Assembly: GCF_963921235.1 (NCBI RefSeq)
Contig: NC_086097.1
Coordinates: 2,852,001 to 2,916,000, forward strand
DNA from: Mobula hypostoma
Lineage: Eukaryota
DNA: 64,000 bases
Reading direction: 5' to 3'
The notes under the pieces were generated by a model. That model did not search any database. It was given only the letters and a program-made list of their open reading frames with translations, and had not been told where the DNA came from. Made by a program: the position numbers and the translations under genes. Shown in pieces: positions 1 to 64,000 of the stretch; positions within the stretch are counted from its first letter, which is position 1; each line of letters begins with the position of its first letter.

Positions 1-188
1 GATACTGGAAAAAGACTGTCTGAATTGAGGAACTTAGTAAAAGCTGAAAAGTGTCTGTGTGCATGAACTGAGGGTAAGATGGATGGGAAAGTAAGACAGT
101 GCTAATGAGAAGCTGGTGTGGTTTGCAGCAGTGAGGTGGTTTTGGAATATTATTGAAGAAAAATCTATGTCACTAGATGAATTTAAGG

Positions 189-1337
189 CCATCAGACCAT
201 AAAGCATCAAACGTAGGAGCAGAGCTAGACCTTAGGGCCCATCGAGTCTGCTCTGACATTACATCATGGCTGACTTATTAACCCTCTCAACCCCATTCTC
301 CTGCATCTCCCTGTAACCTTTGACTCACTGATTAATCAAGAACCTATCAACCTCTGCTTTAAATATACCCAATGACTTTGTTGTAGCGTGGATGAAATCA
401 CCAGAGAGACAGTCAGTGGTAGATACAAAGCAGCTTCTTTATTCGACACAACAAGGTACAGCAGACATCTACGGAAGGAGACGCTTTCCGCAGAAAGGTC
501 TGCTAGCTCAATGTGGGCTCGATATTTATATGCTAAACACAAAGGCAATCGCTACTTAAAAAGTTACAGACAATGCATAGACAATGCTTCCTATTGAAGC
601 TACATACAAAATATCACACCTTCCTTTCCTTCCGATGCCAACATGTCTGAGTTGGTATCCACAGCCTTTAGGATTTACTTGGCATTTTACGTGCTAACAT
701 AGAAGACAATTAACATTTATAATGTGTAGATAAGACTGTCTTCGAAACTACAGCATCCGGTCAAACTACGGTGCCAGAAGCATCTGGTATTTACACCTTT
801 TAGGAAGCCCATTGTGGTGGACTCAATCCACAGTACTTTGTCAAATAGAAGTCTGGTGGCCAATGTCATTTAAGTGTAAACAAATCATCTACCCAAAAAC
901 TCACTCTAACAGACTTCGCCTCCACAGCTGCCTGTGGCAATGAATTCCACAGATTCTCCACTCACTGCTAAAGAAATTCCTCCTCATCTCTTTTCTAAGT
1001 GATATATATGTCCCTATATCCTGACGCTGCGCTCTGTGGTCCTAGACACCTCACTATAGGAAACATCCTCTCCACATCCATTCGATCCAGGCCTTTCAAT
1101 ATTTGATAGGTTGCTTTGAGATCCCCCATTATTCTTCTAAACTCCAGCGAGTACAGGGTCAGAGCCATCTAACGCTCCTCATACATTAACCCTTTCATCC
1201 TTAGAATCATTCTCGTGAACCTCCTCTGGATCCTCTCCAATGCCAGCACATCTTTTCTTAGATAAGGGGCCTAAAACTGCTTACAATACTCTGTACAGTT
1301 TGATAATGCCTTATAATCTCTCAGCATTACATCCTTA
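189..1337 (-). mobile_element. CR1-type LINE 3' fragment, split by a solo LTR
   Basis: Same sequence family as CR1 3' ends at 18909, 29998 and 54220; text is continuous across the 379-911 insertion. Confidence 0.8.
379..911 (-). mobile_element. Solo LTR (533 bp) with 5-bp TSD GACTT
   Basis: Termini TGTT...AACA; GACTT at 374-378 and 912-916; AATAAA and TATA-like motifs read on the minus strand. Confidence 0.8.
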
Positions 1338-1427
1338 GAGAACAGAAGCTATCTTGTTACATTTTACATTACCCAAGTTATGCAAGAGCACTGGCACTCT
1401 GGTTGCAATTCTGTCTGTTATGAGGAT

Positions 1428-2025
1428 CAACACACATCAAGTTGCTGGTGAACGCAGCAGGCCAGGCAGCATCTCTAGGAAGAGGTACAGTCGACGTTTC
1501 GGGCCAAGACCCTTCATCAGGACCAACTAAAAGAAGAGCTAGTAAGAGATTTGAAAGTGGGAGGGGGAGATCTAAAATGATAGGAGAAGACAGGAGGGGG
1601 AGGGATGGAGCCAAGAGCTGGACAGGTGATTGGCAAAAGGGATATGAGAGGATCATGGGACAGGAGGCCCAGGGAGAAGGAAAAGGGGGAGGGGGGGAAA
1701 CCCAGAGGATGGGCAAAGGTATAGTCAGAGGGACAGAGGGAGAAAAAGGAGAGAGAGAAAAAGAATATGTGTATATAAATATATAACGGATGGGGTACGA
1801 GGGGGAGGTGGGGCATTAGCGGAAGTTAGAGAAGTCAATGTTCATGCCATCAGGTTGGAGGCTACCCAGACGGAATATAAGGTGTTGTTCCTCCAACCTG
1901 AGTGTGGCTTCATCTTTACAGTAGAGGAGGCCGTGGATAGACATGTCAGAATGGGAATGGGACGTGGAATTAAAATGTGTGTCCACTGGGAGACCCTGCT
2001 TTCTCTGGCGGACAGAGCGTAGGTG
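1428..2025 (-). mobile_element. Penelope-like retroelement 3' fragment (GIY-YIG C-terminus + pLTR)
   Basis: Closely similar to 35275-35880, which adjoins the GIY-YIG ORF; hammerhead motif at 1488-1525. Confidence 0.85.
1488..1525 (-). ncRNA. Minimal type I hammerhead ribozyme motif
   Basis: Minus strand GGUC-CUGAUGA-A-GGGU(CUUG)GCCC-GAAAC-GUC^GACUG: intact core, stems I and II, palindromic loopless stem III. Confidence 0.7.
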
Positions 2026-2214
2026 TAATAAAACTTAATAAAACCGTAATAAAACTTAGTTAGATTTCAGCTAGGGTATTGTGCTAATTTCTGAAGGAAG
2101 GATGCATAGACCTTGCTGAAAGAGAAGAGGAATTTTTTGAGAAATGAAAGTGGGGGAGGAGAGGATTATGCAAAATGGAGAATCTGAACTCCATAAAATA
2201 TTGATGATTAAAGG

Positions 2215-2548
2215 CACAATTTGCAGAGATATTCAGACAATATCTTTTTCCCAGGATTGAAATGTCGAATATCACAAGACGTACTTAAAGTGAGATGGGG
2301 TAACTTCAAAGGAGCTATGAGAGGCAAGGGTGGAGGGTGCCTGGAATGTTCTGCCTGAGATGGTGGTAGATGCAGATACATTGGAGACTTTTAGATAGGC
2401 ACATGAACGCGAGGGAAATGGAAGATAAGGACATTGTGTTGTCAGAGGGGATTAGTTTAGTTCACCATTTGGTTACTAATTTAATTGTTTCGGCACTACA
2501 TATCAGGGGAAGGGCCTGTTCCTGTGCTGTACTGTTCTCTGTTCCACA
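2215..2548 (+). mobile_element. CR1 LINE 3' end fragment
   Basis: Degenerate ORF2 C-terminus and CR1 3' terminus (gggcctgttcctgtgctgtactgttct). Confidence 0.7.
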
Positions 2549-3937
2549 GTATGTTGTGTATAGTTTACTGGACTAAGGCAAATTCCTCGGTGTGACAGAG
2601 CCATTGACGACAAGAAGACTTAAAGAAAATTGGCAAAAGAACGGGTGGACACACCAACAAACTACTTTATACACACACTATTAGATTTTTAGTTTTATAT
2701 ATAAAGCTACTTTATGTACATACATGGCAGCAGAAGAATACTCAATGGTAACATTTAGCAGAAGAACGGATGTGGAGAGTGAAAGGTGGGAAGGTCATGG
2801 AACTAACTGTTTAATTGTGCAGTCCTGCGAGGACGCGATGATCCAGAGCACTCTTGTGTTGGACCAGTTTATTCTGACATAGGACAGAAGTACCGTGGGA
2901 GTTTTTTCCATGTTTCCACTGCAGCCTTCTGGTTTTGATTTGAAACCAAAAGTTCCCTGCCTGCTCGAATGAACAGCAAGATCTAACTCAGAAGAATATG
3001 GTGTTTCTGTATTCATGTTCTCTCCAACTTGTAACACTACCAACACGAGCAGAATGTGAATTAACTAGCCACCGATCTCTAACTGAGAATTTGCAGTGTG
3101 TAAAATTAGAGTAGTTGAGGCTTGGGATACCCCGAGTGGATGAAATATATTGGTCTTGTTTGTTTTCCACTTGCAATGTTCTTCCTGAACAGGTTCAAAG
3201 GACAATTTAAATGAAAGTTTATCATGAATATTTAGCATTTAAGGATTATATTTTCATAATAACACATAAACATAACTTAAACATATTTATAATAAACCAC
3301 AAACACAAGAGAATCTACTGATGCTGTAAATCCAAAACAACACACACACAAAATGTTGGAGGAACACAGCAGGTCAGGTAGCATCTGTGGAAAAGAATAA
3401 ACAGTCAACATTCCGGGCCATCGGGACTGGAAGGAAAGAGGAGAAGTCAGAGTATGAAGAGTTTCTTTTACAATAAACTAACTTGAGTAATAAAAACTTA
3501 TTTATAGAACACTTTTCAGACAGACGAAGTAGTTCAAAGTGAACAAACTCTTCTCGGGCGTCCAGCCGGATAAAGGTATCAATTTTAACTGACATTTTGA
3601 TGACAACCTCTGCCATTTTCATTAGTTCAAAGTGCTTTACAATGGGATAAAGTGCAAACATGAAAATAAAGGACAATAAAGATGTTAGTTAAAAGCAAGG
3701 TTAAATGAATAGGTTTTGATCTGTGTTTAAGTGTCAACAGAGTCTGGATCCCATATAGTTTTAGGTATCGAGATCCACAGTTCAGGGGTGTAGTTCAGAA
3801 AAGCTGACTTTCCAAATCTCTTTTGAGGGAGATTGCTTAAATTTAAGAGACTGGTGGAAGAAGACCTGAGAGCTCGAGCAGGATTATAAAACAAAAGCTG
3901 TTCTGTGATTACTCCAGTCCCAGACTATTAAGAGGAA

Positions 3938-6900
3938 TATAGAATCATAGAAAATATACAGTGCAATACAGGCCATTTGGCCCACAAAGCTGTGCTGAAC
4001 ATGTCCCTACCTTAGAACTACCTAGGCTTTACCCATAGCCCTTTATTTTTCTAAGCTCCATGTAGCCATCTAGGAGTTTCTTAAAAGACCCTATCACTTC
4101 CGCCTCCACCACTGCCGCCGGCAGCCCATTCCATGCACTCACCACTCTCTGTGTAAAAAACTTACCCCTGACATCTCCTCTGTACCTATTTCCAAGCACC
4201 TTAAAACTATGCTTTCTCGTATTAGCCAATTCAGCCCTGGGGAAAAGCCTCTGACTATCCACACAATCAATGCCTCTCGTCATCTTGTACACCTCTATCA
4301 AGTCACCTCTCATCCTCCGTTGCTCCAAGGAGAAAAGGCCAAGTTCACTCAACCTATTCCCATAAGGCATGCTCCCTAATCCTGGCAACATCCTTGTAAA
4401 TCTCCTCTGCACCCTTTCTATGGTTTTCACGTCCCTCCTATAGTGAGGTGACCAGAATTGGGCACAGTACTCTAAGTGGGGTCTGACCAGGGTCCTAAAT
4501 AGCTGCAACATTACCTCTTGACTCTTAAACTCAATCCCATGATTGATGAAGGCCAATGCACTGTACGCCTTCTTAACCACAGAGTCAACCTGCGTAGCAG
4601 CTTCCAGTGTCCTATGGACTCCGACCCCAAGATCCCTCTGATCCTCCACACTGCCAAGAGTCTTAACATTAATACTATATTCTACCATCATATTTGACCT
4701 ACCAAAATGAACCACCTCACACTTATCTGGGTTGAACCCCATCTGCCACTTCTCAGCCCAGTTTTTCATCCTATCAATGCCCTGTAACCTCTGACAGCCC
4801 TCCACACAATCCACAACACACCCAACCTTTGTGTCATCAGCAAATTTACTAACCCAACCCTCCACTTCCCCATCCAGGTCATTTATAAAAATCACAAAGA
4901 GTAGGGGTCCCAGAACAGATCCCTGAGGCACACCACTGGTCACCGGCCTCCATGCAGAGTATGATCCGTCTACAAGCACTCTTTGCCTTCTGTGAGCAAG
5001 CCAGTTCTGGATCCACAAAGCAATGTCCCCTTGGATCCCATGCCTCCTTACCTTCTCAATAAGCCTTGCATGGGGTACCTTATCAAATGCCTTGCTGAAA
5101 TCCATATACACTACATCCACTGTTCTTCCTCCATCAATGTGTTTAGTCACATCCCCAAAAAATTCAATCAGGCTCGTAAGGCACTACCTGCCTTTGACAA
5201 AGCCATGTTGACTATTCCTAATCATATTATGCCTCTCCAAATGTTCATAAATCCTGCCTCTCAGGATCTTCTCCATCAACTTACCAACCACTGAAGTAAG
5301 ACTCACTGGCTTATAATTTCCTGGGATATCTCTACACCCTTTCTTAAATAAGGGAACAACATCCGCAACCCTCTAATCCTCCTGAACCTCTCCCATCCTC
5401 ATTGATGATGCAAAGATCATCGCCAGAGGCTCAGCAATCTCCTCCCTCACTTCCCACAGTAGCCTGGGGTACATCCAGTCCGGTCCCGGTGACTTATCCA
5501 ACTTGATGCTTTCCAAAAGCTCCAGCACATCCTCTTTCTTAATATCTATATTCTCAAGCTTTTCAGTCCTCTGTAAGTCATCCCTACAATCCCCAAGATC
5601 CTTTTCCATAGTGAATACTGAAGCAAAGTATTCATTAAGTACCTCTGCTATTTCCTCCGGTTCCATACACACTCTTCCGTTGTCACACTTGATAGGTCCT
5701 ATTCTTTCACATCTCATCCTCTTGCTCTTCACATACTTGTAGAATGCCTTGAGGTTTTCCTTAATCCTACCCGACAAGGCCTTCTCATGGCTCCTTCTGG
5801 CTCTCCTAATTTCATTCTTAAACTCCTTCCTGCAAGCCTTATAATCTTCTAGATTCATATCATTACCTCATTTTGTGAACCTTTTGTAAGCTCTTCTTTT
5901 CTTCTTGGCTAGATTTATAACAGCCTTTGTACACCACGAATCTTGTACTGTACCATCCTTTCCATGTCTCAGAACCCCATGCAAATATCTCCTGAACATT
6001 TGCCATATTTCTTTGGTACATTTCCCTGAGAACATCTGTTTCCAATTTATGCTTCCAAGTTCCTGCCTGATAGCTTCATATTTCCCCTTACTCCAACTAA
6101 ACATTTTAATAACTTGTCTGTTCCTGTCCCCCTCCAATACTATGGTAAAGGAGATAGAATTGTGATCACCATCTCCAAAATGCTCTCCGACTGAGAGACC
6201 TGACACCTGACCAGGTTCATTTCCCAATACTAGATCAAGTACAGCCTCTCCTCTTGTAGGTTTATCTACATATTGTGTCAAGAAACCTTCCTGAACACAC
6301 CTAACAAACTCTACCCCATCTAAACCCCTCACTCTAGCGAGATGGCAATCAATATTTGGGAAATTAAAATCTTCCACCACAACAACCCTGTTATTATTAT
6401 TCCTTTCCAGAATCTGTCTCCCTATCTGCTGCTTGATATCCCTGTTACTATTAGGAGGTCTATAAAAAACCCAGTAGAATTATTGACCCCTTCTTATTCC
6501 TAACTTCCACCCACAGAGACTCCATAGACAACCCTTCCATGACTTCCTCCTTTTCTGCAGCCGTGACACTATCTCTGATCAACAGTGCCACACCCCCACC
6601 TCTTTTGCCTCCCTCCCTGTCCTTTCTGAAACATCTAAAGCCTGGCACTTGAAGTAGCCATTCCTGCCCCTGCACCATTCAAGTCTCTGTAATGGCCACA
6701 TCATACCTCCATGCTGATCGACACTTTATGTGCTCATCTGCTCTATTCATGATACCCCTCATATTAAAATAGACACATCTCAAACCATCGGTCTGAGTGT
6801 GTCCCTTTTCTATCACCTACCTATCCTCCCTTTCACACTGTCTCCAAGCTTTCTCTATTTCTGAGCCAACCTCCCTTTCCTCCGTCACTTCAATTCAGTT

Positions 6901-7515
6901 CCCACCCCCCAGCAATTCTAGTTTAAACTTTCCCTAATAGCCTTAGCAAACCTCCCCACCAGGATATTGGTCTCACTCAGATTCAAGTGCAACCCATCCT
7001 TTTTGTACAGGTCACGCCTGCCCCAAAAGAGGTCCCAATGATCCAGAAATCTGAATCCCTGTCCCCTGCGCAATCCCTCAGCCACGCATTTATCTTCCAC
7101 CTCATTCTATTCCTATACTCACTGTCGTGTGGCACAGGCAGGAATCCCGAGATTCCTACCTTTGGGGTCCTGCTTCTCAACTTCCTTCCTAACTCTCTGT
7201 ATTCTGTTTTCAGGGCCTCCTCCCTATGTCGTTGGTACCAATATGCACCATGACCTCTGGCTGTTCCCCTTCCCACTTCAAGATATCGTGGATGCGATCA
7301 GAAACATCCCAGACCCTGGCACCTGGGAGGCAAACTACCATCCGAGTTTCTTTCCTGCATCCATAGAATCGCCTATCTGACCCGCTAAGTATAGAGTCCC
7401 CTATCACTACTGCCATCCTCTTCCTTTCCTTACCCTTCTGAGCTACAGGGCCGTACTCTGTGCCAGAGGCACGTCCACTGTTGCTTCCCCCAGGTAGGCC
7501 ATCTGCCCCCCCCCC
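3938..7515 (-). mobile_element. Near full-length decayed CR1 LINE: ORF1 SGNH/GDSL esterase part + ORF2 (APE endonuclease, RT)
   Basis: ORF1 motifs VIGDSIL / LPGA / HIGTNDI / KDGLHLN (6918-7420); ORF2 pieces [26 protein letters not shown] (4029-6678); several frameshifts; (atagaa)-type tail. Confidence 0.93.
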
Positions 7516-7649
7516 CAAGTCACAAACATAAGCAATGTGTAACCTGCAGTAAGGTACAAGACTGTTGCGGATTTTGCTATAGTTTCTGTTGTTGGTCTGT
7601 ACATGGTGGGGAAGATGGGAAGTCTCTGAAGCTCTATCTTGGGCCCAAC

Positions 7650-8035
7650 ATATTGATGCAATTACAAAGAGGGCATGACAGCGGCAATATTTCATTAGGA
7701 GTTTGAGGAAACTTGGTATGTCACCAAAGACTCGCAAAATTCTACAGAAGTACTGTGGTACTTGTTGCTCCACCGTCTGGTATGGGGGAGGCACGGCACG
7801 GCATGGCATGGCACGGCACTGCACTGCATCGGCAAGTTGTAAACTCACCAACTGCATCGTGGACACTCGCCTCCCCAGTACTGAGGACAACCTCAATAAG
7901 GGCCCCCATCACCCAGGACATGTCCTTTTCTTATTTCTACCATCAAGGAGGAGGCACAGGATCTTGACGACACACACCCAACATTTTAGGAACAGCTTCT
8001 TTCCCACTGCCAGATTTTGAATGGACGATGAAGTC
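7650..8035 (+). mobile_element. Rex1/Babar-like LINE 3' fragment
   Basis: Peptide HPGHVLFLFLPSRRR...FRNSFFP typical of the RT C-terminal region of this clade. Confidence 0.7.
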
Positions 8036-8325
8036 GTAAAGAATTTTAAGCAACACACAAAATGTTGGAGGAACTCAGCAGGCTAGGCAGCGTCTATGGA
8101 ACAAAGTACAGCTGACGTTTTAGAAAGACTTTCTCTTGTTTGCCATAAAGCATTTTTATTTGTTGAGTATTTTCCCTCTCTTTTTGCACTATTTATTAAA
8201 TTTAATTAGAAATATTTAGACATATATTTCATTCATTCATCTTGTGTCATGTTATGATCACGGTGTCATGACCATGTTTGTTCTTGGCAAATTTTTCTAC
8301 CGAAGTTGTTTGCTATTGCCTTCTC

Positions 8326-8524
8326 AAACAAGAAAAAATCTGCAAATGCTGGAAATCCAAGCAACATATACAAAAATGCTGGAGGAACTCAGCAGATCAG
8401 ACAGCATCACTTGAAAAAGAGTAAACAGTTGATGTTTTGGGTGGACGGCCTGAAATGTTGACTGTACCCTTTTCCATAGATGTTGCCTGACCTACTGAGT
8501 TCCTCCAACATTTTGTGTGTGTTG
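8326..8524. repeat. Penelope pLTR-derived inverted repeat (hairpin element)
   Basis: caaaatgctggaggaactcagcag arm versus ctgagttcctccaacattttgtg arm; degenerate hammerhead remnants in the centre. Confidence 0.65.
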
Positions 8525-8599
8525 TCATTGACAGTGCCATTACGAGATGGGTGACCCCCAGTCATATCAATATTCTTCAGAGATTGCCTGCCTGTCATC

Positions 8600-11500
8600 A
8601 GTGGTCGCATAACCAGCGAACCCCTAATTCTCGTTGGTGTTCCAACATGGCAGTTCTGTTGAACTTAAGTTGCTCTGACTTGGAACAGCTCATGGTCAAA
8701 TGCAGATCATTCTATTTACCGTGGGAGCTCTCATCTGAGATCCTGACTGCAGCCTCTATACCACCTACAGTCGAATATAAGCAAGCACATGTGACACTGC
8801 ACGATGTTGTCTGGAAACTAGAAAGGACCCATCCTGATCTATTTCAAATTATAGTCAGTGACTTTAACCAGACCTGTTTGAAGAAAAACATGCCCAATTA
8901 TCACCAGCCTGTAACCTGTTGCACCAGAAGTCCCAACATACTAGAGCACTGCTACATTCAGATAAGGAATGCCTGCCGTTCCTTGCCTAGACTGTAGTTT
9001 TGTATTCCGGTCACTTGGCTGTCCTGCTCCTTGTATACAGGCAGAGCCTGAAATGCCGGGCCCAGAGATTAGGACAACAAAGAGGCCGAGGAATTGCTCA
9101 GAGACAGTGGACTGAGCCATGTTCGGAATTCAAAGTAAAGTTCATTATCAGAGTACATACATGTCACCACTTACAATCCTGAGATTCGTTTTCTGTGGGC
9201 ATACTCAGCAAATCTATATAACAGTAACTGTAAATAGGATCGGTAAAGTCTAAACATTAGGGACTGTAAACAAACTGCAAATACAGATAATAAGTAAATA
9301 GCGATCAATAATGAGCCTGAAATAACAATATAAAAGAGTCTTTAAACAGGTATAGTTATCCCCTTTTGTTCAAGGGCCTGACGGTTGAGGGGTAGTATCT
9401 GTTCTTGAACCTGGTGGTGCGAGTCCCGAGGCTCTTGAAGCAGCAAGGAAAGAGCATGGCCTGGCTGTGAGGATCTGATGATGGATGTTGCTTTTCTATG
9501 GCAGTGTTTCATGTAGATGTGCTCAGTGGGTGCCAGGGTTTTACCTGAGATGTACCGGGCCGAATCCACTACCTTTTGTAGGATTTTCCACTCAAAGGCA
9601 TTGGTGTTCCCGTACCAGGCCGTAATGCAGCCAGTCAGCACACTGTCCACCACACATCTATAGGTTTGCCAAGGTTTTTGATTCCATGCCAAATCTCCGC
9701 AAACTTCTGAGGAAGTAGAGGTGCTGTCGTGCTTTCTTCACAATGATATTTATATGATGGGTCCAGGACAGGTCTTCTGAGATCATGACGCCCAGGAATT
9801 TAAAGACCTGTTCCATCTTTGATTCTCCTATGATTACTGGCTCATGGACTCATCTAGAGATCTGAATGAATATACTATGGTTGTAATGGACTATATTAAA
9901 ACAGCTGTAAATGAGTGTGTCCCCACTAAATCATTCAGTCTTCCCCTATCAGAAGCCCTGGATGAACCACAAGATCAGAAATCTGCTGAGGCTTTCAAGT
10001 CTGGAGACAAAAAAAAACTACAAGAGGTGCAGGTATGATATCTGGAAGGCCATCTCATGGGTGAAATGGGGATTCTTGAATCAATGAGAGATGCTCAGCG
10101 ACATGGTAGACAGCAGGGCTTCGCTTCCAGGTGAGCTCAATGCCTTCTGTGCTCGCTTTGGCCATCGGAACGTGGAGGAACCATCACGAACCCCATCTCC
10201 TGATGATCCTTTGATCTCAGTATCTGAAGCTGACGTGCGGACTGCCTTCAGGAAGGTGAATGGAAGGAAACCATCTGGACTGGATGGGGTACCTGGCCGT
10301 GTACTAAAGACCTGTGCTGTCCAACAGGCTGGTGTGTTCACTGACATCTTTAACCTCTCACTTCGGCAGCGTGCGGAACCCACCTGCTTCAAGCAGGCTT
10401 CAGTTGTACTGGTGCCCAAGAAGAACATGGTGACCTGCCTCAATGACTGCCCAGTTGTGCAGATCCAGAGTGATGAAGTGTTTTGGAGAGACTGGTGATG
10501 AAACATAACAGCTCCTTCCTGCCTGAGAATCAACTTGGATCTGCTCCAGTTTCCCTACTGGAGCAACAGGTCCACAGTAGATGCCATTTCATCGGCTCTT
10601 CACTCAGTCCTGGAACATCCGGACAGCAAAGATGCATACATCAGGATGACCTTTATCAACTACACTTCAGCATTTAATACCATCATCCCTCAAAACTGAT
10701 CAATGAACTCCTAGATCTTGGCCTCAATACCTTGATGTGCAATTGGATACTGGATTTTCTCACTTGTAAACCCCAGCCAGTTCGGATTGACATCATCATC
10801 TCCTCCCTGATCTCTATCAGCACAGGTGCACAGCAGGGCAGTATGCAAAGCCCACTACTCTACTCGCTTTACACCTCAGACTGTGTGGCTAAGCAAAGCT
10901 CCAAGTTTGCTGAAGACACCATTTGTGGGCTGAATCAAAGGTGGTGATGAATCAGCATACAGGAGGGAGACTGAAAATTTTGCTGAGTGGTATCATAACA
11001 ACCACCTCCCACTCAATGTCAATAAGACCAAAGAACTGATTGTAGACTTCAGGAGAGGGAAACCAGAGATCCATGAGCCAGTGACTCAGACGTGGAGAGG
11101 GTGAGCAACTTTAAATTCCTGGGTGTCACTATTTTGGAGGTTCTGTTCTGGGCCTAAATGCAAGTACAATTGTGAAGAAAGCATGGTAGTGCCTCTACTT
11201 CCTTAGGGGTCTGTGGAGATTTAGCATGACATCAAAAACCTTGACATACTTCTGCAGATATGCAATGGAGAGTGTACTGACTGGCTGCATGGGAACACCA
11301 ATGCTTTTGAATGGAAAATCCTCCAAAAGGTAAGAGATTCGGCCCAGTACATCATGGTTATAACAATCCCAACCATCGAGCACATCTACATGAAACGTTG
11401 TTGCAGGAAAGCAGCATCCGCCATCAGAGATCCCCACCAATGTGGCGGTGCCATCACTGTTGCCATTAGGTAGAAGACAGCATCCATTATTAAGGACCTC

Positions 11501-12240
11501 CAGCACCCAGGGCTGCCCTTTTCTCACTGTTACCATCAGGGAGGAGATACAGAAGCCTGAAGGCACACTCAGTGATTCAGGAACAGCTTCTTCCCCTCTG
11601 CCATCCGATTCCTAAATGGACATTGAAGCTTTGGACACTACCTCACTTTTTAAAATATACAGTATTTCTGTTTTTGCACATTTTAAAATAATCTATTCAA
11701 TATATGTATTTGATTTACCTGTTTATTTATCATTATGTTTTATTTTATTTATTATTATTTTTTCTCTCTCTCTCGGCTAGATTATGTATTGCATTGAATC
11801 ACTGCTGCTAAGTTAACAAATTTCACGTCACACGCCGGTGATAATAAACCTGATTCCGATTTTGATTCTTATTCTGATTCTGATACAGGCGCCTCCGGAC
11901 TCGCACCGTCAGGTTCAAGAACAGTGACTACCCCTTATCCGTCGGGCTCTTGAAGAGAAGGGGACAGTCAGTTGCCCATCCATTGAGATGTTCCCACAGT
12001 CAGTGGACTCAATTTAAAGACTCTTTATCTCGTTATCTCACGTTCTCTCTATTTATTGCCATTTATTTGTATTTGCATTTGCAGTTTGTTGTCTTCTGCC
12101 CTCAACTTGATCTTTCACTCAGCCTGTTATAGTTGCTATTCCACCGATTTGCTGAGCATGACAACAGGTAAATGAATTTCAGGGTTGTACGTGGTGACAT
12201 TAATGTACTCTGATAATAAAAAAATTACTTTGAACTTTGG
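8600..12240 (+). mobile_element. Decayed Rex1/Babar-clade LINE (endonuclease + RT) with nested Rex fragments
   Basis: Peptides DFNQ, ELNAFCARF, DGVPGRVLK...VFTDIFNLSL, CNWILDFLT, GAQQG..SPLLYSLYT; tail ...actttgaactttg; nested inverted fragment at ~9122-9845 and (ctgatt)n-tailed fragment at ~11500-11885. Confidence 0.85.
9122..9845 (-). mobile_element. Rex1/Babar 3' fragment inserted in opposite orientation
   Basis: ORF 9342..9692 SVLTGCITAWYG...LQKVVDSA; same family as 38770-40683. Confidence 0.75.
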
Positions 12241-12244
12241 ACGT

Positions 12245-12800
12245 GCTCTGCACCAGCTGCTCCCATGGCTTCGCGTGACTGATCGTGGGGGTGGCGGTGG
12301 GGGTTGCTAAGCAGGTGCTGCACCTCTGCCCGAGTGAGAGCTCCGGGCTCGCGGAGGGAAGGAGCGCTGACTGGTACCTGACGCATCTCCACCCCACTAA
12401 CCCCTCTCTCTGTATACACTTTTTCCCATTGTAATTTATATATTTTTTTCCTATTATGTCTTGCACTTTACTGCTACCTGAAAGCAGCAAGTTTGACGAC
12501 AGAGGGTGCGATGATACCTGAGAGACGGTGGGCAGGGAGCGGCCACGGTCCCGGTCCAGAGGCGGAGGCGGCGGCAGTGCCGGCAGCCGAGAGCCGGGTA
12601 GCGCGCATGCGCCGCCGGACCGCGACCGACCCTCTGCGAAGATGCTCGATGGCGGATTTGATGCTGGTGACCGGCGCCTTTGAGAAAACAAAATGTCCAC
12701 CAAGGCCGAGCAATGTGAGTATCGAGTTTGTTCTGGCAAAGCAGAGTACCGTTATCAAATGAGAGACGTTATTATTCTGCCGTGTACCATCTGCCATCCC
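12245..12800 (+). promoter_or_regulatory. CpG-island-like promoter / 5' leader of UNC79
   Basis: GC- and CpG-rich non-TE segment directly upstream of the ATG exon; GCGCATGCGC (NRF1-type palindrome) at 12603-12612, GATGGCGG (YY1-like) at 12648-12655; TSS not determinable. Confidence 0.75.
12693..12714 (+). CDS. UNC79: UNC79 coding exon 1 (MSTKAEQ + first base of Phe codon)
   Basis: ATG TCC ACC AAG GCC GAG CAA T|GTGAGT; A at -3; in-frame TGA at 12681-12683 upstream; matches the remembered vertebrate UNC79 N-terminus MSTKAEQF and joins in phase to the exon at 41355. Confidence 0.92.
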
Positions 12801-13269
12801 CCTCAGAAAACGGAATGGGCCAGGTCATCAGCTGTCGGTGCATCAACCTACATGTTAATTTAGGAATTTAAAGCAACGAAAATAATACAGATGTACTTCG
12901 TCAGACAGAAGTAGAATTGGGACAGCGATCCTTAAATGTACCCACTCTCTGCTGCTGTGGAAGAGGTTGGTTGCCAAGGTCAGCCAACCTCAGTAATGGG
13001 GTGAGAGGGGGATAAACAGTAAGGTGCGTAACTACAAAAACTCACAGCTTTTAAAAATTTTCATATTTTATAGATTTGAATCAAAGATGGTTTGCTGAAA
13101 GGCAAATTAATGAGAGAGAACAAGAGCAGCTAATTATTACAATTATGTGTAAAACTGTCATGATATGTACTGATGTTAGTTATTTAACAGTCATGAAAAC
13201 AGTCCTCTTTTGGAATCATCTCGGGGTGACGTGCTGTGGTATTTCCATAAATAATTTTTGATACTATCA

Positions 13270-13630
13270 CTGAGGGGAGATTTGATAGAGATATACAAAA
13301 TTTGGAGGGGAATAGATAAGGTAAAAGCAAGCAGGCTTTTTCTACTGGGGTTGGGTGAGACTACAACTAGAGCTTATGGGTTAATGGTGAAAGGTTAGAA
13401 GCTTAGGGGGAATATGAAAGGGAACTTCTTCACCCAAAGGGTGGAGAGAGTGTGGAACGAGCTGCCAATAGAAGTGGTGGATGTGGGTTTGATTTCACCA
13501 TTTAAGAGAAATTTGGATAGGTATTTGGATGGGAAGGGTTTGGAGCTTGATGGGACTAGGCGGATTAATGGTCAAGTCAGCACAGACTAGATGGGCCTGC
13601 TTCTGTTCTGTAGTGTTGATGACTCTATAA
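13270..13630 (+). mobile_element. CR1 3' fragment
   Basis: RGDLIE...FFTQRV..VWN motifs; family match to 49795-50175. Confidence 0.75.
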
Positions 13631-13699
13631 ATCTATCATATTTGCAAGAAGTATGAACAATGTTATTCAGGATAGTTGAATTTTAAAAATTATTGCTTG

Positions 13700-14425
13700 A
13701 ACATAGAACAGTACAGAACAGGAACAATGTTGTGCTGAACCCAGTTAAATTAGTAAGCAAATGGCCAACTAAACTAATCTCTTCTGCCTACAAAATGTCC
13801 ATAGCCTTCCAATTTCCTCACATTTGTGTGCCTATCTAAACATCGCTTAAAAGTTTATAATGTATTTGCCTCCATTACCTCCCCAGGCAGCACATTCCAG
13901 GCATCCATCACTCTCTGTGTAAAAATACTTGTCCCTCACAATTCTTTTGAACTTGCCCCATCCCACCTTAATTGCATGCCCTTTGATATTAGGAATTTCA
14001 ACCCTGGGAAAATAATACTGTCTGTCTATTCTATCTGTCTATTCTCTCATAATTTTATAAACCTCTATTAGATCTCCCCTCAGCTTGTACCACTCCAGAG
14101 AAAACAACCCAAGTTTGTCCAACTTCTTGTTATAGCACATGCCCTCTAATCCAGGCAACATCCTGGTAAACCTCTTCTGTACCCTCTCCAAAGCCTTGAC
14201 ATCATTCCTGTAATGGGGTGACAAGAACTGTATGCAATTCTCCAGATGTGGCCCGACTAGAGTTTTATAAAGCTGCAACATAACTTCCTGACTTCTGAAC
14301 TCAATGCCTTGACTAATAAAGACAAGCCTGATGGATGCCGCCTTAACATCCTATCAACCTGTGTACCACTTTCAGGGAGTTATGTATGAACTTGGACCTC
14401 AAGATCCCTCTGCTCGTCAACACTC
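13700..14425 (-). mobile_element. CR1 3' fragment
   Basis: ORF 14039..14281 LYKTLVGPHLE...LERVQKRFTRMLPGL...RGDLIEVYK. Confidence 0.85.
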
Positions 14426-14699
14426 TTTTGGCTATTATAAATTTCATGTTTTGTTTTTATAAAAGTGAATGAAAAATTGGGTAGTCAGAATACAGCATGA
14501 TAGAATGATCTTGTAAAGCAAATGGCACAACCTATGAGTGCCAAATTCACAAGTATTTAGTGATAAATGGCATTGATAGAAATAGCTTATTATATGGATG
14601 ACAATGTGTTTTGCTTATTGGAAGTTAATTTTCAAATAAAATGGGTATTTTTTTCCAGCCAAAAAATATCTAAAACAGCTTTTAGCGGCTTTTGAAAAC

Positions 14700-15170
14700 A
14701 GCTGTAAAACAGTTTGAGCAGATTTGGTATGTCACTAAAGACGCAAATTTCTACAGATGTGCTGTGGAGAGCATTCTGACTGGCTGCATCACCGTCTGGT
14801 ATGGAGGGGTCACTACACAAAATCAAAATACGCTCTAGAAAGTTGCAAACTCAGTCAGTTCCATCATGGGCACTAGCATCGAGGATGCCTTCAAGGAGCA
14901 ATGCCTCGAATGGTGTCATCTTTCATTAAGGATCTCCATCACCCAGGGCATGCCCTCTTCACAGTGGTCGTACCATCAAGGAGGAGGTACAGCAGCCTGA
15001 AGTGTTTTTAGGAACAGCTTCTTCCCCTCTGCCATCAGATTTCTGAATGGACATTGAACCCATGTGCACTACCTCACCACTTTTTTTTCTTTTTTTGTAC
15101 TACTTACTTCATTTAATGTTTATATATACCTATGGTAAATTTATAGTATTTTTATTATGTATGGCAATGT
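14700..15170 (+). mobile_element. Rex1/Babar 3' fragment (tail continues at ~18672-18740 after the RTE-like insertion)
   Basis: Homologous to 34470-34810 and 7650-8035. Confidence 0.7.
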
Positions 15171-15446
15171 TTTTTGTTCGTCCATTGTCAACGTCGATGA
15201 GGACCTTGACACCAGATGGTGTCGAGACTAGCGCATGATTTGGATTTAAGTGACGGAGAGTTGCGCAGCGTCAACCTCACTCTCTCTTCCCAATTCCCAT
15301 CTGGATCCAGTGGCAGGATAGAGTCGAGACAGCTGGAGTGGATGACCAGGATGTCTTCTGTGTCTTGTCATGCTCTACACGTTCCACGACGCTTGCAGAG
15401 ACCGCCTTCTTGACCGTTGGACCTTCCATTGGTCTCGTTCGCTCAA

Positions 15447-18410
15447 TCATAGAACCATAGAAACTACAGCACAGAAACAGGCCTTTTGGCCCTTCTTGGC
15501 TGTGCCGAACCATTCTCTGCCTAGTCCCACTGACCTGCACCTGGACCGTATCCTTCCATACACCTCCCATCCATGTATCTGTCCAATTTATTATTAAATG
15601 TTAAAAAAGAACCCGCATTTACCACCTCGTCTGGCAGCTCATTCCATACTCCCACCACTCTCTGTGTGAAGAAGCCCCCCTTAATGTTCCCTTTAAACTT
15701 TTCCCCCCTCACCCTTAACCCATGTCCTCTGGTTTTTTTCTCCCCTAGCCTCAGTGGAAAAAACCTGCTTGCATTCACTCTATCTATACCCATCATAATT
15801 TTATATACCTCTATCAAATCTCCCCTCATTCTTCTATGTTCCAGGGAATAAAGTCCTAACCTATTCCACCTTTCTCTGTAACTGCGTTTCTCAAGTCCCG
15901 GCAACATCCTTGTAAACCTTCTCTGCACTCTTTCAACCTTATTTACATCCTTCCTGTAATTTGGTGACCAAAACTGAACACAATACTCCAGATTCGGCCT
16001 TACCAATGCCTTATACAACCTCATCATAACATTCCAGCTCTTATACTCAATACTTTGATTAACAAAGGCCAATGTACCAAAAGCTCTCTTTACGACCCTA
16101 CCTACCTGTGACGCCACTTTTAGGGAATTTTGTATCTGTATTCCCAGATCCCTCTGTTCCACTGCACTCCTCAGTGCCTTACCATTAACCCTGTATGTTC
16201 TACGTTGGTTTGTCCTTCCAACGTGCAATACCTCACACTTGTCTGATTTAAACTCCATCTGCCATTTTTTCAGCCCATTTTTCCAGCTGGTCCAAGTTCC
16301 TCTGCAGGCTCTGAAAACCTTCCTCACTGTCTACTACACCTCCAATCTTTGTATCATCAGCAAATTTGCTGATCCAGTTTACCACGTTATCATCCAGATC
16401 ATTGATATAGATGACAAATAACAATGGACCCAGCGCTGATCCCTGTGGCACACCACCAATCACAGGCCTCCACTCGGAGAAGAACTTCTCGACTACCACT
16501 CTTTGGCTTCTTCCGTTGAGCCAATGTCTAATCCAATTTACCACCTCTCCATGTATACCTAGCGACTGAATTTTCCTAACTAACCTCCCGTGCGGGACCT
16601 TGTCAAAGGCCTTACTGAAGTCCATGTAGACAATATCCACTGCCTTCCCTTCATCCACTTTCCTGGTAACCTCCTTGAAAAACTCCAACAGATTGGTCAA
16701 ACATGACCTACCACGCACAAAGCCATGTTGACTCTCCCTAATAAGTCCCTGTCTATCCAAATGCTTGTAGATTCTGTCTCTTAGTACTCCCTCCAATAAC
16801 TTACCTACTACCGACGTTAAACTCACCGGCCTATAATTTCCCGGATTACTTTTCGATCCTTTTTTAAACAACGGAACAACATGAGCCACTCTCCAATCCT
16901 CCGGCATCTCACCTGTAGACAGCGACATTTTAAATATTTCTGCCAGGGCCCCCGCAATTTCAACACTAGTCTCCTTCAAGGTTCGAGAGAACACCCTGTC
17001 AGGTCCCAGGGATTTATCCACTTTAATTTTCCTCAAGACAGCAAGGACCTCCTCCTTTTCGATCTGTACAGTTTCCATGATCTCACTACTTGTTTCCCTT
17101 AATTCCATAGACTTCATGCCAGTTTCCTTAGTAAACACAGACGCAAAAAACCTATTTAAGATCTTCTCCATTTCCTTTGGTTCCGCACATAGCCGACCAC
17201 TCTGATCTTCAAGAGGACCAATTTTATCCCTTACAATCCTTTTGCTCTTAATATACCTGTAAAAACTCTTTGGATTATCCTTCACTTTGACTGCCAAGGC
17301 AACCTCATGTCTTCTTTTAGCCCTCCTGATTTCTTTCTTAAGTATTTTCTTGCACTTCTTATACTCCTCAAGCACCTTATTTACTCCCTGCTTCCTATAC
17401 ATGTCATACAACTCCCTCTTCTTCTTTATCAGAGTTGCAATATCCCTTGAGAACCAAGGTTTCTTATTCCTATTCACTTTGCCTTTAATCCTGACAGGAA
17501 CATACAAATTCTGCACTCCCAAAATTTCTCCTTTGAAGGCTTCCCACCTACCGATCACATCCTTGCCAGAGAACAACCTGTCCGAATCCACGCTTTTTAG
17601 ATCCTTTCTCATTTCTTCAAATTTGGCCTTCTTCCAGTTCAGAACCTCAACCCTAGGACCAGATCTATCCTTGTCCATGATCAAGTTGAAACTAATGGTG
17701 TTATGATCACTGGAACCAAAGTGCTCCCCTACACAAACTTCTGTCACTTGTCCTAACTCGTTTCCTAACAGGAGATCCAATATTGCATCCCCTCTAGTTG
17801 GTCCCTCTATATATTGATTTAGAAAACTTTCCTGTACACATTTTACAAACTCTAAACCATCTAGACCCCTAACAGTATGGGAGACCCAATCAATATATGG
17901 AGAATTAAAATCCCCTATCACCACAACTTTATGTTTCCTGCAGTTGCCTGCTATCTCTCTGCAGATTTGCTCTTCCAATTCTCTTTGACTATTGGGTGGT
18001 CTGTAATACAATCCCACTAATGTGGCCATACCTTTCCTGTTTCTCAGCTCCACCCACAAGGACTCAGTAGACAAGCCCTCTAATCTGTCCTGCCTGAGCA
18101 CTGCTGCAATATTTTCCCTAACAAGCAATGCCACTCCCCAACCTTTCATTCCTCTGCCTTGATCACATCTGAAACATCAGAACCCTGGAATATTAAGCTG
18201 CCAGTCCTGCCCCTCCTGTAGCCAAGTTTCACTAATTGCTACAACGTCATAATTCCACGTGTCAATCCACACTCTCAACTCATCCACCTTCCCTGCAATA
18301 CTCCTAGCATTGAAATATATACACCTCAGAAAATTTTTACCACCACTCACAACCTTTCTATTAGCGGATTTGCTTGAACTTTTAACATCATTTATTTTCA
18401 CCCCAGCCAC
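15447..18410 (-). mobile_element. Young CR1 LINE, nearly intact ORF2 (APE + RT)
   Basis: ORFs 18177..18449, 16248..18149 (633 aa), 15521..16327; NARSI, ISETW, GDFN, SDH, NYRPVSLTS, PQGS, FADD; only a few disruptions. Confidence 0.95.
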
Positions 18411-18486
18411 ACTCCGCTGGAGTCTGTCTTCACATGCTGGGATAGACAACTCCCGATCTCACCGAGGGTTTGAGACCCATCGGCTA

Positions 18487-18671
18487 CCCTCACCTGGTTT
18501 AGCCGGCTTGTTGAAGCCGTTGCCCGGGGTGTGGCCGCTGTCGCATGCAAACAGCTACGGGGAGCCACAGGTGAGAGCTGACTGCCAGGTGGGGACCAAA
18601 GGTGGACTAACCACCTTGAAAAGGACGTGACATGTTCCCCCACCAGAGGTGCTACCCCTCCCTGACACCCC
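18487..18671 (-). ncRNA. HDV-like self-cleaving ribozyme candidate
   Basis: P1 GGGGUGU/ACACCCC; P2 CUCUCACCUGU/A(C)CAGGUGAGGG; P3 GGC/GCC; P1.1 CC/GG; GGGCAAC-P4 (CGGCUU/AAGCCG)-GCUAA with candidate catalytic C at 18502. Confidence 0.7.
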
Positions 18672-18767
18672 ATACACTGCTACTGCAAAACAACAGTTTT
18701 CATGACATGTGCCAGTGATATTAAAACTGATTCTGATTTGCTGTCAACCTCAAATGACTTTGATGTA

Positions 18768-21463
18768 CAGTACCAATAAAAGGTATTCACCCCCATTGAA
18801 GTTTTCATGTTTTATTGTTTTATAACATTGAATCACAGTGGGTTTAATTTGGCTTTTTTTGACACTGATCAACAGAAAGAGACCCTTCTGTGTAAAAGTG
18901 AAAACAGGTAAGACTATAAGACATAGGAGCAGAATTAGGCCATTCAGCCCATTGAGTCTGTTCCTCCATTTCGTCATGGCTCAGCCCAGATCCCTTTCAA
19001 CCCCATACACGTGTCTTCTTGTCATACCTTTGATGCCCCGATCAATCAGGGATGTATCTACTTCCGCTTTGAGTATACCCACCGTCTTGGTCTCCATTGC
19101 AGTTTGTGGCGGAGCATTTCACAGACTGGATAAAAAAAATTCTCCTTTCCTCTGTTCTGAAAGGTTGCCCCTCAATTTTGAGGCTGTGCCCTCTAATTCT
19201 GGATAACCCCAAATGGAGGAAACATCCTCTCCACCTCCACCTTATGTAGTCCTTCCTACATTTGGCAGGTTTCAATGAGATCCCCATGCATTCTTCTAAA
19301 TTCCAGTGAGTACAGGCCCAAAGTTGCCAAATGCTCTTTCGTTCCTGGAATCATCCTCATGAACCTCCTTTGGACTCTCTCCAATGACAACACATCCTTT
19401 CAGAGATATGGGGCCCAGAACTGCAGACAGTACTCCAAGTGCAGCCTGACCAGTGTCTTATAAAGGCTCAGCATTATCTCCTTGTTTTTATATTCTATTC
19501 CCCTTGAAATAAATGCCAACATTGCATTTGCCTTCTTTACCACTGACTCAATCTGTAAGTTAACCTTCTGGGAGTCTTGCATGAGGACTTCAAAGTCCCT
19601 CTGCCCCTCTGATGTTTGAACCTTCTTCCTATTACTTCCTCAGCACTATCTACCAATCTACCTATCTTTGTATCATCTGCAAACTTTGCCACAGAGCCAT
19701 CAATTCCATTATCCAAATTATCGACAACAGTGTGAAAAATAACGGTCCCAATATTGACCCCTGAGGAGCACCAGTAGTCACTGCAGCCAACCAGAAAAGG
19801 TCCCTTTATTCCCACTCGCTGCCTCCTGCCTCCGCTGTTATCCTTGCCAGTGTATTTCCTTAAATACTATAGGATTTTTATTTTGTTAAGCAGTTTCATG
19901 TGAGGCACCTTATCAAATGCCTTTCGAAAATCCAAGTAAATGACATCTACTGCCTCTCGTTTGCCCACCCTGCTTGTTACTTCAAAGAACTCTTAACAGA
20001 TTTTTAGGCCAGATTTCCTTTTATCGAACCATGCTGACTTTGACTTATTTTATCATTAGTCTCCAAGTATCTTGAAACCTCATCCTTAACAATAGACTCC
20101 AACACTTTCTCAACCACTGAGGTTAGGCTAACTGGCCTATAATTTCTGCTCTTTTGTCTTCCTCCCTTTTTAAAGAGTGGAGTGACATTTGCAATTTTCC
20201 AGTCCTCCAGATATATACAAAGTGATCTAAATTGCAAATATAAACCACAAAATAATTGATTGCATAAGTATTCACCTCCTATAATATGACACACCAAATC
20301 ATCACTGGTGCAGCCAATTGGTTTTAGAAGTCACATAATTAGTTAAATGGAGACCTGTGTGCAGTTGAGGTGTTTCAATTGATTGTAGTAAAAATACACC
20401 TATCTGGAAGGTTCAACTGCTGGTGAGTCAGTGGTGTCCTGGCAAAAACTACACCATGAAGACCAAAGAACACTTCAAGCAACTCTGCGAAAAGTTTTTG
20501 GAAAAACACAAGTCACTGCAGCAGGCTCGAGAAGGTGTGGGAAGGCTTGGGTACAAAGAAAGTTCCAAGTCACTAAATGTCCCTTGGAGTATAGCCAATC
20601 ATCAAGAAATGGAAAGAATATGGCATAGCTTTAAATCAGCCTTGAGCAGACCATCCTCAAAAACTGAGTGACTGTGCAAGAAGAGAACTAGTGAGGGAGC
20701 CCACCAAGAGACCGATGACAAATCTGGAGAAGTTACAAGCTTCAGTGACTGAGATGGGAGAGACTGTGCATACAACAACTGTTGCCTGGGTGTAACTTTA
20801 TGGGAGAGTGGAAAAGAGAAAGCCACTGTTGGGAAAAAAAACTTCCATGAGAGATCGGCTGGGGTTTGACAGAAGGCATATGGGAGAGTCTGAAGTCAGC
20901 TGGAAGAAGACTCTATGGTCTAATGAAACCAAAATTGAGCTTTTTGGCCATCAGACTAAACGTTATGTTTGGCATAAGCCATCCACCACACATAATCAAA
21001 AACACACCATCCCTACTGTGAAGCATGGTGGTGGCTGCATCATGCTGTGGGGATGCTTCACTGCAGCTGGCCCAGGAAGGCTTGTGAAGGTAGAGGGTAA
21101 AATGAATGCTGCAAAATACAGAGAAATCCTGGAGGAAAGCCTGATGCAGTCTGTGAGAGAACTGCGACTTGTGAAATTTGTTTTCCAGCAAAACAATGGC
21201 CCCAAGCATAAAGCCAAAGCTACACAGGAATGGCTTAGAAACAGCAAAGTGGCTAAGTCAGAGTCCAGACCTCAATCCAAATGAGAATTTGTGGTTGGAC
21301 TTCAAAATTGCTGTTCACTCATGATCCCCATGTAATCTGACAGAGCTTGAGAAGTTTTGTAAAGAAGAATGGGGAAAAATTGCAGTGTCCAGATGTGCAA
21401 AGCTGATAGAGACCTATCTACACAGACTCAAGGCTGTAATTGCTGCCAAAGGTGCATCTACTA
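18768..21463 (+). mobile_element. Tc1/mariner DNA transposon, decayed; interrupted by CR1 (18909-20208), right end replaced by Penelope DNA
   Basis: TA|CAGT..AAAGGTATTCACCCCC left TIR with inner repeat near 20265; transposase motifs [32 protein letters not shown]. Confidence 0.88.
18909..20208 (-). mobile_element. CR1 RT/3' fragment nested in Tc1
   Basis: ORFs 19400..19582, 19537..19815, 20004..20297 with KFADDTK, NYRPVSLTS. Confidence 0.88.
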
Positions 21464-21464
21464 A

Positions 21465-21865
21465 AGGAACACTCACAATGCGCTGGAGGAACTCAGCAGG
21501 TCAGTCAGCATCAGTTGAAAAGATTAGTCGATGTTTCGGGCCGAAACCCTTCGTCAGGACTGAAGGAAGAACTTTGGGTAGGGTTTGAAGAATGCTGGTA
21601 GTTGAAAAAAGCAGTAATTTGAAAGACAAAGGGGTGGGGGAGGGGAAGCAGGGAGGCGATTGGCAGGAGAACAATGCGCAGTAGTAGAAGGAGGCGGAAC
21701 TATGAGGGAGGTGATGTGAAATAGGGATAGAAGAAGGGAGGGGGAGGGAATTACCGGAAGTTGGAGAACTCTATGTTCATACCAAGGGGCTGGAGTCTAC
21801 CTAGACGGTATATGAGGTGTTGCTCCTCCAACCTGAGTTTAGCCTCATCATGGCAGTAGAAGAGG
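21465..21865 (-). mobile_element. Penelope-like 3' fragment (second subfamily) with a mutated hammerhead at ~21525-21562
   Basis: Encodes [16 protein letters not shown] on the minus strand; CUGACGA-A-GGGU(UUCG)GCCC-GAAAC-AUC. Confidence 0.8.
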
Positions 21866-23480
21866 CTAATTTGCTAATGTTACTTTTAATCCCTTCATCT
21901 AAATCATTGACGTATATTGTAAATAGCTGCGGTCCCAGCACAGAGCCTTGCGGTACCCCACTAGTCACTGCCTGCCATTCTGAAAAAGCACCCATTAATC
22001 TGTACTCTTTGTTTCCTGTCTGCCAGCCAATTTTCTATCCATGTCAGTACCCTACCCCCAATACCATTTGCTCTAATTTTGCACACTAACCTCCTGTGTG
22101 GGACCTTATCAAAGGCTTTTTGAAAGTCCAGGTACACCACATCCACTGGCTCTCCCTTGTCCATTTTCATAGTTACATCCTCAAAAAATTCCAGAAGATT
22201 AGTCAAGCATGACTTCCCCTTTGTAAATCCATGCTGACTTGGACCTGTCCTGCCACTGCTATCCAAATATGCCGGTATTACATCTTTTATAATTGATTCC
22301 AGCATCTTCCCCACCGCTGATGTCAGACTAACTGGTCTATAATTGCTTGTTTTCTCTCTCCCTCCTTTCTTAAAAAGTGCGATAACATTAGCTACCCTCC
22401 AATCCGCAGGAACTGTTCCTGAATCTATAGAGCATTGGAAAATGATTACCAATGCGTCCATGATTTCTAGAGCCACCTCCTTAAGTACCCTGGGATGCAG
22501 ACCATCAGGCCCTGAGTATTTATCAACTTTCAGTCCCATCAGTTTACCCAACACCATTTTGTACCTGATGCAAATTTCCTTCAGTTCCTCTGTTACCCTA
22601 GGTCCTCTGGCCACTATTACATCTGGGAGATTGTTTGTCTTCCCTAGTGAAGACAGATCCAAAGTACCTGTTCAGTTCGACTGCCATTTCCTTGTTTCCC
22701 ATAATAATTTCACCCGTTTCTGTCTTCAAGGGCCCAACTTTGGTCTTAACTAATTTTTTCCTCTTCACATACCTGAAGAAGCTTTTACTATCTTCCTTTA
22801 TATTTTTGGCTAGCCTACCTTCGTACCTCATCTTTTCCCTTTTTTGATATCTTCTGTTGCTCCTTAAAAGTCTCCCAATCCTCTGGCTTCCCACTCATGC
22901 TTGCTATGTTATACTTCCTCTCTTTTATTTTTATACTGTTATTATTACAACTTTCCAGAATCTGTCTCCCTATCTGCTCCTCGATGTCCCTGTTACTATT
23001 GGGGGGGGTCTGTAAAAAAAACAACCCAGTAGAGTTATTGACTACTTCCTGTTCCTAACTTCCACCCACAGAGAGTCCGTAGACAATCCCTCCATGACTT
23101 CCTCCTTTTCTGCAGCCGTGACGCTATCTCTGATCAACCGTACCATGCCCCCACCTCTTTTGCCTCCCTCCCTGTCCTTTCTGAAGCATCTAAAGCCTGG
23201 CACTCAAAGTAACCATTCCTGCCCCTGAGCCATCCAAGTCTCTGTAATGGGTACAACGTTATAGCTCTAAGTACTGATCCATGCTTTATGCTCATCTGCT
23301 TTGTTCATCATACTCCTTGCATTAAAATAGACGCATCTCAAACCATCGGTCTGAGCACGTCCCTTCTCTATCACCTGCCTATTCTCCCTCTTGCACTGTC
23401 TCTAAGCTTTCTCTATTTGTCAGCCAACCGCTTCTTCCTCCAACTCTTCATTGTGGTTCCCAGCCCCCAACAATCCTCAT
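21866..23480 (-). mobile_element. CR1 ORF2 fragments (two juxtaposed pieces, junction ~22935)
   Basis: ORFs 21961..22662, 22598..22894; 22940-23480 is homologous to 6390-6930. Confidence 0.85.
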
Positions 23481-24336
23481 TTAAACTCTCCAATGGACTG
23501 GATGGGCTGATGGGCCTGTTTCTGTGCTGTACTTTTGTATGACTGTATGACGTGAAATTTGATGTTTTGTAGCTGCAGTACAATGCAATCCTTAGGCTGT
23601 AAATTACAATAATAAGCATATATTAAATATTGAATTAAATAGTCGTTCAGAAAGAGAGCAAACAAGAAAAAAAGTAGTGAGGTAGTGTTCATTGTCCATT
23701 CTGAAATCTGATAGCGGAAGGAAGGAAGATGTTTCTAAAATGTTGAGTATGTGTCTTCAGGTTCCTGTACCACCTCCTTGATGAGAAGAGCAATGATTTA
23801 ACAGTGAAGTGTTTTTCCCTGATCGTCCGACTTCAGTATTACTGAGGCTGCTTGAAGCCATGCTGTGCCAAATTTTGACTTCATCTCCAGTGCCATTGGG
23901 GAAAATTCAAGCATGTTGTGTATTGTTTTAAAAGTTTCTATTGAATATTTGGTTTGCAACTACAACCCTCAGGGGTGTTCCTGATATTTTGGAGTAGGCA
24001 GCTGGAAGTTTAATATGCCAGTCTTGCTTTCTGGCAAAAGTAGAAAATGTTGATGCCAGTGTCGCAGAATAACTTGGCTAGCGGATTGGTAAATATGCAC
24101 TATTCAATCTGCCTCTACATTTTGAATGGTTTGTGGGAAAGACTTTTTTTCAGGACATTTGTAAAATCAGTGAATGTGATGGGACAGCAATGACAGAGGG
24201 AAATATGAATATTGGGAAGGTTCTTTGGTTAGTGTTGACTTAGGAGATTCAAAAATTATATCCTGTAAACATTCAATTGGTAGTTGCCTGTTGATCTGAC
24301 AATGATAGGGAAACTGTGTAGGAGAGCTTTTAAAGT

Positions 24337-24625
24337 TGTTACGTACCCCGTAACTGGGTTGCTAAACCAGTAGAAATGGACCACTAGTTGGAGTCTGGGA
24401 TAATAGGAACTAATAAAATTTTATTAAAGAAACAAGTAACACAGTACTCTAATTGTAAGGATATAAATGCAACAGGTTAGCAATGATAAAACACACATGT
24501 ACACAGAACCAGGGTAATAGGAATCAACCAAGCTTTATCGCAGTCTAGGGGTAAAATGATCAGTCGTAAGAGACGCAGAGTTCCGTTCAGCTTAGTACAG
24601 TTCGCAGTAATCGCTGTTGTGCCAT

Positions 24626-24669
<44 letters not shown>

Positions 24670-27600
24670 GATGCAAATTTGATTCAGGCAGACCTTTGAT
24701 GTTCTTCACAGTTGGTTTCGGGCGGACTCTTTTATGTCTTCTATCCTGCTGTGGTCACTGTGACCCCTCCGTTCCGGATACGATCGTTCTTCCGCGGTGA
24801 ACCCGGCACCCAGGCAAGGGCGGACACACGCACTAGGTTCCCGCTGATCATACCCTTTCACCCTGTGCGTCTATGGTCGGTCCCGCGACCAGACCTCCAA
24901 ACTCCCACCAACTTGTGGGGGCACACCGTTCTTCCAGGGTCTCGTTGTCTCGTTATCGTGATCTCGTGGTGTGTCGTGCCTTCGCGAACCTGTTCTTTTT
25001 ATCCCCCTGCTGGGGTATCGCCTGTCTATCAAACTTCAAACAGTTCAGTTTCAAAGCAACCGGTCTGTCAATACTCAGAACTGTGTCTCTTTTCCGTTAT
25101 CTCTCTCTCCTCTCTCATTAACATTTTGAACGTTTCTCCATTGTCTCCCTTATCTCTCTCATTAGTATCAATCGTTTGATAACTTGGTTTGTCGTCACCT
25201 TCAAAGGATTTTTACCGGGGTAAAGATTATAGGCATGAATACATTATTAGATACACACTAATATACAGGGTCATCAGCGATTCGGCTAATACAGAGAACT
25301 TTAAGTTTTCAACACCTTGACAGACAGTCAGCAATCACATTGTCTGTTCCTTTTATATGTGTTATTTCAATATCAAATTCCCGTAAGACCAGGCTCCAAC
25401 TTAGCAAACTTTTGTTTTTATCCTTCATAGTGGCCAAAAACACTAATGGGTTGTGATCAGTGTAAATTATCAGTGGTTTCCGTGCCGGACAAATATAACA
25501 AAGGTCGTCCCACACAAACTTCACATTCTTTGGCAAGAGCTTAGTAAGTGGGAGGGTAATTTCCGCAAAATTTTTGCAAAACTTCCGATAGTACCCCACC
25601 ATCCCCAAGAACCTTCTCAGGGCTCTCTTGTTTGTCAGGGTGGGGACTTCAGAGATAGCCCGCACCTTAGCCTGTATCGGTGCCAGCTGCCCCTGTCCTA
25701 CCACAAATCCCAGATAAGTGACCTTCGCGTGGCTGAATTCACTTTTTGTGAGGTTCACTGTCAGGTTGGCTTCAGACAGCCTCTTAAACAGCTCCTCTAC
25801 TGCCACAATGTGCTCCTCCCACGTGTCACTCCAGACCACTAAATCGTCAATATACGCTTCTGCGTTCTTTAGCCCTTTTGTCACTGAATTAATCATCCTA
25901 TAGGGGTGTTGCTTACCAGGCTGACCTGATGTGACAACAACACCATGTACCGGCTCTTTGCATCGCCTCGGGACATCCGGACATACGTGTGTGTGCCGGT
26001 TAATTAGCTTTCTCAGCGGCTCGCTCTGTTCAGGGGTTAAGGGAGAGACCTTATCAGCAATGCTGGCCAAAACAATAGAGTTCTCCCATCTGGTCGGCAC
26101 CATACTTAGCTTTTCAAAATGGGTTTTCCCCTTATTGGGTGGCACCCTAGCCTCATTAATTTTCGTGATAACCGACTGGGTCTGCTTGCTTATCGTGGCA
26201 AGCTGTTAACATATCAATAGACTCTAACTCGGTTAGCTCACGTCTACAATAGTCAATAGCATCCTTCCTCATGTGCGGCCAGTAAAACTTTTTCATGATT
26301 CTATCAACTGTTTTCCTCACCCCAAAATGTCCACCGAGGGGTATCTTGTGGGCCAGATTAAAAATCTCGCCCCTATAAATTTTCGGCACTACCACCTGGT
26401 GCACCACCCCCCATTCCTCATCTGCGGGCACGGTACGTGGTCTCCATTTCCTCATTAGTACTCCCTCCTTCACATAATAGCCCACTGGCTCCCTTTTTAA
26501 TTCTGCTTCGGAGAGAGCTGTCTCCGCCAAAACCATCAGCTCCTCGTCTCGCTCCTGTGCCTGTATAAATTCCTTCCTTGCTAATGATAAATCTACCTCA
26601 ACTCCCTCACTTCCTTCCGCTCCACTATGCTCCTTCTTCTCACTTTCTAATCCCTCCTGGTACAAGGCTGGTAAAAATGTCTCAGCTAAATCTACGTTCG
26701 CTTTGGCAGCCTTTCTGGACATGCGCCGAGTCACTGCGCAAACGGGATAAACCTGTGAGTCCATGGGCGGGGCCTCAATGCTGGCAGGTTTTCTTGTCAG
26801 TTCTACTGCTGGGTACACCTCTCCGCTGATGAGGTCATTACCGAGTAAGACCTCCACGTCTTCCATCGGTAGTTCGGGCCTCACCCCTATCGTGACCAGT
26901 GTGGAGACCAAGTCGCTTTTTAGGTGTGTCTGGTGCAAAAATGAATTGCTTCAGTCCCTTTCCCAATGCCTTTTATTACACTGACCTCCCCAGTCTTGGT
27001 CTTTGAACTAAAGTCTAAAACACTCCTTAAGATCAGTGACTGACAAGCTCCAGTGTCTCTCCAGATCCGTACTGGAACTGGGTTTGACCCCTCTTTCACC
27101 GACACCAATCCGGCCGAAATAAACTTCTCGCGCCGTTCCTGAACTCTATCAGACCTCTTCTCCCCTAGCAGTTTATTTGCCGGCTCAATACAGCCAGTTG
27201 GGAGTTGACGTTTTTCCTTTCGCCGTCTCCTTCTTTGGGGCAAAGCACCTGGACGCAAAGTGACTGGCTTTCCCACAATTATAGTATATGACCCTGGGAG
27301 ACTTCCTACCAAACTGCTTCCTGTCTTCCTTATCCTTCTCACTAGTGCCCGGCTTACTTTCTGGCTTTTCCGGCGGACTCTCTCCGCCCTCTCGACTACC
27401 CTTGTGGTAGCTTTTACTCGGGGTAAACTTCGCTTTGTGTGTTAATGCGTACTCACCCGCTAACTTGGCAGTTGTGGCTAAGGTTTCTGCCTCTTTCTCA
27501 TCTAGATAGGGCCTCATACCTTCAGGGACACACCTTTTCAAACTGCTCAATCAGTATTAGCTGTAGCAGTCTGTCATAATTCCCATTGACCCCTTCCGAG

Positions 27601-29290
27601 GCGCACCAACGCTCACAATACATCTGCATCTCACGGGCAAACTCTAAATACGTACGGCCCCACTGCTTCCTCACATTCCGGAACCTCTGTTGGTATGCCT
27701 CCGGGACCAACTCATAAATCCTGAGTATCACCTCTTTCACCACATCATACCTCTGGGCATCTTCTGCGGACAATGCCGAGTAAGCTTGCTGAGCTTTTCC
27801 TTTAAGTACGCTCTGAAGCAAAACAGCCCACTTATCCCTCGGCCAGTCCTGACTTGCAGCGACTTTTTCAAAATGTAGAAAGTACCGATCAACATTGGCC
27901 TCCTCAAATGGGGGAACCAACCTAACCTTCTGGGTCGCCCTGAACCCTCCACCTTGGTTCGGCATGGGGCCCTGCGCTAGTGTCATCCTTAACTTCTCCA
28001 GCTCAAATTCCCTGTCCTTCTGCTTCTCTCTTCTCATTCTAACTGCCTGTCCCTCTCTTCTCGTTCTAGCTGTTTTACCCAGAACTTGTGCTCGAGTTTC
28101 AATTTTTCCATCTGCAGCTGTACTGCTCCTCACCAGGTTTGCCCATAGATACCACCTCCAGCTCCCCTTGGGGAAACACACCTTTAGACACATAATGCTC
28201 TATGATAGCTCTGTGCATCTCTGCTCTCCTCAATGTCGACTTCCCCTTAAAAAGATTCAACGGTTTGGCAACAGTCACCAATTCTGATTTCCTGGCATCC
28301 TCTAATGCCTCCAAGGTTGGCGCCTTTAGAAATTCCTCAATCTCCATTTCTGCTGTTTGCCCTTTCTTTCTTTCGGGAATTTTAACCCAACCAATTTACC
28401 CAGTCCCAAATTTGGCATTCAGAATCCCGGACGAGATCCCCACTTATGTTACGTACCCCGTAACTGGGTTGCCAAACCAGCAGGAATGGACCACTTAGTT
28501 GGAGTCTGGATTACTGAACTAAGAAAGTTTTATTAAAGAAATAAGTAACACAGTACTCTAATAGTAAGGATATAAATGCAACAGGTTAGCAATGATAAAA
28601 CACACATGTACACAGAACTAGGATAATAGGATCAGTCAAGCTCTATCGCAGTGTAGGGGTAAAATGATCAGTCTCAAGTGACGCAGAGTTCAGTTCAGTT
28701 TAGTTCAGTTCGCAGTAATCACTGTTGTGCCATTGGGGGGAGAGAGAGAGAGAGATGCAAATTTGATTCAGGCAGACCTTTGATGTTCTTCGCAGTTGGT
28801 TTCGTGCGGACCCTCTTATGTCTTCTATCCCGCTGTGGTCACCGACTGTGACCCCTCCGTTCCGGATATGACCGTTTTTCCGCAGTGAACCCGGCACCCA
28901 GGCAAAGGCGGACACACACACCAGGTTCCCACTGATCGTACCTTTGCACCCTGTGCGTCTATGGTTGGTTCCCGCGAGCCGGACCTCTAAACTCCACCAA
29001 CTTGTGGGGGCACACCGCCCTTCCAGGGTCTCGTTATTTCGTGATCTCGTGATCTCATGATGTGTTGTGCCTTAGCGAACCTGTTCTTTTTATCCCCCTG
29101 CTGGGGTATCACCTGTTCATCAAACTTCAAACAGTTCAGGTTCAAAGCAACCGGTCTGTCAATATTCTGAATTGTGTTTCTTTTCCGTTATCTCTCTCTC
29201 CTCTCTCATTAACATTTTGAACGTTTCTCCATTGTCTCCCTTATCTCTCTCATTAGCATCAATTGTCTGATAACTTGGTTTGTCGTCACA
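24337..29290 (-). mobile_element. Gmr1-like Ty3/Gypsy LTR retrotransposon, two LTRs, internally deleted
   Basis: LTRs 24337-~25199 and 28447-29290 (TGTTAC...GTCACA); 4-bp TSD AAGT at 24333-36 and 29291-94; gag with SCAN-like region and zinc knuckle, protease RDTGA, integrase HHCC remnant, RT YIDD, RNase H TDH/NVIAD. Confidence 0.95.
28424..28442 (-). promoter_or_regulatory. Primer-binding site, tRNA-Pro type
   Basis: Minus strand TGGGGATCTCGTCCGGGAT, 4 nt inside the 5' LTR; near the canonical tRNA-Pro PBS TGGGGGCTCGTCCGGGAT. Confidence 0.8.
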
Positions 29291-29299
29291 AAGTTTAAA

Positions 29300-29640
29300 A
29301 GCTGTTGTACTGGGGCAGTTCCACTGTCTTGACCTCAGAAGTCTGGGTCAAGTGGGACGAGTAATTCTCACAGCTTGGCTGCAGTGGATGACCATGACTA
29401 TTTCTGTGCCTTGTCATGCCCTTCGCCATCCATGTAGGACAGCAAAACCGCCTTCCTGACCATTTGACCTCACTGTAGATTGCATCTGCCCAGTCCCTGA
29501 GATGACTAAACAGGCTAGGATAGGCATGTCCCTATCTCACAGGGGTATGAGACCCGTTTGACTACCCCCACCTGGTTTAGTCCACCTGTTGAAGTGGTGT
29601 ATCTAAGTAGCATGTGACAGTAGCCACACTGGTGCACATT
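29300..29640 (-). mobile_element. Diverged, 5'-truncated copy of the RTE-like short element
   Basis: Shares gtggatgacca, ccgccttc.tgacc, tgagaccc, cacctggtttag with 15340-15445 / 18411-18520. Confidence 0.65.
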
Positions 29641-29997
29641 CCATAAAGAAACATATAGATTGTTATTTCAGTTTGATACTTTCAATTGCCACGTGATCTT
29701 ATACTACTGTGTTTCTAGGGTTTTAAATCTCATTTTACATTTATATTTCCATGGGAAAGTGTATGACATGAAGCTTTGGGAGATGAGGAATGGCTATAAA
29801 GGCTTGATGATTCGTTGCAAAGATCTTTGTCTTGAACTTGTTTATTATTGTCACACGTCCCAGAATCCAGTGAAAAGCTTCTCTTGCATTCAGATTAAAT
29901 CATTACACAGTGCATTGAGCTGGTTCTGGTCACCTAGCTACAGGGAGAAGGCTATTAAGTTGGAAAGGGTGCAGATAAGATTCTTTAGGACTTGGGT

Positions 29998-30980
29998 TAT
30001 AAGACCATAATTCATAGGAGCAGAATTAGGCCATTCAGCCCACTGAGTCTGCTCTACCATTCCATCATGGCTGCTCTCAGATCCCACTCAACTCCGTACA
30101 CCTGCCTTCTTACCATATCTTTTGATGCCTTGATCAATCAGGAAACGATCCACGGACTTGGCTCCACTGAAGTCTGTGGCAGAGCATTCCACAGATTCAC
30201 TACTCTCTGGCTAAAAAAAAAATCCTCCTTATCTCTGTTCTAAAGGTTCGTCCTTCAATCTTGAGGCTGTGCCCTCAGAGTTTCAGATATGCCTACTATC
30301 GGAAACATCCTCTCCACATCCACCCTATCTAGTCCTTTCAACATTTGGTAGGTTTCAATGAGATCCCCACCCATTCTTCTAAAATCCAGTGAGTACGTGC
30401 CCAAAGCTGTCAAAAGCTCCTCATATGGTAACCCTTTTCTTCCCAGAATCATCCTCGTGAACCTCCTCTGGACTCTTTTCAATGACAACACATCCTTTCT
30501 GAGATGTGGGACCCAAAACTGTAGACAATACTCCAAGTGCAGCCTGACTAGTGTCTTATAAAAACTCAACATTATCTCCTTGCTTTTATATTCTATTCCC
30601 TTGAAGTAAATGCCAACATTGCATTTGCCTTTTTTACCACAGACTCAACCTGTAAATTAACCATCTGGGAGTCTTGTACAAGGACTCCTAAGTCCCTCTG
30701 CACCTCTGATGTTTGAACCTTCTCCCCATTTAGACGATAGTTCATGTTATTGTTCCTTTTGTCAAAATGCATTATCATATGTTTCTCAACACTGTATTTC
30801 GTCTGCCATTTTTTTGCCCATTCTTCTAATTTGTCCAAGTCCTGCTGCAATCACATTGCTTCCTCAGCACTACCTACCCCTCTACCTATCTTTGTATCAT
30901 CCACAGACTTTGCCACAAAGCCATCAATTCCATTATCCTAATCATTGCCAAACAATGTGAAAAGTAGTGGTCCCAATACT
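29998..30980 (-). mobile_element. CR1 RT/3' fragment
   Basis: ORFs 30255..30572, 30593..30850; family match to 18909-19800. Confidence 0.88.
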
Positions 30981-31246
30981 GGGGCTGGGGCTTTTTCCCT
31001 TGAAGCACAATAGTCTAAGAGGTGACTCTTCAGAAGCATCCCAAATTGTGAGGGTCAGAGATAAGATATATGGTTACAGTTTTTTTTTCCAGGGCAGGGA
31101 TATTGGTATTGGTTTATTATTGTCACATGTCAAGCTAGTCTTACATACAGATCAGATCATTACATTGTGCGTTGAACTAGAATAAAGTAAAACAATAACA
31201 ATGCAGAATAAAGTGCAACAGCTGCCAAAAGAGTGCATTGTAGGTA

Positions 31247-32868
31247 CAGTGACGTGCAAAAGTTTGGGCACCCGGGCCAAAATTTCTGTTACTGTGAATA
31301 GCTAAGCGAGTAAAAGATGACTTGATTTCTGAAAGGCATGAAGTTAAAGATGACACATTTCTTTAATATTTTAAGCAAGATTACTTTTTTATTTCCATCT
31401 TTTACAGTTTCAAAATAACAAAAAAGGAAAAGGGCCTGAAGCAAAAGTTTGGGCACCCTGCGTGGTCAGTACTTAATAACACCCCCTTTGGCAAGTATCA
31501 CAGCCTGTAAATGCTTTCTGTAGCCAGCTAAGAGTCTTTCAGTTCTTGTTTGGGGGATTTTTGCCCATTCTTCCTTGCAAACGGCTTCTAGTTCAGTGAG
31601 ATTCTTGGGCCGTCTTGCATGCACTGCTCTTTTGAGGTCTATCCACAGATTTTCGATGATGTTTAGGTTGAGGTACTGTGAGGGCCATGGCAAAACCTTC
31701 AGCTTGTGCCTCTTGAGGGAGTCCATTGTGGATTTTGAGGTGTGTTTAGGATCATTATCCTGTTGTGGAAGCCATCATCTTTTTATCTTCAGCCTTTTTA
31801 CAGACGGTGTGATGTCTGTTTCCAGAATTTGCTCGTATTTAATTGAATTCATTCTTCCCTCTACCAGTGAAATGTTCCTCATGCCACTGGCTGCAACACA
31901 AGCCTGAAGCATGATCGATCCACCGCCGTGCTTAACAGTTGGAGAGGTGTTCTTTTCATGAAATCCTGCACCCTTTTTTCTCCAAACATACCTTTGCTCA
32001 TTGCGGCCAAAAAGTTTTATTTTAACTTCATCAGTCCACAGGACTTGTTTCCAAAATGCATCAGGCTTGTTTAGATGTTCCTTTGCAAACTTCTGACGCT
32101 GAATTTTGTGGTGAGGACGCAGAAAAGGTTTTCTTCTGATGACTCTTCCATGAAGGTCATAATTATGCTGGTGTCGTTGCACAGTAGAACAGTGCACCAC
32201 CACTCCAGAGTCCGCTAAATCTTCCTGAAGGTCTTTTGCAGTCAAATGGGGGTCTTGATTTGCCTTTCGAGCAATCATGCGAGCAGTTCTCTCGGAAAGT
32301 TTTCTTGGTCTTCCAGACCTCAACTTGACCTCCACCATTCCTGTTAACTGCCATTTCTTAATTACATTACGAACTGAGGAAACGTCTACCTGAAAAGGCT
32401 TTGCTATCTTCTTATAGCCTTCTCCTGCTTTGTGGGCATTATTTACTTTAATTTTCAGAGTGCTAGGCAGCTGCTTAGAGGAGCCCATGGCTGCTGATTG
32501 TTGGGGCAAGGTTTGAGGAGTCAGCGTATTTATAAAGCTTTGAAATTTGCATCACCTGGCCTTTCCTAACGATGACTGTGAACAAACCATAGTTCTAACA
32601 AGCTAATTAAGGTCTGAGACCTTGGTAAAAGTTAATCTGAGAGCTCAAATCTCCTGGGGTGCCCAAACTTTTGCACAGTGCTCTTTTCCTTTTTTCACTC
32701 TAAAATTGTACAAAACAAAAATAATACACTAATTTTGCTTAAAATGTTGAAAAGAATATTTCATCTTTAACTTTATGACCTTTGGAGATCAGTTCATCTT
32801 CTACTCACTTAACTATTCACAGTAACAGAAGTTTTGACCAGGAGTGCACAAACTTCTGCATGCCACTG
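31247..32868 (-). mobile_element. Full-length IR/DR-type Tc1 transposon (1622 bp), TA TSD
   Basis: TA|CAGTG...CACTG|TA; ~210-bp TIRs with inner direct repeat gcaaaagtttgggcaccc (31441) / gggtgcccaaacttttgc (~32657). Confidence 0.95.
31466..32488 (-). pseudogene. Tc1 DD34E transposase, 340 codons, one premature TGA at 31775-31777
   Basis: MGSSKQL..GRPRK..WTDEVK..TVKHGGG..R*WLPQQDNDPKH..NLNIIENLW; the two listed ORFs share a frame. Confidence 0.92.
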
Positions 32869-33188
32869 TAAGTGATGGAGTGCAAGATCATAAAGAGGTG
32901 GAAAGGGGCTGTTCAATAGTCTGATAATAATGCTGATAGGAGTGTTCATACTTCTTTATCTTCTGACTGATGGGAGAAGGAGGAAGTGTGGGTGATGTCT
33001 GGCTGCTTTACTGAGGCAGTGAAAAGTATAGACAGAATCCACGGGGGCAGTTGGTTCCTGTGATGTGTTGAGCTGTGTTCGCATCTCTCTGCATTTTCTT
33101 GTGGTCATGTGCAGGGCAGTTATGCATCCAGGTAGAATGCTTTCTCAAAGTTCAAGTTCAAAGTACATTTATCATTAATGTATATGTA

Positions 33189-33751
33189 TTAGTCATAGTC
33201 ATAGTCATACTTTATTGATCCCGGGGAAAATTGGTTTTCGTTACAGTTGCACCACAAATAATAAATAGTATTAAAACCATAAATAGTTAAATAGTAATAC
33301 GTAAATTATGCCAGGAAATAAGTCCAGGACCAGCCTATTGGCTCAGGGTGTCTGACCCTCCAAGGGAGGAGTTGTAAAGTTTGATGGCCACAGGCAGGAT
33401 TGACTTCCTATGACGCTCTGTGTTGCATCTTGGTAGAAGGAGTCTCTGGTTGAATGTACTCCTGTGCCTACCCAGTACATTATGTAGTGGATGGGAGACA
33501 TTGTCCAAGATGGCATGCAACTTGGACAGCATCCTCTTTTCAGACACCACCGTGAGAGAGTCCAGTTCTATCTCCACAACATCACTGGCCTTATGAATGA
33601 GTTTGTTGATCCTGTTGGTGTCTGCTACCCTCAGCCTGCTGCCCCAGCACACAACAGCAAACATGATAGCACTGGCCACCGCAGACTCGTAGAACATCCT
33701 CAGCATCGTCCGGCAGATGTTAAAGGACCTCAGTCTCCTCAGAAAGTAGAG
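33189..33751 (-). mobile_element. 5'-truncated Rex/Babar-like LINE with (GACTAT)n tail and 11-bp TSD
   Basis: ORF 33335..33706; ATGTATATGTA at 33178-33188 and 33752-33762; close second copy at ~59861-60170. Confidence 0.85.
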
Positions 33752-34469
33752 ATGTATATGTAACCTTGAGATTCGTCTATGGTTATCAATAAAAATTAAA
33801 AGAAGTTAACACCGACATGCCAAATTTCTTGAACATCCTGAGGAAGTCGAGGCATAAATGAACGTTTTTCACTGTGACATCAGTGTGGTTGCTCCAGCTC
33901 AGTTTAATTGGTGACGATTACACCTAGGAACGTGAAACTCTCAGCCTCTCAAGCTCAATACCATTGATGTACAGTAGACAGGAACATGTGCGCTGTCCCC
34001 CTTTCTAAGGTCAATGACCAGCTCTTATTGACATCAAGGGAAGGTTGTTGTCTTGTTACAGTGTCACTAAGCTCTCTATCTCCTTCCTGTACTCTGACTG
34101 ATGGTTATTTGAGATTGCGTTTGAGTAGAATCTGTGCTCACGGTCATGAGTGTACAGGGAGTAGAGTAGGGATCTGAGGACACAACCTTGTGGAGCACCA
34201 GTGTATAGAAAAGTGGTAACAGAGGATTTGTTGCCTTTTCTGACTGTTTGTGGTGTGTTGGTCAGGAAGTCAAGGGTCCAGTTGCAGAGAGAGGCATTAA
34301 CTCCTATGGTTCAGAGTTTGGTGATGAGTTTGCTTAGTATTCAAGTATGGAAGCCAGAAGTGCAGTTAATAAATGATAGTTTGACATAGATGCCTTTACT
34401 GTCACAAATTTTTTAATATGGTCTTATTTGGGAGAATTTCCTTAAAATGACAGTTAATATCAAGCACAT

Positions 34470-34812
34470 GTCTTCAGAACATGATGCCTCAAAAAGGCAG
34501 CATCCATCATTAAGGACCCCCATCACCCAGGACATGCCCTCTTCTCATTGCTACCATCAAGGAGGAGGTACAGGAGCCTGAAGACATACACTGAACATTT
34601 CAGGAACAGTTTCTTCCCCTCTGCCATCAGATTTCTGAATGGACAATGAAGCCATGTACACCACCTCAATATATTTTGCTCTCTTTTTGTACTACTTTTT
34701 CAATTATATTTTCTTATTGTGATTTCTTTATGTAGTACACTACATTGCTGCCACAAAACAACAGATTTCACATTTGCCAATAATGTTAAATGTGATTCAA
34801 ATTCAGATTCTC
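34470..34812 (+). mobile_element. Rex1/Babar 3' fragment
   Basis: Homologous to 14880-15170 and 7890-8030. Confidence 0.7.
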
Positions 34813-35336
34813 ACTTTACACCGATGACTGTGTAGCCAAGTACAGCCTCAACACCATATTACATTACAGAAAATCTTTCCTCCCAAATGCAGTAAGCATT
34901 ACAACACTTCATATCTGTGCAACAGGAGAACACACATCATAGTACAATAGAGAAGAGAAAACCTGCAGATGCTGGAAATCGGAGCAAGACAGACAAAATG
35001 CTGGAGGAACTCAGCAGGCCAGGCAGCATCTATGGCAGCGTTCCCCAATTATTTTTCCACAACTCTCTGTGTGAAGAAGTTTTTCCTCATCTGGGTCCTA
35101 AAAGGCTTCCCCTTTATCCTCAAACTGTGATCCTCAGATGTTGTTGTTGCTGCTATTACCATTATTATTATTATTATTATTATTATTAGTAGTAGTAATA
35201 ATAACTTAGGCCTGAGATTCTCAAAGCCTGTGTTGTGGGTCTCACAAGGAAAAAAAAATGGAGTCTTGAAACAAGCAACACACATAAAAGTTACTGGTGA
35301 ACGCAGCAGGCTAGGCAGCAACTCTAGGAAGAGGTG

Positions 35337-35375
35337 CAGTCGACGTTTCTGGCCGAGACCCTTCGTCAGGACTAA
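35337..35375 (-). ncRNA. Minimal hammerhead motif (stem II closing pair mutated)
   Basis: Minus strand UAGUC-CUGACGA-A-GGGU(CUCG)GCCA-GAAAC-GUC^GACUG. Confidence 0.55.
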
Positions 35376-36121
35376 CTGAAGGAAGAGTGAGTGAGGGATT
35401 TGAAAGTTGGAGGGGGAGGGGGAGGGGGAGATCCAAAATGGTAGGAGAAGACAGGACGGGGAGGGATGGAGCCAAGAGCTGGACAGGTGATAGGCAAAAG
35501 GGATACGAGAGGATCATGGGACAGGAGGTCCGGGAAGAAAGACAACTGGGGGGGGGACCCAGAGGATGGGCAAGGGGTATATTCAGAGGGACAGAGGGAG
35601 AAAAAGGAGAGTGAGAGAAAGAATGTGTGTTTAAAAATAAGTAACAGATGGGGTACGAGGGGGAGGTGGGGCATTAGCGGAAGTTGGAGAAGTCGATGTT
35701 CATGCCATCAGGTTGGAGGCGACCCAGACGGAATATAAGGTGTTGTTCCTCCAACCTGAGTGTGGCTTCATCTTTACAGTAGAGGAGGCCGTGGATAGAC
35801 ATGTCAGAATGGGAATTGGATGTGGAATTAAAATGTGTGGCCACTGGGAGATCCTGCTTTCTCTGGCGGACAGAGCGTAGGTCTCCCAGTCTGCGTCGGG
35901 TCTCGCCAATATATAAAAGGCCACATTGGGAGCACCGGACGCAGTATATCACCCCAGTCGACTCACAGGTGAAGTGTTGCCTCACCTGGAAGGACTGTTT
36001 GGGGCCCTGAATGGTGGTAAGGGAGGAAGTGTAAGGGCATGTGTAGTACTTGTACAGCTTACACGGATAAGTGCCAGAAGGGAGATCAACTTTCAAATCC
36101 CTTACTCACTCTTCCTTCAGT

Positions 36122-36159
36122 TAGTCCTGACGAAGGGTCTCGGCCTGAAACGTCGACTG
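36122..36159 (+). ncRNA. Minimal type I hammerhead ribozyme motif, sense to UNC79 pre-mRNA
   Basis: UAGUC-CUGACGA-A-GGGU(CUCG)GCCU-GAAAC-GUC^GACUG; predicted cleavage after 36154. Confidence 0.7.
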
Positions 36160-36351
36160 CACCTCTTCCTAGAGATGCTGCCTGGCCTGCTGCGTTCACC
36201 AGCAACTTTCATGTGTGTTGCTTGAATTTCCAGCATCTGCAGAATTCCTGTTGTTTGAGTCTTGAAACAAAGTAAGTCCAAAACCAACCATTTAATTATG
36301 ACTCTAACTATCACAACTGTCAGATGTCACATTGAGAATCATCTGGGACTT

Positions 36352-36354
<3 letters not shown>

Positions 36355-36387
<33 letters not shown>
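36355..36387. repeat. (AC)n microsatellite
   Basis: Direct inspection. Confidence 0.95.
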
Positions 36388-36390
<3 letters not shown>

Positions 36391-36608
36391 CATGGTAGTC
36401 TTCACCACTTCTCTTCCACACAGTTTTAGTAGTAGTGCCTTTTCCACTGTTTCTGTTCTCTCATTTAATCTATTTGTACTTTTTAATTAAGCTTTGTAGC
36501 ATATGAAGTGTAGCTATAAATGAAATTATCGGTATTATTGTTGTTGTCATATTATTATACCACAATAAGATTGACAAATGGACAAAAATAAATTGATTCA
36601 CTCACCAA

Positions 36609-38283
36609 TCAGTGAGAGAAGTGACAGTGACGGGATGAGGCAACCGTTTTGATGTCGGGCCTGTATTCTGTTGTGGCAATCCTGAGACACTGGCCAAGAT
36701 GTGCATGGGAGAGTCTGTTTCTGTCCTGGTTCTTGACAGAGTTCATTGAAGAAAACGATGACTCACATATGTACGTGGAGGGGAACGGTGTGAGTAGGAG
36801 CATTGCAGTAGCTCTCGTGTTTTTGAATTGAGCTTGGGGAACCACGTTGATCCAAAAGTCACTCACCCCAACGTCCTTGTGTTGTGCTTTGAGCAAATCA
36901 GATGTTCCCATTTCCAAGAGCTCCATCTGAAGAGTTGCCTCATCTATGGAAGGTACCAGCCTTTTGGCCTCTGCAGTCCACTGGCTGTCAGCTGAAATGG
37001 AGAACGGCTGTCTCAGGAAGAGGAGGATGTCACCTGAGAGTTTAGGGGAGCTTTCAAATCATTCCCTGATGTTTTCTGCCAGCCTCGTCATGAAGTCCTT
37101 CATCACTGGATCCTCCAGCATTTCGTTCTTCTCGCAGTGCTCCCGCAGACGTGGAAAGTGCAACTTTCTCCCGTGAATGTCTCTCTCCAAAAGGTTCAGC
37201 TTTGACCGGAAAGCTTCAGTCACCTTGTACATGTCCGCAACAGTGTGGTTGTTGCCTTGTAATTGCAGATTAAGTTGATTTAGATGAGACATGATGTCAG
37301 ACAAAAAAAGAACATGTGCCATCACCTTGTTGTCAGTTAAAAATCTCTTAAATCCTTGAGTTTTTTGGCTCTGCAGGCTGGATAAAAATGACACAAGCTC
37401 ATCGCGCAGGTCGCACACCCTCTCCAACACACGGCCTTTGCTCAGCCAGCGAACGTCATTATGAAGGAAAAGATCTTTGTGTTCCGCTGACATTTCCTCC
37501 AGCAATGCTCTGAAAAGGCGATGTTGCAGACTAGAACTCTCATGAACGACATTTACCAGTCTCGTCACAGTATCCATCGCCTCTTTCATTTCCCCCACAC
37601 AGTTTAGCGCACAACACTGATTTGTGAATAATGCAATGAAATGCCAAGAGTGCTGGGTTAACAGCGGCAGACCTGCTTACCAAGCCCTTGTGTTGTCCCA
37701 CCATTGACGGAGCCCCATCAGTGACAACGGACACAATCTTGATCACATCCAAGCCATTCTTCTCAAAGATCTGTGACAATTCGTTAAAAAATATTTCCCC
37801 AGTTGTGCACCTAGGCAGAGGAAGCAAACAAAGTAGCTCTTCCCGAAAGGTCTTCCCATCAAAAAATCTTGCGAACACAGATAGCTCTTCCATATCGGTT
37901 CGGTCACAGGAGGAGTCTATGGCTAGTGATATGGCTTCTGCTTTCTCCAAATCGGTGACTAGACTGGAAAAACACTCCTCCGCTAAAACTTCTACTCTTC
38001 TTGTTGCCGTGTTAGCCGACAATGGCACCGTCTTTAATAGCTCCGCAACCGTTTTCTTGGTTTTCTCATCATGACTTAAGACTTAGCCAGCCATATCAAT
38101 TGCACACGTTTTAATCAACTCGACGTCGCGTGCTCTACGGGGGTGTAGGGTGTGGGATGAGGTTAAAATAAATTAGAGTAGCGCGCACTTTATTTACATA
38201 TTATGACAGGTGTGTTCACGTAAGTGCCAGTGGGTTGGCGCGGTCCAGACCTGGCCTGTGGTCTGCCTATTGGGTTTGTCTGA
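36609..38283 (-). mobile_element. hAT (Charlie/SPIN, GTF2IRD2-like) transposase remnant
   Basis: SLAIDSS, VTDGAPSM, FHCIIH, VRWLSKG, PFPSTYICESSFS..RNRL in ORFs 37540..38028, 37059..37598, 36609..36926; N-terminus missing; possible terminus at ~38240-38283. Confidence 0.9.
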
Positions 38284-38620
38284 TCTATGGAAAAATGTAT
38301 AGTGGACGTTTTGGGCTGAAACCCTTAGGCAGGACTGGAGGAAAAAAAGCTGAGTGGATTTAAAAGTTGGAGGAGAGGAGAGAGAAACACAAGGTGATAG
38401 GTGAAACCTGGAGGAACTTCCCAGCTCTTTACTTCATCCCTCCCCCTCTGGTTTTCACCTGTCACCTGGTGATTCTCTATTGCTTCCCCCCACCTTTTAA
38501 ATGTACGCTCAGCTTTTTTCTCCAGGTCTGCCCAAGGGTTTCGGTCCAAAACGTTTACTGTACTTTTTTCCATAGATGCTGCCTGACCTGCTGAGTTCCT
38601 CCAGCATTTTGTGTGTTGCT
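38283..38620. repeat. Penelope pLTR-derived inverted repeat (fold-back)
   Basis: 38283-38410 is the reverse complement of 38445-38578; degenerate hammerhead motifs in both arms. Confidence 0.75.
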
Positions 38621-38769
38621 CATAGTACTATCGTCGCTTATTGTACATTATTGCGCATTGGTAAATTATTATTGTGTATATTATTATTACATTTTTTTTA
38701 TTAGGTAAGTCTGCACACTGCTAAGTTTGTTTTTAAATGTTGCTGCTGTAACAACAGAGTATATTATTA

Positions 38770-39551
38770 TTATACAAGTTTGCTGATGACACCACTGTTG
38801 TGGTGTGATGAATCGGCAAACAGGAGGGAGATTGAAAACTTGGCTGAGTGGTGTAATAACAACAGCTCAATGTCAGTAAGACCAAGGAACTGATTGTAGA
38901 CTTCAGGAGAGGGAAATCAGAGGTCCGTGAACCAGTAATCATCAGAGGATCAGAGATGGAGTGGGTCAGTAACTTTAAATTCCTGGATGTCACTATCTCA
39001 GAGGACCTGTCCTGGACCCATCATATAAACGTAATAGTGAAGAAAGCATGACAGCACCTCAACTTCCTCAGGAGTCTGTGGGGATTTGGAATGAAATAAA
39101 AAACCTTGGCAAACTTTGATAGATGTGTGGAGAATGTGCTGACTGGCTGCGTTATGGCCTGGTATGGGAACACCAATGCCTTTCAGCGGGAAATCCGACA
39201 AAAGTAGTGGATTCGGCCCAGTACGTCATAGGTAAAACCCTCCCAACCATTGAGCACATCTATGTGAAACATTGCCGTAGAAAAGCAGCATGCATCATCA
39301 AAGATCCTCGCCATCGAGGCCATGGTCTTTTCTCACTGCTGCCATCAGGTAGAAGGTACAACTGCCTCAGGACTCACACCAACAGGTTCCCTAACAGTTA
39401 CAACTGTCACGTACCCCGTGACGGGAATAAAGAACCAGCAGAAATAGAAAACACTTTGGAGTCCAGTATTGCTACTAACTAATAATATTTATTAGTAACT
39501 ACGCAATACAGTAATATAAATGTAGTTAAATAGGTCAGCAATGATTTTATT

Positions 39552-39586
<35 letters not shown>

Positions 39587-40683
39587 GTAAGTATATCAGT
39601 AAGTGTGGAAATATATGTATGAAAAACCAAGCTTCTTTAAGCCTAGGGGTAAAAAGATACAGTCTTACAATGATGAGTAAAGTTCAGCTCAGTTCAGTTC
39701 GTGGTATTGAGTTGAATAGTGATGGAGAGAGAGAGAGAGGGAGAGATTTGAGTTTTTAGTTAAGCTTACGCCGTCGATCTTCTCGTTGTCCTTTGAAATC
39801 CTTTAAAAGTCACTGACTGTGACTTTAACAAAGGGGACTGGTTTTCTGTGGTGGAGCTATCACCCAGGCGAGGGTGGACACATTTACAGCTCCTTTCAAC
39901 CCCTTTCCTTTTCACTGCAAGAGCAACTGATCGATCTGGCCGATCGATCCTCCAAAACTCACTTTTTCTGCGGGCACAACAATGCTCATTCAGTGTCCAA
40001 AGCATGTGTCTGAGGCCTATCATCTGACCTTCTATTTTATCTTCCCGTGCTGAGCATCAACTGTCACTCAAATAACTCCTCCTTCCTTTGTCTGTGTAAG
40101 AAATGCACAAGCATGCCGTGTCCTTGAGAAGTATCAACACGGCTGGCGAAAAATCATAACATCGATTGTCCATCAAGTAACCGCCCTCAGTTACCATAGC
40201 AACTTATGAGCTGCTCGGTGCCATCTCTCTCTCTCCAACTCAGCAGAAATCCAAAAGTTAGCCAGTTCTTTCTCGTGCCTTAAAGTGACAGACCAACAGT
40301 CAGTCTTCGTCTCTCTTTCTCTTCAAAACAAGATATCGATGTTAAATAACTCTCTCTCTTTTCAAAAGCACAGTTCATAGGAGTAATTCAGGATCCCGTC
40401 ACACAGCCAACCCCTCAACCATCAGGCTCTTTAAGAAAAGGGATAGCTATACTCATTTAAGGACTCTTGTGTCTGGTTATTTCACGCTCGTTATTTATTG
40501 CTATTTATTTATATCTGTGTTGGCACAGCTTTTTTAGTTTACAGTTCCTGATGTTTACAGTTTACAGATCCTGTTTACAGTTACAGTCTATAGATTTGCT
40601 AAGTATGCCTGCAGAAAAAGAATCTTAGGGTTGTATATGGTGACATGTATGTACTCTGATAATAAATTTTACTTTGAACTTTG
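38770..40683 (+). mobile_element. Rex1/Babar RT-3' fragment split by a solo LTR
   Basis: KFADDTT, KTKELIVDFR; tail actttgaactttga; same family as 10900-12240. Confidence 0.85.
39405..40403 (-). mobile_element. Solo LTR (~1 kb) related to the Gypsy LTRs at 24337/28447
   Basis: TGTCACGTACCCCGTGAC...CCGTCACA versus TGTTACGTACCCCGTAAC...TCGTCACA; shared ttggagtc, ctaggggtaaaa, agttcagttcg and (GA)n; flanks CAAC / CAGC(CAAC). Confidence 0.82.
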
Positions 40684-41354
40684 ATGCTAGTACAGATAGA
40701 TTTGTGTTTCGATCCATGTTTCTGTAGCAAGCCCTGTATCATTGTCTGCTGTTCACAATGTACACAAGGATGATCCTTGGGTCAACATAGTCTTGGCAGA
40801 ATTTGGAGTTTGACCATTGCTGGCCTAAAAATTAAAAAAAAACATTCAGAATTGCTCTTCCTAATTGCTGTTGTTTGTTTGTGGAATGAATTTGAGCATG
40901 AACAATGATTATTCTAAACATGAGAAATTTTGCAGATGCTGGAAGTCCAAAGCAACACACACATGCTGGAGGAACTCTGCAGGTCAGGCAGCATTAATGG
41001 AACATTTCGGGCTGAGACCCTTCTTCAGGATGTTTTTGTTGGATTTCTCGGTGCTAATTATCCTGTAAAAGTAATCACTTAGCAAGTGCCTGATCAGAAT
41101 CAGGTTTATTACTACCGGCATATGTTGTGAAATTTAAAGGTATAATCACTTTAGTAAAGTACTAGTAGTCTGTGTTCCTAAAAACTTTATCCAGTATATA
41201 TCTGAAAAGGATCAAATAAAAAAAATTAAAAGAACAAAGGAAATATGTTTTGAGCATGTTTGCCTAAAATAGTTTTTAAAAAACTTTTAGTATTTTGTAG
41301 CATAAACTGTATATTAAAAGAACTAACCTTTTCCCAAAATTCTCACTTATTCAG

Positions 41355-41475
41355 TTGCATCTAAGGTCCGTTATTTACAAGAATACCACAACCGTGTTCT
41401 TCATAATATTTATCCTGTCCCATCTGGAACTGATATCGCAAACACATTGAAATACTTTTCACAGACATTATTAAG
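41355..41475 (+). CDS. UNC79: UNC79 coding exon 2 (FASKVRYLQEYHNRVLHNIYPVPSGTDIANTLKYFSQTLLS)
   Basis: ttattcAG acceptor, AG|GTAAGT donor, 121 nt, phase-compatible with both neighbours; peptide near-identical to recalled UNC79. Confidence 0.96.
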
Positions 41476-43537
41476 GTAAGTCTTGTTTCTTTTTACTTGA
41501 TTCTGAAAATAATTGAGTAATTACTTCATAATATTTGATAATGTGACATTGGTATAGAAGTTCAATGTTTCACCCTTTGTATAATCATGAAGGAAAGTTA
41601 TTGTTAATTATATTCAAAACGAAATGTTATCAGCTAAAATACATTAATACAATAGCTCCGTCTTAGTAAGTGAATTTTATAATTTTAGGTCAGAAATAAA
41701 ACAGTTACTGATGTGGATGTTTGTTCCCACTTGGGGCCATTCACTGTTCTGAGTGGAGCTTTTGTCATCAGATGATGATACTCCATTCTTTAATTTTTAC
41801 CTGCTGATGTAAATGGGCTGAAGACATGTTCCAACATTTGTTTTAAAAGAGGTGACAGAGATTTTGCATGAAGCATTAATATCACATATAGTATTAGTAC
41901 AAATTAACATCAGATTTGCATGCAGTTCACCAAGAGTTTGGTCTCATTGAATAACCAAAAGTAAAACCAATGTAAAGTTTTTAGTTCAGTTTTATTGTCA
42001 TCTGACTGTAAAGATACATAACCAAATGAAACAACATTCCTCCAGACATGGTGTACCCATAAAACGTATATCCCACACAGCATATAAAATTAAATATATA
42101 TTAATAAAATATAATTCAAAATATAAATGAATATTTATAATTCAAAATATAAACACACAGGTAAACAGTATAGTAAACAAACTACTTGCTGTCCTGGTGC
42201 TGAGACCTCTGTGGTGGCAGAGTATTCAATAGTCTTATAGTCTGACTGAAGAAGTAGTTACCCAGTCTGGCAGTCCTAGTCCTACTGCTCCTGTACCTCC
42301 TCCGTGATGGTAGTTGGTCAAAGAGATTGTGGTATAGATGGTAGGGATTATCAATAAAGCTTTGAGCCCTTCATATACAATGCTCTTGATTAAATCTGTG
42401 TTTTATCTGTCCACTATAACTATTTAACAGTTAATAGTTGTTTTAGACAGATAAAAGCCATCTCATATAAAAATGGGTACAAGCAATGCAAACAACAAAT
42501 TAATGAAAGCAAGGTATGCATTTTAAATATACATGACTGGATTATACTTTAGTACAAAAGGCAGCTCACAATATGGAAACAACAAACTGATCTGTTAGAA
42601 TTCATTAAAATTGATTAAGGTATGATTAGTAACATGAAGTAAAATCTGCCAAGAAAATTAAACTCCGTCTTAGATTTCTAATGATAAATAATACTTTCTT
42701 TGGATTTGGGTGTATTCAAGCAGAGATGGCTGACAGGGAAGTTTCCCTAGGTTGTTGTTAGACATTCTGTAATTAGCAATTGCATATTATTTGCAGATGT
42801 TTGAATAGGTAGAAGAGAGTAGTTAACCATTTGATTACTAATTTAATTGGTACAGCACAACAGTGTGTGTTGAAGGGCCTGTTCTTGTGCTGTACTGTTC
42901 TGTGATCTAATTTGGAGAAATCAGATCGCAGAAAGAATTTTGGACTTCTAATAAACAGTTGGTTCAGTGTGGGAGGTTTATATAAACTTTCTTGTTTCAT
43001 TTGCTTTAGGAGTTGGTATTGATTAATATAAGTATTGGTAGTAGAGTAGGAAATGATGTATTTACTAATATTGTCAAAGTGGGTCTTCTTGAGTAGCCAA
43101 GAGCATAAATTATTCAAAAGAAATAGAAAGACACAGACTTTCTAGATATTGTGTGATAATAAAGAGTACAAAGATGCTGCCTTTTTTTAGAAAGTCTTGG
43201 AGGTAAATAACAGGTCTGATTAGATTGAAAATAATAATTTGAGAATATAATTACTAAATCTTCAAAAATCCTTATCATAAGTATTGTTTTCAATAAGCCA
43301 GTGTATTCTTTATATTGTTGAGTATTTTTGAACCTGGGTCAAACTGAGTTTCAAGAAACCTAAAAACAGGGCATCATAACATTGGCAAAAGAACAGATAT
43401 TAAAAATGTCTAGTCTTCTGAATCATTGTACTTTTTGTGTGACAGTTTGATTTTGCATATCCCCCAAACCCAATAAACCATCATATTAATAATATGATTA
43501 CTGTATTGTAATTATAATAAGGCACTGGCTCAACCTA

Positions 43538-43836
43538 GTGCCACGGTAGCATAGTGGTTTGTATGGCATGATTACAGCTTGAAACGTTTGGAGTTCAATT
43601 GCAGTGCCCTCTGTAAGGAGTTTGTGCGTTCTCCCTGTGAGCTGCGAGGTTTTTTTTCCCAGGTCCTCCGGTTTCCTCCCACAGTCTGGAGATGTACCGG
43701 TTAGCAGGTTAATTGGTCATAGTAAATTGTCCTGTGTTTAGGCTGGGGTTAAATAGGTGGGTTGCTGGGAGGTGCAGTTCTTTGGGCCTGAAGAATCTGT
43801 TCCGTGCAGTACCTCTAAATAAAATAAAATAAAAAT
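43538..43836 (+). mobile_element. tRNA-derived SINE (HE1/V-SINE-like)
   Basis: A-box-like ggtagcatagtgg, B-box-like gagttcaatt, core ggtttcctcccacagtc, (taaaa)n tail. Confidence 0.8.
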
Positions 43837-46512
43837 ATTAATGAGTGACCCATGAATTGTCATGCAAATCAAGGTAGGATGACTTCTAAAATAGTTGAAA
43901 TATCAACCAATAAATTTACAGAGCATTTAAAGCAGTGTGTGAAAGGTGTTAAAGTTTACTGATAAACCTTCAAATTTGCACCCATTGGGATGAGTACGTT
44001 CTCTCTCAAAGCACATGAACTCTTACTGCTTGGCCAAATTCTGAAATTTTCAAGATCTGCAAGTTATTACTTTCCCTGGCAAAGCATAGATTGCATAAGA
44101 TCATTCCTTGACACAGAATTATTTGCATTTCAGTAATGCTAGAGAAGGAATTATTTTAAAAAGTAAACCTATTTAAAACTTGTAGTCAGCATTCCTTTAA
44201 AGCTTCTCACTTTTTGCAATTAATTATGATTTAGCATTTAAATTTATATTTAATATCATAATTAAATCTTATTTCAGAACATAGTTTATTATCACATGTA
44301 TATAGTGAAAGTTGTGTTTTGCTGCAGCAGTACAAGAAATAAAATTTATTCTCAGTTACAAATAAATCGTGCAAAAGATGAATGATGTAGTTTTCATGGG
44401 CCATTTAGAAATCTTATGTTCATTATTTTAATGAGTCATATTGATATAGAAATTTAGAATATTTACCTGAACAGAGATAATGAGACTGGCTTATATCAAG
44501 GGGTTAAATTTAATACATTCATTAAATGACTCTACAGTGCTTGATGAATAAGAATTTTTATTATCTAATGTTACTGTTTTAGAGTAAATAGAGGGAAAAG
44601 GTTGTGCATGATATTTTAAATACTAGATATATTTATAAGATATATTTTTACAAATGCAAGATTAGACACTGATATTATTTTCTATCATTAATGTAAAGCC
44701 ATCATTAATGAATAACTTGAAACCCGAATAAATTAGAATAATGTTTATCAAATAACGTCCATATAAAACAGGATGGACAACGTAACTAATGGATATTTAG
44801 ACAATGATCTTAATAAAGTGCATTCAGACTGATGCAAAATCTGATCAATAAGATGTGCATTGTTGTAAGTTGATCAAGTCTGCTATCTGCTTGTATGTTG
44901 TAACTCAAGTGTTAGTCCCATTTAAAAAGTGCTGTATTTTTCAAATTTAAAATAATTCAGAAATATTTACCAGAGAGAAATATGAATGATGTACTGGAAA
45001 GCATCATTCTCAGGATGCAACTCAAATAATGTATGAATATTCTAAAATTTGCTGTATGTGAGTCATTGATTTTGAAATTATCAGCATTTCAGTAACTGTG
45101 CACAACTTTTTGCCTTATTATTACCGAATTTAGATAATACTGCCTTTTTAGAGAGAACAAAATAGTGTTTGTATTTCAGAAAATGGAAAAAGTACTTTTT
45201 ATTTCAGTAAATCTGATGGAACAATGAATAACATACATAAATACCATTCCCATTAGCTCATACACATATGCTATCAGCCATTAATCTTTAGCATATATTC
45301 TTTTATGATTCCTACAAATGTAGCTTAATTACATCTTAGAATTCTATATTTGTTCACTAAATCACACACCTGTTAAAATTCATTACCCTTAATGATACTG
45401 TCACAGTATCATAATTTACATACAGACATTATTTTGGCGTGATAAACATGTGCTGTTTACAGATTTGTATATCAAACACACATGTTTATTCTTCTCAAAC
45501 ATGTTTCATACGTGCCACCCCCATGTGAATAAATTATTCTAATGAAGGTTTTTGTATACAGTAGATTTACTGAAGATAGAAGTTTGATGATCAGTTCATA
45601 TATTAATGCTTTTACTGTGTCCCCTTTGCAATTGAAGTAATTAGAGAACATTACTACTTATTTTATTCATTCATTTTTATCTTTTCCCTGGGTTTTCTTG
45701 ATGACTGAGTAAACTGGTTGTAAGTGTTTCACAATATTGTTTTTAATTCAAGGCTTGGGGGAAACCCTACAGGTGACGTGCCTACTGACTGACGTTTCCT
45801 ACTCTGTGTGCACTGATGACAATAGTATATTTTTGAGATTTCTTCAAATTATACAATTTGAGGATTTACTTAATAATGGAAGCATAGAAGTACATCATTT
45901 GCTTTGCAGCATCTCATTACTCCTATACTTCCTGAGTTGCAGATATACAGATTATATTGAATGAGTCTTCCAAAAATATGTAGTTGTGTGTTATGCACAA
46001 GGTTATGAAGTCCAGGAATCTGGAAGAGGCACTAAGTGAGCCTCAATTCCCACTGTAAGAGAAGCAGGTTGGGGTCAGCAGCAGGCTGTTTGTAATCAGA
46101 GAATGATAACTTAATACAATGTGGTAGCTAGCTGTCATTCTGTTTGAAAGTACAGGCAATCAGGATGGGAAATTTAGGTAAGAAGTACTCAAGATTTAAG
46201 ATTGTTTAATGTCATTTCCAGTACACAAGGTGTAAAAGAGAGCAAATACTCCAGATCCAAAAGAGAAGAAAAAGAACACAATAATTAAAAAATGCAATAA
46301 ATATAAATGCACAAGATAGCTTATATACATTGATTGTATGTCCATAAAGTGATGCTATGCACAGAAGTGTCTGTACATAAAGTGACTGACAGGAAATGTT
46401 AAACTAGTGGTGGTGGGGTTGTGGAAGGCTGGGTTAGTAAGTGGAGGTGTTGATCAGCCTAACTACTTGGGGAAAGTAGCTCTTTTTGACTTAATCCATA
46501 TGTGCCATTAAA

Positions 46513-46725
46513 GGGGAGGTGGCAAGGTAGCATAGTGGTTAGTGGAACACTTTGCAACAACGGCGATCAGGGTTTAGTTCCTGATGCTCTCTGTAAGGAG
46601 TTTGTACATTTCCCCACGATCTCATAGGTTTCCTCCCATATTTCAGGGATGTACCAGTCAATAAGTTAATTGGTCAGATTAGTCAGTTAGGCAGGATAGG
46701 CTTGCTAGGCTTGAACAGCCTGTTA
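46513..46725 (+). mobile_element. tRNA-derived SINE, diverged
   Basis: ggtagcatagtggttag, ctgtaaggagtttgtac, ggtttcctccca. Confidence 0.7.
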
Positions 46726-46921
46726 AAAGTACAGCTTCTAGGCCTGGCGGAGTTGGAACACTCACTGCTGACTCAGTAAGCTCTTTTAAAAAAAATAATA
46801 ACCTGTTGGATTGTCCACTCTGTCACCCTCTCAATCTCACAAACGTCATTGGATTGTCTGATATATACACTCCCAAAACCATCAAGATCTCCAGCCACTA
46901 TTTCCTTTCCCAATTAATATA

Positions 46922-47362
46922 CATTCAGTGGCTACCTTCTGTACTTAATACACTGGCCTCTGAGTGTGTGTTCATGATCTTCTACCGCTTCAAAGTTGGA
47001 TTGTTGTGCATTCAGAGATGCTGTTCTGCACACCACTGTTGTAATGTATGGTTATTTGAGTTACAGTCACCTTCCTGTCAGTTTAAACTAATCTGGCTAT
47101 TTTTCTCTGGCCTCTGGCATGAACAAGCATTTTCACCCACTTGCTGGATGTTTTTTGCACCATTGTCTGTAAACTCTTGACTTGTGTGTGAAAATCCCAG
47201 GAGATCTGCAGTTTTTGAGACAGACAAACCACCCAGTCTGGCACCAACAATCTTTCCACAGTCAAAGTCACTTAGATCACATTTCTTCCCCATTCTGATA
47301 TTTGGTCTGAACAACAATTGAACCTCTGCTGATTAGATAGTTGCATTAATAAGCAGGTGTAC
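46922..47362 (-). mobile_element. Non-autonomous Tc1-derived element
   Basis: ORF 47078..47317 MGKKCDLSDFDCGKIVGAR..GLSVSKTADLLGFS (Tc1 N-terminal HTH). Confidence 0.75.
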
Positions 47363-47364
47363 AT

Positions 47365-47824
47365 GTCGATCCGTGGCCTTTTCTGCCTTAATGAGGCTAC
47401 TCTCAGGTTGGAGGAGCAACACCTCATATTCCATCTAGATGGCCTCCGACCTGATGGCATGAACTTTGATTTCTTCAACTTATGGTAATTTTATTCCCCT
47501 CCGCTTTTCTTCTATTACCCACTCTGGACTCGTACCTTTTCTCTTCACCTGCTTATCAATTCCCCCTGTTGCCCCTTCTCCTTCCTGTTCTCCCATGGTC
47601 TACAATCCTATCAGATTCTTTCTTCTCCAACCCTTTACCTTTTCCTCTCTCCTGGCTTCAACTATCACCTTCTAGCTTGCCCTTCTTTCCCTCCGTCCAC
47701 CTTTTTAGTCTGGCATCTTCCCTCATCCTTTTCCAGCCCTGAAGAAAAACATCGACTGTTTATTCATTTCCACAGATGCTGCCTGACCTGCTGAGTTCCT
47801 CCAGCATTTTGTGTGTGTTGCTTG
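47365..47824 (+). mobile_element. Penelope-like 3' fragment
   Basis: [22 protein letters not shown] followed by pLTR sequence. Confidence 0.8.
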
Positions 47825-48109
47825 AGATATAGGGCAAGTAGGATTAGTAAAGATAGGCATTGCATCGACATGTAACCCCACTTGCCCCTATTAAGCACTT
47901 ACGACCTACCTGAATCATGCCAACGTAATGCCTATCCGTTAATCCCCCTATACCTTTCCTTAAGTATCGGATGCCAATTTAATCTTATCATTGTATCTGC
48001 CTCTAAAGCTGCCTCTGGCAGCTTATTCCAGATGGCCACCAATTTCACACCCTCAAGTCTCCTTTAAAATTTCCTCTCTCACCTTAAACTTGTGCCCTCT
48101 ATCTCTATT

Positions 48110-48368
48110 AACATACACAGAATGGTGGCAGAATGCAGCAGGAAGCACCTTTGGAAGTGAATAAACAGTTGATTTTCTGGCTGAGAGTCTTCATCAGGAC
48201 TGGAATAGAAGGTGGAAGATGCCGGAATTAAAAGGTGGGGGTGGGGGTAAGAAAGGAAAATAAGCTAGAAGGTGATAGGTGAAACCAGGTGTGTGGGTGA
48301 GGGGGATGAAGAAAGAAGCTTGGAGATGGTAGGTGAAAAAGGTAACGGGTTGGAGAAGAAGGAATGTT
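48110..48368 (-). mobile_element. Penelope pLTR fragment
   Basis: Homologous to the other pLTR copies; degenerate hammerhead at ~48165-48200. Confidence 0.65.
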
Positions 48369-48442
48369 TACACTCTATCTCTACACTCCCCACCCGGAGA
48401 AAAGGACTCTGACCATCCATAGCTCTGATGATTATATATACA

Positions 48443-48890
48443 GAGGAGATTTACCAGGATGCTGCCTGGTTTAGAGAGTATGGATTATGATCAGAGATTA
48501 AGGGAGCTAGGGCTTTACTCTTTGGAGAGAAGGAGGATGAGAGGAGACATGATAGAGGTGTACAAGATAATAAGAGGAATAGATAGAGTGGATAGCCAGC
48601 GCCTCTTCCCCAGGGCACCACTGCTGAATACAAGAGGACATGGCTTTAAGGTAAGGGGTGGGAAGTTCAAGGGGGATATTAGAGGAAGGTTTTTTACTCA
48701 GAGAGTGGTTGGTGCGTGGAATGCACTGCCTGAGTCAGTGGTGGAGGCAGATACACTAGTGAAGTTTAAGAGACTACTAGACAGGTACATGGAGGAATTT
48801 ATGGTGTGGGGTTATATGGGAGGCAGGGTTTGAGGGTCAGAACAACATTGTGGGCCAAAGGGCCTGTACTGTGCTGTACTATTCTATGTT
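48443..48890 (+). mobile_element. CR1 3' fragment
   Basis: ORF 48459..48833 LGLYSLERRRMRGDMIEVYK...FFTQRVVGAWNALP. Confidence 0.9.
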
Positions 48891-48976
48891 ATACCTCTTT
48901 AACGTCGTCCCTTGGCTGTCTATATTCCAGTGAAAATAACCCACCCTTTCCAATATCAGCCCTCACTTCCAGACAA

Positions 48977-49260
48977 GGTGTCACGGTAGCGTAGTGGTTA
49001 GTGAATCGTTATTACAGCTCAGGGCATCAGAGTTTGGAATTCAGTTCTGGAATCCTCTGTAAGGAGTTTGTGTGTCTTCCATATAGATTTTCTCGTTGTG
49101 CTCTGGTTTCCTCCCACAGACCAAAGACTTACTGTTTAGAAGTTTAGTTGGTCATTGTAAATTGTCCTGTGATTAGGTCAGGGTTAAATGGGTGAGTTTC
49201 TGGGTGCTATGGTTTGGTAGGCTGGAAGGTCCTGTTCTGCACTGCCTCGCTAAATAATAA
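48977..49260 (+). mobile_element. tRNA-derived SINE
   Basis: Same family as 43538. Confidence 0.8.
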
Positions 49261-49794
49261 CACCCTAGTCAACCTCTTCTGCATCTCTCTCTTGCTACCA
49301 CAGTCAGATCATGTGCTGCCACATCTGCCTTTGCATTCTGCGTTTAAGGAAGATGTGCAAGGGCTGTTTACCAGCAGCCAGCACTCATCAATAAACTTTT
49401 GAGTCCCATGGACTTACTGGTTTGTAGGATTGAGCTAATGACTGAAGTACAAACAGTTACACCATGTTGTGCATTGACCAGAAAGCATGGCTGTCAAGAC
49501 ACTTCAATGTCAGGGCTGTTGTGAGTTGAGTGGAGCTACATTTCCATAAGATACAGGAGAATAATTAGGCATTTGGTCCATTAAGTCTGTTCCGCTATTT
49601 CATCATGTCTGATCCATTTTCTTTCTCTGCTGCAGCTGTGCTATTTTTATTGGCCTTTTCTAATGAATCTTTCAAAAGAAATTCATGGAAAATTGATGCA
49701 AATATTACTATAGGCCTCTTCTCTGCGCATTCTGCTTCAGAGAACGAAAAGCTCTGGGGAACGGAGATACAAGAAAAGATTCAGTAGGTTAGGA

Positions 49795-50176
49795 CTTTAT
49801 TCTCTTGAACGTAAAGGACTGAGAGGAGATTGGATGGAGGCATATAAAATTATGAGGGGCATAGAGAAGGTAAATACAAGCTAGCCTTTTCCACTGAGGT
49901 TAGGTGAGACTACAAATAGAGGGCCGATGTTAAGGGTGAAAGGTGAAATATTTAAGGGGAACATGAGGGAAAATTTCATCACTCGGAGGGTTGTGAGAGT
50001 GTGGAATGAGCTGCCAGGTGTATGTGGGTTTGATTTCAACATTTAAGAGAAATTTGGATAGGTAGATGGACGGGAGGGGTATGGAGGGCTGTAGTCCAGT
50101 TGAGACTAGGCTGATTAATAATTCAGTATAGTCTAGATGGGCCGAAGGTCCTACTTCTGTGCTGTTCTGTTCTATA
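49795..50176 (+). mobile_element. CR1 3' fragment
   Basis: Homologous to 13270-13630. Confidence 0.75.
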
Positions 50177-50914
50177 ACTCTAAGACTGGAAGCTCACTTT
50201 TTGTTTGTTTTATTTCATGAGAAGAGAAAATAGACTGGAACAACGGAATTATTTTGTATATATTTTTTAAAAATATAATTATTCTATATATAATAAATGC
50301 AGATAAAAACAACATATAACTTGGTTTTGGAGAATTTGATTTTGGTTGCTCCATTTAAGGATTTTTTTTGGGCAACTGTATGATAAATCTTCCCTGACAG
50401 TATAGTGGAATAAATTTAATGAGAATATTTGCAGCAGAGTGAACATATGAGATTTAGTTAATAAATCAAATTGAAATATTAGTTTATCTTACCCTAACTA
50501 TCTACAGTGCATCATATGAAAATACGTTATCCTTGTTATTGGTGTATAAATGGCTGTTCTTAAGGAGAGTATTCCCTGCATTGTTTTGGGGAATGATCTT
50601 GTTTTCTCGTTGAAAGCCGTAAAATTAACTTCACATGGAGGTGGCACCTCGAACATGTCATTATATTTATTTGCTCCTTTTTACCAGATAGCACATAGGA
50701 TGCAATAATCAAGTAATTTTGATTTCATTCCAAATATGCACATCAGAAAGCTACTATGGTATATGGATAACTTAATTGCCTTTGTTCTTTTGGGGTTGGA
50801 TCCTATGTGCTCTTTTGATCTGGTATTTTATTATGTTGTCTGTAGTGTCATTTTAATGTAATGTGCTGTTCTTTGTGTCTTTGTTGTCTCTTTTTTTTCT
50901 TTGTTCCAAAACAG

Positions 50915-51219
50915 CATTTTGTCCCGCATAGGGAGGAAGGACAACCAAGATGGCTCCAATTTGACAGTGCCCATGACTATGTGTCTTTTTCCTGTGCCAT
51001 TCCCACTCACCCCATCCCTAAGACCACAAGTCAGTTCCATCAACCCTACTGTTACTCGCTCCCTCCTTTACAGCGTCCTCCGCGATGCTCCCTCTGAGCG
51101 CAATCAGCAAAGTCGTGATGCACAGCTTTCAGAATACCCTTCATTGGACTATCAAGGTCTCTATGTGACACTCGTGACTCTACTTGACCTGGTCCCTTTG
51201 TTACAACATGGCCAACACG
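50915..51219 (+). CDS. UNC79: UNC79 coding exon 3 (ILSRIGRKDNQDGSNLTVPMTMCLFPVPF...LLDLVPLLQHGQH)
   Basis: Long polypyrimidine tract + acAG acceptor, G|GTAAGC donor, 305 nt; lies in ORF 50901..51230. Confidence 0.96.
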
Positions 51220-51332
51220 GTAAGCTATGAGGTGTGAGGTGAAATGCCTCTTAGGAATATAAGGTTTTTGCCTTCTTTTGTCATATTTTACTGCATTTTT
51301 ATAGATTTATATTAATTTAAGCAAAGTCATCA

Positions 51333-51605
51333 AGTGGTTAGCGGAGTGTGACTGAAGGTTGGGCTGTCATTCAATTCCGATGTCCTTTCTAAGAAAGATT
51401 GTACACTCTCCTTGTGGAATGCCTGGGTTTCCTCCAGGTGCTCCAGTTTCCTCCCACAGTCCGAAGATGTTCCAGTTAGAAGATTAATTGGTCCTTGTAA
51501 ATTGTCCTGTGATTAGGTTAGGGTTAAATAAGTGGGTTGCTGGGTGGCGTGGCTCATTGGGCTGGAAGGGTCTATTCCCTGCTGTATCTCTAAATTAAAA
51601 AAAAA
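51333..51605 (+). mobile_element. tRNA-derived SINE
   Basis: Same family as 43538. Confidence 0.78.
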
Positions 51606-51952
51606 CGAATAAAATGTCCAGGTAGACTAAATGTCATATAGCCTGGACAGAAAGGCACTTTCTAGCTTGCCTCTTCCCTCTCTCTTAGTCATCGTCCTGT
51701 TCCTCAACTGCTTGCTGTACAGCAGGTGGTAAGGAGCAGTGTCCTTATAACCAGGTATGAAATTTACTACCTTTAACTGGTCAGGTGTTACAGTGATTCT
51801 AGACCCATAGAACTGTGGTTTACTCTTAAATGTGATTTGATATTATCTCAGGAGATACCTAGTTTAGAGAGGAATAAGGGATAAACAAAACTATCAGCAT
51901 AATCACACACATCTACTGTCTGTGAAGATATACATTTAAATCTTATTTACCA

Positions 51953-52240
51953 GAGCGGTAGTGTAGCAGTTAGCGCGACGCTATTACAGTTGGGGCAGTC
52001 AGAGTTCATAGTTCAATTTCAGTGTCCTCTAAGAAAGATTGTACTGTCTCCCCATGACCGTGAGGGTTTCCTCTGGGTGCTTTGGTTTCCTCCCACAGCC
52101 CAAAGACATACCGGTTAGTGCGTTAATTGGTCATTATATATTGTCCTCTGACTAGGCTCGGGTTAAATAAGTGGTTTGCTGGGCAGTGCAGCTTATTGGG
52201 CCAGAAGAGTCTGCTCCACACTGTATATCCAGATTAAAAA
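51953..52240 (+). mobile_element. tRNA-derived SINE
   Basis: Same family as 43538. Confidence 0.8.
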
Positions 52241-52599
52241 ATCGAGATTTGAAGGCTGTAGTATGTATGGCAGACTGCCTTGAATTTTGAGAGCTGCTTG
52301 GTTGGATTTTATCTCAGATTTGTACCTCAGATTTTTGAATTTTCTCTCCATTTAGACAATAGCCTCTGCCTTTAATACAACTGCGCTGCTCTAAAGAGCA
52401 CTGTATGAGGTCATTCTTAACCCTCGGCCGTAAGGCTGTATAATGAGTCAACCTATAGCTGGGGAAGTGGTGACCCCACCACCTAATAGACTGTTTAACT
52501 AACTTTAAAAAAAATTATTCTTCCTCTATTCTAATATTGTGTATCTGTGAACTTGTAATGCTACTGTAACACTATAATTTCCTTTGGGATCAATCTATC

Positions 52600-53005
52600 T
52601 TATTCCTTCCACCAAAGTACATGGCCATACACTTAGCAACACTATATTCAATCTGCCTCTACTTTTCCCATTTTCCTAATCCAACTCCTTTTGCAGACTT
52701 CCTGCTTCCTCAACACTACTTGCCCCTCCACCTATCTTCATATCGTCTGCAAAGTTGGCCACAAAGCCATCAATTCCATTGTCCAAATTATTCACATTTA
52801 ATGTGAGAAGAAGCAGTCCCAACACCGACCCCTGCAGAATACCACTGTCCACCACTAGTCAACCAGAAAAAGTCCCCCTTATTGCCACTCTGCCTCCTGC
52901 CAATCAGCCAATCCTCTATCCATGTCAATATCTTTCCTGTGATATTATGAGGTCTTATCCTGTTAAGCAGCCTCATGTTTGGCCTCTTGTCAAGGCCTGC
53001 TGAAA
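52600..53005 (-). mobile_element. CR1 RT fragment
   Basis: Homologous to 19650-19930 and 30760-30970. Confidence 0.75.
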
Positions 53006-53102
53006 ATGCCAGCATGATAACTGTTGTTAGGATACTGGCCGTTGCCCTGCTTGATGCATAGATGCAGACCAGCTGAATAATCAGGGAATCCCATTGGTGT
53101 TA

Positions 53103-53599
53103 CAGTGCCTATAAGAAGTATTCACCCCTCTTGGAAGTTTTCATGTTTTATTGTTTTACCACATTGAATCACAGTGAATTTAATTGGGCTTTTTTTTGGA
53201 CACTGATCAACAGAAAAAGTCTCTTTCATTTCAAAATGAAAACATCTCTGCAAAGTGATCTAAATTTGGAGACCTGTGTACAGTCAAGGTGTTTCAATTG
53301 AATGTAGTAAAAATACACCTGTATCTGGAAGGTCTAGCTGCTGGTGAGTTTGTATCCTGGGGAAAAACTATGCCATGAAGATAAAAGTGCACTCTAAGGT
53401 ACCCTGGGAATAGCTTATTGAAAAGCACAAGTCAGGAGATGGATACAAGAAAATTTCCAAGTCACTGACTATCTCTCAGTGTACAGTTAAGTGAATCATT
53501 AGTGTCAAAAAATGCCAAATTAAATCCACTGCGACTCATTGTTGTAAAACAATAAATAATGAACACTTTCAAGGGGTTGAATACTTTTTATAAGTATTG
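53103..53599 (+). mobile_element. Internally deleted Tc1 (MITE-like), same family as 18768
   Basis: TA|CAGTGCCTATAAGAAGTATTCACCCCT ... GGGGTTGAATACTTTTTATAAGTATTG inverted ends; internal sequence matches 18770-18900 and 20350-20620. Confidence 0.85.
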
Positions 53600-53604
53600 T
53601 GTAT

Positions 53605-54568
53605 AGAACATAGTACAGTACAACACAACAACAGACCTTCTGCCCGCAATTGTGTGCTGAACCAAATTATTCGGTAATCAAATGGCCAACTCATCTTTTC
53701 TGCTTACATTTTGTCCACTTCTTTCTATTTTCCTCACATTCATGTCCTATCTAAATGCCTCTTAAAAATCCCTAATGTATCTGCCTCTACCACTGTCCAG
53801 ACAGGACATTCCAGGTACCCACCATGCTCTGAGTATATTAAAAAAAAATGCCTCGCCTTTGAACTTACCCCCCTCACCTCACATGCATGTTCTCTGGTAT
53901 CAGACATTTCAACCCTGGGAGAAAAAGTTCCTCTCATAAGCTTGTAAACCTCTTTCACATCCCTCCTCAGCCTCCACTTCTCCAGAGAAAAATATCTCAG
54001 TCTGATGTTTGCAAAGCACATGAAGTTAGTATAATATACCTGCTTGATCAGCTGCTTTGTCATGAGAAATGAATAAATTTTACTGTGCCACAGCAAATAT
54101 CCTTTCTCTTCATCTTCTTCTCTCTAGTCTTCTGAGAGCTAGTTCTGGTCTGTGAGCCATTATTCATTCTTACCATTTAACAGCGACATTTGGAGTAAGC
54201 AATTATTGCAGAATCCTTGAAGTAAGACATAGGAGCAGAATTAGGCCACTCAGTCCATCGAATCTGCTCTGCCGTTCCATCATGGCTGATTTATTATTCC
54301 CCTCAACCTCATTCTCCTCCCTATAACCTGTGACACCCTGATTAATCAAGAATCTATCCATCTTTGCTTTACGTATACCCAATGACTTGGCCTCCACAGC
54401 CAACTGTGGCAAGGAATTCCACAGATTCAAAACCCTCTGGCTAAAGAAATTTCTCCTTGTCTCTGTTCTAAATGGACATTCCTCTACTCTGAGGCTGTGC
54501 CTTCTGGTCCTAGACTCCCCCACTACAGGAAATATTCTCTCCATAGCCATTCTATCTAGGCCTTTCAA
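53605..54568 (-). mobile_element. Two CR1 3' fragments (53605-53990, 54220-54568)
   Basis: ORFs 53740..54096 and 54203..54571. Confidence 0.78.
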
Positions 54569-56677
54569 CACAAAGACTTTCTAGATCTTTTAAGGCAAAG
54601 AACTGCAATTAGTTAACTTCTTTCTCTATAGAATTAGGCATCTTTAGAAATCTAGAAGCATAAAGCTTTTATTGATACAAATAACCATCTATTGGAATCA
54701 GTTGGCAACTAGTCTGCAGGTTATTTCTGTCAAGTAATGTCCTCCTTCCTATGGAATTATGTTGTGCTGTAGGAGATTAACGTACAGTACATGGCTTTAG
54801 GTCCAGCTTTAGCTCTCGTCCATTAGTACTGGTGTCAACTCACCACTGCATACTGATTGATGAAAGGACCTGCCTGTGGCCCGTCCAGTAGACATTTAGG
54901 TCTCATACATTAACAGATACTAAGCATTTAAGGCTATTATGTTGAAGTTCATTTGGTTAAATCAACATCTTGGCTTGGACATTTACAGTGTTCAGGTTAT
55001 TCATTGTTATTTGTTAATTCACATTATTTGTTAATTTATTTGTAGTAATATTAGTTTGTGTTGTGTGTGTGAGTTATATGTACTGTGTTGTGCACCTTGG
55101 CTCAGAGGAAGGTAGTTCCTTTTGGTGGTATACATGTATATGGTTGAATGACAGTCAACTTGAACTTGGAACCTGAGTATCAAAGATTTGGGTTGAATTG
55201 AAAAAACAACTTTTTAACAAAAGTCAAGTCTAAATCTAGAAGTCAAAATATTAATTCAAGAATGTTGAACAAACTCTTGTAAGCTATCACAGTGAGTGAG
55301 TGAGATACTGCTTAGGTTAAGATTACAGAGGGTTATTATATCTCAAACAGTAACTTTGATTTTCAACCTTGGCTATGAATTTCTGCTTACTGTGCAACTT
55401 TTCCTTCATAATGTTGGGTATTGTTAGCATTGCTTTTTAATGTTATTTTTGTCTAACTCAGGTAAAGAATTAAAATAAACCACATTTATTGATTTAACTT
55501 TTCACATTTTTAAAATATATATTTGTTCATTGGATATGGATGTTGCTGGCCATTCCCAATTGTTTCTGACCTGAAAAGACAAGGTCAACTGTATTGGTAG
55601 GTCACATATAAGCCAGATCAGGCAAGGGCTGTAGTACCCCATCCCTGAAGTATATTACTGAAATAGATGGACTTTTAGGACAATCCACTATGCTTGATTG
55701 TTGTAACAGGTGACTGCCACATTCCCAGAAAATAGTAAGTATCATGATAGTCCATACTAGGAAGCTGCATCATCTATATATGCATGAAGAAATGCAAGTT
55801 GAAAAGCAATACATTTTGTGCTTATTTATTTACCATTGTTCAAAGATACCCCGAGAACGTACTTACTTCAAAGGCTCAAAGTAAATTTATTATCGAAGTA
55901 CGTATATGTCACTGTTTATAATCTGAGATTTATTTTCTTGTGGACATTCATGATAAATAGAAAAAAATACAATATAATCAATGAAGAAGTGAGAGTCATA
56001 GTCAGAGAACATGACAGCACAGAAACAGACCCTTTGGCCCATCTGTTCTATACCAAATTTTGTAATCTGCCTAGTCCTGAACACAACAAAGATGAACAGT
56101 GAATGTGCAACAATACCACAAACTGTGCAAAGCAAAAAAAAAGAAAATAAATACATAAACAAACAAACAAACAAATAAATAAGCAATAAATATTGAGAAC
56201 GTGAGTTGAAGAGTCCTCAAAAGTGAGTCCATAGGCTGTGGGAGTAATTCCGTGTTGGTGTGAGTGAATTTATATAAATTCTGTATATTAACTGGTTGGG
56301 TAGTGGTGTGTGAATTTTGTAAAGGTGAATTTCTGTTACTGTCATGCCTATACTGACACCAGCATTTTTGTTAAAATCGCAGATCATTTAAGCAGTTGAA
56401 TTTTAATTCCACAACTGCTCGTTTTTTTTTGGACCAAGTATCTGGAACCCTGCCTACTAATCTAATAATTACTGTGCTAGATTATCTTGTTATTTATTTT
56501 ATCATTTGATATGGCAGTTCTGCCTGTTAATCATTCTATATACTATACCTCAGCAAAGTCATTGCATCTATTTAATAAATTCGGAAACCCACTTCACATG
56601 TTTTTTTTCTCTAAGGTAAGCTACCCTGTTTACAAGGATTGCTTTGGACTTATTTTTTCTCTCTTTCTTTTAAACAG

Positions 56678-56848
56678 ACTTAGGACAGTCGATATTTTAC
56701 ACTACAACGTGTTTGCTGCCATTTCTCAGTGATGATATCCTGAGTACCTTACCTTACACTATGATTTCTACTTTAGCAACGTTTCCCCCATTTCTTCACA
56801 AGGATATCATTGAATATCTGAGCACGTCTTTCCTTCCAATGGCAATAT
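56678..56848 (+). CDS. UNC79: UNC79 coding exon 4 (DLGQSIFYTTTCLLPFLSDDILSTLPYTMISTLATFPPFLHKDIIEYLSTSFLPMAI)
   Basis: ttctctctttcttttaaacAG acceptor, T|GTAAGT donor, 171 nt, phase 1/1. Confidence 0.96.
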
Positions 56849-57997
56849 GTAAGTGTATTTTAATGTAGAGGAAATGTCCACTATTATTCTCTGTGCCCCC
56901 CACCCCCGGCACTCCCTCTTGCCACCCCCCACCCCCGTCCTCTGGTCCTTTTTCACTCTGCCTCTTCATCTTTTTCTGCTTCTTTGTGGTTTTCTTGCTT
57001 AGCATGTTGTTAATTTTTCTTTGAGTCATTTGCATAAATCAATAGGTGAGAGCCTGCTACAGTTGGATTACATTAATTATTATGAATGTCTTTTTCTTGT
57101 CAGTGTTATGAATGAAATAATTTGCTGTTACCTCATGTTTTGCTGATGCTCTGCTTTCTTTCCTAATTAACTGATCATCCAGTACATGAATTGTGGGTGG
57201 GATAGGAAGCTAGGTTTTAACTGAGGGGACAGATAACAATCTTGGTTAACAGCATGGGGTGAGTCTTGAGCCCAAATGGAGTGAGAAACCAGGGCTTGGA
57301 TTGAGGAAACGGGCAATGAATAATTCATTTATTTAGCAAAGATTGAATCATGCGCTATGTGGAGGTGATAGAATATTTCATTTTCTCCAGGTTAGATTGA
57401 AGGTAAAATTATAGATATGTAACATGTCAGAGACACAGGAATCCAAGTGGAATAAATTCTCTGAGCAAGTTTAGACAAGTTAACATTTTATGAAAGATTA
57501 TATACTTTTACAACATCATTTCTAGGCTGTTCGTGAGCATCCAGAACCAAAATCCAAAACAGTTTTTAGATCAGTCATTTGGCTAAGTTACTCCAATTTC
57601 TAAGTACTATTCCCAATGTGCTTGCTCAGCCATAATGCTTGTTTAACTGACCTGTATAATGGTTCAGGACTGGACCAATGTTCAATGGCAGAATTATGGC
57701 AAAGCCTCATTTGTGCTTCTTTTTGGGGTGTTTGAGTTGAGTTGGTTATTGCATCAGTGAGTGAAGTGGCAGCTGATTTCAGACATGAATGAGAATGGGG
57801 AGGGCGGTAAAGCTGTGAGGGAAACCATTAGAGCCATCATAACTGGAGTTCACCTGGACAACTGTCTGGTGTGGAAATACTGCATAGTACTGTAGAATGA
57901 GTTTGGCATTCATGTTTTTTTTATTTAGAAATAAACATTCACTTTGTACAAAAAGTTTTCAGGTGAAAGTTTGTAATGCACCAAATGCTCTCTCTAG

Positions 57998-58090
57998 TGG
58001 GTTCATCGAAACGAGAAGGCATTCCACCGTATGTGAATTATTCTGCGTCTTCAATGCTAATGATTGCTATGCAGTACACATCTAATCCAG
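57998..58090 (+). CDS. UNC79: UNC79 coding exon 5 (LGSSKREGIPPYVNYSASSMLMIAMQYTSNP)
   Basis: ctctctctAG acceptor, CAG|GTAGGC donor, 93 nt, phase 1/1. Confidence 0.95.
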
Positions 58091-59699
58091 GTAGGCACAA
58101 AACAATGGGTAAACTCTTGAAGATTTAGAAACTGGTGAGTGTATTGAACATCAAAACAATTTTGAATGATTGAGAACTTCAGTAGTAGAGCTAATACCTT
58201 ATTGAAAATAAGATTACCTTTTTAGACTTTAAAAAATCTAATGTAATTAACTGATTGACCTTTCAAAAACATGCTAACAATGCCTCAGTGCACTGGCAGC
58301 ATTGTAACTGGAACTTTATCGGTGCAGAGCTTTATCAAATAAAGTCACTTGTTCAATATTTAAAGATGCATATCAAAATAGTTCATAATAATCTGTTATA
58401 AGCTGTAATTCCTGTGTTTGGTATGGGACCCAAATGATAAACTAAAACATCTTTGGCGTCTTTTGATGTATGATGTGGAAAAATTTTATTTATTCGTTTA
58501 TACTTTAAGGTAAGCTTTGAGTTGGTCAACAGTTATGTACTGTTGGATATTGATGGTTTTGATTTGAGGTCCTTTGGAAGTCAAGAAAGAGCCATAAAAC
58601 TTATTGCTTATGATTAAGAGAACAAGGATATTGGGAAAGGAGAGTAGTGAAAGCACAGCCTAGTAGTGAGAGAAGGCGAAGGTGAAAAGAGACTGATGCA
58701 ACATGTTCCAGCCTTCTTTTGCCAATTTGTAAACGTGTAGGGGTTCCCAACCTGGGGTTCATGGACCCCTTGCTTAATGCTATTGGTCCATGGTGTAAAA
58801 AGGGGAATCAAACAGCAATAAATTCCATTAAAATTCTGTTACTTGAATCAACCAATCAGATAGCCCCATACAGGTAATGTGATACTTGCCAAGGCTACAA
58901 AGTTGTTCAAAAGCAGCAGCTGCCACTAGTAAACAGACTGAACAATTACATGTACATAGGTAACCATATAGAAATATAAACAAGCATAAGGAAGCTAAAC
59001 TGCAAGGAAAGGAACACTCTAATCCAGGGGTTCCCAACCTGCCGTGTGCCTGGGAAACTTGGAGGGAATGGTGCTCGCTGGAGGCCTCTGTCCTGGGCCA
59101 GTCTTTCAAGTTGTCTCCAGATGTAGCCCATCTTGAACTGAATTGAATTGACTTTATTTATTACATCCTTCATATACATGAGGAGTAAAAAATCTTTACG
59201 TTACGTCTCCATCTAAGTGTGTAATTTACAGTAATTTCTTGGTGCATCTTTCCTCTCCCAGGGATGAATCTTCAGAGCCTCTGTTGGCATTTCTGTAGCT
59301 CTGGGTTTTTACAGGATGGGATTGCTGGCCCCAGGCCTAAACCTCCTCCTTGCACAGTCAGGATTGGGGCTGTCCATGGCGGAGATTGTAACTAATATAA
59401 CTACCTTTTATTATTATCTTCTATTGGCAACTACTACTACTGTGTCAAATTCTGATTTTAAAATTAGAATTTTGCAATTGAAAGCCAGCCTTTGGCTGTC
59501 AGCTACAGCTGTCGGCCATAGACCATGAAATTATGCCTCTCACACTCTCCGCTTCCCTCTCCTTATGGTAACACTCTAAAACATTTATTCACTTGTAAAA
59601 TCTTCACCTTTGTCTCATATTGTTCACAGTATTTTCTGATCTTTATTTGCAGAACATTGTGTATTGAAGTTACGTTGGTCTTAGGTGCAAGGAAATCTG

Positions 59700-60440
59700 G
59701 GCTTGTGCTCACTGGAATTTGGAAGAATGTTGGGGTGCGGGGGGGGGGGGGAGAATCTCATCGAAGTCTGTTAAATATTGAAAGGCCGAGATAGAGTGGA
59801 TGTGGGGAGGATGTTTCCAGCAGTGGGTGAGTCTCGAACCAGAGGACAAAGCTTCTGAATAGTCATAGTCATAGTCATACTTTATTGATCCCGAGGGAAA
59901 TTGGATTTTTGTTACAGTTACTCCATAAATAATAAATAGTAATAAAACCATAAATAGTTAAATAGTAATATGTAAATTATGCCAGGAAATAAGTCCAGGA
60001 CCAACCTATTGGCTCAGGGTGTCTGACCCTCCAAGGGAGGAGTTGTAAAGTTTGATGGCCACAGGCAGGAATGACTTCCTAAGACACACTATGTTGCATC
60101 TCAGTGGAATGAGTCTCTGGCTGAATGTACTCTTGTGCCCCCCCAGTACATTACGTAGTGGATGGGAGACAGCATCCAAGAATGGAGGGCTATCCATTTA
60201 GAACGGAAATGAGGAATTCCTTTGGCCGGAGGGCGGTGAATCTGTGGAATTCATTACCAGGGGCAGCTGTGAAAGCCAGGACATTGGGTATATTTGAAGC
60301 AGAGGTTGATGGGTTTGTGATTAGTCAGAGCATCAAAGGTTGTGTGGAGAAGGCAGGAGAATGAGGTTGAATGGAACAATAAATCAGACATGATGGAATG
60401 GAGGAGAAGACTCAATGGGCTGAATGGCCTAGTTCCATTT
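59700..60440 (+). mobile_element. CR1 3' fragment with nested minus-strand (GACTAT)n-tailed LINE piece (~59861-60170)
   Basis: CR1 text resumes at ~60171; insert closely matches 33189-33500. Confidence 0.8.
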
Positions 60441-60869
60441 CATGGGGTTAAAGAATTTTGAATACTCATTAATTTCTGAAAAGATGACTCTGTTTAATAT
60501 TGCCCTTCTCATGCCTGGCTCTCCTTGTAGCGTGTTTCATGACTGAACACACCTGTGCAATTTCTACCAAAAATTTAATTTAGTATTGTATTCGGTAATT
60601 TCTTCACATGAAGTCAACTGGGCCACAGAAGACACCAGCAAAGACTGAATTTCACCACAAAAGTAAAAGATAATTCGATATTTTTCTTGTAATTTTATCT
60701 GATGGAGATGCTCTTTAAAACAAAAGCCTTTTAAAATCTCAAGAATGCACAATAAACTTTTTCTAATTTTTCTTTAGTATCAGACCTGAGGTGAGAAATT
60801 GCTTTCTGTTGCAGCTGTAGATAAATACTTAAAAAAAACAAAACTTGATACATTTTCTCTGACTTTGAT

Positions 60870-61442
60870 GAGCTGTGAGGTAATGTTACGGCTATAAGAC
60901 CTTAATTCGACCCCACTTGGAGTTCTGTGTTCAGTTCTGGTCACCTCACTACAGGAAGGATGTGGATACTATAGAGAGAGTGCAGAGGAGATTTACAAGG
61001 ATGTTGCCTAGATTGGAGGGCATGCCTTAGGAGAACAGGTTGAGTGAACTTGATCTTTTCTCTTTGGAGCAACGGAAGATGAAGACCTGATAGAAGTGTA
61101 TAAGTGATGGGATTGATCATGTGGATAGTCAGAGGATGAAATGACTAATATGAGGAACATTGTTTTTAGGTGCTTGGAAGTAGCTGCAAGGGGGATGTCA
61201 GGGGTAAATTTTTCACACAGAGTGGTGGGTGGGTGAGTGGAATGCACTGCCAGTGAAGGTGGTAGAGGCGGATACAATAGGGTCTTTGAAGAGACTCTTA
61301 GATAGGTACATGGAACTTAGAAAAATAGAGGGGTATGCGGTATGGAAATTCTAGGCAGTTTCTAGAGTAGGTTACATGGTCGGCACAACATTGTGGGCTG
61401 AAGGGCCTGTAATGTGCTGTAGATTTCTATGTTCTATGTTCT
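60870..61442 (+). mobile_element. CR1 3' fragment
   Basis: RPHLE.CVQFWSPHYRKD; (ttctatg)n tail; same family as 3938-4500. Confidence 0.85.
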
Positions 61443-61814
61443 GCAAAGATTGAGATGGACTGGAATAGTTCTCTTGAATTTATTTTGGTTTTTTAAAGTT
61501 TCGATCTTGTACATCTTTTTGGAACAATATCTTAATATTGGAGAGAACAGCCATACAAGCTTTTATTTTAATAGATTACTTCATTGAAATAGTAGAAAAT
61601 TGTGATATATGAGGTGATTAGAACTATGCTGAATGGGAAGTAAGCAAGAGATATCCAGTTTAATTCCACATTCCAACATTAGATCGGTAGCTCTGTTGAT
61701 CAACTGTACATCCATATACTTTTGAAGTGCAATGAGAATTTTTAGCTTCTGTTTCCTTTCTGAGGGTGAAAAACTTTCTCCTTTTCTCCTTTCTAATCTA
61801 TAAGTTAAAGCAAT

Positions 61815-62055
61815 ACCCTCTGTGCTGAAGAGAAAGTTTGTATGTTCTTCCTGTGTATGAGTGAGTTCCTCCAGGTAGGTCCTCCTGTTTCCTCCCACAG
61901 TCCAAATACATACCAGTTTGTAGGTCAGGTCGGCATTGTAAATTGTCCTGTGATTAGGCTAAGGTTAAATAGGTGGGTTGCTGGGCAGGGTCGCTCGAAG
62001 GACTGGAAGGGTTTGTTCCAAACTATATTTGTAAATAAAAATAAAATAAAATAGA
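61815..62055 (+). mobile_element. tRNA-derived SINE, 5'-truncated
   Basis: tttcctcccacagtccaaa, tgtaaattgtcctgtgattagg, (taaaa)n tail. Confidence 0.75.
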
Positions 62056-62371
62056 ATCTTCTCTGCACCATCAGAATGCAGTTCAATCTTTCTAGTAATG
62101 TGATATTGGACTCTTGCTTTACTTGTGGTCTGACTGATGTTAGATGCTGAGCAAACATTATTTCTTTATTCATATATTTTGTTTAAAGTAGGGAAATATG
62201 CCTCTTAAAGCACCTTAGTGACTTGTTCTCCAATTTCTCAGGGTCTATAAGCATACACTCCAAGGTCACTTCGATTTGCTACAAGTGTATATGCAAGTCC
62301 GAACTATTACCACTTGTTTACTGCAATTTTTGGATCTAATTTGCTTCTTTCATTAAACCTATCTTTTATAT

Positions 62372-63420
62372 ACGTTAGTGTGACACTATTACAGCTTGGG
62401 GCATTGGAGTTCAAAGTTTATATCCTGCTGCTGTCTGTAAGGAGTTTGTACATTCTCACCTTGATTGTGTGTGTTTCCTCCCACAGTCCAAAGACATACC
62501 AACTGGTCATTGTAAATTGTCCTGTGATTGGGCTAGTGTTAAATTGCTGGATGGCGCAGGTCGTTGTAAATTGTCCTGTGATTGGGCTAGTGTTAAATTG
62601 CTGGATGGCGTGGGTCGTTGTAAATTGTCCTGTGATTGGGCTAGTGTTAAATTGCTGGATGGCGCGGGTCGTTGTAAATTGTCCTGTGATTGGGCTAGTG
62701 TTAAATTGCTGGATGGTGCGGGTTGTTGTAAATTGTCCTGTGATTGGGCTAGTGTTAAATTGCTGGATGGCGCGGGTCGTTGTAAATTGTCCTGTGATTG
62801 GGCTAGTGTTAAATTGCTGGATGGTGCGGGTTGTTGTAAATTGTCCTGTGATTGGGCTAGTGTTAAATTGCTGGAAGGTGCGGGTCGTTGTAAATTGTCC
62901 TGTGATTGGGCTAGTGTTAAATTGCTGGATGGCGCGGGTCATTGTAAATTGTCCTGTGATTGGGCTAGTGTTAAATTGCTGGATGGCGCGGGTCGTTGTA
63001 AATTGTCCTGTGATTGGGCTAGTGTTAAATTGCTGGATGGTGCGGGTTGTTGTAAATTATCCTGTGATTGGGCTAGTGTTAAATTGCTGGATGGCGCGGG
63101 TCGTTGTAAATTGTGCTGTGATTGGGCTAGTGTTAAATTGCTGGATGGCGCGGGTCGTTGTAAATTGTCCTGTGATTGGGCTAGTGTTAAATTGCTGGAT
63201 GGCGCGGGTCGTTGTAAATTGTCCTGTGATTGGGCTAGTGTTAAATTGCTGGATGGCGCGGGTTGTTGTAAATTGTCCTGTGATTGGGCTAGTGTTAAAT
63301 TGCTGGATGGCGCGGGTCGTTGTAAATTGTCCTGTGATTGGGCTAGTGTTAAATTGCTGGAAGGTGCAGGTTGTTGGGCTGGAAGGGCCTGTTCTGTGCT
63401 TTATGTCTAAATAAAATAAT
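62372..63420 (+). mobile_element. tRNA-derived SINE carrying an internal minisatellite expansion
   Basis: SINE head 62372-62505 and SINE tail 63375-63420 flank the array. Confidence 0.8.
62506..63375. repeat. Minisatellite, 16 copies of a 54-bp unit
   Basis: tgtaaattgtcctgtgattgggctagtgttaaattgctggatggcgcgggtcgt recurs every 54 bp from 62511 to 63321. Confidence 0.97.
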
Positions 63421-63880
63421 TTAAATACTTTATATTACTCAGATGGAAACGGGTTGGAGATCTAATTTTAATTGTTTTTCAACATATTCCATCTTACCTT
63501 GTGATTCTGCAATCTATCAAAAACAAATTTATGTTGAGCAATCCATAAATTATTTTCCAGCAAACACACGTGTTTGTATTTTAAATGTGTATGTATTTGG
63601 AATATACACGTATTTTGAAAACATTTATGTAATGAAATGGAATGAATCACCAAATGGGTTAATAAAAAGGGAATTGGCAGCTAAGAATGTTTTGTAGATG
63701 AAACCGAATTGTTTGTTAGAATGGACTTTTTTCCTTTTGAATCTAGAATAACTTTCATGATTTAAAATATACACAGATCAAGATTTGTTATGAATAAATT
63801 AATTGTTCAGTTAAATGAAATTGTCACTGAATGATGAATTTTGTTTTTAATAATGTGATTATTTTAAATATCTTTCATAG

Positions 63881-63936
63881 TGTACCATTGTCAGTTGTTG
63901 GAAAGTCTTATGAAATACAAACAAGAAGTGTGGAAA
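63881..63936 (+). CDS. UNC79: UNC79 coding exon 6 (VYHCQLLESLMKYKQEVWK); gene continues beyond window
   Basis: tctttcatAG acceptor, AAA|GTAAGT donor, 56 nt; the six exons total 768 nt = 256 codons with no stop. Confidence 0.95.
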
Positions 63937-64000
63937 GTAAGTAATGTTACAAGAAGCAGAATATCAACATCAGTTAATGACTGTAAATGTGTGTGACAAA

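What the first reader, a model, noticed from the sequence alone, without database searches (positions are those of the whole stretch)
18487..18671. HDV-like ribozyme with an atypical hairpin inserted in L3 at the exact 5' end of a short RTE-like retroposon
Seen on the minus strand: the element starts GGGGUGU (18671-18665), which pairs 7/7 with ACACCCC (P1). That is followed by GG-GCAAC, a P4 hairpin CGGCUU-CAAC-AAGCCG, J4/2 GCUAA (as in antigenomic HDV; candidate catalytic C at 18502) and ACCAGGUGAGGG, which pairs with CUCUCACCUGU (P2, one bulge). P3 is GGC/GCC and L3 starts UCC (P1.1 with GG). All helices fall in nested double-pseudoknot order. Known: HDV-like ribozymes process the 5' ends of R2, RTE, L1Tc and Ingi retrotransposons. 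Unusual: L3 is ~28 nt with its own stem-loop (GCUGUU-UGCAUGC-GACAGC) instead of the usual 7-8 nt, and J1/2 is long and structured (AAGGUGG-UUAGU-CCACCUU). Inference: a structural variant that standard descriptors would likely miss, carried by a non-coding element. I cannot confirm it is undescribed.
Basis: partly seen in the sequence, partly recalled or inferred. Interest (0 to 1): 0.78.

Follow-up and report, generated by a model that had tools for sequence, protein, structure and literature searches.

The report
HDV-like ribozyme heading a short retroposon
A short, non-coding jumping element present in thousands of copies in this probable cartilaginous-fish genome starts with an RNA fold built like the hepatitis-delta self-cutting ribozyme, with an extra hairpin in a core loop and a doubled first strand; self-cutting has not been tested.

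Summary
A strict HDV-type descriptor found it and matched 0 of 10000 shuffles.

The fold heads a 540-585 bp non-coding retroposon with target-site duplications and an (AAC)n-type tail. In the window this element is split by a nested CR1-type LINE.

Four subfamilies keep the catalytic core almost unchanged, at 0-0.08 differences per site. P4, J1.1/4, part of J1/2 and the L3 hairpin diverge (0.18-0.42). P4 and the L3 hairpin show compensatory changes.

Two corrections:
- The element does not start at G18671. Full copies start 9 nt upstream with a second, identical GGGGTGT (30 of 40 unbiased copies). The productive cut should therefore use the upstream heptamer. The window copy has lost its first three bases.
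- The base opposite G1 is C, not the canonical U.

No Rfam model detects the fold. "RTE-like" could not be tested, and cleavage is untested.

Verdict: a well-supported new structural variant of a known kind, about 0.68 likely to be an active ribozyme.

The parts
18672..18677 (-). Remnant (GTGTAT) of the upstream heptamer unit. This is the 5' end of this copy of the short retroposon; full copies read GGGGTGTAT here.
   Evidence: copy boundaries; 30 of 40 unbiased copies have the full 9 nt; 1430 exact twin-heptamer sites in the genome.
18665..18671 (-). Second heptamer GGGGTGT.
   Evidence: 7 of 7 pairs with 18532-18526.
18578..18664 (-). J1/2 peripheral domain (87 nt). It holds a conserved hairpin at 18659-18645 and a closing helix GGTGGGG 18644-18638 with CCCCACC 18594-18588. 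It also holds a subfamily-specific hairpin at 18617-18599.
   Evidence: helices 2 and 3: 93.3% and 87.8% of cells paired; 5' part invariant, middle part 0.31 differences per site.
18567..18577 (-). P2 5' strand (CTCTCACCTG, plus T).
   Evidence: pairs with 18496-18487; invariant among subfamily consensus rows.
18564..18566 (-). P3 5' strand GGC.
18536..18563 (-). L3, 28 nt. Its first six bases, T-C-C-N-N-G, have the spacing I recall for HDV L3 (the partner U and G of the reverse wobble, and CC of P1.1 at 18562-18561). TA, a 19-nt hairpin (18555-18537) and G follow.
   Evidence: The hairpin is kept in 4 of 4 subfamilies, with a G-C to A-U change and a different loop.
18533..18535 (-). P3 3' strand GCC.
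18526..18532 (-). P1 3' strand ACACCCC. Its last C (18526) lies opposite G1, giving G-C rather than G.U.
   Evidence: (the CpG is ancestral).
18524..18525 (-). GG of P1.1.
18504..18523 (-). J1.1/4 (GCAA, 18523-18520) and the P4 hairpin (18519-18504).
   Evidence: P4 shows compensatory changes between subfamilies.
18497..18503 (-). J4/2, GCTAAAC, with the candidate catalytic C at 18502 followed by N-A-A.
   Evidence: C-T-A-A in three subfamilies and C-C-A-A in subfamily M.
18487..18496 (-). P2 3' strand CAGGTGAGGG.
18410..18486 (-). Remainder of the 5' half of the short retroposon, up to the break made by the nested LINE.
   Evidence: 97% identity to element positions 6-273.
15449..18413 (-). 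Nested CR1-type LINE that splits the retroposon. It has APE and RT domains, one in-frame stop, one frameshift, and a (GTTCTATG)2 3' end. It is not part of the ribozyme element.
   Evidence: (39 other copies match only from 18413 inward, at 100% identity).
15170..15448 (-). 3' half of the short retroposon, ending in ...GATGGACGAAC plus an A-rich tail.
   Evidence: (88% identity to element positions 269-565).

Best explanation
The stretch is the 5' domain of a short (540-585 bp), non-coding, SINE-like retroposon with no recognisable Pol III head. The domain folds as an HDV-like self-cleaving ribozyme with three departures from the textbook form: a stem-loop inserted at the 3' end of L3, a G-C pair instead of G.U at the cleavage site, and a tandem duplicate of the P1 5' strand.

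Proposed mechanism:
- The element is transcribed as part of longer host transcripts.
- P1 forms between a 5' GGGGUGU and ACACCCC about 140-150 nt downstream. P2, P3, P1.1 and P4 complete the double pseudoknot.
- The C of J4/2 (window 18502) acts as in HDV, and the RNA is cut just 5' of the paired heptamer's first G. This frees the element's RNA from upstream sequence.
- A LINE reverse transcriptase that recognises the 3' end and its (AAC)n-type tail then copies the RNA by target-primed reverse transcription. This gives target-site duplications and slightly ragged 5' junctions.
- In full-length copies the productive cut must use the upstream heptamer, because it is inherited. In the window copy, which lost its first three bases, only the second heptamer (18671-18665) can form a full P1.

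Shown: the fold, its conservation pattern, the covariation in P4 and the L3 hairpin, the 5' ends, and the copy numbers. Inferred: catalysis, read-through transcription, and the LINE partner.
For: 1. Anatomy. All helices fall in HDV order. The core letters match HDV as I recall it: L3 starts U-C-C-N-N-G, GG of P1.1 follows P1, and J4/2 reads C-N-A-A. A strict descriptor matched 0 of 10000 shuffles.

2. Conservation pattern. Four subfamilies were compared (Y, O, M, N; 30 sequences). Differences per site among their consensus rows:
- Core: P2 strands 0.05 and 0; P3 3' + P1 3' + P1.1 0.08; J4/2 0.07.
- Periphery: J1.1/4 0.42; J1/2 middle 0.31; P4 0.29; L3 hairpin part 0.18.

3. Pairing statistics. 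89.3% of cells are paired, against 43.0-50.3% for the slid controls. 0 of 500 shuffles reach the observed value on any of the five measures.

4. Compensatory changes:
- P4, columns 194/207: CG 15, GC 4.
- P4, columns 196/205: CG 17, UA 10.
- P4, columns 197/204: UG 15, CG 11, UA 4.
- L3 hairpin, columns 157/175: GC 15, AU 6, GU 6.

5. 5' ends. Of 40 copies chosen without regard to upstream sequence, 30 carry the full GGGGTGTAT. Three carry 8 of its 9 nt, four carry 7, and one each carries 6, 4 and 0. Two of the 40 are one duplicated locus. None shows conserved sequence further upstream. In 16 of 29 other copies a 7-17 nt target-site duplication abuts the tail. The element starts at or within a few bases of the first G, sometimes after 1-3 extra bases (my reading). 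The first 7 nt of the element are thus the P1 5' strand, as in known ribozyme-headed retrotransposons.

6. No Pol III-type or other known RNA family is detected in the window. A promoter-less element needs such processing.

7. Precedent. HDV-like ribozymes process R2, RTE, Baggins and L1Tc elements and some non-autonomous elements (PMC6765202 passages). R2 SIDEs are 5' ribozyme plus 3' end (PMC3414825 abstract). Variable 5' junctions with untemplated bases are typical when the cut is at the element's end (PMC3774820 passages).
Against: - No cleavage or RNA-end data exist. All 24 runs listed were contigs and none is on record as RNA.
- The cleavage-site pair is G-C in the window copy and in the ancestral state of most subfamilies. 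Of the first 100 of 412 sites, 24 read CG, 30 TG, 44 CA and 2 TA (my count). [quoted passage not shown]
- The 28-nt L3 has no precedent that I could find, and it may disturb the active site.
- P1, P2, P3 and P1.1 are invariant between subfamilies, so no covariation tests them.
- Two identical heptamers compete for one partner. Equal use would make about half of new copies single-heptamer, yet only 1 of 40 young copies is.
- The first ~60 nt are as invariant as the core. This points to a further function, or a different one, such as a promoter, protein binding or a G-quadruplex.
- No Rfam HDV-type model scores the region even at E up to 10.
- The pseudoknot-free folding energy is ordinary (z = -0.76).
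Confidence: 0.68

Rival explanations
1. The 5' domain is a conserved structured RNA, or a DNA promoter, that is not catalytic. It could be an internal promoter fixing the start at the first G, a binding platform for the partner LINE's protein, or a 5' G-quadruplex that protects the RNA. On this reading the HDV-like drawing is a resemblance only.
For: - The first ~60 nt (both heptamers and the AGGGG/CCTCT hairpin) are invariant among subfamilies, at 0-0.07 differences per site. A ribozyme does not require that of J1/2.
- The first 26 nt hold four G runs that fit a G-quadruplex motif (direct reading).
- There is a G-C pair at the cleavage site and a 28-nt L3. There are no Rfam hits.
- The first 77 nt of L1Tc act as a promoter as well as a ribozyme (PMC3383444 abstract start).
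Against: - A promoter or G-quadruplex does not explain why the strands of P2, P3 and P1', the U-C-C-N-N-G of L3 and the C-N-A-A of J4/2, 110-190 nt downstream, are also invariant. Nor does it explain why P4 and the L3 hairpin keep pairing through compensatory changes.
- The strict HDV descriptor matched 0 of 10000 shuffles.
- A promoter and a ribozyme are not exclusive.
Confidence: 0.2
2. The working P1 5' strand is the second heptamer (18671-18665). Cleavage 5' of G18671 defines the element's RNA 5' end.
For: - It is the only complete heptamer in the window copy.
- Its -1 base is always U, the fastest -1 base in HDV (PMC1874588 abstract).
- A minority of copies start at or next to the second heptamer: 1 of 40 Y, 2 of 11 O, 2 of 7 N and L025.
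Against: RNA cut there would lose the first heptamer, yet the first heptamer is inherited.
- 30 of 40 unbiased young copies carry it in full, and 37 of 40 carry at least 7 of the 9 nt.
- It is present in the consensus of all four subfamilies.
- There are 1430 exact twin-heptamer sites in the genome.
Confidence: 0.1
3. Chance complementarity in a G+C-rich repeat, with no selected structure.
For: - A relaxed descriptor hits 635 of 3000 shuffles and a loose one hits 12 of 3000.
- The MFE z-score is -0.76.
Against: - The strict descriptor matched 0 of 10000 shuffles.
- The same fold is kept in four diverged subfamilies, with compensatory changes and core-versus-periphery contrasts.
- P1 starts at the element's first base.
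Confidence: 0.02

Closest known systems
[quoted passage not shown]
   Same: - Nested double pseudoknot at the 5' end of a non-LTR element.
- A 6-7 bp P1 whose 3' strand lies immediately after P3/L3.
- A long J1/2 (23 to over 700 nt).
- A variable P4.
- A conserved catalytic C and a few core bases.
- Ragged 5' junctions with untemplated bases when the cut is at the element's end.
   Different: - R2 is autonomous, inserts into 28S rDNA and is co-transcribed by Pol I. This element is short, non-coding and dispersed (TSDs at many sites).
- L3 carries a 19-nt hairpin.
- The P1 5' strand is duplicated.
- The cleavage-site pair is G-C.
- Activity is untested.
R2 SIDEs (short internally deleted elements) and NARTc: non-autonomous elements made of a 5' HDV-like ribozyme plus a LINE 3' end (PMC3414825 abstract; PMC3383444 abstract start)
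   Same: A 5' ribozyme plus a 3' end recognised by a LINE. There is no coding capacity, propagation is by target-primed reverse transcription, and the 5' junctions vary.
   Different: - SIDEs are rare and site-specific, and their parent R2 is known.
- Here there are thousands of dispersed copies (1516 exact 30-mer hits for the young subfamily alone), at least four subfamilies, and no parent or partner LINE was found.
HDV-like ribozymes of RTE and Baggins elements and of some SINEs (Ruminski et al. 2011 and Webb et al. 2009; known to me only through passages of PMC6765202 and PMC3774820, as the papers themselves are not held)
   Same: Promoter-less non-LTR elements freed from read-through transcripts by a 5' HDV-like ribozyme. 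Many intergenic copies show conserved downstream sequence and differing upstream sequence.
   Different: - RTE membership of this element is untested.
- I could not check whether any of those ribozymes has an L3 insertion or a doubled P1 strand, because their figures and supplements were not available.
Large HDV-like ribozymes with structured J1/2 peripheral domains (Webb et al. 2016, PMC4908430, abstract and introduction read)
   Same: A long, helical J1/2 domain that can hold P1 and P2 together. Here it is a closing helix GGUGGGG/CCCCACC plus inner hairpins.
   Different: The peripheral domain here includes a second copy of the P1 5' strand. The additional insertion is in L3, which that paper's text describes as part of the catalytic core.
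Genomic and antigenomic HDV ribozymes (PMC1874588 and PMC13635239 passages; sequence details recalled)
   Same: - P3 of 3 bp.
- L3 beginning U-C-C-N-N-G.
- Two G-C pairs in P1.1.
- J4/2 C-U-A-A, as I recall for the antigenomic form.
- GG-GCAAC after P1 in the young subfamily, as I recall for the genomic form.
   Different: - G1-C instead of the G1:U37 wobble.
- L3 of 28 nt instead of about 8.
- J1/2 of 87-96 nt.
- The setting is a retroposon, not a circular RNA replicon.

Membership tests
HDV-like self-cleaving ribozymes | Nested double pseudoknot in the order P1, P2, P3, (L3), P3', P1', P1.1, P4, J4/2, P2' | tested here: met
   The descriptor scan finds exactly this arrangement.
HDV-like self-cleaving ribozymes | P1 of about 7 bp starting at the cleavage-site G, with its 3' strand directly after P3' | tested here: met
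   7 of 7 pairs. The same partner serves either heptamer.
HDV-like self-cleaving ribozymes | G.U wobble closing P1 at the cleavage site (PMC1874588 passage) | tested here: not met
   - G-C in the window copy (18526).
- The CpG is ancestral in the pool: 24 CG, 30 TG, 44 CA, 2 TA among the first 100 of 412 sites.
- Only the O subfamily consensus reads U (11 T and 3 C in 14 rows).
HDV-like self-cleaving ribozymes | 3-bp P3, 2-bp P1.1, and L3 with the conserved U and G of the reverse wobble | tested here: met
   GGC/GCC, CC/GG, and L3 starting T-C-C-N-N-G in 4 of 4 subfamily consensus rows. The equivalence with U20 and G25 rests on my recall of HDV numbering and on passages of PMC13635239 and PMC3774820.
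HDV-like self-cleaving ribozymes | Short L3 (about 7-8 nt) | tested here: not met
   L3 is 28 nt in Y, O and N and 26 nt in M, and includes a stem-loop.
HDV-like self-cleaving ribozymes | Catalytic C in J4/2 followed by N-A-A | tested here: met
   C-T-A-A in Y, O and N; C-C-A-A in M.
HDV-like self-cleaving ribozymes | Covariation supporting the helices | tested here: inconclusive
   P4 and the L3 hairpin covary. P1, P2, P3 and P1.1 do not vary between subfamilies, so they remain untested.
HDV-like self-cleaving ribozymes | Match to a curated HDV-type covariance model | tested here: not met
   No Rfam 15 hit at gathering score in the window. None at E up to 10 in 17500-19500.
HDV-like self-cleaving ribozymes | Site-specific self-cleavage giving a 5'-OH product | not testable with these tools
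   No raw RNA reads were on offer.
Ribozyme-headed non-autonomous non-LTR elements (SIDE / NARTc type) | 5' ribozyme joined to a LINE-type 3' end, no ORF, TSDs, variable 5' junctions | tested here: met
Ribozyme-headed non-autonomous non-LTR elements (SIDE / NARTc type) | An autonomous LINE sharing the 5' ribozyme and/or the 3' end | tested here: inconclusive
   - None was found in about 280 kb of held sequence.
- None was found among the 54 genome sites where the element diverges after position 382.
- The genome could not be searched freely.
RTE clade retroposons | 3' end shared with an RTE-clade LINE (APE plus RT, no CR1-type 3' repeat) | not tested
   - No partner was identified.
- The only LINE at the locus is a nested CR1-type element with a different 3' end.
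- A tail of short repeats fits RTE but also other clades.

The most novel reading that the evidence does not exclude
This is a distinct structural subclass of HDV-like ribozymes with two features.
- An obligatory extra stem-loop sits at the 3' end of L3.
- A built-in spare copy of the P1 5' strand lets copies that lose a few 5' bases during reverse transcription still cut themselves out, and so buffers the ribozyme against 5' erosion.

This processing module alone, without a Pol III head, would have sustained a SINE-like family of thousands of copies through several subfamily turnovers in a vertebrate. The invariant first ~60 nt might in addition act as a promoter, as in L1Tc.
Probability: 0.2. 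Interest if true: 0.72.

Novelty: new variant of a known kind. Interest (0 to 1): 0.55.

Why it matters
- HDV-like ribozymes are usually found with descriptors or covariance models that fix L3 at 7-8 nt. An active member with a 28-nt L3 would show that the core tolerates an insertion next to P3, and that current searches undercount the family.
- It would add a high-copy, recently active vertebrate example. The 29 other copies in the best-ranked set are 96-98% identical to the window copy. The element relies on RNA self-processing instead of a Pol III promoter.
- The doubled P1 strand raises a testable question: how do ribozyme-headed elements survive the ragged 5' ends made by target-primed reverse transcription?
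- The natural G-C and G.U alternatives at the cleavage site offer a ready-made comparison for the role of the wobble pair.

Tried and rejected
- **LINE 5' UTR reading, rejected.** I first read the window's APE-RT ORF as the body of the element, which would make the ribozyme a LINE 5' UTR. In one search, 39 other copies match only from 18413 inward at 100% identity. One search shows a CR1-type (GTTCTATG)2 end at 15449. The LINE is therefore a nested insertion.
- **Rfam.** 0 hits at gathering score in the window. 11 weak, unrelated hits and no HDV-type hit at E up to 10 in 17500-19500.
- **RNA evidence.** No RNA holder was listed. Contigs of four coded runs (X1, X2, X5, X9) were laid. They show related copies in four coded organisms but no starts or ends.
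- **Folding energy.** Pseudoknot-free MFE z = -0.76, not informative.
- **Search for a parent or partner LINE**, nothing found. I tried BLAST of the element against all held loci and the window, a tail-motif scan, and a genome pattern for copies that diverge after position 382. That pattern gave 54 sites: point mutants, O-like copies, and 3 with other continuations that I did not follow.
- **G.U at the cleavage site in the older copies.** The pooled sites look like CpG decay. Only the O rows lean to U.
- **Earlier findings.** A look-up by sequence found none. Look-ups by words and by place gave context only.
- **Literature on an L3 insertion.** Searches returned no HDV-like ribozyme with an enlarged L3. 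Ruminski 2011 and Webb 2009 are not held, so their figures and supplements were not checked.
- **Variant family 'b'.** Its unrelated 5' module is fused at CCTTTGGTCCCC. I saw no heptamer complementary to P1' there, so it gives no test of P1.
- **Not done.** A covariance-model search of the genome was not run, because family members would have filled every listed place.
Full report
**1. The observation**

- P1: GGGGTGT (18671-18665) pairs 7 of 7 with ACACCCC (18532-18526).
- P2: 18577-18568 with 18496-18487, ten contiguous pairs.
- P3: GGC 18566-18564 with GCC 18535-18533.
- P1.1: CC 18562-18561 with GG 18525-18524.
- P4: a 6-bp hairpin at 18519-18504.
- J4/2: reads GCTAAAC, with the candidate catalytic C at 18502.
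- L3: 28 nt, holding a 19-nt hairpin (18555-18537).
- J1/2: 87 nt.

The order of strands is that of the HDV nested double pseudoknot.

As I recall the HDV ribozymes, the core letters agree closely:
- L3 begins U-C-C-N-N-G.
- GG of P1.1 follows P1.
- J4/2 is C-N-A-A.

Chance was tested with descriptor scans.
- My loose descriptor found the fold and matched 12 of 3000 dinucleotide shuffles of the region.
- A relaxed descriptor matched 635 of 3000.
- A descriptor as strict as the observed fold matched 0 of 10000.

Pseudoknot-free folding energy is unremarkable (z = -0.76). No Rfam 15 family matches, either at gathering score in the whole window or at E up to 10 around the site.

**2. What carries it**

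The 5' 268 nt (18677-18410) recur in the genome at 94-98% identity. The first look found 3070 candidates, of which 40 were scored. A 30-mer from the region has 1516 exact matches, against 0 for the reversed control.

Six extended copies showed a common unit of about 560 bp. It ends in ...GATGGAC(G/A)AAC followed by (AAC)n-like repeats. In 16 of 29 copies I could read a target-site duplication of 7-17 nt directly abutting the tail.

In the window this unit is split. Its 3' half lies at 15448 to about 15170. Between the halves lies an APE-RT LINE.

I first took that LINE for the element's own body. rejects this. 39 other genomic copies match only from 18413 inward, at 100% identity, and the LINE ends in a CR1-type (GTTCTATG)2 repeat at 15449. 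It is a nested insertion.

"RTE-like" could not be tested, because I found no LINE sharing the element's ends. Earlier notes of this scan call the genome a cartilaginous fish (unchecked).

**3. Relatives and selection**

A diverged, 5'-truncated copy in the window (29594-29381) led to an older subfamily, O. O is also short, about 540 bp. A two-anchor pattern search (307 sites) revealed two more subfamilies, M and N.

The consensus rows of the four subfamilies differ very unevenly across regions.

| Region | Differences per site |
|---|---|
| P2 3' strand | 0 |
| P2 5' + P3 5' + first six L3 bases | 0.05 |
| P3' + P1' + P1.1 | 0.08 |
| J4/2 | 0.07 |
| J1.1/4 | 0.42 |
| Middle of J1/2 | 0.31 |
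| P4 | 0.29 |
| L3 hairpin part | 0.18 |

On the 30-sequence alignment A2:
- 89.3% of cells are paired, against 43.0-50.3% for partners slid by 1-3 columns.
- 0 of 500 shuffles reach the observed value on any of the five measures.
- The informative events are few but clear. P4 changes by C-G to G-C, C-G to U-A, and U.G, C-G and U-A at three positions.
- The L3 hairpin changes G-C to A-U in subfamily N and has a different loop in M.
- J4/2 is C-U-A-A in three subfamilies and C-C-A-A in M. This matches, as I recall it, the variable second position between the two HDV ribozymes.
- P1, P2, P3 and P1.1 never vary between subfamilies, so covariation neither supports nor contradicts them.

Within subfamilies the copies are decaying neutrally, so cell counts overstate the number of independent events.

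Contigs from four coded organisms carry related copies. Of the 40 listed rows of variable places, one (18525, the CpG partner in P1.1) falls in a core strand. 25 further rows were not shown.

**4. Where the element starts**

This is the main correction.

I took 40 copies from the pattern list without regard to upstream sequence. Two of them are one duplicated locus.
- Three have 8 of the 9 nt, and four have 7.
- One each has 6, 4 and 0.
- Nothing further upstream is conserved except a frequent T: T 19, A 7, G 3, C 1 among the 30.

The T fits T-rich targets, microhomology or an untemplated addition. Where target-site duplications are clear, the element starts at the first G or a few bases inside it, sometimes after 1-3 extra bases.

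All four subfamily consensus rows carry the twin GGGGTGT-AT-GGGGTGT. The genome holds 1430 exact twin sites and 15 triple ones.

An RNA cut there would not pass on the first heptamer.

The upstream heptamer is identical, however, and pairs equally with ACACCCC. So the element's first seven bases are a P1 5' strand, as in known ribozyme-headed retrotransposons. The window copy lacks the first three Gs, so only the second heptamer can form a full P1 there.

A minority of copies start at or next to the second heptamer: 1 of 40 Y, 2 of 11 O, 0 of 12 M and 2 of 7 N. This fits either occasional use of the second site or a 9-nt truncation.

**5. Most likely mechanism**

The element has no recognisable Pol III head or other known RNA family and no ORF. 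The mechanism I consider most likely:
- It is transcribed within longer host transcripts.
- It folds into the HDV-like ribozyme and cuts 5' of the first G, leaving a 5'-OH RNA.
- That RNA is copied by a LINE reverse transcriptase that recognises the 3' end.

The ragged 5' junctions with extra bases match what is described for R2 lineages that cut at the element's end (PMC3774820, abstract and passages). A long structured J1/2 is normal for such ribozymes. R2 ranges from 23 to over 700 nt (PMC3774820), and peripheral J1/2 domains activate large HDV-like ribozymes (PMC4908430, abstract and introduction).

J1/2 here contains an invariant hairpin and a closing helix GGUGGGG/CCCCACC.

The closest analogues are the R2 SIDEs, which consist of a 5' ribozyme plus a 3' end (PMC3414825 abstract), and NARTc. 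Reviews state that RTE, Baggins and some SINEs use HDV-like ribozymes (PMC6765202 passages).

**6. What speaks against it, and what remains odd**

- **Cleavage-site pair.** It is G-C, not G.U. Among the first 100 of 412 sites of the older subfamilies I counted CG 24, TG 30, CA 44 and TA 2. Eight of the CA sites lie in one tandemly duplicated block. This is the pattern of a decaying ancestral CpG. Only the O rows lean to U (11 T and 3 C in 14 rows; consensus). [quoted passage not shown]
- **L3 insertion.** The 28-nt L3 is without precedent in the papers I could search. Ruminski 2011 and Webb 2009 are not held. The insertion follows the U-C-C-N-N-G segment, next to the P3 3' strand. I recall that this position tolerates change in HDV, but I did not test that.
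- **Heptamer competition.** Two identical heptamers competing for one partner should give many single-heptamer progeny, yet few are seen. Something must favour the first site, or disfavour RNAs cut at the second.
- **Invariant 5' region.** The first ~60 nt are as invariant as the core and contain a G-quadruplex-type run of four G tracts. A further role is possible, such as a promoter (as in L1Tc Pr77, PMC3383444 abstract start), protein binding or 5' protection.
- **No direct RNA evidence.** No RNA ends could be examined.

**7. Verdict**

The fold is real, non-random and under selection as an HDV-type architecture at the head of a short retroposon. I rate it about 0.68 likely to be an active self-cleaving ribozyme. 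A non-catalytic structured or promoter domain is the main rival, at about 0.2.

It is a new structural variant of a known kind, with an L3 stem-loop, a doubled P1 strand and a G-C cleavage-site pair. Its setting, a ribozyme-headed non-autonomous non-LTR element, is known in principle, but not at this copy number in a vertebrate as far as my searches reach.

Noticed in passing
window 15449-18413 (minus strand): A CR1-type LINE (APE and RT domains, one in-frame stop near 18177, a frameshift near 16300, a (GTTCTATG)2 3' end) is nested inside the ribozyme-bearing retroposon. At least 39 other genomic copies are 100% identical over the 74 nt compared, so this LINE family is very young.
   Followed up: partly
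window 29381-29594 (minus strand): A 5'-truncated, decayed copy of an older subfamily of the same retroposon. It retains P4, J4/2 and the P2 3' strand but lacks P1, P2 5' and most of L3.
   Followed up: yes
window 18652-18677 and full copies such as L027: The first 26 nt of the element hold four G runs (GGGG, GGGG, GGG, GGGG with 1-5 nt spacers). This fits the usual G-quadruplex motif, and a quadruplex would compete with P1.
   Followed up: no
loci L042, L048, L050, L061, L062, L063: A composite repeat family. An unrelated module of several hundred nt is fused to the retroposon at CCTTTGGTCCCC in J1/2. It therefore carries the ribozyme core without any P1 5' strand that I could see.
   Followed up: partly
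G000 C5:123.83-124.18 Mb: Eight older-subfamily copies share the same variant and are spaced by roughly 20-100 kb. This looks like a tandemly duplicated block that contains one insertion.
   Followed up: no
genome-wide: 15 copies carry three heptamer units instead of two, against 1430 exact twin sites. The repeat number changes occasionally, perhaps by slippage or template switching at the RNA 5' end.
   Followed up: partly
window 18692-18740: The flank just upstream of the element is itself highly repeated. Summed contig word depths there are 2000-13700 in three coded runs. The retroposon therefore sits inside another repeat.
   Followed up: no
L009 517-1431 (minus strand): Another copy of the short retroposon is also interrupted by a CR1-type LINE 3' fragment. 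This suggests frequent nesting of the two families.
   Followed up: no
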